64,000 bases of DNA from contig CAVXMC010000008.1 in the NCBI GenBank assembly GCA_963762795.1, positions 138,072-202,071 of the forward strand, in the 5' to 3' direction. Under the pieces are notes generated by a model. That model saw only the letters and a list, made by a program, of their open reading frames with translations. It was not told the DNA's origin and did not search any database. This stretch comes from an uncultured Actinomycetota bacterium. Its GTDB lineage: Bacteria; Actinomycetota; Actinomycetes; Mycobacteriales; SCTD01. Shown here one piece after another: positions 1 to 64,000 of the stretch (the first letter of the stretch is position 1; every line of letters begins with the position of its first letter). The position numbers were made by a program, and so were the translations under genes.

Positions 1-628
1 CTGGCGCTGGATGGACGACCGGACCCTGCACTACCGCCCGGCGGAGTTCTGGAAGCCCGGGACGACGGTGCGCGTGAAGGCCGACCTCACCCGGCTCGCC
101 CTGCCGGACGGGGCCTGGGGCTCCGGCGGGCGCACCACCGCCTTCACGGTGCGCGACGCCCTGGTGAGCACCGTGGACGTCGCCGCCCACACCATGACGG
201 TCCGCCGCAACGGCGCGGTCCTGAAGGTCATGAAGGCCTCGATGGGGCGGCCGGAGTTCGCGACCCGCAACGGCACCTTCCTGGTCCTGGAGAAGTTCCG
301 GAAGCGGATCATGGACTCGGCCACCGTCAACCTCCCGCCCGGGACGCCGGCCTACCGGACCGCGGTCGAGCACGCGGTCCGCATCTCCTACAGCGGCACC
401 TTCACCCACGGCGCGCCGTGGTCGGTGAAGGACCAGGGCGTCCGCAACGTCAGCCACGGCTGCATCAACCTCTCCCCCGCCGACGCCGCCTGGTACTTCG
501 ACCAGGCCCGCCGCGGCGACGTGGTGAAGGTGGTCGGCAGCAGCCGCGAGCCGCTGTCGTACGACGCCGGGTCGATGGACTGGAACATGCCCTTCGCCGA
601 GTGGAGGACCGGCAGCGCGCTCCAGTGA
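1..628 (+). CDS. L,D-transpeptidase (YkuD domain), 5' end cut by window edge
   Basis: ORF 11..628 stays open back to base 2. It carries the catalytic motif HGAPWSVKDQGVRNVSHGCINL (His...SHGC) typical of YkuD L,D-transpeptidases. Confidence 0.85.
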   Translation, partial: WRWMDDRTLHYRPAEFWKPGTTVRVKADLTRLALPDGAWGSGGRTTAFTVRDALVSTVDVAAHTMTVRRNGAVLKVMKASMGRPEFATRNGTFLVLEKFRKRIMDSATVNLPPGTPAYRTAVEHAVRISYSGTFTHGAPWSVKDQGVRNVSHGCINLSPADAAWYFDQARRGDVVKVVGSSREPLSYDAGSMDWNMPFAEWRTGSALQ

Positions 629-653
629 CCGCAGGCTGGGTACGCGGCGCCGC

Positions 654-1461
654 ATGACGGGCTCCCTCACCTTCATCGGCACCGCCACGACGCTCATCCG
701 GTACGGCGGCTTCACGCTGCTCACCGACCCGAACTTCCTGCACCGGGGCGACCGGGCCTACCTCGGCTACGGGCTGACCTCCAAGCGGCTGACCGAGCCG
801 GCGCTGCAGCCCGCCGACCTGCCGCCGCTGGACGCGATCGTGCTGTCGCACCTGCACGGCGACCACTTCGACCGCATCGCCAAGGCCGAGCTGCCGAAGG
901 CAGGTGCCGCTGCTGTCGACCCCGGCGTCGGTCAAGCGGCTGACCAGCTGGGGCTTCACCGGCGCGCAGGCCCTGGAGACCTGGCAGAGCACGGAGCTGA
1001 CCCAGCCGGACGGCTCCCGGCTGACGATCACCGCGGCACCGGGCACGCACGCCCGCGGGCTGCTCAAGGCGGCCCTGCCGCCCGTCATGGGCAGCATCCT
1101 GGAGTTCGCCCCGGCCACCGGCGAGCCGCCGCTGTCGATGTACATCACCGGCGACACGCTGGTCCACGACGACCTGCGCGAGATCCCGCGGCGGCACCCG
1201 TCCCTGGACGTCGGACTGTGGCACCTCGGCGGCACCCGCATCCCCGGCTTCTTCGGCGCCGGCGTCATGGTGACCATGGACGGCAAGGAGGGCGCCGACC
1301 TGCTGGAGCTGGTGCGCCCGACCACCACGGTCCCGGTCCACCACGACGACTACGACGTCTTCCGGAGCCCGCTGTCGGAGTTCCTGGACGAGGTCAGCCG
1401 CCGCGGGCTGACCGGCGTACGGCCCGTGGCGCGCGGTGAGGTGCTCCCGCTGCCAGTCTGA
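654..1461 (+). CDS. MBL-fold metallo-hydrolase; frame broken near 900 as assembled
   Basis: ORF 654..1439 supplies the N-terminus with the LSHLHGDHFD metal motif. The sensible sequence continues in ORF 904..1461 (ITGDTLVHDD, WHLGGT, PVHHDDY). One +1 shift is needed at about 898-903. Confidence 0.8.
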
Positions 1462-1465
1462 CCGG

Positions 1466-2429
1466 GTGACCCGCCCCGTCCTGCGCCTTCTCGTCGGGGG
1501 CTGGCTCGGCGTCCTGCTGCTGCTGGCCGGCGTCCGGCTGCTCGGCGTGGAGCGCGGGACGGTGCTGCCGCTGCTGGTCGGCGCGCTGCCGCTGGTGCTC
1601 CTGCTCGCCTACCCGCTGCTGGTGGCCGCGGTCGGGCTGCGCTCCTGGCGGCTGGTGCTGACCGCGCTGGTCGCGGTCGGGGCGCACGCCGCCGTCCTCG
1701 CCCCCGCCCTCGGCGCGGACGCGCTCCCGCCCGGCACCGCGGCCGCGCCGCGCCTGCGGGTCGTGACGGCCAACCTGTACGTCCTGAACCCCTCCCCCGA
1801 GGCGAGCGGCCGGGCGCTGCGGGCCGCCTCCCCGGACGTCCTGGTGGTCCCCGAGCTCGACCGCGCCGGCCTCGACGGGCTGCGGCGCAGCGGCCTGCTG
1901 GACGACCTGCCGTACTCCGCCCTGGACCTGCAGGGCCGCGACGAGACCGTCGGGCTGTTCAGCCGCCTGCCGCTGACGGACGTGGTCGTTCCGCAGCACG
2001 GGCACCCGGCGGCTGCCGCGGGCCACGGTCCGGGTCGAGGGCACGGACGTACGGGTGCTCGCCGCCCACCCGCTCCCGCCCTTCGGGGCGTGGAGCGACG
2101 ACTGGCGGCACGGCCTGCTGGACCTGCGCCGGGAGCTGCGCGGGGTGCGGCTGCCGGTCGTCATCGCCGGCGACCTGAACAGCGACCGCGACCACGCGCT
2201 GTTCCGCGGTCTGCTCGACGAGGGGCTGACCGACGCCCACGACGCCCGGGGGCGGGGGCTGGCGCGCACCTGGCCGGCCGCCCTCCCGCTGCTCGACCTG
2301 GACCACGTCCTCGTCCGGGACGGCACCGGCGGCCGGGTGGTCGTCCGTACCGTGCGCGAGGTGACGATGCCGGGCAGCGACCACCTGGCCGTCGTCGCGG
2401 ACCTGTCCGTGCTGGCCCCGCTGCGGTAG
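1466..2429 (+). CDS. membrane-anchored endonuclease/exonuclease/phosphatase (EEP) family protein; frame broken near 1995
   Basis: Hydrophobic N-terminal helices, then RVVTANLYVLN and VVPELD, lie in the frame of ORF 1436..2797. VVIAGDLNSDRDH and GSDHLAVVADL lie in ORF 2055..2429. GTG 1466 is the first start after the upstream stop at 1461. Confidence 0.75.
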
Positions 2430-2437
2430 GAAGCCGC

Positions 2438-2797
2438 ATGCCCTCACTGCGCTGGGACGCCCTCACCATCGACTGCGCCGAGCCCGACCGGCTGGCCGAG
2501 TTCTGGGCCGAGCTGCTGCGGGTGGAGGTGCGCGGGCGCTGGGAGCAGTTCGTCGGGCTCGAGCCGGCGAGCCCGGGCCTGCCGCGGCTGGTGTTCCAGC
2601 AGGTCGACGACCCCCGGCCCAGCAAGACCACCGTCCACGTCGACCTGCACGTGACCAGCGCGGACCTGCTGCCGGCCGCCGTCGAGCGGGCGGTCGGCCT
2701 CGGCGCGACCGTGGTGCACCTGCAGGAGCAGGAGGGGCAGACCTGGCAGGTCATGGCCGACCCCGAGGGCAACCTGTTCTGCCTGGTCGCGGACTAG
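2438..2797 (+). CDS. VOC (glyoxalase/bleomycin-resistance-like) family protein
   Basis: ATG 2438 lies inside ORF 1436..2797 and gives a 119-aa product, MPSLRWDALTIDCAEPDRLAEFWAELL...HVDLHV...DPEGNLFCLV, typical of glyoxalase-like domain proteins. Confidence 0.8.
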   Translation: MPSLRWDALTIDCAEPDRLAEFWAELLRVEVRGRWEQFVGLEPASPGLPRLVFQQVDDPRPSKTTVHVDLHVTSADLLPAAVERAVGLGATVVHLQEQEGQTWQVMADPEGNLFCLVAD

Positions 2798-3656
2798 CCC
2801 CGCGTCGCGCCGATCTCCTCCAGCGCGCGAGCCAGGACGACGTCGGCGTCCAGGTCGGTGTAGGAGTGGCCGACCGGCTTCACGAGCAGCCGGACCACGC
2901 CGCCGCCGGCGCAGCCGCCCCAGTCCGTGCGGGAGGCGCCGTGCGGCACCCGGCGCGTGCAGCCGGCGGCCGACACCAGCGTGTCGACGGCGGGCCGGGT
3001 CGGGATCGGCGTCATGCCGAGCAGGCGGCTGTGGCCCGACGGCGGGTCGAGCGGGATCGTGGTGTCGCGCGAGCCGTGCAGCTCGAGGAAGCGGTAGGGC
3101 GGTCGGGCCCCTGACGCGCTGCAGCCCGCGGCGCGCGTCCCCGACACCGCGAGCACGAGCTTCAGGTCGAGCCGGGCGTGGCAGACCACGCTGTAGGCGA
3201 GCATCGCGCCGGACGACACGCCCATCAGCGCGGCCGGCCGCCCCTCCGGCAGCATGCCGGGACGTCGGCCAGCACCGCCCGCACGTAGCCCAGGTCGTCG
3301 CGCCCCTCGGCCCGCGCCGCCCCGCAGCAGGTCCCGGCGTTCCACGACCCCTTGTAGCCGCCCAGGTAGGCGACCAGCTGACCGCGCGAGGGCAGGTAGT
3401 CCAGGCCGTACGTCTGCTGGGCCTGACCCATCGTCTGGTTCTGGCCGTGCGCGACGAGGACCGCGCCGAGCACCTGGCCCGCCGGCCGCACCAGCAGGTA
3501 CGGGCGGGAGACGTCGCCGACCACCACCGTGCGCCGCTCAGGAGCGCTCACCGCCTTCGCGGTGAGGGAGCTGCCCGGTGAGGGCGTGGTGGCGGCCGAG
3601 GCGGCAGTCGGGAGCAAGAGGGCGGCGAGGAGCAGGAAGAGTGGCGGTGCGCTCAC
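2794..3656 (-). CDS. secreted PHB-depolymerase-family esterase (LpqC-like); frame broken near 3258
   Basis: GTG 3656 is followed by a signal peptide (VSAPPLFLLLAALLLPTAASA). GGYKGSWNAGTCCG lies in ORF 3225..3857. The GxSxG nucleophile elbow (MGVSSGAMLAY) and the C-terminus lie in ORF 2794..3345. Confidence 0.75.
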
Positions 3657-3702
3657 ACCTCCAGCATCGCTGCCTGTCGGCCCGGCGTGACAGGGTCGGA
3701 GT

Positions 3703-5788
3703 GTGACGATCTGCGCAAGCCGGGATGACGCGCAACGGGTGCTGCGTGCCCTGGCCGGCGAGGGCGCGGTGCTGCGCGAGGACCAGTGGACGGCCATCGA
3801 CGCGCTGGTGCGCACCCGCTCGCGGGCGCTGGTCGTGCAGCGCACGGGCTGGGGCAAGTCCGCCGTCTACTTCGTCGCGACGTCGCTGCTGCGCGCGGGC
3901 GGCGCCGGGCCGACCGTGATCGTGAGCCCGCTGCTCGCCCTCATGCGCAACCAGGTCGCGGCCGCCGAGCGGGCCGGGATCAAGGCCGTGACGGTCAACT
4001 CGGCCAACGTCGACGAGTGGCGGCAGGTCTACGCCGACGTCGAGCGGGGCGCGGTCGACGTGCTGCTGGTCAGCCCGGAGCGGCTCAACAACCCGGGGTT
4101 CCGCGACGAGGTCCTCCCGCGCCTGGCCGAGAGCGCCGGGCTGCTCGTCGTCGACGAGGCCCACTGCATCAGCGACTGGGGCCACGACTTCCGGCCCGAC
4201 TACCGGCGGCTGCGCACGCTGCTGACCGAGCTGCCGCAGGGGACGCCGGTGCTCGCCACGACGGCCACCGCCAACGCCCGGGTGGTCGCGGACGTCGCCG
4301 AGCAGCTGACCGCCGGCTCGGGCGAGGAGACGCTGGTGCTGCGCGGCGGCCTCGACCGGGAGTCGCTGCACCTGTCGGTCGTCGGGCTGCCGTCCGCGGC
4401 GCACCGCCTGGCCTGGCTGGCCGACCACCTCGGCGACCTGCCGGGCTCCGGCATCGTCTACACGCTGACCGTCGCGGCGGCCGACGAGGTGGCGTCGTTC
4501 CTGCGGGCCCACGAGATCCCGGCGGCGGCCTACTCCGGCCGCACCGACGACGCCGAGCGCCGGCAGGCCGAGGACGACCTGCTGCACAACCGGGTCAAGG
4601 CGCTGGTCGCCACCAGCGCCCTCGGCATGGGCTTCGACAAGCCCGACCTCGGCTTCGTCGTGCACCTCGGGGCGCCGCCCTCCCCCATCGCCTACTACCA
4701 GCAGGTCGGCCGCGCCGGCCGCGGCGTCGACCGGGCCGAGGTCGTCCTGCTGCCGGGCGCAGAGGACGAGGCGATCTGGCGCTACTTCGCCTCCCTCGGC
4801 TTCCCGCCCGAGGAGCAGGTCCGGCGCACCCTCGCCGCGCTGTCCAGCAAGCCGATCTCCACTGCCGCGCTCGAGCCGCTGGTCGACCTGCGCCGCACCC
4901 GGCTCGAGACGATGCTCAAGGTGCTCGACGTCGACGGCGCGGTGAAGCGGGTGCAGGGCGGCTGGACCGCCACCGGTCAGGACTGGTCCTACGACGCCGA
5001 CCGCTACGCGCGCGTGTCGGCCGACCGGGCCGCCGAGCAGCAGGCCATGCGCGACTACGCGACGACCGAGGGCTGTCGCATGCAGTTCCTGCGCGAGCAG
5101 CTCGACGACCCGGGAGCCGCCCCGTGCGGGCGCTGCGACCGCTGCACCGGCCGGGCCTGGCCGACCGACGTGCCCTCGCTGGCCGACGCGCAGGCCTTCC
5201 TCGGCCGCCCGGGCGTCGAGGTGGAGCCGCGCCGCATGTGGCCGACCGGGATGAGGTCCGTCGGGGTCGAGCTGTCCGGCCGCATCGCCCCTGCGCTGCA
5301 GGCCGACAGCGGCCGGGCGCTCGGGCGGCTGTCCGACATCGGCTGGGGCACCCGGCTGCGGGCGCTGCTCGGCGGACCCGACGGCGAGGTGCCCGAGGAG
5401 GTCGTCCGAGCCGTCGTGCAGGTGCTTGCCGGCTGGGGCTGGGAGCAGCGGCCGGTCGGGGTCGTCGCGGTGCCGTCGCGCTCCCGCCCGCAGCTGGTCG
5501 GCAGCCTGGCGGCCCGGTTGTCCGCCCTGGGCCGGCTCCCCCTGCTCGGCGACGCTGGAGCGGGTGCGCGACGAGCCGCCCGGTGCCGGCCGGAGCAACA
5601 GCGCGCAGCGGCTGCGGGCGGTCGCCGGGACGTTCGCCCTGCCTCCGGGGCTCGAGCTCGACGGCGGGCCGGTGCTGCTCGTCGACGACCGGGTGGACAC
5701 CGGGTGGACGCTGACCGAGTGCGCGCGCCTGCTGCGCTCCGCCGGCTCCGGGCCGGTGCTCCCTCTGGTCCTGGCGGTGGACGCGTGA
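3703..5788 (+). CDS. RecQ-family ATP-dependent DNA helicase fused to a C-terminal ComF-like phosphoribosyltransferase domain; frame broken near 5548
   Basis: Helicase motifs present: Walker A QRTGWGKS, DEAH box VVDEAHCISDWGHDFRPDY, ATTATAN, GFDKPDLGFVVH, YYQQVGRAGR, and a Zn cluster CRMQF...CGRCDRC. The C-terminus in ORF 5426..5788 carries the PRT signature VLLVDDRVDTGWT. Confidence 0.85.
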
Positions 5789-7414
5789 CCTCGCTCGTGC
5801 TGGGCCCGCTGCAGCGCTACGTCGGCCACGACCCCGACGGCTCGGGCGTCGCGACGGTCTGGGTCGAGACCGACGGGCCGTGCGAGGTCGAGGTGCTCGG
5901 CTGCCGCTCGCGCACGTTCTGCGTCGCCGGCCACCACTACGCGATCGTCGTCGTGGAGGGGCTGCCGGCCGCCGGCTCGGTGGACTACACGGTGGCGCTC
6001 GACGGCGACCAGGTCTGGCCACCGGCCGACTGGACCTGGCCGGCCAGCCGCATCCGCACCCGCGCGCCGGACGAGGCGGTGCGGCTCGCCTTCGGCTCCT
6101 GCCGCGTCGCCGGGCCGCTCGACGACGAGGCCAGCGGCGTCGACGCCCTGCACGCCCTCGCCGAGACGATGCGCTCCACCGACCCGTCGACCTGGCCGGA
6201 CGAGCTGCTGCTGGTCGGTGACCAGGTCTACGCCGACGAGAACATCAGCCCGCGCACCAAGGAGTTCATCGCCTCCCGGCGCGACACGTCCGTCGGCCCG
6301 GGCACCGAGGTCGCCGACGTGGAGGAGTACACCCACCTCTACGCGGAGAGCTGGTCGGTCCCGCCGGTCCGCTGGCTGCTGAGCACCGTGCCCTCGGCGA
6401 TGGTCTTCGACGACCACGACGTCCGCGACGACTGGAACACCTCGCGGTCCTGGCGCGACGACATGCAGGCCACCGACTGGTGGCAGGAGCGCATCGAGGC
6501 CGGGCTGATGACCTACTGGGTCTACCAGCACCTGGGCAACCTGTCGGCCGCGGAGGTCCGCACCGACCCGCTGCTGGCCCAGCTGCGCGAGCAGGACGAC
6601 GGCGAGGCGGTCCTGCGCGCGTACGCCCGCACAGCCGACGCGGAGGCCGACGGCGGCGGTCCGACCCGCTGGAGCTACGTCCGCGACCTCGGCAGCTCGC
6701 GGCTGCTGGTGCTCGACTCGCGCTGCGGCCGGGTCCTCAGCCCCGACCGCCGGGAGATGCTCGACGACCCCGAGTGGGAGTGGGTCGGCGAGCAGGTCCG
6801 CGGGGAGCACGCCCACCTGCTGCTGGCCACGTCCGTGCCGTTCCTGCTGCCGCCCGCGGTGCACCACCTCGAGGCGTTCGACGAGGCGCTGGCCGAGGGC
6901 GTCTGGGGGCGGCGGGCCGCCCGGCTCGGCGAGACGCTGCGCCAGGGCGCCGACCTGGAGCACTGGGCGGCCTTCGGCAAGTCGTTCGAGCGGATGAGCG
7001 ACCTGCTCGCCGAGGTCGGGTCGGGCGCGCACGGCCGGGCGCCCGCGACGATCACCTTCCTGTCCGGCGACGTGCACTTCGCCTACCTGGCCGAGGCGCG
7101 GTTCGCCGCCCGTCCCGAGGTGACCTCGCAAGCTCTTCCAGGCGGTCTGCAGCCCGCTGCGCAACCCGCTGCCCAAGGCGGTGGGCGCCGGCCAGCGGGC
7201 CGCCTGCTGGCGCGCCGTCGCGGCGATCGGCCGCGGGCTGGCCCGGGCGGCGAAGGTCGCGCCGCCCGAGCTCGACTGGCAGGTGACCGGCGGCCCGGCG
7301 TTCGGCAACGAGGTGGCCACCCTGCTGCTCGACGGCCGGACCGCGCGGCTCACGGTCGAGAAGGCCGTGCCGGGGCCGCGGCTGGCGCACTCGTTCACCA
7401 GCGTGCTGGCGTGA
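5785..7414 (+). CDS. PhoD-like alkaline phosphatase / metallophosphoesterase family protein; frame broken near 7130
   Basis: GTG 5785 overlaps the recQ-like stop (GTGA). Motifs LLLVGDQVYADE, MVFDDHDVRDDWN and FLSGDVHFAY are present. The C-terminus (LFQAVCSPLRNPLPKAV...) continues in ORF 7181..7414. Confidence 0.75.
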
Positions 7415-7451
7415 CGGAAGAGTCCGGCCCGGTGACGGCGTTGCACCGGTC

Positions 7452-8159
7452 ATGAAGGTCGAGATCTGGTCCGACGTCGTCTGTCCCTGGTGCTACATCG
7501 GCAAGCGCCACTTCGAGGCGGCGATGGCGCAGTTCGCCCACGCCGACGAGGTCGAGCTGGTGTGGCGCTCCTTCGAGCTCGACCCGAACGCCGGCCCGAG
7601 CCGCGCGGCGACCGGCGACTACGCCGCCCGGCTGGCCCGCAAGTACGGCAGCTCGGTGGAGCAGGCCCAGGGGATGATCGACAACATGGTCGGCGTCGCG
7701 GCCGGCGTCGGCCTCGACTTCCGCTTCGACCTGTCCCGCACCGGCAACACCTTCGACGCCCACCGGCTGCTGCACCTGGCGCTGTCCCGTGGCGTGCAGG
7801 ACGCGCTCAAGGAGCGGCTCGACCGGGCCACCTTCAGCGAGGGCCTGCCCGTCTCCGACCACGACGCGCTGACCGCCCTCGCCGTCGAGGTCGGGCTGGA
7901 CGAGGCCGAGGTCCGCGAGGTCCTGGCCGGCGACCGCTACGCCGAGGCCGTCCGCGCCGACGAGGAGCAGGCGATGGACATCGGCATCACCGGCGTGCCC
8001 TTCTTCGTCATCGACGGCCGCTTCGGCGTGCCGGGGGCGCAGCCGCCGGAGCGCGTCCTCGCCGCGCTCGACAAGGCCTGGGCGACCCGCACGCCGACCC
8101 TGCAGATGGTGCCGGCGGACGGCGCACCCGGCTGCGAGGGCGACGCCTGCGCCGTATGA
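7452..8159 (+). CDS. DsbA-family (FrnE-like) thiol:disulfide oxidoreductase
   Basis: Intact 235-aa ORF with the CPWC active site (DVVCPWCYIGKRHFE) and a GVPFFVIDG motif. Confidence 0.85.
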   Translation: MKVEIWSDVVCPWCYIGKRHFEAAMAQFAHADEVELVWRSFELDPNAGPSRAATGDYAARLARKYGSSVEQAQGMIDNMVGVAAGVGLDFRFDLSRTGNTFDAHRLLHLALSRGVQDALKERLDRATFSEGLPVSDHDALTALAVEVGLDEAEVREVLAGDRYAEAVRADEEQAMDIGITGVPFFVIDGRFGVPGAQPPERVLAALDKAWATRTPTLQMVPADGAPGCEGDACAV

Positions 8160-9482
8160 GCCTCGACACCGGCCAGCTGCGCCGCACCGCGACGCTGCTG
8201 TCGCTCCCGCTCGGGACGGCGGCGCTGGCCGGTGAGGGCCTGCTGCGGCGCCTCGCCGGGCAGGACCGCGCAGCAGGTCGCGGCCCGCCTGCGCGAGCGC
8301 AACGCCGCCCGCACCCGCCGCGTCCTCGGCGACCTGAAGGGCGGTGCGCTCAAGGCCGGGCAGCTGATGTCGACGGTCGAGGCGGTCTTCCCGCAGGACC
8401 CCGAGGACACCTGGCGCGAGGCGCTCACCGGCCTGCAGGAGTCCAACCGGGCGCTGCCGCTGGCCGAGGTGGAGCCGGTCCTGGTCGCCGAGCTCGGGCC
8501 GGCCTGGCGCGAGCTGTTCTCCGCCTTCGACCCGGTGGCGGTCGCCGCCGCGTCGCTCGGGCAGGTGCACCGGGCCACCTGGCCGGACGGGCGCGCCGTC
8601 GCGGTCAAGGTGCAGTACCCCGGCGTCCGCGAGGCGCTGTCGGCCGACCTGCGCACCCTGTCGGCGGCCGGACGCGTGACCGCGCTGGTGGCCCGCGGTC
8701 TCGCGCTCCCGCCGCTGGTCGCGGAGATGCGCACCCGGCTGGTCGAGGAGCTCGACTACGAGCACGAGGCCCGCACCCAGACGGCGTTCGCCGACGCGTA
8801 CGCCGGGGACCCCGACGTCCTGGTCCCCCGCGTCGTGCGCGCGACCCCGCGGGTCCTGGTCATGGAGTGGGTCGAGGGCACGCCGCTGGCCGTCGTCGCC
8901 ACGACCGGCACGCAGGCCGAGCGCGACCGGGCCGCCGGCCGCTACCAGCGCTTCCTCGTCTCCGGTCCGGAGCGCACCGGGCTGCTCCACACCGACCCGC
9001 ACCCCGGCAACTTCCGGGTGCTGCCCGACGGCCGGCTCGGCGTCCTCGACTTCGGCTCCTCGCTGGCCCTGCCCGACGGCATGCCGGCCACCTTCGGCCG
9101 GCTGATCGCCGCGCTGCTCGCCGACGACCCGGCGCTGGTGCTCCAGCGGCTGCGCGAGGACGGCTTCGTCCGGCCCGGGGTCGAGCTGGAGGTCGACAAG
9201 CTGGTCGACTACATGGCCCCGTTCAGCGTCCCGGCCCGCGAGGAGAGCTTCCGCTTCAGCCGGGCCTGGCTGCGCGGCGAGTTCGGCCGGGTCAACGACC
9301 CGCGCAACCCCGACTTCGGCGTGGCGCTCACGCTCACCCTGCCGGCCGAGCACCTGTTCACGCACCGCGTCTGGCTGTCGATGGTCGGCGTGCTGTGCCA
9401 GCTGGAGGCGGAGGTCGCCGTACGCCCGGTGCTGCGCCGGTGGCTGCCCGGCTTCGAGCCGGCCGCGACCAGGGCAGACTGA
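8156..9482 (+). CDS. ABC1/UbiB (AarF) atypical kinase family protein; frame broken near 8265
   Basis: ATG 8156 overlaps the dsbA-like stop (ATGA). The N-terminus lies in the frame of ORF 7490..9826 and the remainder in ORF 8232..9482. Motifs AAASLGQVHRA, AVKVQYPGV and HTDPHPGNF are present. Confidence 0.8.
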
Positions 9483-9506
9483 CGACCCCGTCGAGAGGTG
9501 CGCACG

Positions 9507-9833
9507 ATGTCCGAGGAGCAGGACCCGTCCGGGTCGGTGCAGTCCCTGCTGGGGCAGCTGCGCCACGTCACCGACCGGCTCGCCGGCTTGCCGTCGATGC
9601 CGAGCCTGCCGGGGCTGCCGTCGACGCCCGGCGCCCTCACGGCGGCGCAGCTCAAGGCCATCGCCAGCGTGCTGGCGGCGCAGCGCACGAGCATCGCCGC
9701 CATGCAGAGCCAGCTCGCCGCCTTCGACGAGCAGCTCGAGGTGCTGGACCGGGTGCTCACGCCGTTCGTGGAGTGGAGCTCCACCTGGGCCGGCGTCGAG
9801 AAGCGGCTGACCGGCGGGTCGACTAGCGGCTGA
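9507..9833 (+). CDS. hypothetical protein (Pro-rich linker plus predicted helical C-terminal half)
   Basis: ORF 9498..9833. ATG 9507 is preceded by GAGAGG at 9493-9498. I recognise no family. Confidence 0.45.
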   Translation: MSEEQDPSGSVQSLLGQLRHVTDRLAGLPSMPSLPGLPSTPGALTAAQLKAIASVLAAQRTSIAAMQSQLAAFDEQLEVLDRVLTPFVEWSSTWAGVEKRLTGGSTSG

Positions 9834-11354
9834 GCGGCACCAGGTCGTGCCGCGCGCCGGCGGCCTCGGTGAGGTAGCGGTCCAGCCACGGGGCGACCGT
9901 CGACTCCATCAGCGGCCGGGACAGGTGGTAGCCCTGCAGCGCGTCGCAGTCGATGTCGCGCAGCTCCTGCCACGCCTCGGGGCTCTCGACGCCCTCGGCC
10001 AGCACCCGCAGCCCGAGCTCCTTGCCGAGCTGCACCGTCGAGCGCACGATCGCGCGGTTGCGCGGGTGGTCGGTGATGTCCCGGACGAAGCCGCGGTCGA
10101 TCTTGAGCTCGTCGACCGGCAGCTGCTGCAGGTAGGCCAGCGAGGAGTAGCCGCTGCCGTAGTCGTCGATGGACAGCTGCACGCCGAGCCGCTTGAGCCG
10201 GCGCAGCACGGTCAGCGCGCGCTCCGGGTCGGCCATGAGCGAGCTCTCGGTGATCTCGAGGACCAGGCGGTGCGCGGGGAAGCCGCTGCGCCGCAGCAGC
10301 TGGCCGACGACGAGCGGGAAGCGGTCGTCGTGCAGGTTGCGGACCGAGACGTTCACCGAGACGGTGTGCTCGCCGGGCCAGGCCGCGGCCGCCCGTACGG
10401 AGCCCTCGAGCACGTACGACGTGAGGGCCCCCATCAGCCCGGCCCGCTCGGCGAGGCCGATGAACGCGTCCGGGGAGACCAGCCCGCGCAGCGGGTGGTG
10501 CCAGCGGACGAGCGCCTCGAAGCCCACGACGTGGCGGGTGCGCACGTCGGCCTGCGGCTGGAAGTAGAGGGTGAGCTGCCCCTCCTCGAGCGCGGTGCGC
10601 AGCTCCCCCAGCAGCGTCAGGCGGTGCAGGCTGTGCGTGTCGAGCTCGGTGCGGTACGGCTCGACGCCGGTGTGGGCCTGCTTCGCGGCGTACATCGCGA
10701 CGTCGGCGCACTGGAGCAGCGCGCTGCGGGGTGTCGCCGTCGCGGGGGGCGCAGGCGACGCCGACGCTCGCGCCGACGGCCACCGACATCCCGTCGATGT
10801 CGAACGGCGCCTGCAGCGCCTCGACCAGCCGGGCGGCCGCGGCCACCGGCCCGTCGGTCTCGTCCTCGTCGGCGATGTCGGTCAGCAGGACGGCGAACTC
10901 GTCGCCGCCCAGCCGGGCCAGCGTGTCGCCCTCGCGCATGCCGGTGCGGAGGCGGTCGGCGACCGCCCGCAGGAGCTCGTCGCCCTGGTGGTGGCCCAGG
11001 GTGTCGTTGACCTCCTTGAAGCCGTCCAGGTCCAGGACGAGCACGCCGGTGCGCTGCTGCAGGCGCAGGCCGTCGGCGAGCGCCCGCGGAGACCCGGTCG
11101 AAGAGCAGGCTGCGGTTCGGCAGGCCGGTCAGCGGGTCGTGGGCCGCCTGGTGGCGGTTGCGCTCGAGCTCGGCCCGCAACACCGTGCCGGCGCCCCGCC
11201 ACTGCCAGACGAGCGCCGCCCAGCAGGAGCCGAGCGTGCCGAGCAGCACGACCGCGAACACCGCCGGGCCCGGGACCAGCACCGACGCGACGCCGAGCAG
11301 GGCTGCGGCCGCCGCCAGGAGCACGCCCGAGCTCAGGGCGTACCGCTCCGTCAT
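9823..11354 (-). CDS. membrane-anchored GGDEF-EAL (diguanylate cyclase/phosphodiesterase) protein; frame broken near 11085 and 10722
   Basis: The N-terminal TM helices lie in ORF 10617..11354. The GGDEF domain ([11 protein letters not shown]) lies in the frame of ORF 9209..11044. The EAL domain ([32 protein letters not shown]) lies in ORF 9823..10695. Confidence 0.85.
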
Positions 11355-11444
11355 CCTGCCTCCGTGCGTCCGTGCGTCCGTTCCCGACCGCCTGTGTGTC
11401 GGCGGCCCGGCGCCGGGCTGGAGTGCCCGATGTGGTGAAGCGGC

Positions 11445-12881
11445 TCAGGTGCCGCAGAAGGTCCGGTAGTCGACGTCCACCGGTCCCGGCTCGGCGTAGC
11501 GCTCCAGCCCGGCCGCGCGTCGTACGGCGACCGCACCGCCTCGAGCAGCCGCTCCAGCGGCGCGAGGTCGCCCGCGGTCGCCGCGGCCAGCGCCTCCTCC
11601 ACCAGGTGGTTGCGGGGGACGTGGACCGGGTTGACGCGGTCCATCGCGTCGGCGTCCGGGACCGAGGGCGCGCCAGTCGGCCAGCCAGGCGTCGAAGGCG
11701 GCGAGGTCCAGGAACCGCCCGCGCGCCGGCTCCGCGTCGCCGCGGGCCGCGAGGGCCAGCGCCCGGTAGAAGGACGTGTGGTCGACCTTGCTCTGCACCA
11801 GCTGCGGCAGCAGGGCCTCGACCAGCGCCGAGGCGTCGGCGCCGTCCGGCAGGCCGAGCTTGGCCCGCATGCCGCCTGACCAGGTCGTGCGCGTAGAGCG
11901 GGCGGAAGCGCGCCGAGCTCCTCCATGGCCAGGTCGACCGCCTGCTGCTCGTCGTCGGCGAGCAGGGGCAGCATCGACTCGGCCAGCCGGGCCAGGTTCC
12001 ACTCCGCGACGAGCGGCTGGTTGCCGTAGGCGTAGCGCCCGCCGTGGTCGATCGAGCTGAAGACCGTGGCCGGGTCGAACACCTCGAGGAACGCGCACGG
12101 CCCGTAGTCGATGGTCTCGCCGGAGATCGTCACGTTGTCGGTGTTCATCACGCCGTGGACGAACCCCACGAGCATCCACCGCGCGACCAGGGACGCCTGG
12201 GCGGCGAGCACGGCCCGGAACAGCGCGAGGTACGGGGCGTCGGCCTCGCGCGGCGGCCGGGTGGTGCCGGCGGATCGCGTGGTCGGCGAGCCGCCGCAGC
12301 AGCGCGGTGTCGCCGGTCGCCCGGGCGTACTGGAAGCTGCCGACGCGCAGGTGGCTGCTGGCGACCCGGGCCAGGACGGCGCCCGGCAGCGGCGTCTCGC
12401 GGCGCACCACCCGGCCGGTCGCGACGACGGCCAGCGACCGCGTCGTCGGGATGCCCAGCGCGTGCATGGCCTGGCTGATCACGACCTCGCGCAGCATCGG
12501 GCCGACCGCCGCGAGGCCGTCGCCGCCCCGGGCGAACGGCGTGCGGCCGGAGCCCTTGAGGTGCAGGTCGCGCAGGGCGCCGCCCGCGCCGGTCAGCTCG
12601 CCGAGCAGCAGCGCCCGCCCGTCGCCGAGCCCGGGGTTGAAGCCGCCGAACTGGTGGCCGGAGTAGGCCTGCGCCACCGGCCGGGCACCCGGAGGGACGA
12701 GCGTGCCGGTGAGCAGCTGCAGCCCGTCCGGTGAGCGGAGCCAGTCGGCGTCGAGGCCGAGCTCGGCGGCGAGCGGCTCGTCGAGCACCAGCAGGCGCGG
12801 CTCGGGGGCCGGCTCGGCCTGCCAGGGGACGGCCAGCTCGGGCAGCTCGGAGGCGAAGCGGTCGCCCAGCAGCACGGTCAC
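11445..12881 (-). CDS. selO: protein adenylyltransferase SelO (YdiU/UPF0061); about five frame breaks (~12250, 11895, 11875, 11668, 11497)
   Basis: Motifs [58 protein letters not shown] and the C-terminal ERYAEPGP...YRTFCGT are spread over three minus-strand frames. GTG 12881 overlaps the upstream stop. Confidence 0.8.
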
Positions 12882-13162
12882 GTCGCGTACACCGCCCGCA
12901 GCGACATCGTCAGCACCAGCATCAGCGCGCCGACGGTGAACAGGACCGACGCGTCGAAGGTGCGGCCGCGGTTGGACAGCAGGCCGGCCTGGGCGTCGGT
13001 GAGCCCCGACCGCACCACGCCGGCCGCCATGAGCGTCCCGGCCATCGTCGTGCAGCCGACGATCGGGTGGCGGGCGACGGTCGCGACGAGGCCGGCGGCG
13101 ACACCGGCCAGCACGAGCAGGAACGGCAGGTGCACCAGCCGGTGGCCGAGCGAGCGCTTCAC
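12878..13162 (-). CDS. small two-TM membrane protein (DUF3017-like)
   Basis: Intact 94-aa ORF with two hydrophobic helices separated by [20 protein letters not shown]. Its stop overlaps the selO start (GTGA). Confidence 0.55.
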
Positions 13163-13179
13163 GGCGGCAGTATGCCCCG

Positions 13180-14179
13180 ATGGACACCACTGCCCCCGCC
13201 GTCGTCGCCCTGCCCGACGTCCCGCTCGACGACCCCGGCGCCTTCGCCGAGCAGGACGTCGAGATCGGCCCGCCCGGGCCGCACGACCTGCTGGTCGACG
13301 TGCGCGCCGTGTCGGTGAACCCGGTCGACGTGAAGGTCCGGGCGCGGCTGCGCACGCCGCGGGTGCTCGGCTTCGACGCCGCCGGCGTGGTCGTCGCGGT
13401 CGGGGCGCAGGTCACCGCGTACGCCCCCGGCGACGAGGTCTACTACGCCGGCTCGATCACCCGCCCCGGCAGCAACGCGGCCCGGCAGCTGGTGGACGAG
13501 CGGATCGTCGGCCGCAAGCCGCGCACCCTGGACTTCGCCGAGGCGGCAGCGCTCCCGCTGACGTCGATCACGGCCTGGGAGACGCTGCACGACCACCTGC
13601 GCGTCTCGCGGGACAGCACCGGCACGCTGCTCGTCGTCGGCGGCGCGGGCGGTGTCGGCTCCGTGCTCGATCCAGCTGGCCCGGGCCCTGACCGGCCTCA
13701 CGGTCGTGGCGACCGCCTCCCGGCCGGAGTCGGCCGCGTGGGTCACCGGCCTCGGCGCCCACCACGCCGTCGACCACCGCGACCTGGTGGCCGGTGTCCG
13801 CGCGGTCGCGCCGGACGGGGTGGACCACGTCTTCACCGCCTTCTCCAGCAGCGCGAACGTGGAGGCGTTCGCGGAGCTGCTGCGGGTGCGCGGGGCGGTC
13901 GTCGCCATCGACGACCCGCAGGGCCTGGACCTGCTGCCGCTCAAGGCCCGCAGCCAGTCCTGGCACTGGGAGTCGATGTTCGCCCGGCCCCTCCAGGAGC
14001 CGGAGAGCACCGTCCAGCGGGAGCTGCTCGACGAGGTCGCCCGCCTGGTCGACGAGGGCGTCGTGCGCACCACGATGACGACCCGGCTGGAGGGGCTCAC
14101 CCCTGCCACCCTGCGCGAGGCGCACCAGCAGCTGGCGTCCTCCACCACCGTCGGCAAGGTGGTGCTGACCAGGGCCTAG
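13180..14179 (+). CDS. zinc-type alcohol dehydrogenase / quinone oxidoreductase (MDR) family protein; frame broken near 13668
   Basis: The N-terminus ([22 protein letters not shown]) lies in ORF 13180..14508. The C-terminus (IQLARALTG...GKVVLTRA) lies in ORF 13652..14179. Confidence 0.8.
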
Positions 14180-14409
14180 GGGGCGCCGCCGGTGCCGGTC
14201 TCCCACGAGCCGCGGCAGTCCGGGCACTGCCAGGCGAAGCGCCCCGGGGTGGGGCGCGCCACGGCCAGCCGGCGGGTCGTGCGTCCGGCGCCACCGAGCT
14301 CGGAGGAGCACAGCGGGCAGCGGTCGGACGCGGTGCCCATGGGGCGGTGCGTCGTCGTGCGTGCCCGTCGCGCCGCCGCTGCGCGCTGTGCCGTCGTCGC
14401 GATCGCCAT
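14176..14409 (-). CDS. small zinc-ribbon-like protein (CPLC...CPDC), hypothetical
   Basis: ATG 14409 lies within ORF 14176..14550 and gives 77 aa with two CxxC pairs. I recognise no family. Confidence 0.4.
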
Positions 14410-14502
14410 CGTTGCCTCGTCTCGCTCGCCGGGGTGCTGCGTCACGGGTGGTGTCGCCCCAGGGCCCCCGGCCGTTACGCCGCAGGCAAGGTCGACCTGC
14501 CT

Positions 14503-14527
14503 GAGTAGGTAGGCGGGGCGCGGGTAC
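14503..14527 (+). promoter_or_regulatory. candidate stress-sigma (SigB/SigF-like) promoter GAGT-N15-GGGTAC
   Basis: GGGTAC at 14522-14527 lies 48 nt upstream of GTG 14575, and GAGT lies 15 nt further upstream. This matches the GNNT-N14-16-GGGTAC/T pattern described for actinobacterial SigB-type promoters. The motif is short, so support is weak. Confidence 0.25.
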
Positions 14528-14574
14528 GCGGCGACCCAGCACGCACCCACCCGAACCCACAGAGATGAGGCACC

Positions 14575-15351
14575 GTGACTGCACCAGAGCAGGTCGCCAG
14601 CGCCGCCCAGGAGCAGGCGGGCGCTGTTGCGGGCACCGCCAAGGAGCAGGCCGCGTCCGTCGCGCAGACGGCGACGACGGCCGCGAGCGACGTCACCGGC
14701 ACCGCCAAGGAGCAGGTCGGCAACGTGGTCGGCGAGACCGTCGCGCAGGCCAAGGACCTGACCGGCCAGGTCAAGGAGCAGGTCGGCTCGCAGGTCGCCG
14801 GCCAGACCGAGAAGCTGACCGGCACGCTGCGCTCCCTCGGCGGGCAGATCAGCGAGGGCGACACGTCCGGCGTCGTCGGCCAGGTCCTCGGCGAGGTCGG
14901 CCAGCGGGTCCAGGCCTTCGCCGACAAGCTGGAGCAGACCGGGCCGCAGGAGATGCTCGAGGAGGTCCGCGACTACGCGCGCCGCAACCCCGGCACCTTC
15001 CTGCTCGGCGCGGCCGTCGCCGGCCTCGTCGCCGGTCGCCTGGTCAAGGGCCTGACCGCCGAGCAGCCGCCGGCGCTGCCCGCCGCCACCTCCGGCACGG
15101 CCGGTGGCAACGCCCTCGCCGGCGTCACGCAGCCCGGCATCGCCGAGACCGCGGTCGTCCCGGACGACGTCTACGCCAACGGCGGGTTCGCGCCCGTCGA
15201 GCCGGCCTTCGGTGCGACCGCCCCGGCCTACGACGACACCGTGCCGGCGTTCGACCCGGCCGTGGGCGCCACCCCGTACCCCGTCGGTGAGCCGACGACG
15301 ACGACGTACGAGACGGGCGCCTCGACGTACGGCACGCGAGGCGCGCTGTGA
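14575..15351 (+). CDS. LEA-like 11-mer repeat protein with a hydrophobic segment (hypothetical stress protein)
   Basis: Intact 258-aa ORF. The N-terminal half is 11-residue periodic (GTAKEQAASVA/QTATTAASDVT/GTAKEQVGNVV/...). It is followed by YARRNPGTFLLGAAVAGLVAGRL. Confidence 0.6.
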   Translation: MTAPEQVASAAQEQAGAVAGTAKEQAASVAQTATTAASDVTGTAKEQVGNVVGETVAQAKDLTGQVKEQVGSQVAGQTEKLTGTLRSLGGQISEGDTSGVVGQVLGEVGQRVQAFADKLEQTGPQEMLEEVRDYARRNPGTFLLGAAVAGLVAGRLVKGLTAEQPPALPAATSGTAGGNALAGVTQPGIAETAVVPDDVYANGGFAPVEPAFGATAPAYDDTVPAFDPAVGATPYPVGEPTTTTYETGASTYGTRGAL

Positions 15352-15791
15352 CGGCGGGCGACCCGTACCCCGCAGCGGGGAGCACCGCGATCGGCGGCAC
15401 CGCGCCGGACGTGTCGCAGGTGTCCGTCGGCACCCTCGTCGGCCAGGTCACGAGCGACCTGTCGACGCTGATGCGCCAGGAGTTCGAGCTGGCCAAGGCC
15501 GAGATGAAGGCCGAGGCCAGCAAGGCGGGCAAGGGCGCGGGCATGCTCGGCGGGGCAGGTTTCGCCGGCTACATGCTGGCCATCTTCGCCTCGCTCGCGC
15601 TGATGTTCGCGCTGGACCTCGCCATGCCCACGTGGGCCGCAGCCCTGATCGTCGCCGTGCTCTACGGCGTCGTCGGGTTCGTGCTCTACAGCAAGGGCCG
15701 CAAGGAGCTCAAGAAGGTCGACCCGACACCGCGTCAGACCGTGGAGACGCTGAAGGAGGACGTGCAGTGGGCAAAGAACCAGACGCGATAA
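15348..15791 (+). CDS. holin-X-type (Phage_holin_3_6-like) membrane protein
   Basis: Intact 147-aa ORF whose start GTG overlaps the upstream stop (GTGA). It contains the FELAKAEMKAE amphipathic region followed by two TM helices, as in proteins annotated as actinobacterial holin-X. Confidence 0.7.
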   Translation: MTAGDPYPAAGSTAIGGTAPDVSQVSVGTLVGQVTSDLSTLMRQEFELAKAEMKAEASKAGKGAGMLGGAGFAGYMLAIFASLALMFALDLAMPTWAAALIVAVLYGVVGFVLYSKGRKELKKVDPTPRQTVETLKEDVQWAKNQTR

Positions 15792-16558
15792 GGGCCGAGA
15801 TCGAGGAGACCCGGGCGGCGCTGACGCAGGACGTCGACCAGCTCACCGAGAAGGTGAGCCCCACCAGGATCGTCGAGCGCAAGGTCGACAGTGCGAAGGA
15901 AGCGGTGCACGGCGTGAAGGACAAGGTCTTCGGTTCGGCGCACGACACGTCGGCCTCGGTCACGTCCGGTGTCTCGGGTGCGGCCGGCTCGGTCGGCTCC
16001 GCCGCCGGGTCCGCGGCCGGCTCGGTCAGCGCCGCGGCGCACACGACGGCGGGCGCGGTCACCTCCGCGCCGTCGGTGGCCAAGCAGAAGGCCGCCGGCA
16101 GCCCGCTCATCGCCGGTGCTGTCGCCTTCGGCGTCGGCTACCTGCTGTCGGCGCTGCTCCCCGCCACCACCAAGGAGCAGCACGCCGCGCAGGCCGTCAA
16201 GGAGCAGGCGACCGCGCTCAAGGAGCCGGTCAAGCAGCAGCTCACCTCCGTGGCCAACGAGGTCAAGGAGGAGCTCGCTCCGCAGGTCGCGGACGCCGCG
16301 AGCTCGCTCAAGGAGACCGCCACCTCGGCCGCGCAGACGGTCAAGGAGCAGGCCACCGACGCCGGCCAGTCCGTCGCGTCCGAGGCCAAGAGCGCCACCG
16401 GTGCCGTGCAGCAGCACGCCACCGAGGCCGCGGGCTCGGTCAAGGACACCGCGCAGTCCGGCGGCAGCGAGGAGCCGGCGCCCTACCCGGCCGGGGACGC
16501 GTACGGCAGCCAGACCGGTGCCGCGACGCTGCCGACCGGCGCCGCGCCGCCGCTGTAG
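15767..16558 (+). CDS. DUF3618-like protein with a central TM helix and LEA-like C-terminal repeats
   Basis: GTG 15767 lies in the frame of ORF 15104..16558 and overlaps the previous gene by 25 nt. The N-terminus PDAIRAEIEETRAALTQDVDQLTEKVSP is typical of DUF3618. The C-terminal half is rich in KEQAT/KEPV repeats. Confidence 0.65.
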   Translation: MGKEPDAIRAEIEETRAALTQDVDQLTEKVSPTRIVERKVDSAKEAVHGVKDKVFGSAHDTSASVTSGVSGAAGSVGSAAGSAAGSVSAAAHTTAGAVTSAPSVAKQKAAGSPLIAGAVAFGVGYLLSALLPATTKEQHAAQAVKEQATALKEPVKQQLTSVANEVKEELAPQVADAASSLKETATSAAQTVKEQATDAGQSVASEAKSATGAVQQHATEAAGSVKDTAQSGGSEEPAPYPAGDAYGSQTGAATLPTGAAPPL

Positions 16559-16572
16559 GTCAGCACGTCGAC

Positions 16573-16607
16573 GAGGGCCGCGGGGAGCACTGCTCCCCGC
16601 GGCCCTC
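16573..16607 (+). terminator. strong GC hairpin (about 14-15 bp stem) after the three-gene cassette
   Basis: gagggccgcggggagcactgctccccgcggccctc is a perfect 35-nt palindrome 15 nt after the stop at 16558. There is no U-tract, as is common in high-GC actinobacteria. Confidence 0.6.
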
Positions 16608-16687
16608 GCGCGTGCCTGACACGCCGGTGTGACGAGGCAGACGTCTCCCCGGCCAGCCGACCCGGCCTGCGCTGCCTACGCTGAGGT

Positions 16688-17929
16688 GTGACCCCGGCCC
16701 GCTCCCTCGCGACGCGCGAGCTGCAGGTCTGCACGCTCCCGGTGGACGACCCCGGCCCGCTGCTGGACCTGCTGCCCGCCGAGACGGCGGTGGCCTGGGT
16801 CAAGGGCGGCGAGGGCCTGGTCGGCTGGGGCGAGGCGGCCCGGGTCGAGCTCTCCGGGCCCGACCAGCAGGGCCAGGCCCGCGACTGGTGGCAGCGCCTG
16901 GTGGCCGGCAGCGAGGTGGTCGACGAGGTCGGCCTGCCCGGCAGCGGCCTGGTCTGCTTCGGCTCCTTCGCCTTCGACCCGCTGCGCGGCGTCTCGGTGC
17001 TGGTGGTGCCCGAGGTCGTCGTGGGGGCGCGCGAGGGCGGCTTCTTCCTGACCCGGGTCGGCGAGCCGGTCGAGCTGACCGCGCCCGCGGCGCCGCGACC
17101 CCCGGGCGACGTGACCTACGACGAGGGCGGCACCACCGCCGCCGGCTTCGAGGCGCTGGTCGCCGACGTCGTCGCGCGGATCCGCCGCGGCGAGGTGGAG
17201 AAGGTGGTGCTGGCCCGCGACGTCGTCGCCCGCACCGCCGTCCCGCTCGACCTGCGCTGGCCGCTGGGGCGGCTGGCCGAGCTCTACGCCGCCTGCTGGA
17301 CCTTCGCCGTCGACGGCCTGTTCGGCGCCACGCCGGAGCTGCTCGTCGGCCTGCGCGACGGCGTCGTGACCAGCCGGGTCCTGGCCGGCACCATCCCCCG
17401 CACCGGCGACCCGGACGCCGACGCGGCCCGGGCCGGGCAGCTGGCCGTCTCGGCGAAGGACCGCGAGGAGCACGTCCACGGCGTTGCCTCGGTCCGCGCC
17501 GCGCTGGCGCCGCTGTGCACCGCGATGGACGTGCCGGCGACGCCGTTCGTGCTGCCGCTGCCGAACGTCCTGCACCTCGCCACCGACGTCAGCGGCGTCG
17601 CGGTCGACGGCGCCGGCTCGCTGGACCTGCTGGCCGCGCTGCACCCGACCGCGGCGGTCTGCGGCGCGCCGACCGCTGCCGCGCTCGAGGTCCTGCGGGA
17701 GGTCGAGGAGCTCGACCGCGGCCGCTACGCCGGCCCGGTCGGCTGGACCGACGCCCGCGGCGACGGCGAGTGGGGCATCGCGCTGCGCTGCGCCCAGGTC
17801 GACCCGCAGGACCCGACCCGGCTGCGCCTGTTCGCCGGCTGCGGCATCGTCGCGGACTCCGACCCCGCCACCGAGCTGGTCGAGAGCGAGGCCAAGACCT
17901 GGCCCGTGCGCGAGGCCCTGGAGAGCTAG
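16688..17929 (+). CDS. menF: isochorismate synthase
   Basis: Intact 413-aa ORF with chorismate-binding motifs ([24 protein letters not shown]), located in a men cluster. Confidence 0.85.
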
Positions 17930-19562
17930 CGAGGGCCGCGGCGACCGCGGCCTTGAGCGCCCGGTCGACGGCCACCGCCTCGTCGCGGTCGGTGCGCACC
18001 TCGACCACCCGGATCCCGGGCTGCGGCCGGAGGTCCACGTCCTGCGTGTACGGGCGTGCCGCTCGCCGCGCACAGCGCCCGCAGGTCGGCGCCGTGCGGC
18101 GTCCCGAAGACCCGCTCGAAGGCGGCGGCGTGCTCCGCGCCGCCCTGCTCCAGCAGGCCGAAGATCGCGCCGCCGTCGTTGTTCACCACCACGATGGTCA
18201 GGTCGGGACGTGGCTCCCCCGGCCCGACCAGCAGCCCGTTGGCGTCGTGGAGGAACGTCAGGTCGCCCATCAGCGCGTACGCCGCACCGCCGCCCGCGGC
18301 CTGGTGCGCCAGGGCGGCCCCGAGCGCCGTGGACACCACGCCGTCGATGCCGGCCGCACCGCGGTTGGCCAGCACCCGGCGGCCGGTCGGCGGCACGAGG
18401 AACAGGTCGCGGACCGGCTTGCTGGAGCCGACGACCAGCAGCCCGTCCGGCGGGACGGCGGCCGCGACCGCCGCGGCGACGGCCGGCTCGCCGCGCAGCT
18501 GGACCGCGGCGGCCGCCTTCCGGGACGCGTCCTGCCAGCCGGCCAGCCAGTCCGGGTCGACCGGCCCGCCCGCGGGGGTCGGCACGCCGGCCAGCACCCG
18601 GCCGGCGCTGCGGGTGGGGTCCGGCCAGCGGCCCGAGGTGGCGACGACGTCGGCGGGCACGGAGGCGATGAGCCGGCCGACGGAGCGGGCCAGGGTCGGC
18701 CGGCCGACGACGAGCACCCGCTCCGGGCGCAGCGCCGCGGGCAGCACGGCGAGCAGCAGCTCGGGGACGGCGACGACCTCCGGGCCGGGGCGCGCGCCGG
18801 AGGACGGCTCGGCGACGACCGGCCAGCCACGGGCGGCGGCCAGGTCCTGGGCGGCGGCGGCGGTGGCGGGGCCGCCGTCGCCGAGGACGACGACGGTGCG
18901 GGCGGGCAGGTCGTCGGGCGGCGGTGCGGGAGCCGGCCACGGCGTGCGGGCGGTCCAGGGCGCGCCGCCCGCGCGGCCGTCCAGCGGCTCGACCCAGTCG
19001 GGGTCGCCGTCGGGCACCAGCGGCTCGCGCAGGCCGAGGTTGAGGTGGACCGGGCCCGGCGCGCCGCCGAGGTCGCCCTGCGCCGCGGACAGCGCCTGGC
19101 AGACCAGCGCCCGCCAGTAGGCCTGCTGGCCGGGGCGGCGGTCGGGGACACCGAGGTCGGCCGCCCAGCGCACCGCCCCGCCGTACAGCCCCACCTGCTC
19201 GACGGTCTGGTTGGCGCCGCTGGCCCGCAGCTCCGGGCGGCCGGTCGGCGGTGAGCAGCAGCAGCGGGACGTCGGCGTGGGCGGCCTCGAGGACGGCCGG
19301 GTGCAGGTTGGCGGTCGCGGTGCCCGAGGTGGTGACGACCGCGGCGGGCACGCCGCTCGCCTTGCCGAGGCCGAGGGCGAGGAACGCCGCGGAGCGCTCG
19401 TCGATGCGCACGTGCAGCCGCAGCCGGCCGGCCGCGCTCGGCCGCGTGCAGGGCCAGCGCCAGCGGCGCGGAGCGCGACCCGGGGGCCAGGACGACCTCG
19501 CGCACCCCCCCGCGCACCAGCTCGTCGACCAGCACCTGGGCCAGCGCGGTCGACGGGTTCAC
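17926..19562 (-). CDS. menD: 2-succinyl-5-enolpyruvyl-6-hydroxy-3-cyclohexene-1-carboxylate synthase; frame broken near 19428, 19232, 18052 and probably ~17935
   Basis: The N-terminus [20 protein letters not shown] (GTG 19562) lies in one frame. [19 protein letters not shown] and [19 protein letters not shown] lie in a second. The ThDP motif [14 protein letters not shown]...[11 protein letters not shown] lies in ORF 17926..19194. The C-terminal [11 protein letters not shown] lies in ORF 17589..18038. Confidence 0.85.
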
Positions 19563-20543
19563 CCGAGCACTCTCGCGCAGCGCTCCAGCCGCTCGCGCCA
19601 CCAGGCCTGCCGGTCGGCGGGGGCGGCGTGCCGCTCCAGCAGCTCCGGGTCGGGGGTCACCGCGCCGACCGGCAGGGCGCCGGCCACGCGGCAGCAGGGA
19701 CGCGGGCGTCACGTCGGCGGCCAGCAGGGCGGCGGTGCCGAGCCCGCAGGCGTACGGCAGGTCGGGCAGCGCGGCGGCCAGCGCGATGCCGGCGGCGAGC
19801 CCGACGGAGGTGTCGATGGCGCTGGACACGACGACCGGCAGGCCGCACGCCTGCGCCACCTCCAGGGCCCGCCGCACCCCGGACAGCGGCGCCACCTTGA
19901 CCACGACGACGTCGGCGGCGCCGGCGACCGCCACGCGCAGCGGGTCCTCCGCCTTGCGGATGCTCTCGTCGGCGGCGACCGGGACGTCCAGCCCGGCCCG
20001 GGCCAGCTGCACCCGCAGGGCCGCCAGCTCCTCCACGGTCGCGCAGGGCTGCTCGGCGTACTCCAGGTCGTAGGGCGCGAGCGCCCGCAGCGCGGTCAGC
20101 GCGTCCTCGACCGACCACGCGGCGTTGGCGTCGACGCGCACCTTGCCCGTCGACCCGAGCACCTCGCGGACGGCGGCGACCCGGTCGACGTCGTCGCGCA
20201 GCACCTGGCCGGCCTCGGCCACCTTGACCTTCGCGGTCGTGCAGCCGGGGAAGCGGGCCAGCACGCCGGCCACGTCGGCGGCCGGCACCGGCGGGACGGT
20301 GGCGTTGACCGCGACCCGGTCCCGGACCGGGTCCGGCCAGCCCGCCCGGGCGGCCTCGACCGCAGCGGCGAGCCAGCGGGACGCCTCGCGGTCGTCGTAC
20401 TCGGGGAACGGGCTGAACTCGCCCCAGCCGGCCGGGCCGCGCAGCAGCAGGGCCTCGCGGACGTGCACCCCGCGGAACGGGACCCGCATGGGCAGGGCGA
20501 CGACGTGCACCTCGGCCCCGTCGAGCAGTTCTCCTAAGGTCAT
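19559..20543 (-). CDS. menC: o-succinylbenzoate synthase; frame broken near 19690
   Basis: Enolase-superfamily motifs [17 protein letters not shown] and VPVAADESI lie in the frame of ORF 18270..20543. The last ~45 codons lie in another frame and end in a TGA that overlaps the menD GTG. Confidence 0.85.
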
Positions 20544-20546
20544 GAC

Positions 20547-21466
20547 GTGGACACCGTGTCAGAGCTGTTCGACCCCAGCCAGTGGAGGGTGGTCGAGGGC
20601 TTCGACCTCACCGACATCACCTACCACCGGCACGTCCGCGACGGCCGCGACGCGGGCGTCGTGCGCATCGCGTTCGACCGGCCCGAGGTGCGCAACGCCT
20701 TCCGGCCGAGCACGGTCGACGAGCTCTACCGCGCGCTCGACCACGCCCGGATGACGCCCGACGTCGGCTGCGTGCTGCTCACCGGCAACGGCCCGTCGCC
20801 CAAGGACGGCGGCTGGGCGTTCTGCTCCGGCGGCGACCAGCGGATCCGCGGCCGCGACGGCTACCGGTACGCCACGGGCGACAGCGCCGAGACGATCGAC
20901 CCGGCGCGCGCCGGCCGGCTGCACATCCTCGAGGTGCAGCGCCTGATCCGGATCATGCCCAAGGTCGTCATCGCGGTCGTCCCCGGCTGGGCGGCCGGCG
21001 GCGGCCACAGCCTGCACGTCGTCTGCGACCTGACGCTGGCCAGCGCGGAGCACGCCCGGTTCAAGCAGACCGACGCCGACGTCGGCAGCTTCGACGGCGG
21101 CTACGGCTCGGCCTACCTGGCCCGCCAGGTCGGCCAGAAGTTCGCCCGCGAGATCTTCTTCCTGGGCCGCGAGCACTCCGCCGCCGACGCGCACCGGATG
21201 GGCATGGTCAACGCGGTCGTCCCGCACGCCGAGCTCGAGACGCGTCGCGCTGGAGTGGGCGCAGACGATCATCGGCAAGAGCCCGACCGCGCAGCGGATG
21301 CTGAAGTTCGCCTTCAACCTCATCGACGACGGCCTGGTCGGCCAGCAGGTGTTCGCCGGCGAGGCGACCCGCCTGGCGTACGCCACGCGACGAGGCCGTC
21401 GAGGGGCGCGACGCGTTCCTGGAGAAGCGCGACCCCGACTGGTCGCCGTACCCGTACCACTTCTAG
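20547..21466 (+). CDS. menB: 1,4-dihydroxy-2-naphthoyl-CoA synthase; frame broken near 21243 and 21391
   Basis: Crotonase-fold motifs [19 protein letters not shown] and [17 protein letters not shown] are present. The C-terminus continues as [24 protein letters not shown], then [25 protein letters not shown], in two further frames. Confidence 0.9.
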
Positions 21467-22552
21467 TGCGCTCGCTGCTCGCCCTCCCGGCCGACCCGTC
21501 CGCGCTGCTGGAGCCGCTGGCCCGGGCGCTCGACGGGACGGGTCCGGCGGTCCTGCCGCTGCCGTCCGACGCCGCGGCGGCCCGCTCCGTGCTGGCCGCC
21601 GGCCGCCCGGACGAGCCGCTCGAGGACGACCGGGTCGCGCTCGTCGTGCCGACGTCCGGGTCGACCGGCGAGCCGAAGGCGGTGCTGCTGACGGCCGCCG
21701 CCCTGCGCGCGTCCGCCGCGGCGACGCGAGCGCTCCTCGGCGGTCCCGGCCGGTGGCTGTCGGCGATCCCGGCGACCCACATCGGCGGGCTGCAGGTGCT
21801 GGTCCGCTCGCTGCTGGCCGGGACGACGCCGGTCGTGCTGCGCGACTCGTTCACCGCCGCCACGGCCGCCCTGGGCCCCGGCCGGACGCTACGTCTCGCT
21901 CGTCCCGACCCAGCTCCGGCGCCTGCTGGTCACGCGACCGCGACGCGCTGCGCTCGTACGACGCGGTGCTGCTCGGCGGCGCCGCCGCGCCCGCGGCGCT
22001 GCTGGCCGAGGCGTCGGACGTACGCGTCGTGACGACCTACGGGATGTCCGAGACCAGCGGCGGCTGCGTCTACGACGGCGTCCCGCTGCCCGGCGTGCAG
22101 CGTGTCCGTCGAGGACGGGCGGATCCGGCTCGGCGGGCCGGTGCTGGGCCTGGGCTACCGGCTGCGGCCGGACCTGACCGCCGCCGCGTTCGCCGGCGGG
22201 CTGGTACGCGACGGGCGACCTCGGCAGCTGGGACGGCAGCCGGCTGACCGTGCTCGGGCGCGCCGACGACGTGGTGGTGACCGGGGGCGAGAAGGTGGCA
22301 CCGGCCGCCGTCGAGGCGGCGCTGGCCGAGCACCCGGCGGTGGCCGACGTGGCCGTGGTCGGGGTGCCGGACGAGGAGTGGGGGTCGAGGGTGGTCGCGG
22401 TCGTGGTCCTGCGGGAGCCGCTGACGCTGGCGCAGGCGCGCGAGCACGTCGCGGCGCGGGTGTCGCGGGTGGCCGCGCCGCGCGAGCTGCGGGTGGTGCC
22501 GGCGCTGCCGCTGCTCGCCAACGGCAAGGTCGACCGGCGGGCGCTCACGTGA
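21466..22552 (+). CDS. menE: o-succinylbenzoate-CoA ligase; four frame breaks (~21883, 21930, 22098, 22199)
   Basis: AMP-binding motifs [33 protein letters not shown] and NGKVDRRAL are distributed over all three plus frames in order. GTG 21466 shares one base with the menB TAG. Confidence 0.8.
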
Positions 22553-23419
22553 CGACGACGGCGCAGTGGGTCGAGGGCGCGCGCCCGCGCACGCTGCCGG
22601 TGGCCTTCGCGCCGGTGCTCGTCGGCACCGGGGCGGCCGCGGCGGCCGGCGACGTGCGGATCGGCCGGGCGCTGCTGGCCCTGGTGGTCGCGCTGGCGCT
22701 GCAGGTCGGCGTCAACTACGCCAACGACTACAGCGACGGCATCCGCGGCACGGACGACGAGCGGGTCGGCCCGCTGCGCCTGGTGGGCAGCGGGACGGCG
22801 TCCCCGGCGGCGGTGCGGGGGGCGGCGTTCGCGTGCTTCGGCGTCGCCGCGCTGGCCGGGCTGGTGCTCGCGCTGCTGACCACCTGGGCGCTGGTCGCCG
22901 TCGGCGCGGTCGCCATCGCCGCGGCCTGGGGCTACACCGGCGGCGCCAAGCCGTACGGCTACCGCGGCCTCGGCGAGGTCTCCGTCTTCGTCTTCTTCGG
23001 GCTGGTCGCGGTGCTCGGGACGACGTACGTCCAGGTCGGCGAGCTGACCGGCGCGGCGCTCGGCGGCGGCATCGCGATGGGCGCGCTGGCCTGCGGGGTG
23101 CTCGTCACCAACAACCTGCGCGACGTGCCGACCGACAGCCTCACCGGCAAGCGCACGCTCGCTGTCGTGCTCGGCGACCGTCGCACCCGCCTGCTGTACG
23201 CCGCCCTGGTCGCGGCCGCCCTGGTCGTGCCGGTGGCCCTGGTGGGCGTGACGCCGTGGGCGCTGCTCGGCCTGCTCGCGCTGCCGCTCGCGGTGCCGCC
23301 GGTGCGGCAGGTCCTCGGCGGGGCCGCCGGGCGCGGCGCTGATCCCGGTGCTGGCCGGGACCGGCCGGCTGCAGCTGGTGCTCGGGGCGCTGCTCGCGCT
23401 GGGGCTCGCGCTGGGCTGA
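22549..23419 (+). CDS. menA: 1,4-dihydroxy-2-naphthoate polyprenyltransferase; frame broken near 23330
   Basis: GTG 22549 overlaps the menE stop (GTGA). The product is a polytopic UbiA-family protein with [15 protein letters not shown]. The last ~29 codons ([27 protein letters not shown]) lie in a +1 frame ending at TGA 23417-23419. Confidence 0.85.
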
Positions 23420-23424
23420 GGCCG

Positions 23425-24126
23425 TCAGCCGGTTGGCCGTACGCCCCGGTGCAGCGCCACGATGCCGCCGGTGAGGTCGCGCCAGGCGACCTGCCCCCAG
23501 CCGGCCTGCTGCACCTGCGTGGCGAGGGCCGCCTGGGCGGGCCAGGCGCGCACCGACTCGGCCAGGTAGACGTAGGCCTCCGGGTCGCTGCTGACCTTGC
23601 GGGCCACCGCCGGGAGCGCCTTCATGAGGTACTCGAGGTAGACGACGCGGAACGGCCGCCAGGTCGGCGCGCTGAACTCGCAGACCACCAGGCGGCCGCC
23701 GGGCCGGGTCACGCGGAGCAGCTCGCGGAGCGCCTGGCCGGTGTCGGCGGTGTTGCGCAGCCCGAAGGAGATCGTCACCGCGTCGAACGCCCCGTCGCGG
23801 AACGGCAGCCGCAGCGCGTCGCCGGCGACCAGCTCGACGCCGCGGTGGCCGGCCCGCTTGCCGACCTTCAGCATGCCGAGCGAGAAGTCGCAGCCGACCA
23901 CCTGCGCGCCGCTGCGGGCGAGCGCGGCGCTGCTCGTGGCCGTCCCGGCGGCCAGGTCGAGGACCCGCTCCCCCGGCTGCAGCGCGAGGGCGCCCGAGAC
24001 GGCGGTGCGCCAGCCCCGGTCCTGGCCGAGGGACAGCACCGTGTTGGTGAGGTCGTAGCGGGGCGCGACCTCGTCGAACATCGCGGCGACCTCGGCGGGG
24101 TCCTTGTCGAGGGATGCGCGGCTCAC
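23425..24126 (-). CDS. menG: demethylmenaquinone methyltransferase (UbiE/MenG)
   Basis: Intact 233-aa ORF with [13 protein letters not shown], the SAM motif [12 protein letters not shown] and ISFGLRN. Confidence 0.85.
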
Positions 24127-24165
24127 GGCCCCATCGTGCCAGGCCGGGCCGCTCGACGCCGGACC

Positions 24166-24201
24166 TTGACACGTGACATGTCTGATGTCACGTTGTCGCC
24201 A
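24166..24201 (+). promoter_or_regulatory. putative leaderless promoter TTGACA-N17-CACGTT with embedded inverted repeat ACGTGACAT-N5-ATGTCACGT
   Basis: TTGACA lies at 24166-24171 and CACGTT (nAnnnT) at 24189-24194. The ATG at 24201 sits exactly 7 nt after the -10 hexamer. The 9-bp inverted-repeat arms lie at 24171-24179 and 24185-24193. The site is in the menG/membrane-protein divergent spacer. Confidence 0.35.
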
Positions 24202-26046
24202 TGACCTTCGCTGCTGCTGTCCTCGCCTCCAGCACGCCGCCCGCCGGGGGCGCGGCCCTCGACGAGGTCATCGGCGCCACCGCCGGTGTCGGCCTCGTCT
24301 CGCTGGTGCTGTTCGGCATCGCGGTCGCCCACCGGACCCGCCGCATCACGTGGCTCGGCCGCTTCGCCACCGCGGTGGGCGCCCGCACCGGCCGGCCCGG
24401 CTGGGTGGCGCTGCCCAGCTTCATGAACACCCTCGCGCTCCTCGTGGCGCTGTTCGGCATGCTCTGGGACATCTCGCTGCACATCGGCCAGGGCCGCGAC
24501 GAGGGGCCGCTCGCCAACCCCGCCCACTACTTCATCCTGGTCGGGCTGTTCCTCGTCTTCTCCGCCGGGATGCTCGCCGTCGTCCTGCCGCTGGACGAGG
24601 AGCCCGGCCCGGCCGCGGTGCGCATCACCCGCACCTGGAAGGCCCCGGTCGGCGGCATCCTGGTCGCCGGCGCCGGCTTCTACGCGCTGCTCGGCTTCCC
24701 GCTCGACGACGTGTGGCACCGGCTGTTCGGCCAGGACGTCACGCTCTGGGGCCCGACCCACCTCATGCTCATCACCGGCGCCGGCCTGTCCCTGATCGGG
24801 ATGCTCGTGCTCGAGCAGGAGGGCCGCGCCGCCGCCCCGCTCAGCCACGCAGCAGACCCCGGTCGTCGCCTGGCTGCTCCGCGTCTTCGCGCTCGGCGGC
24901 ATGCTCATCGGCCTGTCGGTCTTCCAGGCGGAGTTCGACTTCGGCGTCCCGCAGTTCCGCCTCGTCCTGCAGCCGCTGATGATCGCCGCGGCGGCCGGCC
25001 TCGCGCTGGTCGCCGCCCGGCTCATCGCCGGCCCGGGTGGCGCCGTCGCCTGCGCGCTGTTCTTCGTGGCCATCCGCGGCGTCATGAGCCTGCTGGTCGG
25101 CCCGCTCCTCGGCGAGCCGACCCCCTCCTTCCCGCTGTACGTCGGGTCGGGCGTCCTCGTCGAGCTGCTCGCCCTGTCCGGGCTGCTGCGCCGGCCGATG
25201 GCCTTCGGCGCCGTCGCCGGCTTCCTCATCGGCACGCTCGGCACCGGCATCGAGGCGCTCTGGGCGTCCTTCGCCATGCCGCTGCCGTGGACCCGTGACA
25301 TCGCGGTCGAGGGCGTGCTGATGGCCACCGCGGTCGCCGTCGCCGCGGGCGTCTGCGGTGCGCTGCTCGCCGAGGGCCTCGCCGGCCGGCTCCCCCGCCC
25401 GTCGGTGGCCCGCCCCGCCCTGCTGGCCAGCGTCCTGGTGCTCGCCGCGGCCGTGGCCAACGGCCTGTACGCGACCGTGCCCGACGGTGCCCGCGCCACC
25501 GTCGCCCTGACCCCGGCCGGCCCCGGCATGGCCACGGCAGAGGTGACGCTCGACCCGGCGTCGCTGGCCGCGGACGACCCGGCCTGGGTGCAGATCACCG
25601 CCTGGCAGGGCGGCGGGCTGGTGCTCGACCGCCTGGAGCGGACCGGTCCCGGCACCTACCGCTCCACCGAGCCGGTCCCGGTCGACGGCGACTGGAAGAC
25701 GATGGTGCGCGTCCACGACGGCCGGGTGCTGGCCGCCTCGCCGATCTTCCTGCCGGCCGACGAGGCCATCGACGCCGAGGAGGTCCCGGCGGCCGCGTCG
25801 TCCACCCGCGACGTCGTCCCGGAGATCACGCTGCTGCAGCGCGAGCGCCAGCTCGACGTCCCCGGCTGGCTGTGGGGCGCGGCCAACCTCGTCGTGCTCG
25901 TCTGCTCGATCGCCCTCATCGCCGCCCTCGGCTGGGGCGTCGGCCGCCTGGCCCGTCGTACCGGTGAGGGCACCGGCAGCATCCCGCCGCCGGCCGCCCC
26001 GCGCGCCGCCGGTCGTACGACCGCCCTGCGGCCCGGCGTGGCGTGA
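24201..26046 (+). CDS. large polytopic membrane protein with a C-terminal extracytoplasmic domain, unknown function; frame broken near 24850
   Basis: ORF 24201..25298 contains multiple TM helices and the motif [14 protein letters not shown]. It continues in ORF 24901..26046 with further TM helices, a soluble ~170-aa segment and a final TM. Confidence 0.6.
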
Positions 26047-26051
26047 CCGCG

Positions 26052-26192
26052 ATGGTCTACGCGCACCACCCCCTGGTGATCGCGCTGCCGTTCTTCGTGC
26101 CGGCCCTGCTCGCCGTGCTCGCCATCGGCGGGGTCATGTGGCGGGACCGGCACACCCCCGAGGACGAGCCCGAGGCGCCGGAGGGCGAGTGA
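26052..26192 (+). CDS. 46-aa single-TM micro-protein (hypothetical)
   Basis: The ORF atg..tga reads MVYAHHPLVIALPFFVPALLAVLAIGGVMWRDRHTPEDEPEAPEGE. It is below the ORF-track length cutoff. It starts 6 nt after the upstream stop, and its TGA overlaps the merR-family GTG. Confidence 0.35.
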   Translation: MVYAHHPLVIALPFFVPALLAVLAIGGVMWRDRHTPEDEPEAPEGE

Positions 26193-26944
26193 GCGACGAG
26201 GAGCTGACCGTCGACCAGCTGGCGGCGCGGGTCGGGATGACCGTGCGCAACGTGCGCGCGTACGCCGCCCGCGGCCTGCTCCCGGCGCCCCGCCTCGTCG
26301 GCCGGACCGGCTACTACGGGCCCGAGCACGTCGCCCGGCTCCTGCTCGTGCGCGAGATGCTCGGCCAGGGCTACACGCTGGCGGCGGTCGAGCGGTCCCT
26401 CGAGGGCAGCCCGACCACGGCGAGCTCCAGCGCCCTCGCGCTGCACCGCGCCCTGATGGCGCCGTGGCTGCCGGACGCGCCGGTCGAGTCCGACGTCGCC
26501 GAGCTGTCCGCCCGGGTCGGCGTGGAGAGCGCGCCGGGGGTGCTGCAGGAGCTGGCCGCCATGGGCGTGCTGGAGCTGCTCGACGACGAACGCATCCGGG
26601 TGCTCGACCCCACGCTGCTCGAGGCCGGCGTGCAGGTCGTCCGGCTCGGCGTCGACCCCGAGGTGCTCGTCGAGGCGCAGCGCAAGGTCATCGAGCTGGT
26701 CGAGCAGGCGGCCGACGTCTACGTCGACATGTTCCGGCGCACGGTGTGGCAGGACTTCGTCGCGGCCGGAGCTCCCGCGGACGGCTGGCCGCGCATCCAG
26801 GAGGTCGTCGAGCGGCTGCAGCCGGTCGCTGCGCAGGCGCTGCTGGCGAGCTTCCGCAGCGCGATGGCGGCGGCCGTGGCGCAGGAGGTCGACAGCCAGC
26901 TCGAGCACGAGGGATCAACTCGGCCCCCGCCGGCGCTGTACTAG
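26189..26944 (+). CDS. MerR-family transcriptional regulator
   Basis: GTG 26189 lies in the frame of ORF 25964..26944. The N-terminal wHTH is LTVDQLAARVGMTVRNVRAYAARGLLP. Confidence 0.8.
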   Translation: MSDEELTVDQLAARVGMTVRNVRAYAARGLLPAPRLVGRTGYYGPEHVARLLLVREMLGQGYTLAAVERSLEGSPTTASSSALALHRALMAPWLPDAPVESDVAELSARVGVESAPGVLQELAAMGVLELLDDERIRVLDPTLLEAGVQVVRLGVDPEVLVEAQRKVIELVEQAADVYVDMFRRTVWQDFVAAGAPADGWPRIQEVVERLQPVAAQALLASFRSAMAAAVAQEVDSQLEHEGSTRPPPALY

Positions 26945-26986
26945 ACGTCACGGGTGAGCGGATCGCCCACGGGAAGGGGAAGCGTC

Positions 26987-28403
26987 ATGACCAGGCACCA
27001 GGGCGCTCGGCACCGCGTCGTCATCATCGGCTCCGGCTTCGGCGGGCTCTTCGCCGCCAAGAAGCTCAAGCGGGCCGACGTCGACATCACCCTCATCGCC
27101 CGTACGGGCCACCACCTCTTCCAGCCGCTGCTCTACCAGGTGGCGACCGGGATCCTCTCGCCCGGCGAGGTCGCCCCGGCCACCCGCGAGATCCTGCGGC
27201 GCCAGGACAACGTCCGCGTCGTCCTCGGCGACGTGACCGAGGTCGACGTGGCGAACCGGCGGGTCACCTCGCTGGCGATCGACAGCACGCACGTGACCGA
27301 GTACGACACCCTCATCGTCGCGGCCGGCTCCGGCCAGTCCTACTTCGGCAACGACCAGTTCTCGGAGTTCGCGCCCGGCCTGAAGTCCATCGACGACGCC
27401 CTCGAGCTGCGCGGCCGCATCTTCGGCGCCTTCGAGATGGCCGAGCTCGAGGACGACCCGGCCGCTCTGGACGCCTGGATGACCTTCGTCGTCGTCGGCG
27501 CCGGGCCCACCGGCGTCGAGATGGCCGGCCAGATCGCCGAGCTCGCCCGGCGCACGCTCAAGCGCGACTTCCGCAACATCGACCCCAAGACGACGCGCAT
27601 CATCCTGCTGGACGCCGCCGACGCCGTGCTCGGCCAGTTCGGCGAGAAGCTGTCGCAGCGCGCCGAGGCCAAGCTCAACGACATCGGCGTCGAGGTGCAG
27701 CTCGGGCGCCAAGGTGGTCGGCGTCGACGCCACCGGCATCGAGGTCGAGGACGCCAGCGGCGCGCACCGCCGGATCCCGTCGCGGACCAAGGTGTGGGCC
27801 GCGGGCGTCAGCGCCGCGCCGCTCGGCGCGCAGATCGCGTCGCAGGCGGGCGCCGAGGTCGACCGCGCCGGCCGCGTCCTGGTCGAGAAGGACCTCACCG
27901 TGCCGGGCCACCCCGAGATCTTCGTGATCGGCGACATGATGTCGCTCGACCGCCTGCCCGGGGTCGCCCAGGTCGCCATGCAGGGCGCCGAGCACGCCGC
28001 CGGCCAGATCAAGAAGCGGCTCGCCGGCAAGCCGGCCGGTCAGCCGTTCCACTACTTCGACAAGGGCAACATGGCGACGGTGTCCCGGTTCAACGCCGTG
28101 GCCGCCATCGGCCCGCTGCGGCTGTCCGGGTTCATCGCCTGGCTGATGTGGCTGGTGATCCACATCGTGTACCTGATCGGCTTCAAGAACCGCGTCACGA
28201 CCCTGCTCCACTGGGCGGTCAGCTTCGTCGGCCGCGGCCGGTCCGAGCGGACCGTCACGCTGCAGCAGGTGGTCGCGCGCAACGTCCTCAAGCGCGAGGG
28301 GACGTACGCCCTCGGCATGCCGCGCGGGACGGACGTCGGCTCGGGGACCCCGTCGTCCGACGCGCCGACCTCCATCGGCGACGGCGAGAAGCTGCCGGCC
28401 TGA
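26987..28403 (+). CDS. ndh: type II NADH dehydrogenase (NDH-2); frame broken near 27703
   Basis: ATG 26987 follows the purine-rich GGGAAGGGGAAG. Two Rossmann motifs (VVIIGSGFGGL, FVVVGAGPTGVEMAG) lie in ORF 26954..28426. The C-terminus (IFVIGDM, membrane-anchor helices) lies in ORF 27714..28403. Confidence 0.85.
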
Positions 28404-28454
28404 CCGAGCCTGCCTGCGCGGGGTAGGAGCCCTCCACCTGACCCTGGAGACCCC

Positions 28455-29704
28455 GTGCGCCTGCCGCTGCCTGGCCCGACCGACCTCGTCCACGCGGCGC
28501 GCGACCTGGCCGCCGCCGCGACCGCCCTGGGTCGCCTCACCACCGGTGCGGTCCAGGTCCTCCCCCGCCTCGAGGGCCTGCTCGACCGCGCCGTCGGCCT
28601 GATCGGCGGCGCCGAGAGCGCCCTCGGCGGGGCCCTCCCGCTGCTCGACCGCATCGAGCTCGCCGTCGGCCGGATCGAGTCGATCGCCGGCCAGGTCGAG
28701 ACGCTCCTCGCCGATCGCGTCGACCCGGTCCTCGCCGACATCGACGGCGTCCTCGTCGACGCCCGCAGCCAGCTCGCCGCCGTCGGGTCGGTGGTCGGGG
28801 ACGCGCAGGTCCAGATCGCCGCGGTCGGCGGGGTGGTGGGCGAGGCGCGGGTGCAGATCGATGCCGTCGGCGGGGTGGTGTCGCGGGCGGACACGCAGAT
28901 CGGCGCAGTCGGGGACGTCGTGGCCCGGGCGGACACGCAGATCGGCGCGGTCGGGGACGTCGTCTCCCGGGCGGACACGCAGATCGGCGCCGTCGGGAAC
29001 GTGGTCTCGCCGCGCCGACTCCCAGATCGGCGCCGTCGGGGACGTCGTCTCCCGGGCGGACTCCCAGATCGGCGCCGTCGGGGACGTCGTCTCCCGCGCC
29101 GACTCCCAGATCGGCGCCGTCGGGGACGTCGTCGCCCGGGCCGACCCCAGATCGGCGCCGTCGGGGACGTCGTCTCCCGCGCCGACTACGCAGATCGGTG
29201 CCGTCGGGGACGTCGTCGCCCGCGCCGACACCCAGATCGGCGCCGTCGGGGACGTCGTCTCCCGCGCCGACCAGCAGATCGGCGCCGTCGGCGAGGTGGT
29301 CGCCGGCGCGCGTACCCAGATCGACAGCGTCGGACAGGTCGTCGACCGCGCGGACGGGGCGATCGAGGAGGCCCTGCGCCTGCTGGCCCGCGCGGGCGGG
29401 CTCGTCGACACCGGCGACTGCCCTCCTGTCCAAGGTGCTGCCCCTGGTCGCGCACCTCCTGCCGGCTGCGCAGCGCCTCGCCGAGACGCTGGAGCCCAAG
29501 GAGATCGACGCTGCGATCGCCCTCATCGACCGCCTGCCCCAGCTGCTCGACGCCGTCGACAACGACGTCCTGCCGCTGGCCAAGCAGCTGGAGCAGGTCG
29601 CCCCGGACCTGCACCAGATGCTCGAGCTCCTCGACGACGTGCACCGCGTGGTCAGCGGCCTGCCCGGCGTCGGCCGCCTGCGACGACGTGGCGCAGACGA
29701 GTAG
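28455..29704 (+). CDS. 14-residue tandem-repeat protein of unknown family; four frame breaks (~29009, 29146, 29187, 29419)
   Basis: GTG 28455 follows GGAGA. The product is periodic every 14 aa from RIESIAGQVETLLA through nine near-identical QIGAVGDVVSRADT units to VHRVVSGLPGVGRL. The pieces lie in ORFs 28455..30041, 28861..29751 and 29198..29704. Confidence 0.55.
28770..29358 (+). repeat. 42-bp tandem repeat array, 14 units (three units are 43, 41 and 43 bp)
   Basis: Unit starts are 28770, 28812, 28854, 28896, 28938, 28980, 29023, 29065, 29107, 29148, 29191, 29233, 29275 and 29317. The central consensus is cagatcggcgccgtcggggacgtcgtctcccgcgccgacacc. Confidence 0.9.
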
Positions 29705-29747
29705 AACTGCTCAGGCGCTTCACCTCGCCGCGGCCGAGTCTGGGGTC

Positions 29748-30041
29748 ATGACTTCGACACCTGCCCTGTCCCGTACGACCGCCGCCTTCTACCTGCAGGC
29801 CGGCCTGTCGTTCGCCGTCTCGCTCGTCGCCGTCGGGATCGGCATCGCCTACCTCCCCGTCGACGCCTGGGTCCGCGCGTTCCTCGCCATCGCGACCCTG
29901 TACGTCGTCACCTCGACCTTCACCCTCGCCAAGTGCGTCCGCGACCAGCAGGAGGCCGGCAGCGTCCTCGGCCGCGTCGACGAGGCCCGCCTCGAGAAGC
30001 TGCTCGCCGACCACGACCCCTTCCGGACGCCCAGCCTCTAG
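29748..30041 (+). CDS. YiaA/YiaB-type two-helix inner-membrane protein
   Basis: ATG 29748 lies in the frame of ORF 28455..30041 and gives 97 aa with two long hydrophobic helices (AFYLQAGLSFAVSLVAVGIGIAYL, VRAFLAIATLYVVTSTFTLAK) and a charged tail. Confidence 0.65.
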   Translation: MTSTPALSRTTAAFYLQAGLSFAVSLVAVGIGIAYLPVDAWVRAFLAIATLYVVTSTFTLAKCVRDQQEAGSVLGRVDEARLEKLLADHDPFRTPSL

Positions 30042-30062
30042 TCGCGCCGCTCGGCCGCTCCG

Positions 30063-32167
30063 TCAGTCGGACCGGTGCTCGACCTGGGTCATCCAGGCTT
30101 CGGCGTCGGGGTCGTGTGCGTCGAGCAGTGCTGTGACGGTGGCGGCGAGGGCTGCGGGTGTGGCCAGTCGGGTGCCGGCGGGGATGCGGGGTGGTGGTGC
30201 CCATCGCGGGTGGGTGCGGTAGGTCCGGGTCGCCGGGCTGGTCCAGGTGGTGGTGCCGTCGGGCTGCTGAACGACGGTCCAGCCCTTGTGCTTGGCGTGG
30301 TGGCAGCGCTGGCTGCGGGCCTGTGAGGTTGGCGGCGTTGGTCGGGCCGTCGGGCCAGGGCTGGTGGTGGTCGAGCTCGCAGCGGCTGGCCGGGACCGAG
30401 CAGCCGATGCCGTCGCAGCCCCGGTCGCGCAGCCGGACCAGCCGGGCGAGCGGTGCGGACGGGTCGTGCTGCGGCTCGGGCTGGTCCTGCGGTGCGGGCA
30501 CGGCGGTGAGAGCCAGGGTGGTGAGCAGCGCCCGCAGCTCGTCAGGGGTCAGCGCGGCGGAGTCGTGGGCGACGGCAGTCCCGGATGAGTCGGCGACGAC
30601 GGCGCTCGTGGTCGGGTCGGCGGGGCTGGTGGCGGGTGCGGTGCGTTCGGTGCCGCGTCGTGCGCTTCCGGCCGGTCTTGCGCTTCGGCTTCGGTGTGGC
30701 GGGTGTCGGTCGGTGGAGCGGTCGGGTGGGGGTGGCCAGGGGCCGGCCGGTGGTGGCGTCGACGAACAGCGCGCGGATCTCGGCGGTCGGCAGGAGCTGG
30801 TGGACCTGCGCGGCGGGCAGCAGCGCCCCACCGGGTTCGAGCTGTCCGGGGGCGTCGCTGACACCGAGGGCGGTCGCGAGCGGGACGTGCACGATCGACC
30901 TGCGGTGGCCGCACGACCAGGGTCGTGCGAGGACCCGGCAGCGCAGCCGCAGCGCCGCCGCCGCTGCCGCAGGTCAGGCATGGCGGTGGTGCTCCTGTGG
31001 CGCGGCCGCCCGGTCCGGTGCTGGCCCTGGTGCGTCGGCGGTCGCGGCGGCGCCGTGGGTCGGGCCGGCGGTGGGGTCCAGGCCGCTGGCGGTGATGCCG
31101 GCGGTGGTGCCGGAGGTGGTGTCGCGGTGGCGTCGGCGGTCGCGTCGGTGGTGTCGCCGGTCGGGTCGGTGACCTCGCCGGTCGCGTCGGTGACTCGCCG
31201 GTCGGGTCGGTGACCTCGCGGTGGTGGCGGCCGTGGCCGGGGTGGGGTCGGTGACCTCGCCGGTGGTCGGGTCGCACGCCGGCGCACAGGTGGGCTCGTC
31301 AGGAGACCGGGGCCGCGTCGGAGGTCGAGGGCTGCACGGGCTCGCCAGCGGCTGGGAGGGTGCGCTGTCACCGTTGCCCGGCCCGGAGGGCGGCTGGTCC
31401 CAGGGCGGGTCTTCGACCAGGACCGGTGCCGGGACTGTCGTGGCGCCGGTTGCGGGTGGCAGGTCGGGGCCGGTGGGGGCGATGCGCCGGCCGGTCAGGA
31501 GCTCGGTGACCAGGTCGGCGCGGAGCTGCTCGATGGTGCGGGGGTCACCGGCGGTGTGCAGGGCGTGGGCCTGCTCGGTCAGGCTGAGCTGGACCGCGGC
31601 GACGTGCTCGGCGGGCAGCAGCGCGACGAGCAGGCTCATGCCGTCCTCGGTGGCGTGCCGGGTCCAGACCTTGCGGTCGGCCCGGGCGCGGGCGGCGCGG
31701 CGGGCGGCTTCGGCGGCGTCCAGCGTCAGGACGAGCCGGCGGACCCGGTCCCGCAGCCGGCCCGGCGGCAGCTCGGCCGCGACCAGCAGGACCCGCTTCT
31801 CGACCTGGGAGCAGGTCAGCGCGTCCAGGTGCCGGGTCTCGCTGATCAGCACCCGGGCCTGCGGAACACCCAGGGTGCCGGCCTGGAGCCGCCCGAACGT
31901 CTCGGGCAGGAACGTGACGAGGTGCTGGGCGTCGGCGAGCCGGGCGCCGGCGCTCTGCTGCCCGATGACGCAGGTCCCGGCGACCTCCAGCAGCACCGAG
32001 TCGAACGGGGCGCTGCCCCGCCACCCGTCATGGGTCGCGCCGTCGGTCAGCTCGACCAGGACCCGGGCCTCCGCGGCGAACGTCCGGGCCGCGGTCGCCT
32101 GCAGCGCGGCGAGCTGGTCCAGCCCGGCCGTGTAGGCCGGATCAGAGAACCACGACGACTCGCTCAC
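30063..32167 (-). CDS. DUF222 / HNH endonuclease (REP13E12-like) protein; at least five frame breaks (e.g. ~31219, 31195, ~30900, ~30700, ~30320)
   Basis: The N-terminal DUF222-like region is intact in ORF 30974..32167. The middle segment IVHVPLATALGVSDAPGQLEPGG lies in ORF 30542..30892. The HNH core RLRDRGCDGIGCSVPASRCELDHHQPWPDGPTNAANL lies in ORF 29920..31371, then RCHHAKHKGW...EAWMTQVEHRSD continues in another frame to TGA 30063. Confidence 0.7.
31159..31275 (-). repeat. 21-bp imperfect tandem repeat encoding the heptapeptide TGEVTDP inside the DUF222/HNH gene
   Basis: The unit ggtcgggtcggtgacctcgcc occurs at 31159, 31180 (20 nt) and 31200 (20 nt), with a partial copy at about 31244-31275. 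Two copies lack one c. Confidence 0.7.
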
Positions 32168-32276
32168 AGGACGAACCTAACCGGCACCACCGACAGAAAA
32201 GCCCAGGTCAGACGGGCTGTGGACAGTCAGAGTCGCAGTGGAAACACCGCGGAACTGTCGGCGCCGAATGCCCGCC

Positions 32277-32405
32277 CGGGGCCCGGGGCCCGGGGCCCGG
32301 GGCGCGGGACGCGGGACGCGGAGCGCGGGGCGCGGGGTGCGCCGGGCGCGGGCCGCAACCGGGGTCCGACAGCGCGGTGCAACAGCGCGGCAGCGACAGC
32401 GCGGC
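32277..32405 (+). repeat. G-tract microsatellite cluster (GGGGCCC x3.5, GCGGGAC x2, GCGGGG[CT] x2, then ACAGCGCGG x3), a G-quadruplex candidate
   Basis: Eleven runs of G3-4 lie between 32278 and 32364, including GGGGCCCGGGGCCCGGGGCCCGGGG. Three ACAGCGCGG copies at ~13-nt spacing lie at 32370-32404. The cluster is in the non-coding spacer between the acylase stop and the HNH gene start. Confidence 0.7.
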
Positions 32406-32469
32406 GCGACGGCGGCGCGCTGCGGCAGCGAGGTGGGGCCTCGAAGTGCGACGGCAGGGGCCCGAACCC

Positions 32470-35139
32470 CTACCGCGCCACCGACCGCCCCACCTCGACC
32501 GCCTGCTGGTAGGTCCCCCGGTTCTGCCACGGCTGCGGCGGCGTCTCGACGGCGCCGGCGGCGGTCGGGACGATCTGGTCGCAGGTCCCGGGCGCGTCGG
32601 GGCACAGCACCGGCTTCCTCCACGACGCGAGATCAGCAGACCCCTGGGACGCCGCGACCGAGGCCACCGCCGACCGGAGCGAGGACAGCAGCAGCGCCCG
32701 GCAGCGCGCCAGCGCGCCCCCGCCGCAGTAGGTCCGCGACTGCCCACCGCGGACCTTCTGCCCGAGCACGCGGCGCAGGTCGGCCCTGACCTGGCTCTGC
32801 CACCCGCCGAAGAAGCCCTGCGCCGTGGGCGCGGCGTCCAGGGGCAGCAGCTCGTCGCGCGCGACCTGCGTCAGCAGCGGAGCCCCGAGCACCGGGGTGA
32901 AGACCGCCGAGACGACCCGCGGCCACCACGCGTCGAACGCCAGCACGGCGGCGGAGTCGTCGTACGACGCCCCGCCAGCAGCACTGCGCCGGTGCGCGCC
33001 CGACCGCTGCCAGGCACGGAGCGCGTCGACGACCGGCTTGTCCGCTGCGGTCGGCGTCCCGAGGACGGCGAGCAGCTGGGGCAGCACCTCGTACCCGCGC
33101 AGGTCGCGCGTGCCGGCGCCGGCGTTGACCTTGGCCACGGCCGCCAGGTCCAAAGGTCCCTTGGCGATGCGCCCGCGCAGCGGCAGCTCCAGCAGCGAGC
33201 TGCGCTGGGCCGCGCCGTACGTCCAGACGCCAGGAGGAGCGCGCCAGCCGGGTGCGGCCTTGTTGTTCCACGACACCAGGTAGCCCTGCGCCGGGTCGAT
33301 CGCGCGCGGGTTCCGCGATGCCGGCAGCGGTGTGTAGGAGTAGGACGACGGCGAGAAGCCCTGCCAGTCGTACGCGCCGGTGCCCCAGGTCGGGACGTCC
33401 AGGTCGACGCCGCGGGTGCGCATCGGGAAGCGCCCCGACTGCAGCCAGGAGATCGAGCGGGCGTCGACGTAGAACCAGTTCTCGTTGCCGGTGAACAGCC
33501 GCATGGCCGCCTCGAACGACGCCGGCGAGGTGACCCGGTTCTCGGCCAGCCGCTGGAACGCGACCAGGCTCTGGATGGCCTGCTTGTAGACGCCGCTGCT
33601 GAAGGTGAGCGCGACGGGACGGCCGCCGACGGTGCCGAAGCCCTGCACCGGTCCGTGGACCGACCGCAGCGTCGTGAGGACGACCTCGCCCGGCGGACGC
33701 GGCGCGGTCGGCGAGGCCGGCGTCGGCACCCGCTGCTCGCGCGAGGTGAAGGCGACGCACGCCCCCCGGTAGCGGTAGTGCGTGGACGAGCGGGTGGCCG
33801 AGGACCCGTCCGGGTTGCAGAGCTCCTCGGCGAAGGTGTCGATGTTGTCGCCGAACGCCGACGTCCCGGTCCAGGAGAAGTCCAGCCCGTGGCCGATGAG
33901 CGGGTACGGCGACGCGCCCGGGAACGTCATCCCCGACACGTGGACGCCCGGCGCGTGCAGCTCCTGCTCGACCAGGATCTCCGGCGAGTAGTAGCCGACC
34001 TGCGGCCCGGTGACGGCGAGCGGCCGGCCGCTGGCGGAGTGCTTGCCCGCCACCAGGACCGCGTTCGACGCGTGCTTCGACGACGGCAGCCCGGACCGGG
34101 CCAGGTCGGCAGCGAACGCCGGCGCCGGCGAGCCCGAGGACGACGTGACCGCGTTGCGCAGGGCGTACGACCCGGGCTCCACCACCGCCCGCGCCCGGGG
34201 GTCGACCGGTCCGGGGTCGTCGGAGGCGAACCGCTCGCGCGTCGTGAACGTCGTCTCCGGGTCCTCGGCGCGCCGCAGGTCGGCGTAGACGGCGGCACCG
34301 GCGGCCGCGCCGAGCTTCTTCTGCAGCGCGGCGAGGATCATCGACTGCTGCGTCTCGCCGTTGCCGAAGGCGGTGAACTGCCCGATCAGCAGGTAGCCGG
34401 TCGCGGCCGAGTCGGCCAGGGTCCAGTCCTCCGGCGAGGCGCCGAGTGCCGGGTACTCCCCGGGCAGCAGCCGCGGGTCGGTCCGCGCCGCGGCGATGTA
34501 GGCGTTGATCCCGGCGACGTAGTCCGTCAGGTCCGCGAGCGCTCGCGTGCCCTCCTCGCCGCGCGTCCGCGGCAGGTCCTGCACCTCGGCGGTGAGCTCC
34601 TCCGGCGACAGGTCGAACGTCCCGAGCGCCGCGCTGTCACCGGCCGCCGCGTCCGGCCCGAGCAGCCCGGACAGCCGCCCCTCGGCGGTGCGCCGCAGCA
34701 CGTCCATGAAGAACAGCCGGTCCTGCGCGGCGGCGTAGCCCGCGCCGAACATCACGTCGGGGCGGGTGTCGCCGTAGATGCGCGGCACGGCGTAGGTCGC
34801 GTCGCGCAGGATGCGTACGCCGTCGCGCGGAGCGGTCAGGGCCCCGCCCGCGGACTCCGGCCGGAACGAGGAGTCCTTGTAGAGCCTCGTCGGGTCGTCG
34901 GACGCGATGCCGGCGTTGTAGAGCCCCGCCTGGCTGGTGAAGGACGCCGGCACCGCACCGGTCGCCAGGTGGGCGCCGACCTCGACCGCGTCGGTCGTCT
35001 CCCCCTGCCCGTACGCCAGGACGGAGCGGAAGCCGCCACCGTCCTGGACGTACGGCGCGGGGTCAGCAGCGACGGCGGGCCCGGCGAGCAGCCCGGCGAG
35101 GCCAGCCGCGGCGACCAGGACAGCGAGGCCCGCGCGCAT
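32470..35139 (-). CDS. secreted penicillin-acylase-family Ntn hydrolase (penicillin/AHL acylase-like)
   Basis: Intact 889 codons inside ORF 32470..38655. It starts at ATG 35139 with a signal peptide (MRAGLAVLVAAAGLAGLLAGPAVAA). A candidate nucleophile context is KHASNAVLVAG. Other family-like blocks are GPQVGYYSPEIL and NENWFYVD. Confidence 0.85.
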   Translation of the reverse strand: MRAGLAVLVAAAGLAGLLAGPAVAADPAPYVQDGGGFRSVLAYGQGETTDAVEVGAHLATGAVPASFTSQAGLYNAGIASDDPTRLYKDSSFRPESAGGALTAPRDGVRILRDATYAVPRIYGDTRPDVMFGAGYAAAQDRLFFMDVLRRTAEGRLSGLLGPDAAAGDSAALGTFDLSPEELTAEVQDLPRTRGEEGTRALADLTDYVAGINAYIAAARTDPRLLPGEYPALGASPEDWTLADSAATGYLLIGQFTAFGNGETQQSMILAALQKKLGAAAGAAVYADLRRAEDPETTFTTRERFASDDPGPVDPRARAVVEPGSYALRNAVTSSSGSPAPAFAADLARSGLPSSKHASNAVLVAGKHSASGRPLAVTGPQVGYYSPEILVEQELHAPGVHVSGMTFPGASPYPLIGHGLDFSWTGTSAFGDNIDTFAEELCNPDGSSATRSSTHYRYRGACVAFTSREQRVPTPASPTAPRPPGEVVLTTLRSVHGPVQGFGTVGGRPVALTFSSGVYKQAIQSLVAFQRLAENRVTSPASFEAAMRLFTGNENWFYVDARSISWLQSGRFPMRTRGVDLDVPTWGTGAYDWQGFSPSSYSYTPLPASRNPRAIDPAQGYLVSWNNKAAPGWRAPPGVWTYGAAQRSSLLELPLRGRIAKGPLDLAAVAKVNAGAGTRDLRGYEVLPQLLAVLGTPTAADKPVVDALRAWQRSGAHRRSAAGGASYDDSAAVLAFDAWWPRVVSAVFTPVLGAPLLTQVARDELLPLDAAPTAQGFFGGWQSQVRADLRRVLGQKVRGGQSRTYCGGGALARCRALLLSSLRSAVASVAASQGSADLASWRKPVLCPDAPGTCDQIVPTAAGAVETPPQPWQNRGTYQQAVEVGRSVAR

Positions 35140-36128
35140 CAGAGCTTGACGAGCATCTTGCCGGTGTTGTCGCCGTGCAGCATGCCGATGAAGGCGTCCG
35201 CGGCGTGCTCGATGCCCTCCAGGACCGTCTCGCGGACCTGGATCCGGCCGTCGGCGATGGCCGCCCCGACCTCGCTCCGGAACTGCTGCGTGAGGTCGTT
35301 GTGGTCGCCGACCAGCAGGCCGCGCAGGACGAGCCGCTTGCCGATGATGAGCGACATGTTGCGAGGCGCCGGAGTCGGCTCGGTGGCGTTGTAGACCGAG
35401 ATCATCCCGCAGATCGCGGCCCGGCCGTGCACCTTGAGGGAGTTGATCGCGGCCTCGAGGTGCTCGCCACCGACGTTGTCGAAGTAGCAGTCGATGCCGT
35501 CCGGCGCGGCGGCGGCGAGCAGGTCCGACACCCGACCGTCGTGGTAGTCGAAGGCGGCGTCGAAGCCGATCTCCTTCAGCCAGGCCACCTTCTCCGGCGA
35601 GCCCGCGCTGCCGATCGCGGTGCCCCCGCGGAGCTTGACGAGCTGGCCGACGATGCTGCCGACCGCGCCGGCCGCGCCGGAGACGAAGACGGTCTCGCCG
35701 TCCTTGTACTCCGCGCTGCGCAGCAGCCCGGCGTAGGCCGTCAGGCCCGGCATGCCGAGGACGCCGAGGTAGTGCGACGGGGTGTCGATCCGGTCCACGC
35801 GGGAGAAGCGCTTGGCCGGCCCGACGGCGTGCTCGCGCCAGCCGGTGTTGGACAGCACCAGGTCGCCGACCGCGTGCGTGTCGACCGTGGACTCCACGAC
35901 CTCGCCGACCGCGCCGCCCTCGAGCGCCTTGCCGATCTGGAACGGCGGCACGTAGCTCTTGGTGTCGTTCATGCGTCCGCGCATGTACGGGTCGACCGAC
36001 ATCCACGTGTTGCGGACCAGCACCTCGCCGTCGGCGGGGGACGGGACGTCGACCTCCGCCAGCTCGAAGTCGGTGGGCTTGGGCTCCCCCACCGGGCGGG
36101 CGGCCAGACGGATCTCGCGACTCTTCAC
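35139..36128 (-). CDS. NADP-dependent oxidoreductase (MDR family, YncB/CurA/alkenal reductase-like)
   Basis: Intact 329 codons in the frame of ORF 35139..38699, starting at GTG 36128. Motifs LVRNTWMSVDPYMRGRM and VFVSGAAGAVGSIVGQ are present. Its TGA shares one base with the acylase ATG. Confidence 0.85.
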   Translation of the reverse strand: MKSREIRLAARPVGEPKPTDFELAEVDVPSPADGEVLVRNTWMSVDPYMRGRMNDTKSYVPPFQIGKALEGGAVGEVVESTVDTHAVGDLVLSNTGWREHAVGPAKRFSRVDRIDTPSHYLGVLGMPGLTAYAGLLRSAEYKDGETVFVSGAAGAVGSIVGQLVKLRGGTAIGSAGSPEKVAWLKEIGFDAAFDYHDGRVSDLLAAAAPDGIDCYFDNVGGEHLEAAINSLKVHGRAAICGMISVYNATEPTPAPRNMSLIIGKRLVLRGLLVGDHNDLTQQFRSEVGAAIADGRIQVRETVLEGIEHAADAFIGMLHGDNTGKMLVKL

Positions 36129-38699
36129 AGGTCTCCTCGGTCGAGCTCGAACCAGACGCACTTGCCGGCAGACAGGGGCTCGGAGCCCCACCGGTCCGCC
36201 AGAGCGTGCACCACGACCAGCCCGCGGCCGCCCTCGGCCTCCTCGTCGGGCTCCTGCAGCACCGGCGGCGCGCTCCCCCGGCCGTCCACGACCTCGAAGC
36301 GCAGGACCCCCGGACGGCGGCGCAGCCACATGTCGACGCCGGGCCCGCCGTGCCGCAGGGCGTTGCTCGCCAGCTCGGTGACCAGCAGCGCGACGTCGTG
36401 GGGGTCGGCGCCCGCCTCCTCCGCCCAGCCGGCGGCCAGGTGCCGCGCGCGGCGCACCTCGGACAGGTGGCCGGCCAGGTGCAGGTGCAGGTCGCCGGGG
36501 CGGCTCGACCCGCGACCCAGGCCGACGGCCAGCAGCGCGCTGTCGTCGTCGGGCCGGCCGTCGCGCCCGGTCGCGCGCAGCAGCCGGTCGCACAGCTCGT
36601 CGACGTCCTGCTCCGGCGCGACCGCCACGGCGTTGCGCAGCGCGAGCATCCCCTCCTCCACCGGCTGGTGGCGGCCCTCGACGAGGCCGTCGGTGTAGAG
36701 CAGCAGCACCGACCCCTCGGGCAGCTCGACCTCCGTCGTCGGCGGCGGGGCCCAGGCGACGCCGAGCGGCGGACCGGGCTCCAGCTCGATGTACGACCCA
36801 CCGCCCTCCGCATGGACCACCAGCGGCGGCAGGTGCCCCGCGCTGGCCAGCCGCAGCCGGCGGGTGGCCGGGTCGAAGCACGCCGTACAGGCAGGTCGTG
36901 ATGGCGGTCTGCTCCAGCGAGCCGACGGCGGCGTCGAGCAGCCCCAGCACCGCGGCCGGCTCGGGCTCGACCATGGCGTACGCGCGCAGCGCCGCCCGCA
37001 GCTGGCCCATCACGGCGGCCGCCTCCACGCCGCGGCCCATCACGTCGCCGATGACCAGGCCGACCAGGCCGCCGGGGAGCGGCAGCACGTCGTACCAGTC
37101 GCCGCCGACCGCCGACCCGGCCGCTCCCGGCAGGTAGCGGTGGGCGAAGCGCAGCCCCGGCAGGGCCGGCAGCACCCGCGGGAGCAGCGAGCGCTGCAGC
37201 GTCACCGCGGTCTGCCGCTCCTGGCGGAAGCGCAGCGCGTTGTCGACCGCGGTGGCCATGCGGCGGGCCAGGTCGCGCACGAGGTCGATGTCGGCCTCGT
37301 CGTAGGCGTCCTGCTCGTCGCGCACGATCGTGAGGACGCCGAGCGTGCGGGTCGGCACCGCGAGCGGCACCACCAGCGCGCTGCCCAGCCGCAGCTTGCG
37401 CAGGCCCTCCATGTGCTCGTCGTCCCGGGCGATGGCCCGCAGCGCCGCCTCCGGGAAGGTCCGGTGGTGCACCAGCCGGTGCTCGCCGACGGCCTGGCCG
37501 ACGCCGGCGCCGCGGTCCGGCTCCGGCGGGTAGCGGTCGAACAGGTCGCGCAGGATGACGCCCCGCTCGGGGTCGCGGTGGTGCACGGTCACCAGCTGCG
37601 GGTTGCCCTGCTCGTCCAGGGTGTGCACCGAGCACCAGTCGCCCAGCTCCGGGACCGCCAGCGCCGCCACGACGTCGAGCGTCTCGGCCACGTCGAGCGA
37701 GGCCGCCAGCCGCTCGCTGGCCATGGCGAGGAACGCCATCCGCTCGCGGGTCGCGCGCTCGGCGGCGAACAGCCGGCCGCGCTCGAGCGCCTGGGCGCAG
37801 TGCCGGCCGAGGGTCTCGAGGAAGGCCATCTCCTCGTCGGGGAAGGCGTCGTCGACGGAGGCCGACAGCGCCATCGCCCCGATCACGCGGCCGTCGACGA
37901 CGAGCGGCACGCCGGCGAAGGACCGGCTCAGCGCCGAGTGCGGCAGCCCCGGGTAGCGGGCGGCCAGCTCCTGCGCGCTGCCGAAGCGCAGCGGCCGCCC
38001 GGTGCGGACGACGTCGGTCAGCGACGAGCGGACGTCGAGCGACAGGCCGTCGTAGGCCGCCGCGACGTGGGACTCGTAGCCGACCGAGCCGAGCCGGCGC
38101 AGGTGCCCGTCCTCGACGAGGACGACGCCGCCGGCCGCGGCCCCGAGCGCCGTGACGCCCTGCCCGAGCACCGCCGTGACGACCTGCTCGGCGGTGAGCG
38201 CGCTGGACAGCGACTCGCTGATCTCGATCAGCCGGCTGTTGCGGTCGGCCAGGCGCTGGGCCTGGCCCCGGGCGAGCTCGACCTGCGCCTCGCGCGCCTC
38301 GATGGCGGCGCGGTAGGCCGACAGGTCCATCGAGACGCCGACCACCCCGGTGACGCTGCCGTCGGCGGCGTGCAGGGGGCGGTTGTTCACGCGGACGACG
38401 AGCCGGTGGCCGTGCCGGTGCCGGGTCGTGAACTCGCCCTGCCAGTCCTCCCCGCCGTAGGTCTGCTGCATGACCTCGTCGGCCAGGGCGAGCGCGTCGG
38501 GCAGCACCGGGATCAGCTCGGAGACGGGCCGGCCGAGCGCCTCCTCGGCGGCCCAGCCGTAGAGGGCCTCGGCCCCGGTGTTCCAGGACAGGACGCGGGC
38601 CTCGAGGTCCACGACCACCACGGAGACCGGCAGCTGGGCGGCGGCGGCGGCCCACTCCTCCGGCGACAGCCCCGGGACAGGGCTCGATGGTGCCTCCAC
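36125..38699 (-). CDS. PAS-GAF-GAF-PP2C(SpoIIE)-HATPase sensor phosphatase; frame broken near 36880
   Basis: The N-terminus starts at GTG 38699. It contains a PAS region (VVVVDLEARVLSWNTGAEALYGW), two GAF-like blocks and PP2C motifs GGDWYDVLPL and GDVMGRGVEAA. ORF 36125..36820 adds LLLYTDGLVE and an RsbW-like HATPase (ELASNALRHG, GGRGLVVVHALADRWG). Confidence 0.8.
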
Positions 38700-38760
38700 G
38701 GCGCTGAGGCTAGGTCCTGGATGCCCGTCACACTCCGCTTTCGCCGGTTACGTTGGGGTG

Positions 38761-39601
38761 ATGTCCCGACGTCGTCCCGCACCGGTCGCCGGCCGCTACC
38801 CGGTGGACGCCGGTACGGCCGAGCTGCTCCAGGACGCCGACCGCGACGGCGGCTGGGAGCTCGACGTCGAGGGGGTCCCGCAGTCCTACGTCGACCTCGA
38901 GGACCCGACCCACCTGGAGTTCGAGTACGTCCGCCTGGTCGGCGACCTGCTCGACCTGCTCGCGCCCGACGGCACCCCGCTCGACACGCTGCACCTCGGC
39001 GGCGGCGCCTGCACGCTGGCCCGCTACGTCGCCGCGACGCGCCCCGGCTCGCGCCAGCTGGTCGTCGAGGCCGACGCCGGGGTGGCCGAGCTGGTGCGCA
39101 CCCAGCTCGGCACGCACGGCTTCAGGCTCCGGGTCGGCGAGGCGCGGGCCGAGCTCGCGACGCTCGAGCCGGGCAGCAGCGACGTCGTCGTCGGCGACGT
39201 CTTCGCCGGCGCGGTGCTGCCCCAGCACACCAGCACGGTCGAGCACGTCCGCCTCGTCCGCCGGGTGCTGCGTCCCGGCGGCGCCTACCTGCTCAACGTC
39301 GCGGACGGCCCGCCGCTCGCCTTCTCCCGGTCCCAGGTGGCCACGCTGCACGAGGTCTTCGCCCACGTGGTCCTGCTCGCCGACCCCGGGGTCCTGCGCG
39401 GCCGCCGGTTCGGCAACGTCGTGCTCGCCGGCTCCGACGTCGCGCTGCCGGTGGACGGCCTGCGCCGGCGCGCCGCCCGGGCCATCGGCACCGCGCGGGT
39501 GGTGGCCGACGCCGGGGCCTTCGCCGCCGGCGCGCGACCGGTCACCGACGACGACCGCGCGTCCCTCGCCGGTCCCGCCGCCCGAGGTCTTCCGCCGCTA
39601 G
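38761..39601 (+). CDS. spermidine-synthase-like SAM-dependent methyltransferase-fold protein; probable frame break ~39540-39575
   Basis: ATG 38761 lies in the frame of ORF 38578..40788. Motifs LHLGGGACTLARYV and DVVVGDVF are present. The in-frame ORF otherwise runs 1.2 kb antisense through the next gene. A +1 shift gives ...PPPEVFRR and TAG 39599-39601. Confidence 0.6.
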
Positions 39602-40695
39602 CCCTGCAGGGTCTCCTCGAGCACCGACGCGACCACGGCCTCGAACGACGCGGTCCGCTCCAGCACCGCCCGCTGCCGGGCGGCGCTGCTGCCCCGGGCC
39701 AGGGCCAGCTCGGCCAGCGCCGACACCTCGTCCCACTCCCCGGCCGCCTCGAGGTCGTCGCGCAGCCGCCCGAGCAGCCCGCGCACCACCTCGGCGGCCG
39801 GTTGCAGGGTCCCCGACCGCACGTCCAGCAGGTGGCCGTCGCTGCCGTCCCGGGCCGCCCGCCAGCGGGCCGCCTTCACGACCTCCGTGCGTACGGCCGG
39901 CGGCTGCTCGTCCCGCTCCGCCGCGCCGGCCGCGACGCGCACCAGCGACCGGGCGAGCCCGGCGTGCAGCACCACGTCGTCGACCAGGGGGCTGGTGTCG
40001 GCGACCCGCACCTCGACGGTCGGGTAGCGGGTGGAGGGCCGGGCGTCCCAGTACAGGTGCGAGGCGTCGTCGACCATGCCGGCCGCGACCAGGTCGGCGA
40101 CCAGCGCGTCGTACTCCGCCCGGCTGGCGAAGACCTCCGGCGAGCCGGTGACGGGCCAGCGGGCGTACCAGAGCGTGCGGTAGCTGGCGTAGCCCGTGTC
40201 GGAGCCCTCCCAGAACGGCGAGCTGCCCGACAGCGCGAGCAGGACCGGCAGGTCGGCGCGCAGGTGCCCGAGCAGGCGCACCGCCGTCTCCGGGTCCTCG
40301 ACGCCGACGTGGACGTGCTGGCCGGTGATGAGCTGCTGGAGCGCGAGCAGTCGCCAGCGCTCGACCAGCTCGAGGTAGCGCACGCCGGGCGTCAGCCGCT
40401 GGTCGCGCCAGGTGCCGGTCGGGTGCGTGCCGGCGGCGAGGATGCGGCAGCCGTGCTCGCGGGCCGCCGCGTCGGCGCCCCGGCGCAGCCGGACCACCTC
40501 CGCGCGCACCTCGGCGAGGGTCCGGACGACCGGCGTGCCGATCTCCAGCTGGCTGGTCGAGATCTCGCCCTGGGCGTCGCGGCCGAGCATCCCGACGGCG
40601 GTCGGGACCACCTCCGGCCGGTCGGCCAGCGCCATCGTCTCGGCGTCGACCAGCTGGTACTCCTCCTCGACGCCGATCGTTCGCCCGGTCGTCAC
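39598..40695 (-). CDS. carboxylate-amine ligase (glutamate-cysteine ligase family 2, YbdK-like)
   Basis: Intact C-terminal 365 codons of ORF 39598..44100, starting at GTG 40695. Motifs TIGVEEEYQLVD, LEIGTPV, HVHVGV and YWDARPS are present. Confidence 0.85.
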   Translation of the reverse strand: MTTGRTIGVEEEYQLVDAETMALADRPEVVPTAVGMLGRDAQGEISTSQLEIGTPVVRTLAEVRAEVVRLRRGADAAAREHGCRILAAGTHPTGTWRDQRLTPGVRYLELVERWRLLALQQLITGQHVHVGVEDPETAVRLLGHLRADLPVLLALSGSSPFWEGSDTGYASYRTLWYARWPVTGSPEVFASRAEYDALVADLVAAGMVDDASHLYWDARPSTRYPTVEVRVADTSPLVDDVVLHAGLARSLVRVAAGAAERDEQPPAVRTEVVKAARWRAARDGSDGHLLDVRSGTLQPAAEVVRGLLGRLRDDLEAAGEWDEVSALAELALARGSSAARQRAVLERTASFEAVVASVLEETLQG

Positions 40696-41511
40696 CCGCG
40701 ACGCGCGGCGCGGAAGTCCGGGGCGCGCTTGCCGAGGAAGGCGTCGACGCCCTCGGCGTACTCCGCGCTGGCCCAGCTGTGCCGGTAGACCGCGGTGACC
40801 TCCGCGTCGACCTCGCGGCGCCCCGCGGCGACCCGGGCGATCAGCTGCTTGCCGCCGACCAGGCGACACCCGGGCGCGGGAGGCGAGCACCCCGGCGAGC
40901 GCGTAGGCCCGGGCCTCGACCTCGGCGGCCGGCAGCACCTCGTGGACCAGGCCGATGCGCAGCGCCGTGGCGGCGTCGACCTGCTCGCCGGTCAGCAGGA
41001 AGTACGACGCCCACGCCTGCCCGACCACGTCGACCAGCCGGGCGGTCGAGGGCAGCGCGTAGACGATGCCCAGCTTGGCCGGGGTGACGGCGAAGCGGGC
41101 GCCCTCGTCGCAGACCCGCAGGTCGCAGGCGGCCGCGACCTGGGTGCCGCCCCCCAGCGCCCAGCCCTGGACCAGCGCGACGGTCGGCTTGGGGAAGCCG
41201 ATGATCGCCTGCTCGCCGCCCTCGACGGCCTCGCTGTAGCGCTCGGCGTCGGCCGGCTCGCGGCGCAGCGTCGTGAACTCCGAGATGTCGGCGCCGGCCG
41301 AGAACGGCCCGCCCGGGGTGCCGCGGAACACCACCACGTCGACGTCGTCGTCGGCGGCCAGCGCGGGCATCAGCCGGCGGAACGCGTCCCACATGGCGTA
41401 GTTGATGGCGTTGTGCCGCTGCGGCCGGTGCAGCTCGACCGTCACCACGCCGCCGTCGCTGCTCACCCGCAGCGCGTCGCGCGCCTCACCCAGCACGTCC
41501 TCGAGATCCAC
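40692..41511 (-). CDS. enoyl-CoA hydratase/isomerase family protein; frame broken near 40858
   Basis: Motifs PFSAGADISEF and VQGWALGGGTQVAAACDLRV are present. The C-terminus (GKQLIARVAAG...EGVDAFLGKRAPDF) lies in a +1 frame and ends in a TGA that overlaps the next GTG. Confidence 0.8.
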
Positions 41512-41531
41512 TCCCCCATCCTGCCGGACGG

Positions 41532-43569
41532 TCAGACCGGGACCGCCTCCTGGACGTCGATGGCCCGCAGCGAGGCCAGGACCGCCTCCTTGCTGCGCGC
41601 CCGGTAGAACGGCGGCAGCGTGTCGAGCAGCACCTTGGCGTAGCCGGCGCTCGCCAGCCGCGGGTCGAGCACCGCGACGACGCCCCGGTCGGTGGCCGAG
41701 CGCAGCAGGCGTCCTGCGCCCTGGGCCAGCAGGACCGCGGCGGGCGGCAGCTGCACCTCGGCGAAGCCGCGCGGGCCGGCCGCGTCGAGCCGGGCCTTGA
41801 GCAGCGGGTCGTCGACGTGGGCGAACGGCAGCCGGTCGATGACCACCAGCTGGCAGGCGCTGCCCGGCACGTCGACGCCCTGCCAGAACGACCGGGTGCC
41901 GAACAGGCAGGTGCGGGCGTCCGAGGCGAACCGCGCGACCAGCGCGCCGGCGGTGTCCTCGCCCTGCAGCAGCACCGGCAGGTCGGTCGCGGCCCGCACG
42001 GCCGCGGCCGCCCGGGCGGCGGCGGCGCTGGAGGTGAACAGCGCGAGCGTGCGCCCGCCGGCCGCCTGCGCCAGCTCGATGATCGTCTCGTCGACCGCGG
42101 CGGCCCACGACTGCGGCTGCCGGCCCGGGTCGGGCAGCCCGGAGGCGACCCAGAGCTGGCCCTGGCGACGGGAGTCGAACGGGCTGCCGACGTCGAGGTG
42201 CCGCCACCGCGGTGCGGGCGGCGTCGTCCTCGCCGTCCAGCACCTCGTCGACGGCCTCGACGTCGCGGCGGTCGTGCTCCTCGCCGGGCCCGAGCGCGGA
42301 GCCGACCGGGGAGCCGGCCAGCCAGGTGAGCCCGAGCCCGCGGGCGGTGTGGCGGAACGACCCGCCGAGGGTCAGCGTGGCGGAGGTGGCGACCACCGTC
42401 TTCTCGCCGAAGAGCCGGGTGGCCAGCGCTCCGCCGACCCGCAGCGGCGAGACCCGCAGCAGCACGGACGCCCCGGCCGCCACCGCGTAGACCGCGCTCG
42501 GCACGCCCGGCGCGCGGATCTCGGCGGCGGACTCGGCCACCTCGGTCAGCGCGGTGCGGGCCCGCTCGCGCCGCGCCTTGTCCAGCTCGTCCTCGTCGGG
42601 CGCGCCCCGGCCGAGCTCGCCGGCGGCGGCCAGGAAGACCGTCTCGACCAGCGACAGCACCTCGGCGGCGTGCGGCGGCAGCGCCGGGATCAGCCCCTGC
42701 TCGGTGGTGGCGAGCAGCCCCTCGAGCCCGTCCTGCGCGTCCTGCAGCCGGGCGGTGACGGCCTCCGACAGCAGGTCACCGGCCGCGCCCGCGGCCCGGC
42801 GGCACTCCCCCAGCGACACCTGCCGGCTGAGCGCCTCGGTCGCCGCGGCGACGAACTCGTGGGCCTCGTCGAGCACGACCGCGTCGTGCTCGGGCAGCAC
42901 CTGCACGCCGGTGAAGGCGTCGAGGGCGAGCAGCGCGTGGTTGGCGACGACCACGTCGACGTCCTTGGCCGCCTCCTTGGCCCGCTCCGCGAAGCACTCG
43001 ACCCGGTCGGGGCAGCGGCTGCCGAGGCAGTCGCGCGCGCTCACCGAGACCTGCCGCCAGGCCAGGTCGCTCACCGGGAACGGCACGTCGTCGCGGTCAC
43101 CGCTCTGCGTCGTCTCCGCCCACTGCCGCAGCCTCTGCACCTGCTTGCCGAGGGTCGAGCTCGGCGCCTCGAACAGGCCCTCGGGCTCCTCGACCGCACC
43201 CGGCCCGCCGTGCACCTGCTGCAGGCAGGCGTAGTTGCCGCGCCCCTTCGCCAGCGCGAAGGTCGGGGTCCGCCCCAGCTCCTTGTCGAGCTCCTTCACC
43301 AGCCGGGGCAGGTCCTTCTCCACCAGCTGGCTCTGCAGCGCCTTGGTCGCGGTGGCGACGACGACCCGCTTGCCGCTGGCCAGGGCCGGCACGAGGTAGC
43401 CGAGGGACTTGCCGGTGCCGGTGCCGGCCTGGACCAGCAGGTGCTCGGCGGTGCGCAGCGCGGTGTCGACCGCCAGCACCATGTCGCGCTGCCCCGGACG
43501 GGCCTGCGCCCCCGGCACGGCGCGCAGGGCCGCCTCGAGCAGCCGCTCCGCCCGCTTGCGTGTCGCCAT
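41532..43569 (-). CDS. dinG: DinG-like (XPD/Rad3-family) ATP-dependent helicase; frame broken near 42205
   Basis: The gene starts at ATG 43569. It has Walker A VQAGTGTGKSLGYLVPA, DEAH box VVLDEAHEF and ATSATL. The C-terminal half (SFWQGVDVPG, VVIDRLPF, VAVLDPR) lies in the frame of ORF 41532..41999. Confidence 0.8.
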
Positions 43570-43666
43570 GCCGACCAGTCTCCGGTACGGACGGGTGCTG
43601 CGGCTCCGTCCACAGCTCCGTGTCGCGGCTTGACCGGGAACCCGCGCGGCAGGACAGTCCCCCGCC

Positions 43667-44671
43667 GTGCGCCTGGACGAGCTGCAGACCCCCGCCCTGG
43701 TCGTCGACCGCGCCCTGCTGGAGCAGAACCTCGCGACGATGTCCGCCGCCCTGCCGGGCGCCCGCCTGCGCCCGCACGTCAAGGCCCACAAGACGACCGC
43801 CCTGGCGCGGCTGCAGCACGCCGCCGGCCACCCGGGCCTGACCTGCGCCACGATCCGCGAGGTCGAGGGCCTCGCCGACGCGGGGCTCGGCGACGACCTC
43901 CTGCTGGCCAACGAGGTGCTCGACGCCCGCCGGCTCGGCGCCGTGGTGGCGACGGGCGCCCGGGTGACGCTCGCGGTCGACAGCGAGGCGACCGTCAGGG
44001 CCGCCGCCGCGGGCGGGGTCCACGAGGTCGTCATCGACGTCAACGTGGGGCTGCCCCGCTGCGGGGTGAAGCCGGAGCAGGCCGGCGCGCTGGCCGACAC
44101 CGCCCGCCGCGCCGGGCTCGAGGTCCGCGGGGTGATGGGCTACGAGGGCCACGTCATGGCGGTCGCCGATGCCGCCGACAAGCTGCGCCAGACCGAGGAG
44201 TGCATGCAGCGGCTGCTCCAGGCCTCTGCCGACGTCGGCGGCGACCTGGTGTCGGCCGGGGGCACCGGCAACTACGCGGCGAACACCTGGGCCGGGGAGA
44301 TCCAGGCCGGCAGCTACCTGCTCATGGACACCGCGTACGCCTCCCAGGGGCTGCCCTTCGCCCAGGCCCTGACCGTGCTGGCGCGGGTCATCAGCGTCAG
44401 CAGCGACGGCTGGGCGGTCGCCGACCTCGGCCTGAAGTCCCTGGGCATGGACCACGGCAACCCGACCGTCCCGGGCGGCGTCGTGTGGTTCTGCTCCGAC
44501 GAGCACACCACCTTCAGCGCCGCGGAGGGCAGCGCGCTGCCGGCGGTCGGCGACCTCGTCCGCGTGGAGCCGGCCCACATCGACCCGACCGTGGCGATGC
44601 ACGAGCGGATGCACGTCGTCGACGGGGACGAGGTCGTCGACGTCTACGAGGTGGACCTGCGCGGCTGGTAG
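43667..44671 (+). CDS. alanine-racemase-fold PLP enzyme (DSD1 / D-threonine aldolase / D-serine dehydratase-like)
   Basis: Intact 334-aa ORF with the PLP-lysine context RPHVKAHKT and a C-terminal D-serine-dehydratase-like block (VEPAHIDPTVAMHE). Confidence 0.8.
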   Translation: MRLDELQTPALVVDRALLEQNLATMSAALPGARLRPHVKAHKTTALARLQHAAGHPGLTCATIREVEGLADAGLGDDLLLANEVLDARRLGAVVATGARVTLAVDSEATVRAAAAGGVHEVVIDVNVGLPRCGVKPEQAGALADTARRAGLEVRGVMGYEGHVMAVADAADKLRQTEECMQRLLQASADVGGDLVSAGGTGNYAANTWAGEIQAGSYLLMDTAYASQGLPFAQALTVLARVISVSSDGWAVADLGLKSLGMDHGNPTVPGGVVWFCSDEHTTFSAAEGSALPAVGDLVRVEPAHIDPTVAMHERMHVVDGDEVVDVYEVDLRGW

Positions 44672-44710
44672 CAGCAGGAGTCCACGACACGACGGCGAAA
44701 CACCGTGGGC

Positions 44711-46845
44711 ATGCGACCCCGCCGCCTGCGCGCCGCCCTGCTCGCCACCGCCGTCCTCGGCCGGGCCTGCCGGCGGCCGCGCTGGCCGCACCGGCCGACT
44801 GCCTCGGCGAGTCCGACGTCGACGCGGTCCTGTGCGCCGCCACCGAGACGGCCGGCGCCGCGGGCACCGTGACGCGCCAGCTGACCGGCCCGCGCGACGC
44901 CGTCGGCTCGGCGGCCGACACCGCGCTGGAGGCGGCCGGGGTCTGCGACGACACCGACTCCGCCGCCTGCCTGCTGCCCTTCCCGAACGACCGCTTCACC
45001 GTCGCCGACCCGACCACCGCCACCGGGCGGCGGGTCGCGCTCCACCCGCTCGCGACGCCGCGCAACGTGGCCGGCCGGCCGGTCGACGTGACCGAGCTCA
45101 ACCGCAACGACGGCTTCTCCCCCGGCACGCCGATCCTCACCAGCGTCCCCGGCCTGGACGCCGCCCGCAGCGGCCTGGCCGGCATCGGCGACCTGCAGGC
45201 CTCGCTGAAGAAGGACGCGGCCGTCGTCCTGCTCGACGCGACCACCGGCAAGCGGGCGCCCTACTGGGCCGAGCTGGACGCCAACCCGACCGACGGCGAG
45301 CAGCCGCTGCTGATCGTGCGGCCGGCGGTCAACCTCACCGAGGGCCACCGCTACGTCGTCGGGATGCGCGGGCTGCGCGACGCCCGCGGCGCCCTCGATC
45401 GCGCCGGACCCGCAGTTCGCCGCGCGGCGGGACGCCGCCCCGGCGGACGACCCGGTCTTCGGCCCGCTGGCCGCCGCCAAGGTGAAGGTCCGCGACCTCT
45501 ACCTGGCCTGGGGCTTCACCGTCGCGAGCACCCGCAGCCTGACCGAGCGCATGCTGCACATGCGTGACGACGCGTTCGCCTCCCTGCAGGGCGGCGCGCC
45601 GGCCTTCACGGTCGACGAGGTCACCGACGGCGTCGGCGAGCGCACCCGCCGGCGCATCACCGGCACCTTCACCGTCCCGAGCTACCTGACCGTCCCGGTC
45701 AACGGCAAGGAGCCGGTCCTCGGCAGCGACCCCGGGCTGCCGGGCACCCGGCTGGCCTACCTCGACGGCGACGAGCTGCCGGACCGTACGGGCGACTTCA
45801 CCGCGACCTTCACCTGCAACCTGCCGCCGACCGCGACGGGGCGACGCCGTCGCGCGGCTCGATCTACGGCCACGGCCTGCTCGGCGGGCAGAGCGAGGTC
45901 AACGCCGGCAACGTGGCCAAGCTGGCCGTCGAGGGCAACATCACCTTCTGCGCCACGGACTGGTACGGCATGGCCACCGGCGACGTGCCCGAACGTCGCC
46001 ACGATGCTCGCCGACATGAGCAACTTCGCCACGCTGCCCGACCGGGTGCAGCAGGGCATGCTCGCCCAGCTCTTCCTCGCCCGGCTGCTCAAGGACCCGC
46101 GCGGCTTCGCCGCTGACCCGGCGTTCCAGGACGGCGGCAAGCCGGCGATCGCGACCGGGAGCGGTCTACTACGACGGCAACAGCCAGGGCGGCATCATCG
46201 GCGGCGCGCTGATGGCCGTCGCGCAGGACATCACCCGCGGCGCGCTCGGCGTACCGGGCATGAACTACTCGACGCTGCTGGACCGCTCCGTCGACTTCGC
46301 GACCTACGAGTCGGTCTTCAACGCCGCCTACCCGAGCGAGCGCGACCGGCAGGTCGTCTTCGCGCTGGTCCAGATGCTGTGGGACCGCGGCGAGGCCAAC
46401 GGCTACGCCGCCCACATCGCGAAGGACCCGCTGCCGGGCACGCCGCGCCACCAGGTGCTGCTGCACCCGGCCTTCGGCGACCACCAGGTGGCGAACGCCG
46501 CCGCCGAGGTGATGGCCCGGACCATCGGCGCCGCGACCAACAGCGGCTTCCTCGCCGCGGGCCGGCACTGGTCGGCGAAGGACCCGGGATGGGGCCTGCC
46601 CCGCTTCACCGGCAGCACCGCCGGCTCCGCGCTCGTCTACTGGGACTCCGGCAGCGCGACGCCGCCGAACGGCAACGTGCCGCCGACCGAGGACGACACG
46701 CTCGCCGGCCACGACCCGCACAGCGACCCGCGCGACACCAAGAAGGCGCGCGAGCAGAAGTCGCTGTTCCTGCGCCCCGGCGGCACGGTCGTCGACGTCT
46801 GCGCCGGCGCCCCGTGCCTGGGCAAGCCGCTGGCGCGAGAGCTAG
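44711..46845 (+). CDS. secreted alpha/beta hydrolase of unclear family; at least five frame breaks (~44760, 45390, 45838, 45988, 46160); 3' end uncertain
   Basis: ATG 44711 is followed by a signal peptide. CLLPFPNDRFTV, IYGHGLLGGQSEVNAG and the nucleophile elbow YYDGNSQGGIIGG (GxSxG) are spread over ORFs 41692..45567, 45482..48448, 45913..46116 and 46212..47102. The tail of the last ORF looks non-coding. Confidence 0.6.
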
Positions 46846-46856
46846 GCCACCGGGCC

Positions 46857-46951
46857 CTGCGCTTGTCTGCCCGGGCCGACACCCCGCACGGCGTGTCGCG
46901 GTCGCTGCGAGCAGACAAGCCGGGACTGGCCGGCGCTTGTCTGCCCGGGCC
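46857..46951. repeat. 19-20-nt direct repeat x2 with an inverted core copy between them
   Basis: gcgcttgtctgcccgggcc occurs at about 46859-46877 and 46933-46951. Between them, at 46910-46919, lies gcagacaagc, the reverse complement of the gcttgtctgc core. Confidence 0.6.
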
Positions 46952-47065
46952 AGCCGGCGGGCGTACCCCTTCCTCCGCGGCCGCGTACGGAACACCGGTC
47001 GTTCGTCCGGTCTCCCGGACACGACCTCAGCGCGGCACCACCCGCCGGAGCCGCGGCGGCAGCGG

Positions 47066-48367
47066 TCAGGCCCCGACCGGCCCGAGCACCCGGTCCAGGT
47101 AGGCGTTGCTGAACCGGCCCTCGGGATCGAGCTCGCCCCGCAGCGCGCGGAAGTCGTCGAGGCGCGGGCACCGCTCGCGCAGCTGGTCGACGCCGAGGGT
47201 GTGGACCTTGCCCCAGTGCGGCCGGCCGCCGACCGCGTCGAACAGCCGCTCCACGGCGGCGAAGTACTCCTCGTACGGCGTCCCGCGCACGACGTGGACC
47301 GCGACGTAGGCCGACTCGCGGTCGTACGCCGTCGACAGCCACGCGTCGTCGGGCGGCGCGACGCGGACCTCGACCGGGAACGAGATGCGCAGGCCGTGCC
47401 GCTCGGGCAGGGTGCGCAGCTCGGCGAACAGCCCGAGCAGGGCCGCCCGCGGCACGGCGTACTCCATCTCGACGAAGCGCACCCGGCGCGGCGAGACGAA
47501 GACCGCGTGGGCGGCGGTCGTGTAGGTGCGCGCCGCCATGGTCCCGGCGGCGAAGCGGTTGAGGCGCGGGATGGTGCGCGGGGCCACCTGCCCGACCTTG
47601 TTGATCAGCGCGAAGGCGCCGTTGCCGAGCACCTCGTCCTCGAGGAACGACCGCACCTTGTTGACCGGCGAGACCGGGCCGGCGCTGCGGTTGTTGCGCT
47701 TGGTCAGCGCGATGTCGGTGTGCGGGAACCAGTAGAACTCGGCGTGCTCGTTGTCGGCGACGAACGCGTCGAAGCCGTCCAGCACCTCGTCGACGGGCAG
47801 CGGCGCCTCGGCGGCGTGCAGCAGGAAGGCGGGCTCGGCCTGCCAGGTCACCGTCGACAGGATGCCGAGCGCGCCGAGACCGACGCGGGCGGCGGCGAAC
47901 AGGTCGGGCCGCTCGGTGCGGCTGCAGGAGACGACGGAGCCGTCGGCCAGCACCAGCTCGAGGGCGACGACCTGCGCCGCCAGGCTGGCGCTGTCGCGGC
48001 CGGTCCCGTGGGTGCCGGTCGACAGGGCGCCGGAGACGGTCTGGACGTCGACGTCTCCCATGTTGGTCAGGCCGAGGCCCAGGGACGCCAGCTGGACGTT
48101 GAGCCGGTGCAGCGTCAGGCCGGCCTGGACCGTGACCAGCCCGGTCGCCGCGTCGGCCGACAGGATGCGGTCGTAGCGGTCGAGGACCAGCAGCACCCCG
48201 TCGGTCAGGCCGATGCCGGTGAAGGAGTGGCCGGAGCCGATCGCCTTCACCGTCAGGCCGTCGGCGGCGGCGCGCTTGACCGCCGCCGACAGCTCGTCGA
48301 CGTCCCGGGGGTGCTCGACGCGGGCCGGCGTCATCGCCTGGTTGCCGGCCCAGTTGGTCCAGGTCAG
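47066..48367 (-). CDS. FAD-linked oxidase (D-arabinono-1,4-lactone / L-gulonolactone oxidase family); start codon uncertain (CTG 48367 or ATG 48334)
   Basis: Intact C-terminal part of ORF 47066..49819. It contains TWTNWAGNQ, AIGSGHSF, the ALO-type C-terminus RPHWGKVH and the end ...LGPVGA. No canonical start lies upstream of the conserved TNWAGN. Confidence 0.85.
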   Translation of the reverse strand: MTWTNWAGNQAMTPARVEHPRDVDELSAAVKRAAADGLTVKAIGSGHSFTGIGLTDGVLLVLDRYDRILSADAATGLVTVQAGLTLHRLNVQLASLGLGLTNMGDVDVQTVSGALSTGTHGTGRDSASLAAQVVALELVLADGSVVSCSRTERPDLFAAARVGLGALGILSTVTWQAEPAFLLHAAEAPLPVDEVLDGFDAFVADNEHAEFYWFPHTDIALTKRNNRSAGPVSPVNKVRSFLEDEVLGNGAFALINKVGQVAPRTIPRLNRFAAGTMAARTYTTAAHAVFVSPRRVRFVEMEYAVPRAALLGLFAELRTLPERHGLRISFPVEVRVAPPDDAWLSTAYDRESAYVAVHVVRGTPYEEYFAAVERLFDAVGGRPHWGKVHTLGVDQLRERCPRLDDFRALRGELDPEGRFSNAYLDRVLGPVGA

Positions 48368-49881
48368 CGGAGCTCCTTCTTGAGGATCTTGCCGGTCGGG
48401 CCCTTGGGCAGCTCGTCGACGATCCGGACCTCGCGCGGGTACTTGTAGGCCGCCATGCGCTCCTTGGCGAAGGCCTTGATCTCGTCCTCGGTGGCCGACG
48501 CGCCGGGCTTCAGGGCGACGATCGCGACGACCTCCTCGCCGAGCTTGTCGTCCGGCTTGCCGATGACCGCCGCCTCGGCGACGGCCGGGTGCTCGTAGAG
48601 CACCTCCTCGATCTCGCGCGGGTAGACGTTGTAGCCGCCGCGGATGACGAGGTCCTTCTTGCGGTCGACGATGAAGAAGAAGCCGTCCTCGTCCTTGTAG
48701 CCGAGGTCGCCGGTGTGGAACCAGCCGCCCTTGAAGGCCTCCTCGGTCGCCTCGGGCTTCTTGTAGTAGCCCTTCATGATGTTGTGGCCGCGGATGAGGA
48801 TCTCGCCGACGTTCTCGCTGCCGATCGGCAGCTCCTTGAGCTCGTCGTCGGCGATGCGGACCTCGACGCCCCAGATCGGCTTGCCGATCGACTGCACCTT
48901 GCGCTGCTCGGCGTTGATGTTGAACGTCGTGGTGCTCGCGCTCTCCGACAGGCCGTAGCCCTCGAGGATCACGCAGCCGGGGAACTTCTCCTCGAAGGCC
49001 CGGATGACCTCGCCGGGGATCGCCGCGCCGCCCGAGACGCCGACGCGCAGCGAGGACAGGTCGCGGCCGGACAGGTCGGTGTTGAGCAGCGCGAAGTACA
49101 TCGTCGGGACGCCCGAGAAGATCGTGCAGCGGTGCTTCTCGATCGCCTCGATGACCGGGTCCATCTCGAAGCGCGGGACGAGCACCATCGTGCCGCCGTA
49201 GCGCGTCGTCACGTTGAGCACGCTGGACAGGCCGAAGACGTGGAAGAGCGGCAGGACCGCGACGCCGATGTCGTCCTCGCGGAACTCGAACAGCTCGCCG
49301 GCCACCGTGCAGTTCATGTACAGCTGGAAGTGCGTGAGCTCGGCGCCCTTGGGCTTGCCGGTCGTGCCGCTCGTGTAGAGCAGCACCGCGGTGTCGTCCG
49401 CGCCGAGCGGCAGGATGTCGCGGGTGTCGTCGGCGAAGTAGAGCTCGTCGTAGTGCTTGGTGCCCTCGGGCCGCTCGTCGTTGCCCGGCATGTTCACGAC
49501 GTACGTCGTCACGCCGTCGACCTGGGTGGCGCCCTTGACGGCCTCCTCCGCGAAGAGCTCGAAGGTCACGAGGACCTTCGCGTCGCTGTCCTCGAGGTGG
49601 TACTTCACCTCGGGCGCACGCAGCAGCGGGTTGAGCGGGACCATCACCAGGCCGGCCTTGAGGATGCCGAAGTAGGTGAACAGGAACTGCGGCAGGTTCG
49701 GCAGCTGGACCGCCACCTTGTCGCCCCGCTCCAGCCCCAGCCCGAGCAGGCTGGTCGCGATGCGGCCGGAGATCTCGTCGACCTGGCCGTAGGTGAACGA
49801 CAGGTCGTTGACGTGGCACAGCGGCTTGTCCGGGTGCGCGTCGGCCGACTCACGGAGGATGGTGGCGAGGTTGAAGCTCAT
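48364..49881 (-). CDS. long-chain fatty-acid-CoA ligase (AMP-binding)
   Basis: Intact 505 codons from ATG 49881 within ORF 48364..50109. Motifs LLYTSGTTGKPKGA, GYGLSE, WFHTGDLG and PTGKILKKEL are present. Confidence 0.85.
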   Translation of the reverse strand: MSFNLATILRESADAHPDKPLCHVNDLSFTYGQVDEISGRIATSLLGLGLERGDKVAVQLPNLPQFLFTYFGILKAGLVMVPLNPLLRAPEVKYHLEDSDAKVLVTFELFAEEAVKGATQVDGVTTYVVNMPGNDERPEGTKHYDELYFADDTRDILPLGADDTAVLLYTSGTTGKPKGAELTHFQLYMNCTVAGELFEFREDDIGVAVLPLFHVFGLSSVLNVTTRYGGTMVLVPRFEMDPVIEAIEKHRCTIFSGVPTMYFALLNTDLSGRDLSSLRVGVSGGAAIPGEVIRAFEEKFPGCVILEGYGLSESASTTTFNINAEQRKVQSIGKPIWGVEVRIADDELKELPIGSENVGEILIRGHNIMKGYYKKPEATEEAFKGGWFHTGDLGYKDEDGFFFIVDRKKDLVIRGGYNVYPREIEEVLYEHPAVAEAAVIGKPDDKLGEEVVAIVALKPGASATEDEIKAFAKERMAAYKYPREVRIVDELPKGPTGKILKKELR

Positions 49882-49918
49882 GCCCCCAGCGTAGTGACCG
49901 GGGTCACGATCCGTCAGG

Positions 49919-50368
49919 GTGGTGCGCGTGCCCCGTCTGCTCCTCGTCCACCACACGCCGTCCCCCGCGCTGCAGGCGCTGCTCGAGGCGGTGCGGGAGG
50001 GGGCCGCGCTGGTGCCCGAGGTCGAGGTCGTCTCCCGCCCCGCGCTCACCGCCTCCCCCGTCGACGTGCTCGAGGCCGACGGCGTCCTGCTCGGCACGCC
50101 GGCCAACATCGGCTACATGAGCGGGGCGCTCAAGCACTTCTTCGACGGCATCTACTACCCGTGCCTGGACGCCACGGTCGGCAGGCCGTACGCGCTGTAC
50201 GTCCACGGTGGCGACGACACGACCGGCGCCGTGAAGGCGGTCGAGACGGTCACCCGCGGGCTCAGGTGGCGGCAGGTGGCCCCGCCGCTCGAGGTACGGG
50301 GCGGGGTCGGCAAGGCGGACCGGGAGGCCGCGGTCGAGCTCGGGGGGACGGTGGCGGCCCTGCTGTGA
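49919..50368 (+). CDS. flavodoxin-like-fold NAD(P)H-dependent oxidoreductase
   Basis: Intact 149-aa ORF. LLLVHHTPSP...GVLLGTPANIGYMSGALKHFFD is typical of flavodoxin/WrbA-like proteins. Confidence 0.7.
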   Translation: MVRVPRLLLVHHTPSPALQALLEAVREGAALVPEVEVVSRPALTASPVDVLEADGVLLGTPANIGYMSGALKHFFDGIYYPCLDATVGRPYALYVHGGDDTTGAVKAVETVTRGLRWRQVAPPLEVRGGVGKADREAAVELGGTVAALL

Positions 50369-50438
50369 CCTGGGTCTCACGGCCTGGTGCACACTCCCGC
50401 GGCAGGACCGTCTCCCCCACGCGTCGAAGTAGGTCTCC

Positions 50439-52767
50439 ATGCGCCCCCTCGCCCGCCGTCTCGTCCTGCTGCTCACCGTCCCGGCGCTCGCCGGCGCGGG
50501 TGCGGTGGCCCTCCCCTCCTCCGCCGCGACCGCGGCCGGCCCCGCCGGTCCACTGGCCGTCCCGGCCTACTCCTCCTTCGCCACCCTCGACACCGGCGCT
50601 CCGGTCCAGCTGCGCACGCTGGGGACGCGGCCGGAGCTGGTCACCGGCGGCGACGCCCTGCTCGAGGTCGTGGTCCCCCGCGGCACCGACGTGCGCAAGG
50701 TGAAGGTGACCGCGGGCACCCGCGACGTGACCAGCGCGTTCAAGGCGGCCGGTCCGGGTCTGCGCGGCTTCGTCACGCGGATGCCCGGGGGCCGCACGAC
50801 GCTGAAGGCGACGGTCGCCGGGGTCGGCTCCGCCACGCTGGTCATCACCAACGTCGGGCTGCAGGCCCCCGCCTTCTCCGGCCCGCTCATCCAGCCCTGG
50901 ACCTGCGGCAACGGCGCGACCCGGGCCGACTGCAGCAAGAACGCCACCATCACCTACGTCTACAAGTCGACCGACCCCAGCAAGGCCGGCGTGCCGGGCC
51001 GGGTCGCCAGCGACCCGGTGCAGTCGTCGTTCCAGCCGTACGACCCGGCCGACCCGCCGAGCGACGTGGCCACGACGACGACCGACGACGGCAACACGGT
51101 CCCGTTCATCGTGCGGGTGGAGACGGGCTACAGCCTGCGCGACCAGTACAAGATCGCGGCGCTGTTCGACCCGAAGACCCAGGGCACGACGCCGGACCCG
51201 CTGGCCAAGAACCCGGGCTTCAACCACAAGCTGGTGCTCGGGCACGGCACCAGCTGCGACACCTCGTACGGCTCCGGCGAGGCGACCGACGTGCTCTACG
51301 AGGACGCCCTGGCGCAGGGCTTCGCCGTCGCCTCGCACGCCCTCGACAACGCCGGCCACAACTGCAACATCGTCACCCAGGCGGAGTCGCTCCTGCGCAC
51401 CAAGGAGATGGTGGTCGACCGCTTCGGCCCGCTCCGCTACACGATCGGCAGCGGCTGCTCGGGCGGCTCGCTGGTGCAGCAGCAGATCGCCAACGCCTAC
51501 CCCGGCATGTACCAGGGGATCACGCCGCAGTGCAGCTTCACCGACGCGTGGAGCTCGGCGCAGCAGTACGTCGACTACGTCGGGCTGCGCCGCTTCCTGG
51601 AGGGCCCCGGCGCCCTCGCAGTCCCAGATCGTGCCTGCGCAGTGGCCCTCGATCTTCGGGCACGCCAACCCGGCCAACCAGATCACCTTCACCGAGGCGA
51701 TCCCCAACAGCGGTGACCCCAGCCGCAGCTGCCCCGGCGTCCCGGACGACGAGGTCTTCACGACCGCGTCGCAGAAGGGCGTGCGCTGCACGTTCCAGGA
51801 CTACATGAAGAACGTCTTCGGCCTGGACGACAAGGGCAAGGCGCACCGCCCGATCAGCAACGTCGGGGTGCAGTACGGCCTGTCCGGCCTGCTCACCTCG
51901 CTCGGCGCGAACGCCGGTGACCTGACCCGGCCGCCGCTGACGACGGACCAGTTCGTGGCGCTCAACGCCGGGGTCGGCGGCTTCGACATCGACTTCGAGC
52001 CGACCGCCGCACGCACCCAGGGCGACCCGGTCGCCCAGGAGCGCGTCTACCGCAGCGGCGGCGTCAACACCGGCGCCCACCTCGACTCGGTCGCGATCAT
52101 CGACCTCGGCGGGCCCGAGCCGGGCGCGTTCCACGACGTCTACCGCAAGTTCGCCATGCGCGACCGGCTGGTCCGCGAGCACGGCACGTCGGCCAACCAG
52201 GTCTTCTGGGAGGGGCAGACCCCGCTGCTCGGGGACCCCCGCTTCGCCGAGAGCGCCATCACCGCGATGGACACCTGGCTGCAGGCGGTCGAGGCGGACA
52301 CGAGCAGGACGTCCCTGCCTGCCAAGATCGTCGCTGCCAAGGCCAAGGCCGGCATCGGCCCCCGCTGCGTCGGCACCGAGGGCGTCGACATCCCGCTCGC
52401 GGCGTGCCGGACCGCCGTCGACGCCACGCTCTTCAGCTCGCCGCGGATCGAGGCCGGCGGCGGCGACACCGCACCGGTCAACGGCGTGGGCCCCGGCACC
52501 GTCGGCTTCACCGACGACCGCCTGGACTGCCAGACGATGCCGATCGAGCAGTTCGTCTACGCCGGCAAGAAGTTCGCCGACGTCTTCAGCGCCGAGCAGC
52601 AGGCCACGCTCAAGAAGACCTTCCCGACCGGCGTCTGCGACTACAGCAAGCCCGGCAAGGGCTTCCAGCCCGCGGTCACCTGGCAGCGCTACCAGGACGC
52701 CGCAGGCCGGGTCGTCTACGGCGGCGTGCCGATGGGCGCCGTGCCCACCTCCACCTTCCGGAGGTAG
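50439..52767 (+). CDS. secreted tannase/feruloyl-esterase-like hydrolase (DUF6351-like); frame broken near 51615
   Basis: A signal peptide and an N-terminal beta-rich region lie in ORF 50439..51716, along with the GCSGG nucleophile motif (TIGSGCSGGSLVQQ). The sequence continues as QIVPAQWPSIFGH... in ORF 51631..52767. Confidence 0.65.
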
Positions 52768-52788
52768 CCCCGCCTACTCTTCCGGCGC

Positions 52789-53647
52789 GTGATCTGGCGC
52801 GCCGCCCCCGCCGTCTTCGTCCTGCTGTGGAGCACCGGCTTCGTCGGGGCGAAGTACGGCCTGCCGTACGCCGAGCCGTTCACCTTCCTGTCGCTGCGCC
52901 TGGTGGCGGCCGCGGTCCTGCTGGGCCTGGCCGCCACCGCGACCGGCACCCGGCTGGACCGCGGGCAGGCCGGGCGGGCCGCGGTGTCCGGCCTGCTGCT
53001 GCACGCGACCTACCTCGGCGGCGTGTTCTGGGCGATCTCCCGCGGCACCCCGGCCGGCGTCAGCGCGGTCGTCGTCAGCCTGCAGCCGGTGCTGGTCGCG
53101 GCCCTGGCGAGCCGGCTGCTCGGTGAGCGCCTGGTCCGCCGGCAGTGGCTCGGGCTGGCCCTCGGCGTGGCCGGGGTGGTGCTCGTCCTGGCGCCCAGCC
53201 TGGCCGCGAGCGACAGCACGCTGACCGGGCCGGGCGTCGTCGGCCTGCCTGCTCGCCCTGGCCGGCGGCACCGCCGGGACGCTGTGGCAGAAGCGGCACG
53301 GCGACGGCATCCCGCTGCTGTGGGGCACCGCCGTGCAGTACGCCGTGTCCGCCGTCGTCGTCATCGTCCTGGCGCTGGCCACCGAGACCCGCCAGGTGGC
53401 GTGGACCGGGCGCTTCGTCGGCGCGCTGGCCTGGATGGTCCTCGTGCTGTCGATCGGCGCGGTGCTGCTCCTGCTCGCGCTGCTGCGCCGGGGCAGCGCC
53501 TCCGGGGTGTCCAGCCTGCTCTACCTGGTGCCGCCGGCGACCGCGCTCGAGGCGCTGCTGCTGTTCGACGAGCGGCTGGCGCTGCTGTCGGTCGTCGGCA
53601 TCGCCGTGACCGCGGTCGGCGTCGCGCTGGTGGTGCGCCGGGCCTAG
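52789..53647 (+). CDS. EamA/DMT-family transporter; frame broken near 53243
   Basis: The first EamA half lies in ORF 52789..54021 (VLLWSTGFVGAKYG). The second half lies in ORF 53333..53647 and upstream in the same frame. Confidence 0.8.
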
Positions 53648-54808
53648 TCGTGCGCCCGCACGACCGTCGCCCACGTCGGCGGCGGCGGCGCCCCGCGCTC
53701 CAGCAGCGCGACGACCACCCGGCTGCCGTCGGGGGCGCGGTCCGGCCAGGGCGTGTGCCCGTCGGTGAGCACGACGACCAGCTGCGGGCGGGGGCGCAGC
53801 GCCGCCGCCGCGGCGATGCCGACCCGCAGGTCGGTGCCGCCGCCGCCTTCGAGCCGCACCTGGGCGGCCGCCCGCACCCGCTGCGCGGCCCCGGTCTGCG
53901 TGTCGCAGGACAGCACCGTGACGCCGTTGCGCCGTACGCCGCCCGTCTGCAGCGCCCCGTCGACCTCGGCGAGGGCCTGGCCGAGCAGGGCGTCGTCCAC
54001 CGACGGCGGAGGTGTCGATGACGACGGCCACCGAGGGCACCGGCCGGCGCAGCGAGGGCAGCAGGACGCCGGGCACCGAGCCGGCCCGCCGCGACGGCCG
54101 GGAGCGGGTGTAGTCGACGTTGCCGGCGGCCCAGCCCAGGCCGCTGCGGACCGAGGCCCCGAGCACCTGCCGCCAGTCGACCTTGGGGCGCAGGACCCGG
54201 TCGGCCCAGCGCTGCCAGCCGCCCGGGACGGTGCCGATCCGGGCCGCGTCGTCGACCTCGCGGGCGGTCGCGGCCCGCACCAGGTCGGCCTGCACCGGCG
54301 TCAGGCCCGTCGAGGCGTCCGCACCCTCGTCCCAGCCGCGGGCGACGCCGTCGACGCCGGAGCCGCAGTCGACCAGGCGCGCGTCGCGCTCCGGCACCGC
54401 GGCGAGGTACTCCTCCGCCAGCAGCCCGTCCGGCTGGCGCAGCAGCGCCGGCGTGACCGGGCGCCCGGGCAGCGGCAGGCCCGCCTCGAGCAGGTCGTCG
54501 TTGATCTCCGCGTCGCAGGCGGTGTTCCAGGCGCGGGGCCGGTCGGCGACCCCGATCCGGACGGCCCGGGCGGCGTGGTCGCGCAGCAGGTGCCAGACCT
54601 CGTGCACCAGGACGGCGCCGATCTCCGGCACGGACCAGGTGTCGACGACGGCCGGGTCGACGTAGAGCCGCCAGGCCGGGTCGACGGCGAAGGTGCCGAG
54701 GCCCGGGACGGACCGGACCTGCAGGCTGTGCAGCGCGATCGCCAGGTAGGGCTGCTCGCGGGTCACCCGGACCCGGGCGGCCTGCAGCTTCTCCAGGTCG
54801 AGCGTCAC
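53644..54808 (-). CDS. HExxH metallopeptidase-like (DUF2201_N-type) plus VWA domain protein; frame broken near 54008
   Basis: GTG 54808 overlaps the AAA gene stop. The HExxH motif is in VLVHEVWHLLRDH. The VWA MIDAS start VAVVIDTS is followed by ...GGGTDL...VVVLTDG in ORF 53644..54000. Confidence 0.75.
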
Positions 54809-55942
54809 CCGGTCGCCAGGAGCCCCGCCCGCTTCAGGACGGGGACGAAGTCCTTGATCTCCTTGGGCAGCGGCACCAGCACGCCGGCCTGCTCCGGGCG
54901 GTGCGCCAGCAGCGTCTGCACCGCGACCGCGCCGACGTCGGCCTTGCCCTGCGCGGCGGCCTGGGCCACCGCCCGCACACCGGCCTGCCAGCGCTCGGGC
55001 GTCGGGTCCGAGAGCACCGCGGCGACGACCGCGGCCAGCGCGGCGTAGGCACGGTCGCCCCGCTCGGGCAGCAGGAAGCTGCCGGGTGCGCGCAGCACCT
55101 CCTCCGGGTCGGGCAGGTCGAGCTCCTCCAGGAAGGTGAGCAGCTGCAGCGCGGCGGCCTCGCCGACCACGCCGGCCACCACCCGGCGGCGGACCTCGGC
55201 GGGTGAGCCGGCGGCGTCGCAGACCGCGAGCAGCGTCGCGGCGTAGTCCCAGGTGCGCGGGGTCGGGAACGCCCGGCCGGCCTGCACCGGGTCGTCGGGC
55301 AGCACCGAGACGTCGCCCGGCCGCACCCGCAGGTAGGAGGACACCTGGGCCCGGGCCTGCAGGACGAAGGGCGTCAGGTCGGCCGGCAGCTCGGGCACCA
55401 CCGGCGCCGGCCAGCCCGCCGAGGAAGCCGGCGGAGACGACATCGGCGGGCAGCCGCCAGTCGAGGTGGCAGAAGCGGTTGGCCATCGGCGGCGCGAGGT
55501 CCCAGCCGTCGGCGGCGACGGACGGCGGGTTGGCCGCCGCCAGCACGACCGTGTCGGCCGGCAGGGCGAGGTCGCCGACGACCCGGTCGAAGCAGACCCG
55601 CAGCAGGGCGGCCTGCACCGCGGGCGGGGCGGTGTTGACCTCGTCGAAGAACACGGCCGGCCGCTGCCCGCGTGCGGCGGCCTCGACCAGGCGGCGGGCC
55701 CAGTCGGGCGGCGCGAGGGTCACCGACCCGCGGTCGACCACCGGCAGCCCGGCGAAGTCGGTGGGCTCGCGCACGCTGGCCAGCACGACCTCGAGGTGCA
55801 GGCCCAGCGCGGCCGCGGTCGCGGTGACGACGCTGGTCTTGCCCTCCCCCGGACCGCCCCACAGCACGGTCGGCACCCCCGCGGCCACGGCCACGCCCAG
55901 GGCGCCCAGCGTCACGTCGTACGGCGTCAGCAGGTCACTCAT
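54805..55942 (-). CDS. MoxR-like AAA+ ATPase (AAA_5 type); frame broken near 55413
   Basis: The gene starts at ATG 55942. It has Walker A LWGGPGEGKTS and Walker B VFFDEVN, plus ANPP...NRF. The C-terminal helical domain lies in ORF 54805..55443. Confidence 0.75.
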
Positions 55943-56016
55943 CACGGACGACAACAGACCAGGCACCGCCGACAGTCCCGGGAAGGCCGGGCGCCGCCGC
56001 GTACGTTGGACCGACC

Positions 56017-56925
56017 ATGAAGCGCCTGGATCCTGCCGACCTCTACGAGCTGACTCCCGACGTCCCGCCGCTCGACGGGCCGGTGCTCGTGCAGGCGATG
56101 GACGGGTTCGTCGACGCGGGAGCGGCGACCAGCCTGGCCCGCAAGCACCTGCTCGGCGCGCTGTCCTCGACCGTCGTCGCGACCTTCGACACCGACCAGC
56201 TCCACGACTACCGCGCCCGCCGCCCGGTGATGCTCTTCGTCGAGGACCACTGGGAGTCCTACGACGCGCCGCAGCTCGCCGTGCACCTGCTCCACGACGA
56301 GGCGGGCACGCCGTTCCTGCTGCTCGCCGGGCCGGAGCCCGACGTCCAGTGGGAGCGCTTCGTCGCCGCGGTGCAGCAGATCGTCGAGCACTTCGGCGTA
56401 CGCCTGACCGTCGGCCTGAACGCGATCCCGATGGCGCTGCCGCACACCCGGCCGGTCGGGGTCATCGCCCACGGCAGCGACCCCGAGCTGCTCACCGGCT
56501 ACGAGCCGTGGATCGGCACGGTGCAGGTGCCGGGCAGCGCCGGCCACCTGCTGGAGCACCGGCTGTCGCAGGCCGGCGTGCCGGCGATGGGCTTCGCCGC
56601 CCACGTGCCGCAGTACGTCTCCGGGTCGGAGTTCCCCGCCGCCGCGGTGGTCCTGCTGCGCGAGGTGGCCAAGGTCGGCGACCTGCAGCTGCCGCTCGCC
56701 GAGCTCGAGACCTCCGCGCTGCGCACCCGCGAGGCGATCGACGCCCAGGTGGCCGGCTCCCCCGAGGTCGCCTCGGTGGTGGAGGCGCTGGAGAAGCAGT
56801 ACGACGCCTTCGTGGCCGGCCGGGGCCGGTCCCTGCTCGGCGAGGAGGGCTCCCTGCCCAGCGCGGACGAGCTGGGCGCCGAGCTCGAGCGCTTCCTGGC
56901 CGACCGCACCGACGGACAGCAGTAG
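56017..56925 (+). CDS. PAC2 (proteasome-assembly-chaperone-2-like) family protein
   Basis: Intact 302-aa ORF. VLVQAMDGFVDAGAA...LLLAGPEPDVQWERF...GLNAIPMALPHTRP resembles actinobacterial PAC2-family proteins. Confidence 0.75.
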   Translation: MKRLDPADLYELTPDVPPLDGPVLVQAMDGFVDAGAATSLARKHLLGALSSTVVATFDTDQLHDYRARRPVMLFVEDHWESYDAPQLAVHLLHDEAGTPFLLLAGPEPDVQWERFVAAVQQIVEHFGVRLTVGLNAIPMALPHTRPVGVIAHGSDPELLTGYEPWIGTVQVPGSAGHLLEHRLSQAGVPAMGFAAHVPQYVSGSEFPAAAVVLLREVAKVGDLQLPLAELETSALRTREAIDAQVAGSPEVASVVEALEKQYDAFVAGRGRSLLGEEGSLPSADELGAELERFLADRTDGQQ

Positions 56926-56939
56926 CCCGGACAGCAGCA

Positions 56940-56970
56940 GGCGCCGGGACCCTCGCGGGGTCCCGGCGCC
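56940..56970. terminator. 13-bp GC hairpin between convergent PAC2 and NlpC/P60 genes (possible bidirectional terminator)
   Basis: The sequence ggcgccgggaccc-tcgcg-gggtcccggcgcc lies between the stops at 56925 and 56986. Confidence 0.55.
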
Positions 56971-56985
56971 CGGTTGGCGCGCGTC

Positions 56986-57953
56986 CTAGAGGACGCGGCC
57001 GACGATGTAGTCGCTGCTGTAGATGCGGCGCAGCGTGACCGACTTGCCGGCCCGCGGGGCGTCCCACATCTTGCCGCCGCCGGCGTAGATGCCGACGTGG
57101 CCGATGCGGCCGCCGCCGAGGAACACCAGGTCGCCCGGCTGCGCCTGCGACTTGGGGATGCGCTTGGTCATGCGGGCCTGCGCGCCGCTGTTGTGCGGCA
57201 GGCTCTTGCCGAGCCTGGAGTAGACGTAGCGGGTGAAGCCGGAGCAGTCGAAGGCGCTCGGGCCGGTGGCGCCGAAGACGTAGGGCCGGCCGGCGTACTG
57301 GGCGGCGATCTCGACGGCCCGTGCGTTGGCGCCGCTGGTGACCGTCACGGTCTCGGCCGGCGTGGCGTCCGGGGTGCGGTTGGACGTGCCCGGGTAGACG
57401 GCGCGCAGGCGGGTCGACTTGGCGATGCGCAGGGTGCCCTTGCCGACGCCGTACTGGTTGGTCAGCAGGCGGCCGGCGTAGGTCCAGCCGGAGGCGGTGG
57501 ACTTCTCCAGGCGGACGGCGCCGTTGCGCACGCCGCGCGCGTCGGCCCGCAGGCGGACGCTCACCGGCACCCGGCCGGCCTTGGCCTTGGCCGGCGCGCG
57601 TCAGCTGCAGCTGGGTGAGGGCCTTGACCCGCTTGGGCGTGGCGGGCGCCGAGAAGGTGGCGCTCGGGGCGGGCGCGTGCTGGGTCTCCGCGCTCGGGCT
57701 GGTGCGTGGCCGTCGGCGTGTCGCTGGCCGTCGGCGTGTCGCTGGTCGTCGCCGTCTCGCTGGTCGTGGCGGCGGGAGCACCGCCGTCCGCCGGGGCCGG
57801 GTCGTCGGCCAGCGCCGGGAGGGCGCCGAGCGGCAGCAGCGCCACGGTGAGGCCGGCGGCGGCGGCGGTCTTGCCGGCGCTGCCGAGGTCACGCGGGGCG
57901 GCGTGGCGGGGGACGTAGCGGGACGAGCCCGAGGAGGGCAGGGTTGAGCGCAT
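56986..57953 (-). CDS. secreted NlpC/P60 (C40) peptidoglycan endopeptidase; frame broken near 57700 and 57596
   Basis: ATG 57953 is followed by a signal peptide and a Thr/Pro-rich linker in the frame of ORF 57561..58382. The middle lies in the frame of ORF 56492..57976. The catalytic domain (FDCSGFTRYVY, GHVGIYAG) lies in ORF 56986..57570. Confidence 0.8.
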
Positions 57954-57967
57954 GCTGGGGTGGTGAC

Positions 57968-58112
57968 CTCTCGCACGCCTGCGGAGTGAGCTGTCGGGCT
58001 CGGGCGGAGGGGTCTGCCCGGCGCAAGGGTCTGCGCTTCGCCCCGAGGGCCGCATCGCTGCGGCCCGAGGAACCTGGGTCCCCCGCTCCCGCCCGGAAGC
58101 TCGTACGGACAC
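57968..58112 (-). promoter_or_regulatory. ydaO/yuaA-type cyclic-di-AMP riboswitch in the 5' leader of the NlpC/P60 gene
   Basis: The minus strand reads ...GUACGAGCUUCCGGGCGGGAGCGGGGGACCCAGG...CUCGGGGCGAAGC...CCGAGCCCGACAGCUCACUCCGCAGGCGUGC. This matches the conserved ydaO blocks GAGCnGGGGACCCA, GGGGUGAAnC and CCGAAnCCGnCAGCUAACCUCGUAAGCG, and the ends can pair as P1 (GUACG/CGUGC). It ends about 15 nt before ATG 57953. Confidence 0.8.
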
Positions 58113-58298
58113 CCTGTGCTGACCGGGGGCGGGACTCGGCGTTCCGGTCGGGTGCGTGTGGAGAGCAGTGTGCAGCACGGGCGGCCCGCGTGTCCCCCGG
58201 ATCGCCGTTACCGAAGCGTGACCGTCCTCACATGCGGCAATTGTCGCGTGAGAGACCTCACTCGCCGAGGTGCGGACAGGCCACGCAGGACGGGGCAG

Positions 58299-58320
58299 GG
58301 TGGCTGACATGTCAGCCACC
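58299..58320. promoter_or_regulatory. perfect 22-bp palindrome GGTGGCTGACATGTCAGCCACC (operator-like), centred on the ATG of a small ORF
   Basis: The sequence is self-complementary over all 22 positions. It lies in the divergent spacer between the riboswitch-NlpC/P60 unit and ORF 58309..58488. Its function is inferred only. Confidence 0.5.
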
Positions 58321-58488
58321 ACGCGCCTTGCCAACCCGCGCCGCACGACCCTCGCCCTGCTGACCCGGGGCGACGGCCCCACCGCCTGCGAGGGCTACGA
58401 GGGCTCCACCTGCCACAACCTGGCGACCCGCGTCGTCGAGACCGCCGAGGGCTCGCGCCGGCAGTGCCGCTCCTGCTCCGACCGCTAG
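58309..58488 (+). CDS. 59-aa Cys4 protein (CX7C...CX2C), hypothetical
   Basis: ATG 58309 lies within ORF 58270..58488 and gives MSATTRLANPRRTTLALLTRGDGPTACEGYEGSTCHNLATRVVETAEGSRRQCRSCSDR. I recognise no family. Confidence 0.35.
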   Translation: MSATTRLANPRRTTLALLTRGDGPTACEGYEGSTCHNLATRVVETAEGSRRQCRSCSDR

Positions 58489-60115
<1,627 letters not shown>

Positions 60116-60253
60116 GGGGGCCTCCTGGACGCGGCCGCCCCGGCGGGCGGCACCTGCGAGCATGATGCGCGTCACACCCGCCGGTCGCCACCAGCACGGT
60201 GAGATGTCGCAAGTGCCTGCCGTGCGCCGTTCCCGTCCGTACGTTGGCTCGCC

Positions 60254-62326
60254 GTGCACCTGACCCACCGACCGCTCCTCGTCCTGCTCACCGTCCTCGG
60301 GCTCCTCGCGGCGCCGGCCGCCCTGGCCGCGACCGGGCCGGACGTGTCCCGCTACCAGCACCCGGACGGGCAGCCGATCGACTGGCAGCGGGTGGAGGCC
60401 AGCGGGCCGTCCTTCACGTGGATCAAGGCGACCGAGGGCACCGCGGTGCGCAACGCGTGGTTCGAGCGGGACCGGTCCGCGGCCGCCGCGGCCGGGCTCT
60501 ACCAGGGCGCCTACCACTACGCCCGGCCGTCGACCTCCGCCGGCTCGGCCGCCGCGCAGGCCCGCTTCTTCGCCTCGGTGATCGGTGACCAGCAGCGGCG
60601 GGGCACGCTGCCGCCGGCGCTGGACCTCGAGAGCAGCGGCGGCCTGTCCCGGGCCGCGCTGGTCGCGTGGACCCAGACGTTCCTGACCACGCTCGAGGGC
60701 CTCACCGGCCGCACGCCCGTGCTCTACACCGGCCCCTCGTTCTGGGAGACGAGCACGGGGTCGAGCACCGCCTTCACGCGCTACCCGCTGTGGATCGCGC
60801 ACTACACGAGCGCCGCGCAGCCGCGGGTGCCCGCCTGGCCGGCCTGGACCTTCTGGCAGTACACCGACTCCGGCCGGGTCCCGGGCATCGCGGGCGGCGT
60901 CGACATGAACCGGTTCTCCGGCAGCGCCGCGGACCTGGCCCGGCTGGCCCTGGACGGTCCCCCGCCGCCGGTCGAAGCCTCCCAGGACGCTCCGCTCGGG
61001 GTCACGCCGGACGCGTTCCCGGCCCCCGCCGACACGGCGCCCTCGCGCTACACCGCCCTGACGCCGACGCGCGTGGCCGACACCCGTACGGGCACCGGCG
61101 TGCCGGCCGGCCGCGTCCTCGGCGGGCTGACCGTCACGCTGCCTGACTCCGTGCCGGCCGACGCCGCGGGCGTGGTCCTCAACGTCTCCGCGGTCGACGC
61201 GGCCGGCACGGGGTACCTGCGCACGGCCCCGGCCGGCCAGACCCCGCTCACGACGGCGCTGAGCTACGGCAGGGGGGCCGCCTCGACCGGCCTGGTCGTG
61301 GCCCGCACGGACGCCTCGCGCCGGGCCGTGCTGACGACGTACGCCGCGGCTGCCCACGTCGTCGTCGACCTGCTCGGCTACTACGACGTCCGACCGGGGA
61401 CGGGCGGCCACTGGGTGCCGGTGGCCCCGACCCGCTTCGTCGACAGCCGTACGGGGATCGGCACGGCCCGCGGCGCGAAGGCCGGCGAGGTCACGGTGCG
61501 GCTCCCCGACGCCGTCCCGGCCGACGCCCGCGGGGCGGTCCTCAACGTCTCGCTGGTCGACGCGGTGCACGACACCTTCGTGCGGGTCGCGCCCCGCGGC
61601 ACGGCCGCGCAGACGACCGCCCTGAACGTCGCCGGCCACACCAGCCGCACCGGCCTGGTGATGACGTCGGCCGCCGACCGCGAGGTCACGCTGACCGTCT
61701 TCGGCGGGCCGGCGCAGGTCGTCGTCGACCTGGTCGGCTACTACGACGAGGGCAGCGAGACGGGCAGCGCGTTCGTCGGCACGGCGCCGCAGCGCTTCCT
61801 GGACACCCGCAACGGCGTCGGCGCGCTGCCCGGCAGCCGCGACATCACGCTGGCCGTGCCCGTCCCCGCGACGGCCACTGCCGCCACCCTGGCGCTCAGC
61901 GTGGTCGACCCGATCGGGACTGGCTACGTCCGGATCGCCCCGGCGGGGACCGACCCCGTGACGACGGCCGTGAGCTACAGCAAGGGGCGCTCGCAGACGG
62001 CGCTCGCGATGACCGGGCTCGGTCCCGACCGGCTCGTGACCGTGCGGCTGTACGGCGGCGCGACCGCGGTGGTCGCCGACCTGGTCGGCTACGCCGGCCG
62101 CGGGCTGACCCCGGCGCTCGGCCCGCTCGCGACGGACCAGCGCGGCGACGCCGGCGAGCGGCAGCACCGCCAGCAGCACCAGGCTCCACGCGATGCCGGT
62201 GAGCTCGCCGAGCCCGCCGACCACGGCGGAGCCGACGCCGCCGCCGACGAGGAAGACCAGCGTGGCGATGCCGACGCGCGACGCCGCGGACCTCGGCGGA
62301 GACGGCGCCGCCCACCGCGTCCATGA
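60254..62326 (+). CDS. secreted GH25 muramidase with three ~115-aa C-terminal repeats; the last ~220 nt of the ORF are probably spurious read-through
   Basis: A signal peptide is followed by GH25 motifs GPDVSRYQ, WIKATEG, YHYARP, LDLES and WQYTDSGRVPGIAGGVDMNRF. Three repeats follow, each with P.R..DTR...LP..VPA.A...L.VS.V......Y.R.AP...VVVDL.GYY. Beyond ~62100 the ORF runs antisense through the MFS gene. Confidence 0.8.
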   Translation: MHLTHRPLLVLLTVLGLLAAPAALAATGPDVSRYQHPDGQPIDWQRVEASGPSFTWIKATEGTAVRNAWFERDRSAAAAAGLYQGAYHYARPSTSAGSAAAQARFFASVIGDQQRRGTLPPALDLESSGGLSRAALVAWTQTFLTTLEGLTGRTPVLYTGPSFWETSTGSSTAFTRYPLWIAHYTSAAQPRVPAWPAWTFWQYTDSGRVPGIAGGVDMNRFSGSAADLARLALDGPPPPVEASQDAPLGVTPDAFPAPADTAPSRYTALTPTRVADTRTGTGVPAGRVLGGLTVTLPDSVPADAAGVVLNVSAVDAAGTGYLRTAPAGQTPLTTALSYGRGAASTGLVVARTDASRRAVLTTYAAAAHVVVDLLGYYDVRPGTGGHWVPVAPTRFVDSRTGIGTARGAKAGEVTVRLPDAVPADARGAVLNVSLVDAVHDTFVRVAPRGTAAQTTALNVAGHTSRTGLVMTSAADREVTLTVFGGPAQVVVDLVGYYDEGSETGSAFVGTAPQRFLDTRNGVGALPGSRDITLAVPVPATATAATLALSVVDPIGTGYVRIAPAGTDPVTTAVSYSKGRSQTALAMTGLGPDRLVTVRLYGGATAVVADLVGYAGRGLTPALGPLATDQRGDAGERQHRQQHQAPRDAGELAEPADHGGADAAADEEDQRGDADARRRGPRRRRRRPPRP

Positions 62327-63425
62327 GGGCCGGCTGGCCCAGGCCGAAGGCGAAGGTCACCACGACGACGGCGGCCACCAGCAGCGGCGGCACGCCGACG
62401 GAGGCGCCGACCGCGGCCATGGCGAGCGCGAAGGTCGCCAGCAGCCCCGAGGCGGCGAGCGCCCGGGCCGGCCCGAGCCGGGTGAGCATCGGCCCGGCCA
62501 CGCGCGGCCCGAAGAAGCCGGTGAACGCCGCCGGCACCAGTGCGATGCCGATCTGCAGCGGCTCCCAGCCGCGGGCGGCCAGGACCGCGGGCACGGCGAT
62601 GAGCAGCGCGAACCACGCGGCCGGCACGGAGGAGGCGGTGAGCGCGCTGCGCACCACCGTCGGGTTGGTCGCGACCTCCTTCGGCAGGAAGCCCTGCGGC
62701 CGGCGCCGGACGCGCGACGTGACGGCCGGGATCCCGAGCGCCAGCAGGACGACGCCGACGGCCGCGACGACCGGCCCGCCGGCGGGCGACTGCACGAGCA
62801 GGACCAGACCGCTGGCGGTGGCCGCGACCAGCACCGCGCCGAGCACGTCGAAGCGCGCGCCGCTGCCCGTGCTGGGCACCGCCCGCCAGAGCACCGGGAC
62901 GACCAGCAGCCCGAGCGCCGGCAGCGCGACGACCGCCCGCCAGCTCAGCCGGTCCTCGACGAGCCCGCCGGCCAGCGGGCCGAGGGCGCTGACCGCCGAC
63001 GCCATGCCGGCGACCTTGCCGAGGGCCACGGCGCGGACCGCGCCGACGTAGCGGGCGCTGATCAGCGCCACCCCGAGCACGGGCACCGAGGCGGCGCCCG
63101 CGCCCTGCAGGATCCGGGCGGCCAGCAGCACGTGGTAGCTCGGCGCGAACGCGCCGAGCAGCGCCCCGCTGGTCATCAGCCCGACGCCGAACAGCAGGGG
63201 CAGCCGGATGCCGGCGAGGTCGGCCACCCGCCCGTACACCGCGGTGGTCACGGCGAGCATCAGCGCGTAGACGCTGATGATCCAGGACGCGCCGCCGGTG
63301 CTGAGCCCGAGGTCCTCGGCCAGCGCCGGCAGCGTCACGGCCACCGCCGCGCTGCCCATGCCGGCCAGGCCGAACAGCAGGCCGACCAGCCCGGCGACGC
63401 GGCCGGCGTCGGTCTGCTCGGTCAT
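62089..63425 (-). CDS. MFS transporter; frame broken near 62285; 3' end uncertain
   Basis: ATG 63425 (MTEQTDAGRVAGL...) lies in ORF 61896..63479, which contains about 12 TM segments. The last helices (VGIATLVFLVGGGVGSAVVGGLGELTGIAWSLVLLAVLPLAGVAALV) lie in the frame of ORF 58208..62224. The candidate stop at TAG 62089 lies in the third frame. Confidence 0.75.
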
Positions 63426-63925
63426 GCCGCGAACCTCATCGTCTCGACCGGCTCCCACGGACCGCCGAGGTAGCGCCACAGCCGCAGCCCGAGGGCCTGC
63501 ACGTCGTACGGCGCGAAGTCGGCGGCGAGCGCGGCGAGCAGCGCGCGGGCCTGCTCCGGCTCGACCTTGTTCTGCACCGTGACGTGGGCGTTCAGCCGCT
63601 GCCGGTCCTGGGCGGTCTCGACCGGCAGCCGGCGCAGCAGGTCGACGTGCAGTGCGGCCAGCTCGGGGGCCGTCAGGTCGTACGCCACCCCGCGCCCCAG
63701 CGACCGGACCCGGGCCACCGTGACGGCGAACGGCTCGCGCCGTGCCGCGTCGGCGAGCACCTCGCGCACCTCGTCGACCTGCTCGCCGGGCAGCGCGTGG
63801 AACAGCGTGACGTGGGCGCCGACGACGAGCCGCTCCGGCGGGAAGTGCGCCCGGCGCAGGGCGTCGAACCGCTCCTGCGCCTGCTCCTCCAGCTCGAGGG
63901 TCACGACGAGCGGGGCGGTCGGCAC
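63422..63925 (-). CDS. 2'-5' RNA ligase / 2H phosphoesterase superfamily protein
   Basis: Intact 167-aa ORF with the two H-x-T-x motifs (AHVTLF and AHVTVQ). Its TGA overlaps the MFS ATG (ATGA). Confidence 0.8.
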   Translation of the reverse strand: MPTAPLVVTLELEEQAQERFDALRRAHFPPERLVVGAHVTLFHALPGEQVDEVREVLADAARREPFAVTVARVRSLGRGVAYDLTAPELAALHVDLLRRLPVETAQDRQRLNAHVTVQNKVEPEQARALLAALAADFAPYDVQALGLRLWRYLGGPWEPVETMRFAA

Positions 63926-64000
63926 GCGGCGGACAACCCGCCGGCGGCCCGGTCTCTTCCGTGCCGCACGATGCAGCCGTGAGCTCTGTCGTGGCGCTGG

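What the first reader, a model, noticed from the sequence alone, without database searches (positions are those of the whole stretch)
28455..30041. 42-bp x14 tandem array encoding a protein that is 14-residue periodic from end to end, next to a YiaA/B-type membrane protein
Fourteen head-to-tail 42-bp units span 28770-29358. The nine central units (28896-29274) are nearly identical at the DNA level and encode QIGAVGDVVSRADT, while the flanking units decay progressively. The same 14-residue pattern, with aliphatic residues at fixed positions and usually two Gly per unit in the core, can be traced through essentially the whole ~415-aa product, from RIESIAGQVETLLA to VHRVVSGLPGVGRL. I cannot assign it to a named family. 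Fourteen residues equal two heptads, which would suit a long coiled coil or rod, but the two glycines per unit would also fit a beta-solenoid. Near-identical central units imply recent expansion by slippage or unequal recombination, so copy number is likely strain-variable. Three of the four frame breaks in this gene lie inside units of 43, 41 and 43 bp. These are either assembly errors in a hard-to-polish repeat or on/off switching of the ORF. The gene has a good RBS (GGAGA) and sits between ndh and a two-helix YiaA/B-like membrane protein, which hints at a membrane-associated role.
Basis: seen in the sequence. Interest (0 to 1): 0.7.

Follow-up and report, generated by a model that had tools for sequence, protein, structure and literature searches.

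The report
Variable-length coiled-coil repeat protein gene
A real 42-bp tandem array sits in a gene for a long helical rod protein from an unnamed actinomycete family whose members differ in how many 14-residue units they carry; its frame breaks are most likely assembly errors and its function is still unknown.

Summary
The array is real. Fourteen to fifteen head-to-tail 42-bp units lie at 28731-29361, and the nine core units are 84-95% identical. After four single-base corrections the gene (28455-29704, + strand) encodes a 415-aa acidic protein with no membrane segment.

The protein is best read as an alpha-helical coiled coil, not a beta-solenoid. All a/d heptad positions in the array are hydrophobic, and AlphaFold2 predicts helix throughout.

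It matches no Pfam, NCBIfam or PDB family above cutoff. It does belong to an unnamed actinomycete family (about 460 clusters at 50% identity) with three features:
- an N-terminal MRLPxPGP motif;
- a central rod of 14-residue units, from about 0 to 17 units per protein;
- a conserved 95-aa C-terminal domain.

This gene has the longest and one of the most uniform arrays I saw.

The frame breaks are best explained as assembly errors. The same kind of single-base insertion breaks ndh and other conserved genes in the window, and SelO is also split across frames. Orthologous arrays are also broken in other long-read MAG contigs, but not in short-read or isolate assemblies. A 42-bp unit cannot switch the reading frame.

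The YiaAB neighbour is conserved only in the closest clade. The ndh neighbour results from a 4-kb segment that the nearest relative lacks.

The parts
28446..28450 (+). Shine-Dalgarno-like GGAGA, 4 nt upstream of the GTG start
   Evidence: Read directly from the sequence.
28455..29704 (+). Gene for the 415-aa repeat protein. It starts at GTG and stops at TAG 29702-29704. It reads through only after four single-base corrections.
   Evidence: Three-frame translation and corrected translation. The + strand is supported by GC3 phase and by homologues.
28455..28730 (+). N-terminal region, residues 1-92. It carries the family motif MRLPLPGP, followed by heptad-periodic helix. A 21-bp (7-aa) repeat lies at 28575-28614.
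   Evidence: The motif is aligned across the family. The 3.5-residue periodicity has p < 0.0005. TRF found the 21-bp repeat.
28731..29361 (+). Tandem array of 15 units of 42 bp (14 aa). Unit lengths are 42 bp except for 43, 41 and 43.
28899..29277 (+). Nine near-identical core units encoding IGAVGDVV(S/A)RAD(T/S)Q
   Evidence: Pairwise identity is 84-95%.
29004..29012 (+). Frame break 1: one extra base in unit 28983-29025 (TCTCGCCGCGCC where other units have TCTCCCGCGCC)
   Evidence: Unit alignment. The site varies between units.
29140..29150 (+). Frame break 2: one missing base in unit 29110-29150 (GACCCCAG where other units have GAC[A/T]CCCAG)
29184..29190 (+). Frame break 3: one extra base in unit 29151-29193 (GACTACGCAG where other units have GACACGCAG or GACTCCCAG)
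   Evidence: The sequence looks like a mix of the two unit variants.
29413..29422 (+). Frame break 4: one extra base (GGCGACTGCCCTC), outside the array
   Evidence: The corrected reading ...DTGDALLSKV aligns with the orthologues.
29420..29704 (+). Conserved C-terminal family domain, about 95 aa: LLPxxQRLAxxLxPxEIDAAIALIDRLPxLLxxVDxDVLPLxxxLxxVAPDLHxML...GLPGVGRLRRRG, followed by an acidic tail
   Evidence: Alignments A1 and A2. A profile search found 460 clusters at E<=1e-3. There is no Pfam match.
29705..29747 (+). 43-nt spacer before yiaAB. No terminator-like site was found. Three orthologous loci have the same 43-45 nt spacing.
29748..30041 (+). 97-aa YiaAB-type two-helix membrane protein
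   Evidence: PF05360, E=1.1e-19, 70.8 bits against a cutoff of 26.6. It is 69-72% identical to the downstream gene in L081, L084 and L085.
28425..32469 (.). 4.05-kb segment absent from the closest relative (Frankiales MAG RYN_170, locus L001). It holds the repeat gene, yiaAB, a DUF222 gene and a G+C-rich simple-repeat tract.
   Evidence: blastn: L001 93-5105 matches window 23443-28424, and L001 5143-11084 matches window 32470-38403.
30977..32167 (-). DUF222-domain gene inside the extra segment. This is the N-terminal part only; the rest appears to lie in other frames.
   Evidence: PF02720, E=6.9e-18.

Best explanation
**What it is.** One gene (28455-29704) encodes a soluble, acidic, all-helical coiled-coil rod. 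It belongs to an unnamed actinomycete family with three features:
- a conserved N-terminal MRLPxPGP peptide;
- a central rod built from 14-residue (two-heptad) units;
- a conserved C-terminal helical domain of about 95 aa, ending in GLPG-x3-[LF]RRRG plus an acidic tail.

**How the array arose.** In this genome the rod was lengthened recently by in-frame duplication of a 42-bp unit, through unequal recombination or slippage. Each unit adds two heptads. That is about 2 nm of helix, and the a/d hydrophobic seam stays in register. Unit number therefore sets rod length without disturbing the two conserved ends.

**The frame breaks.** The four frame breaks are consensus errors of a long-read assembly. 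They are not biology.

**Function (inferred, not shown).** The protein is a length-adjustable spacer or tether. In this clade it probably works together with the co-oriented YiaAB two-helix membrane protein 43 nt downstream.
For: **Structure**
- Heptad a/d positions are 100% hydrophobic in residues 9-60 and 106-301. They are 92% hydrophobic in 302-345, in the same register as the array.
- There is no membrane segment (maximum KD19 of 1.42). The pI is 4.46.
- Period-3.5 power has p < 0.0005 in both flanks and in the array.
- AlphaFold2 of the corrected protein gives helices 8-172 and 176-344, with pLDDT up to 88 in the array.
- AlphaFold2 of the short family member P0014 with a 44-sequence alignment gives pLDDT 88.8 and helices 25-105 and 108-161.
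- The family profile hits only coiled coils and helical bundles in the PDB.

**Family**
- Homologues share both end regions.
- There are 460 clusters at E<=1e-3 and 294 at E<=1e-10.
- The best internal lag is 14 residues in 39 of the 45 proteins scoring >=0.45 lag identity.
- The window protein has the longest 14-periodic stretch and is nearly twice the median length, 415 aa against 224 aa.

**Expansion**
- Core units are 84-95% identical and the edges are decayed.
- Orthologues carry about 4, 5 and 8 units, with different unit sequences.

**Frame breaks as errors**
- ndh and SelO are also split across frames.
- Isolated 1-nt insertions relative to a relative with 84% DNA identity occur at 24851, 27707 and 36879.
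- All four family genes that carry an array on long-read-style contigs are broken: the window, L084, L085 and L098. The long-read attribution rests on MFD/'contig_N' naming and was not checked; for the window it is only assumed by analogy.
- Array-free genes in the same kind of assembly (L092, L093, L095) are intact. So are array-bearing genes in short-read or isolate assemblies (L081, L087, L094, L096).

**YiaAB link**
- YiaAB lies immediately downstream with a 43-45 nt spacer in L081, L084 and L085.
Against: - No experiment or characterised homologue supports any function.
- The YiaAB adjacency is limited to one clade. More distant members sit in unrelated contexts.
- The unit is rich in Gly, Val, Ile and Thr, which on their own disfavour helix.
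- The AlphaFold2 model of the full protein has only moderate confidence (mean pLDDT 64, pTM 0.24). The oligomeric state is unknown.
- Frame breaks are about 10 times denser in this gene (3.2 per kb) than in the flanking conserved genes (about 0.27 per kb). A real pseudogene is therefore not excluded.
- I did not see the reads. The long-read origin of the window is inferred by analogy with P0013/L084.
Confidence: 0.6

Rival explanations
1. Beta-solenoid: each 14-residue unit forms one coil of a beta-helix, with the two glycines at the turns.
For: - Each core unit has two Gly and five beta-branched residues.
- The period-2 harmonic in the array is as strong as the period-3.5 harmonic (305 against 311).
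- Both are harmonics of 14, so that test cannot separate the two models inside the array.
Against: - AlphaFold2 gives helix only in both models.
- The a/d spacing of 3-4-3-4 is 100% hydrophobic and continues in register into the non-repeat flank.
- Units in homologues are rich in Ala, Glu, Arg and Asp and often lack the glycines, for example AKADAAIAGVAETR and AREITSGANEVVGS.
- Both flanks show a 3.5-residue periodicity and no period-2 signal.
- PDB profile hits are coiled coils.
Confidence: 0.05
2. The frame breaks are real. The gene is either a decaying pseudogene in a recently acquired segment, or a contingency locus switched on and off within the repeat.
For: - There are four breaks in 1.25 kb, against about 0.27 per kb in 11 kb of flanking conserved sequence.
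- The gene lies in a 4-kb segment that the nearest relative lacks, next to a DUF222 gene that also looks broken.
Against: - A 42-bp unit is a multiple of 3, so gain or loss of a unit cannot change the frame.
- The indels are single bases at sites that are not homopolymers and that vary between units. This is what mis-placed reads in a tandem array produce.
- The same kind of isolated insertion breaks ndh, and SelO is also split across frames; both are conserved housekeeping genes.
- Orthologous arrays in other long-read MAG contigs are broken too. No short-read or isolate assembly shows this.
- There are no in-frame stops, and the GC3 and heptad patterns are intact after correction.
Confidence: 0.1
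3. The protein is not a coiled-coil rod. It is a surface-binding amphipathic-helix protein of the apolipoprotein, perilipin, LEA or phasin type. Its repeats would lie flat on a membrane or lipid body, which would fit neighbours involved in acyl-CoA metabolism.
For: - The closest orthologues lie beside acyl-CoA carboxylase genes.
- Other members lie near carboxyltransferase plus ketoacyl synthase, methylmalonyl-CoA mutase, acyl-CoA synthetase or enoyl-CoA hydratase.
- The repeats are rich in small residues.
- Sub-threshold Pfam hits to DUF745 and DUF1664 are consistent with, but do not establish, this reading.
Against: - The periodicity is exactly 3.5 residues. It is not the 3.67 of 11-residue lipid-binding repeats, and power at period 11 is at chance.
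- The protein is strongly acidic, with net charge about -24.
- Acyl-CoA genes are very common in actinomycete genomes, and no single neighbour is conserved across orders.
- All Pfam hits are below their cutoffs.
Confidence: 0.15
4. The gene is derived from a phage tail or fibre protein and arrived on a mobile segment.
For: - PHROG hits: phrog_788 'tail protein' at E=3.7e-9 for the window protein, and phrog_25538 at E=3.3e-19 for the orthologue P0001.
- The gene lies in a 4-kb segment absent from the nearest relative.
Against: - In the family members examined the PHROG hits fall within the helical rod and repeat region, and different stretches of different proteins match the same profile positions. 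For the window protein the phrog_788 stretch (residues 263-402) runs on into the C-terminal domain. Only 13 of 44 family members hit phrog_788, and the short member P0014 has no PHROG hit.
- tblastn of the window protein against 50,697 phage genomes finds nothing. P0001 matches only a 'direct tandem repeat region' in two Salmonella phages (three records).
- The family is chromosomal and usually stands alone in unrelated contexts.
Confidence: 0.03

Closest known systems
Unnamed actinomycete protein family. NCBI annotates its members as 'hypothetical protein'. JGI labels them loosely as 'MlaD', 'YoxC' or 'ElaB/YqjD/DUF883'. Cultured carriers are Actinomycetospora chiangmaiensis DSM 45062 (L094), Pseudonocardia nigra DSM 104088 (L096) and Micromonospora sp. 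DT53 (P0075).
   Same: - The N-terminal MRLPxPGP motif.
- A heptad-periodic rod of 14-residue units.
- The conserved 95-aa C-terminal domain with LIDRLP, DVLP, V.PD.H and GLPG...RRRG.
   Different: - The window protein has the longest array (about 15-17 units, where most members have 0-10) and one of the most uniform (89% matches; the L081 orthologue reaches 90% over 5 copies).
- Its unit sequence (QIGAVGDVVSRADT) was not found anywhere else.
Bacterial coiled-coil rod proteins with unusual repeats, such as Streptomyces FilP and Scy and the intermediate-filament-like proteins (PMC2680258, PMC3296230)
   Same: - Actinomycete origin.
- Cytoplasmic, long, uninterrupted coiled-coil rod built from a repeating unit.
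   Different: - No sequence similarity was detected.
- From my own recollection, not checked in the cited papers, FilP and Scy use longer repeat periods.
- This family has its own conserved terminal modules.
- No cytoskeletal role has been shown.
Methyl-accepting chemotaxis protein cytoplasmic domains and Mce/MlaD C-terminal helical domains
   Same: - These are the best natural PDB hits of the family profile (2ch7 and 3ja6 at E about 3e-6; 13hr at E=4e-7).
- They are long coiled coils. From general knowledge, their length changes in whole heptads.
   Different: - The hits are compositional or coiled-coil in nature.
- The protein has no MCP signalling motif, no MlaD domain (PF02470) and no membrane segment.
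DUF948 (PF06103, YoxC-like) and DUF745 (PF05335)
   Same: Both are short helical proteins of unknown function, and both give weak hits.
   Different: - DUF745 scores 24.2 bits against a cutoff of 33.3.
- DUF948 gives no hit for the window protein. Only 1 of 13 C-terminal domains hits it, at E=0.054.
- The protein is not a member of either family.
Surface coiled-coil proteins with variable-number repeats, such as streptococcal M proteins, and length-setting 'ruler' proteins (comparison from general knowledge)
   Same: In-frame tandem repeats inside a coiled coil change rod length between lineages without breaking the heptad register.
   Different: - This protein has no signal peptide and no wall anchor.
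- It is cytoplasmic by prediction.
- No ruler function has been shown.

Membership tests
Unnamed actinomycete family defined here (N-terminal motif, 14-residue rod, C-terminal domain) | Conserved C-terminal domain of about 95 aa | tested here: met
   - The domain is 62-67% identical to its closest orthologues.
- P0011, a 99%-identical fragment, scores E=1.5e-33 against the family profile.
Unnamed actinomycete family defined here | N-terminal M-R-[LIV]-P-x(1-3)-P-G-P-x-D/A motif | tested here: met
   MRLPLPGPTDL aligns with MRLPSVPGPSDV, MKLPFVPGPSEV and similar sequences.
Unnamed actinomycete family defined here | Central helical region built from 14-residue units | tested here: met
   - Lag-14 identity is 0.95 in the best 42-residue window of the window protein.
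- Fourteen is the best lag in 39 of the 45 proteins scoring >=0.45 lag identity.
Canonical left-handed coiled coil | Continuous heptad pattern with hydrophobic a and d positions | tested here: met
   a/d positions are 100% hydrophobic in residues 106-301, against 25% at other positions. Period 3.5 has p < 0.0005.
Canonical left-handed coiled coil | Oligomerisation into a supercoiled bundle | not testable with these tools
   Only monomer AlphaFold2 was available. It needs AlphaFold-Multimer, SEC-MALS or crystallography.
Beta-solenoid repeat proteins | Repeat unit predicted as beta strands and turns | tested here: not met
   DSSP on both AlphaFold2 models shows helix only.
YiaAB (PF05360), for the downstream gene 29748-30041 | Match to the two-helix YiaA/B domain above Pfam's gathering score | tested here: met
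   70.8 bits against a cutoff of 26.6, over profile positions 1-53 of 53.
DUF745 (PF05335), DUF1664 (PF07889) and DUF948 (PF06103) | Score at or above the Pfam gathering cutoff | tested here: not met
   - DUF745 scores 24.2 against a cutoff of 33.3.
- DUF1664 scores 18.8 against a cutoff of 34.6.
- DUF948 is absent for the window protein.
MlaD/Mce (the label JGI gives several members) | An MlaD/Mce domain and a membrane anchor | tested here: not met
   There is no MlaD-domain hit in Pfam or NCBIfam and no hydrophobic segment. Similarity to 13hr and 8fed is limited to their helical parts.
Phase-variable contingency locus | A repeat tract whose gain or loss of units shifts the reading frame (unit length not a multiple of 3, or a homopolymer) | tested here: not met
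   The unit is 42 bp, which is 3 x 14. The breaks are single-base indels at sites that are not homopolymers.
Anti-phage defence (PADLOC) or phage proteins (PHROGs) | A specific match outside generic coiled coil | tested here: not met
   - The only PADLOC hit is to part of JetC (annotated 'MukB-like'; profile positions 802-1056 of 1361), which I take to be its coiled-coil arm, at E=2.5e-6.
- PHROG hits in the family members examined fall within the helical rod and repeat region; for the window protein the phrog_788 match (263-402) also overlaps the C-terminal domain. The short member P0014 has no PHROG hit.
- tblastn against phage genomes finds nothing.

The most novel reading that the evidence does not exclude
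This family could be a so far undescribed class of actinomycete 'adjustable-length' coiled-coil tethers. The number of 14-residue modules would set the distance between a conserved N-terminal docking peptide and a basic C-terminal domain. In the Frankiales-like clade the tether would work as a two-gene module with a YiaAB membrane anchor. That module can move between loci: here it lies in a 4-kb segment together with a DUF222 gene. If true, it would also give the YiaAB domain its first functional context.
Probability: 0.15. Interest if true: 0.55.

Novelty: new variant of a known kind. Interest (0 to 1): 0.35.

Why it matters
- **A new family to curate.** It marks a conserved actinomycete protein family (hundreds of sequence clusters) with no Pfam or NCBIfam model and no function. 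The family has clear end motifs and a modular rod whose length changes between lineages. This is a natural case for asking what rod length does.
- **Misleading labels.** Current database names for members are wrong or loose: 'ribulose bisphosphate carboxylase large chain', 'MlaD' and 'YoxC'.
- **A practical warning.** In-frame tandem arrays in high-G+C long-read MAGs collect single-base consensus errors. Gene callers then report only fragments, such as the 89-aa P0011, and families like this one stay hidden.
- **Limits.** No mechanism, phenotype or disease link is at stake, so the interest is moderate.

Tried and rejected
- **Family libraries.** Pfam, NCBIfam, PDB sequence search, PADLOC and PHROGs on the corrected protein gave only sub-threshold or generic coiled-coil hits.
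- **C-terminal domain alone.** Pfam and a PDB profile search found nothing specific.
- **Fold search.** Foldseek of both AlphaFold2 models against the PDB gave no meaningful match. This is expected for single long helices.
- **Synteny with ndh.** I fetched 80 ndh loci, and none has the gene or yiaAB nearby. The first search for related loci with the whole protein found nothing, because repeat-derived patterns swamped it. The 13-sequence alignment was too diverse for pattern search.
- **Conserved partner across the family.** Contexts differ by order: acyl-CoA carboxylase and YiaAB, methylmalonyl-CoA mutase, a HerA-like helicase, or LytR. No universal operon partner exists.
- **Strain-level copy number.** An exact 27-mer of the unit has no hit in 185,579 species genomes or in the JGI metagenome contigs. 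Look-up of the source contig through P0011 failed.
- **Phage origin.** Rejected.
- **Literature.** Full-text searches on YiaAB, YiaA/YiaB and 14-residue coiled-coil repeats in actinobacteria returned nothing about this family.
- **Coding on the opposite strand.** The long minus-strand ORFs 27675-29411 and 28537-29583 are rejected by GC3 phase and by the homologues.
Full report
**1. The observation**

The sequence at 28.7-29.4 kb holds a head-to-tail array of 42-bp units. Anchoring on ATCG..GTCG gives unit starts at 28773, 28815... 29320. The spacings are 42 x5, then 43, 42, 42, 41, 43, 42, 42, 42. TRF reports period 42, 10.4 copies, 89% matches and score 601 at 28853-29291, plus overlapping period-84 rows.

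The nine core units (28899-29277) are 84-95% identical to each other. Identity falls to 52-79% in the three to four units on the 5' side and the two on the 3' side. This cannot arise by chance.

Three-frame translation shows a single reading that hops frame four times. I removed one base near 29008, added one near 29145, removed one near 29187 and removed one near 29419. This gives a 415-aa product with no internal stop. The gene is 28455-29704. The 528-aa ORF 28455-30041 in the mechanical ORF list is an artefact. The wrong frame has no stop and runs on, in frame, into the next gene.

**2.

The 14-residue period does not run from end to end. In residues 1-105 and 302-415, Fourier power at period 14 is at chance (p = 0.96 and 0.97). 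Lag-14 identity there is 0.15-0.16, against 0.81 in the array.

What does run through the whole protein is a 3.5-residue hydrophobic period, with p < 0.0005 in each part. A lenient scan places the 14-residue periodic stretch at about residues 90-325.

**3. Helix or beta**

With the register fixed on the array, heptad positions a and d are I, V, V, A. They are 100% hydrophobic across residues 106-301, against 25% at other positions. The same register continues at 92% through residues 302-345. Residues 9-60 also score 100%, in their own register.

The protein has no segment hydrophobic enough to span a membrane (best 19-residue Kyte-Doolittle mean 1.42). It has no Cys, Phe, Trp or Tyr. Its pI is 4.46 and its net charge is about -24.

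AlphaFold2 on the corrected protein with a 14-sequence alignment gives helix only (8-172 and 176-344). Mean pLDDT is 64, rising to 84-88 in the core units. A short family member (P0014, 178 aa) with a 44-sequence alignment gives pLDDT 88.8, with helices 25-105 and 108-161. Its pTM is low, as expected for an extended rod.

Units in homologues are classic helix formers and keep the 3-4-3-4 spacing. Examples are AKADAAIAGVAETR, ADEAIAAVGTTNRK, AREITSGANEVVGS and TVGRIDPVITRAEH.

Inside the array the period-2 harmonic is as strong as the period-3.5 harmonic. Both are harmonics of 14, so that test alone cannot decide. The flanks, the homologues and the models all point to a coiled coil. I put the beta-solenoid at about 5%.

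**4. What family it is**

No library places it:
- Pfam's best hit is DUF745, at 24.2 bits against a cutoff of 33.3.
- NCBIfam gives nothing relevant.
- PDB sequence search gives nothing below E = 0.01.
- Foldseek gives nothing.

The protein is not an orphan, however. A protein search found relatives that share both ends of the protein and differ in the middle. A search with the C-terminal 115 residues found more. These include an 89-aa fragment, P0011, that is 99% identical. This is very likely what a gene caller made of this same broken gene.

An exhaustive profile search with the C-terminal domain (alignment A1) found 460 clusters at E<=1e-3, 294 at E<=1e-10 and 15 at E<=1e-30, among 1.84 billion representatives. 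The named sources are all actinomycetes:
- Frankiales, Blastococcus, Actinomycetales and Actinomycetes MAGs;
- Pseudonocardia sp. and Micromonospora sp. DT53;
- the isolates Actinomycetospora chiangmaiensis DSM 45062 and Pseudonocardia nigra DSM 104088.

NCBI calls the members 'hypothetical protein'. JGI's labels (MlaD, YoxC, ElaB/YqjD) and one NCBI label ('ribulose bisphosphate carboxylase large chain') have no domain support.

The family features are:
- an N-terminal MRLPxPGPxD motif;
- a heptad-periodic rod;
- a C-terminal domain, L-x-P-x3-R-[LF]-x7-E-[VI]-x-A-x3-L-[IV]-D-x-L-P ... D-[VI]-L-P ... V-x-P-D-[LV]-H ... G-[LF]-P-G-x3-[LF]-R-R-R-G, followed by an acidic tail.

**5. The 14-residue unit is a family hallmark**

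I scored 148 proteins of at least 150 aa: the family members fetched, the window protein and three translated from loci. The best internal lag is 14 residues in 39 of the 45 that score at least 0.45 lag identity. It is 28 in four and 21 in two. On a lenient criterion, 99 have at least 3 units, 63 have at least 5 and 21 have at least 8.

Median length is 224 aa. The window protein, at 415 aa, has the longest periodic stretch.

At the DNA level the arrays compare as follows:

| Locus | Source | 42-bp copies | % matches | Reading frame |
|---|---|---|---|---|
| window | (this sequence) | 10.4 | 89 | broken |
| L081 | Frankiales MAG | 5.2 | 90 | intact |
| L084 | long-read MAG | about 4 | 80 | broken |
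| L085 | long-read MAG | about 8 | 78 | broken |
| L098 | long-read MAG | 7.1 | 68 | broken |
| L094 | Actinomycetospora isolate | 9.1 | 69 | intact |

Unit sequences are uniform within a gene and differ between genes. This is the pattern expected from repeated local expansion and homogenisation by unequal recombination.

So copy number does vary between lineages. The window array is one of the two most uniform, which I read as one of the most recent. I could not test variation within a species. An exact 27-mer of the unit has no match in 185,579 species genomes or in the JGI metagenome contigs.

**6. The frame breaks**

Several lines point to assembly error.

- Unit slippage cannot change the frame, because 42 is 3 x 14.
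- The breaks are single-base indels at sites that are not homopolymers. Within the array they sit exactly where units differ from one another. Examples are TCTC-CCGC, GAC[A/T]CCCAG read as GACCCCAG, and GACTACGCAG, which looks like a blend of the GACT... and GACA... variants. Mis-placed reads in a tandem array produce this during consensus calling.
- The window carries the same defect in conserved housekeeping genes. ndh is split between two frames, with Pyr_redox_2 positions 2-205 in one and NDH2_C in the other. SelO is split between at least two frames, with profile positions 16-214 and 230-314.
- Aligned to the closest relative (L001, 84% DNA identity), isolated one-base insertions appear at 24851, at 27707 (the ndh break) and at 36879.
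- In the family loci I fetched, every array-bearing gene on a long-read-style MAG contig is frame-broken: the window, L084/L086, L085 and L098. I infer the long-read origin from the MFD isolate names and 'contig_N' naming, and for the window only by analogy; I did not check the sequencing platform. Array-free family genes in the same kind of assembly (L092, L093, L095) are intact. Array-bearing genes in short-read MAGs and isolates (L081, L087, L094, L096) are intact too.

The break density is about ten times higher in this gene (3.2 per kb) than in the flanks (about 0.27 per kb). This fits the array being an error hot spot. It also leaves some room, about 10%, for a true pseudogene. I did not see the reads.

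**7. Neighbours**

The downstream gene (29748-30041) is a single-domain YiaAB protein, PF05360, at 70.8 bits. A YiaAB gene 69-72% identical to it follows the family gene in L081, L084 and L085, after a 43-45 nt spacer. The spacer in the window is 43 nt and has no terminator-like site. The pair is very likely co-transcribed in this clade.

Outside the clade there is no YiaAB nearby. The family gene usually stands alone in contexts that are conserved only within orders:
- convergent with methylmalonyl-CoA mutase in Pseudonocardiales;
- near a HerA-like helicase in another clade;
- near LytR-type genes in others.

The ndh neighbour has no functional meaning. None of 80 ndh loci from other genomes has the gene or yiaAB beside ndh. 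The closest relative is colinear with the window up to 28424 and again from 32470. The window therefore carries a 4.05-kb extra segment between the convergent ndh and the next gene. The segment holds the repeat gene, yiaAB, a DUF222-domain gene on the minus strand and a G+C-rich simple-repeat tract.

In the three closest orthologous loci the pair lies next to an acyl-CoA carboxylase gene instead. Relocation into the ndh intergenic region in this lineage is therefore the simpler reading. That step is an inference.

**8. Mechanism**

Shown:
- one gene and its family membership;
- the heptad pattern and the all-helix prediction;
- the absence of a membrane segment;
- the modular 14-residue rod whose unit number varies between lineages;
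- the recent local amplification in this genome;
- the clade-limited pairing with YiaAB.

Inferred:
- The protein forms an oligomeric or hairpin coiled-coil rod.
- Each 42-bp unit adds two heptads. That is about 2 nm of helix at 0.15 nm per residue, and the hydrophobic seam stays in register. This explains why only 14-residue steps are tolerated.
- The conserved N-terminal peptide and the basic-then-acidic C-terminal domain are the working ends, and the rod acts as a spacer.
- In this clade the partner is the YiaAB membrane protein.

I give the structural and evolutionary part about 0.8 and the spacer/tether function about 0.25.

The main functional rival is a surface-binding amphipathic-helix protein. 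It has weak support from acyl-CoA metabolism neighbours. It is disfavoured by the exact 3.5-residue period and the strong negative charge.

A phage origin suggested by PHROG hits was rejected. In the family members examined the hits fall within the helical rod and repeat region, although for the window protein the phrog_788 stretch (263-402) also overlaps the C-terminal domain. Only 13 of 44 members hit phrog_788, and phage genomes contain no match to the window protein.

**9. Verdict**

The feature is real and accurately located. The structural reading as a rod is correct, and the beta-solenoid and switching ideas are not supported. The ndh hint is spurious, and the YiaAB hint is real but limited to one clade.

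The protein is a new variant of a familiar kind, a coiled-coil protein with variable-number in-frame repeats. It belongs to a conserved actinomycete family that has no model or name. Interest is moderate to low, at 0.35.

Noticed in passing
window 28425-32469: This 4.05-kb segment is absent from the closest relative (Frankiales MAG RYN_170, L001), which is otherwise colinear on both sides. It carries the repeat gene, yiaAB and a DUF222 gene. The gene pair therefore seems to have moved here. In three related genomes it lies next to acyl-CoA carboxylase instead.
   Followed up: partly
window 24851, 27707, 36879; 11354-13415 (-): Isolated single-base insertions break conserved genes elsewhere in the window. 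ndh is broken at 27707, and two other coding regions at 24851 and 36879. SelO is split over at least two frames. This shows that the sequence carries pervasive consensus indels.
   Followed up: yes
window 30977-32167 (-), and 30060-30970: A DUF222-domain gene (PF02720, E=7e-18) lies here. Its expected C-terminal part is not in the same frame. It is probably broken too, or truncated. I did not test whether it is a mobile HNH-type element.
   Followed up: partly
window about 32280-32400: A G+C-rich tract of short tandem motifs (GGGGCCC and GCGGGAC/GCGGGGC repeats) lies at the right edge of the extra segment, just before the convergent downstream gene.
   Followed up: no
window 57961-58111 (-): A c-di-AMP riboswitch (RF00379, 49.2 bits against a gathering score of 38, full-length match).
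   Followed up: no
window 28575-28614: A 21-bp (7-residue) tandem repeat, 1.9 copies, lies in the N-terminal part of the same gene. L094 has an equivalent 21-bp repeat just upstream of its array.
   Followed up: partly
L081 3873-4781 (P0001): NCBI annotates the closest intact orthologue as 'ribulose bisphosphate carboxylase large chain'. Nothing in its sequence or Pfam hits supports this name. It is a misannotation that could spread.
   Followed up: partly
L084 3556-4348, L085 3377-4369, L098 4580-5223: The orthologous genes on other long-read-style MAG contigs are also frame-broken inside their 42-bp arrays. Gene callers report only C-terminal fragments (P0012 and P0013, 115-122 aa).
   Followed up: yes
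window 25964-26944 (+) and 9826-10695 (-): A MerR-family regulator lies directly upstream of ndh, and this arrangement is conserved in L001. An EAL-domain protein gene lies at 9.8-10.7 kb.
   Followed up: no
P0030 (428 aa): One family member has a different internal repeat of about 80-90 residues (...LAPVRPVVEALLVDAELDPEAARRVA...LAYADRTLTTIQPIADE...) in about three copies. This looks like a duplication of part of the C-terminal domain rather than of the 14-residue unit.
   Followed up: no
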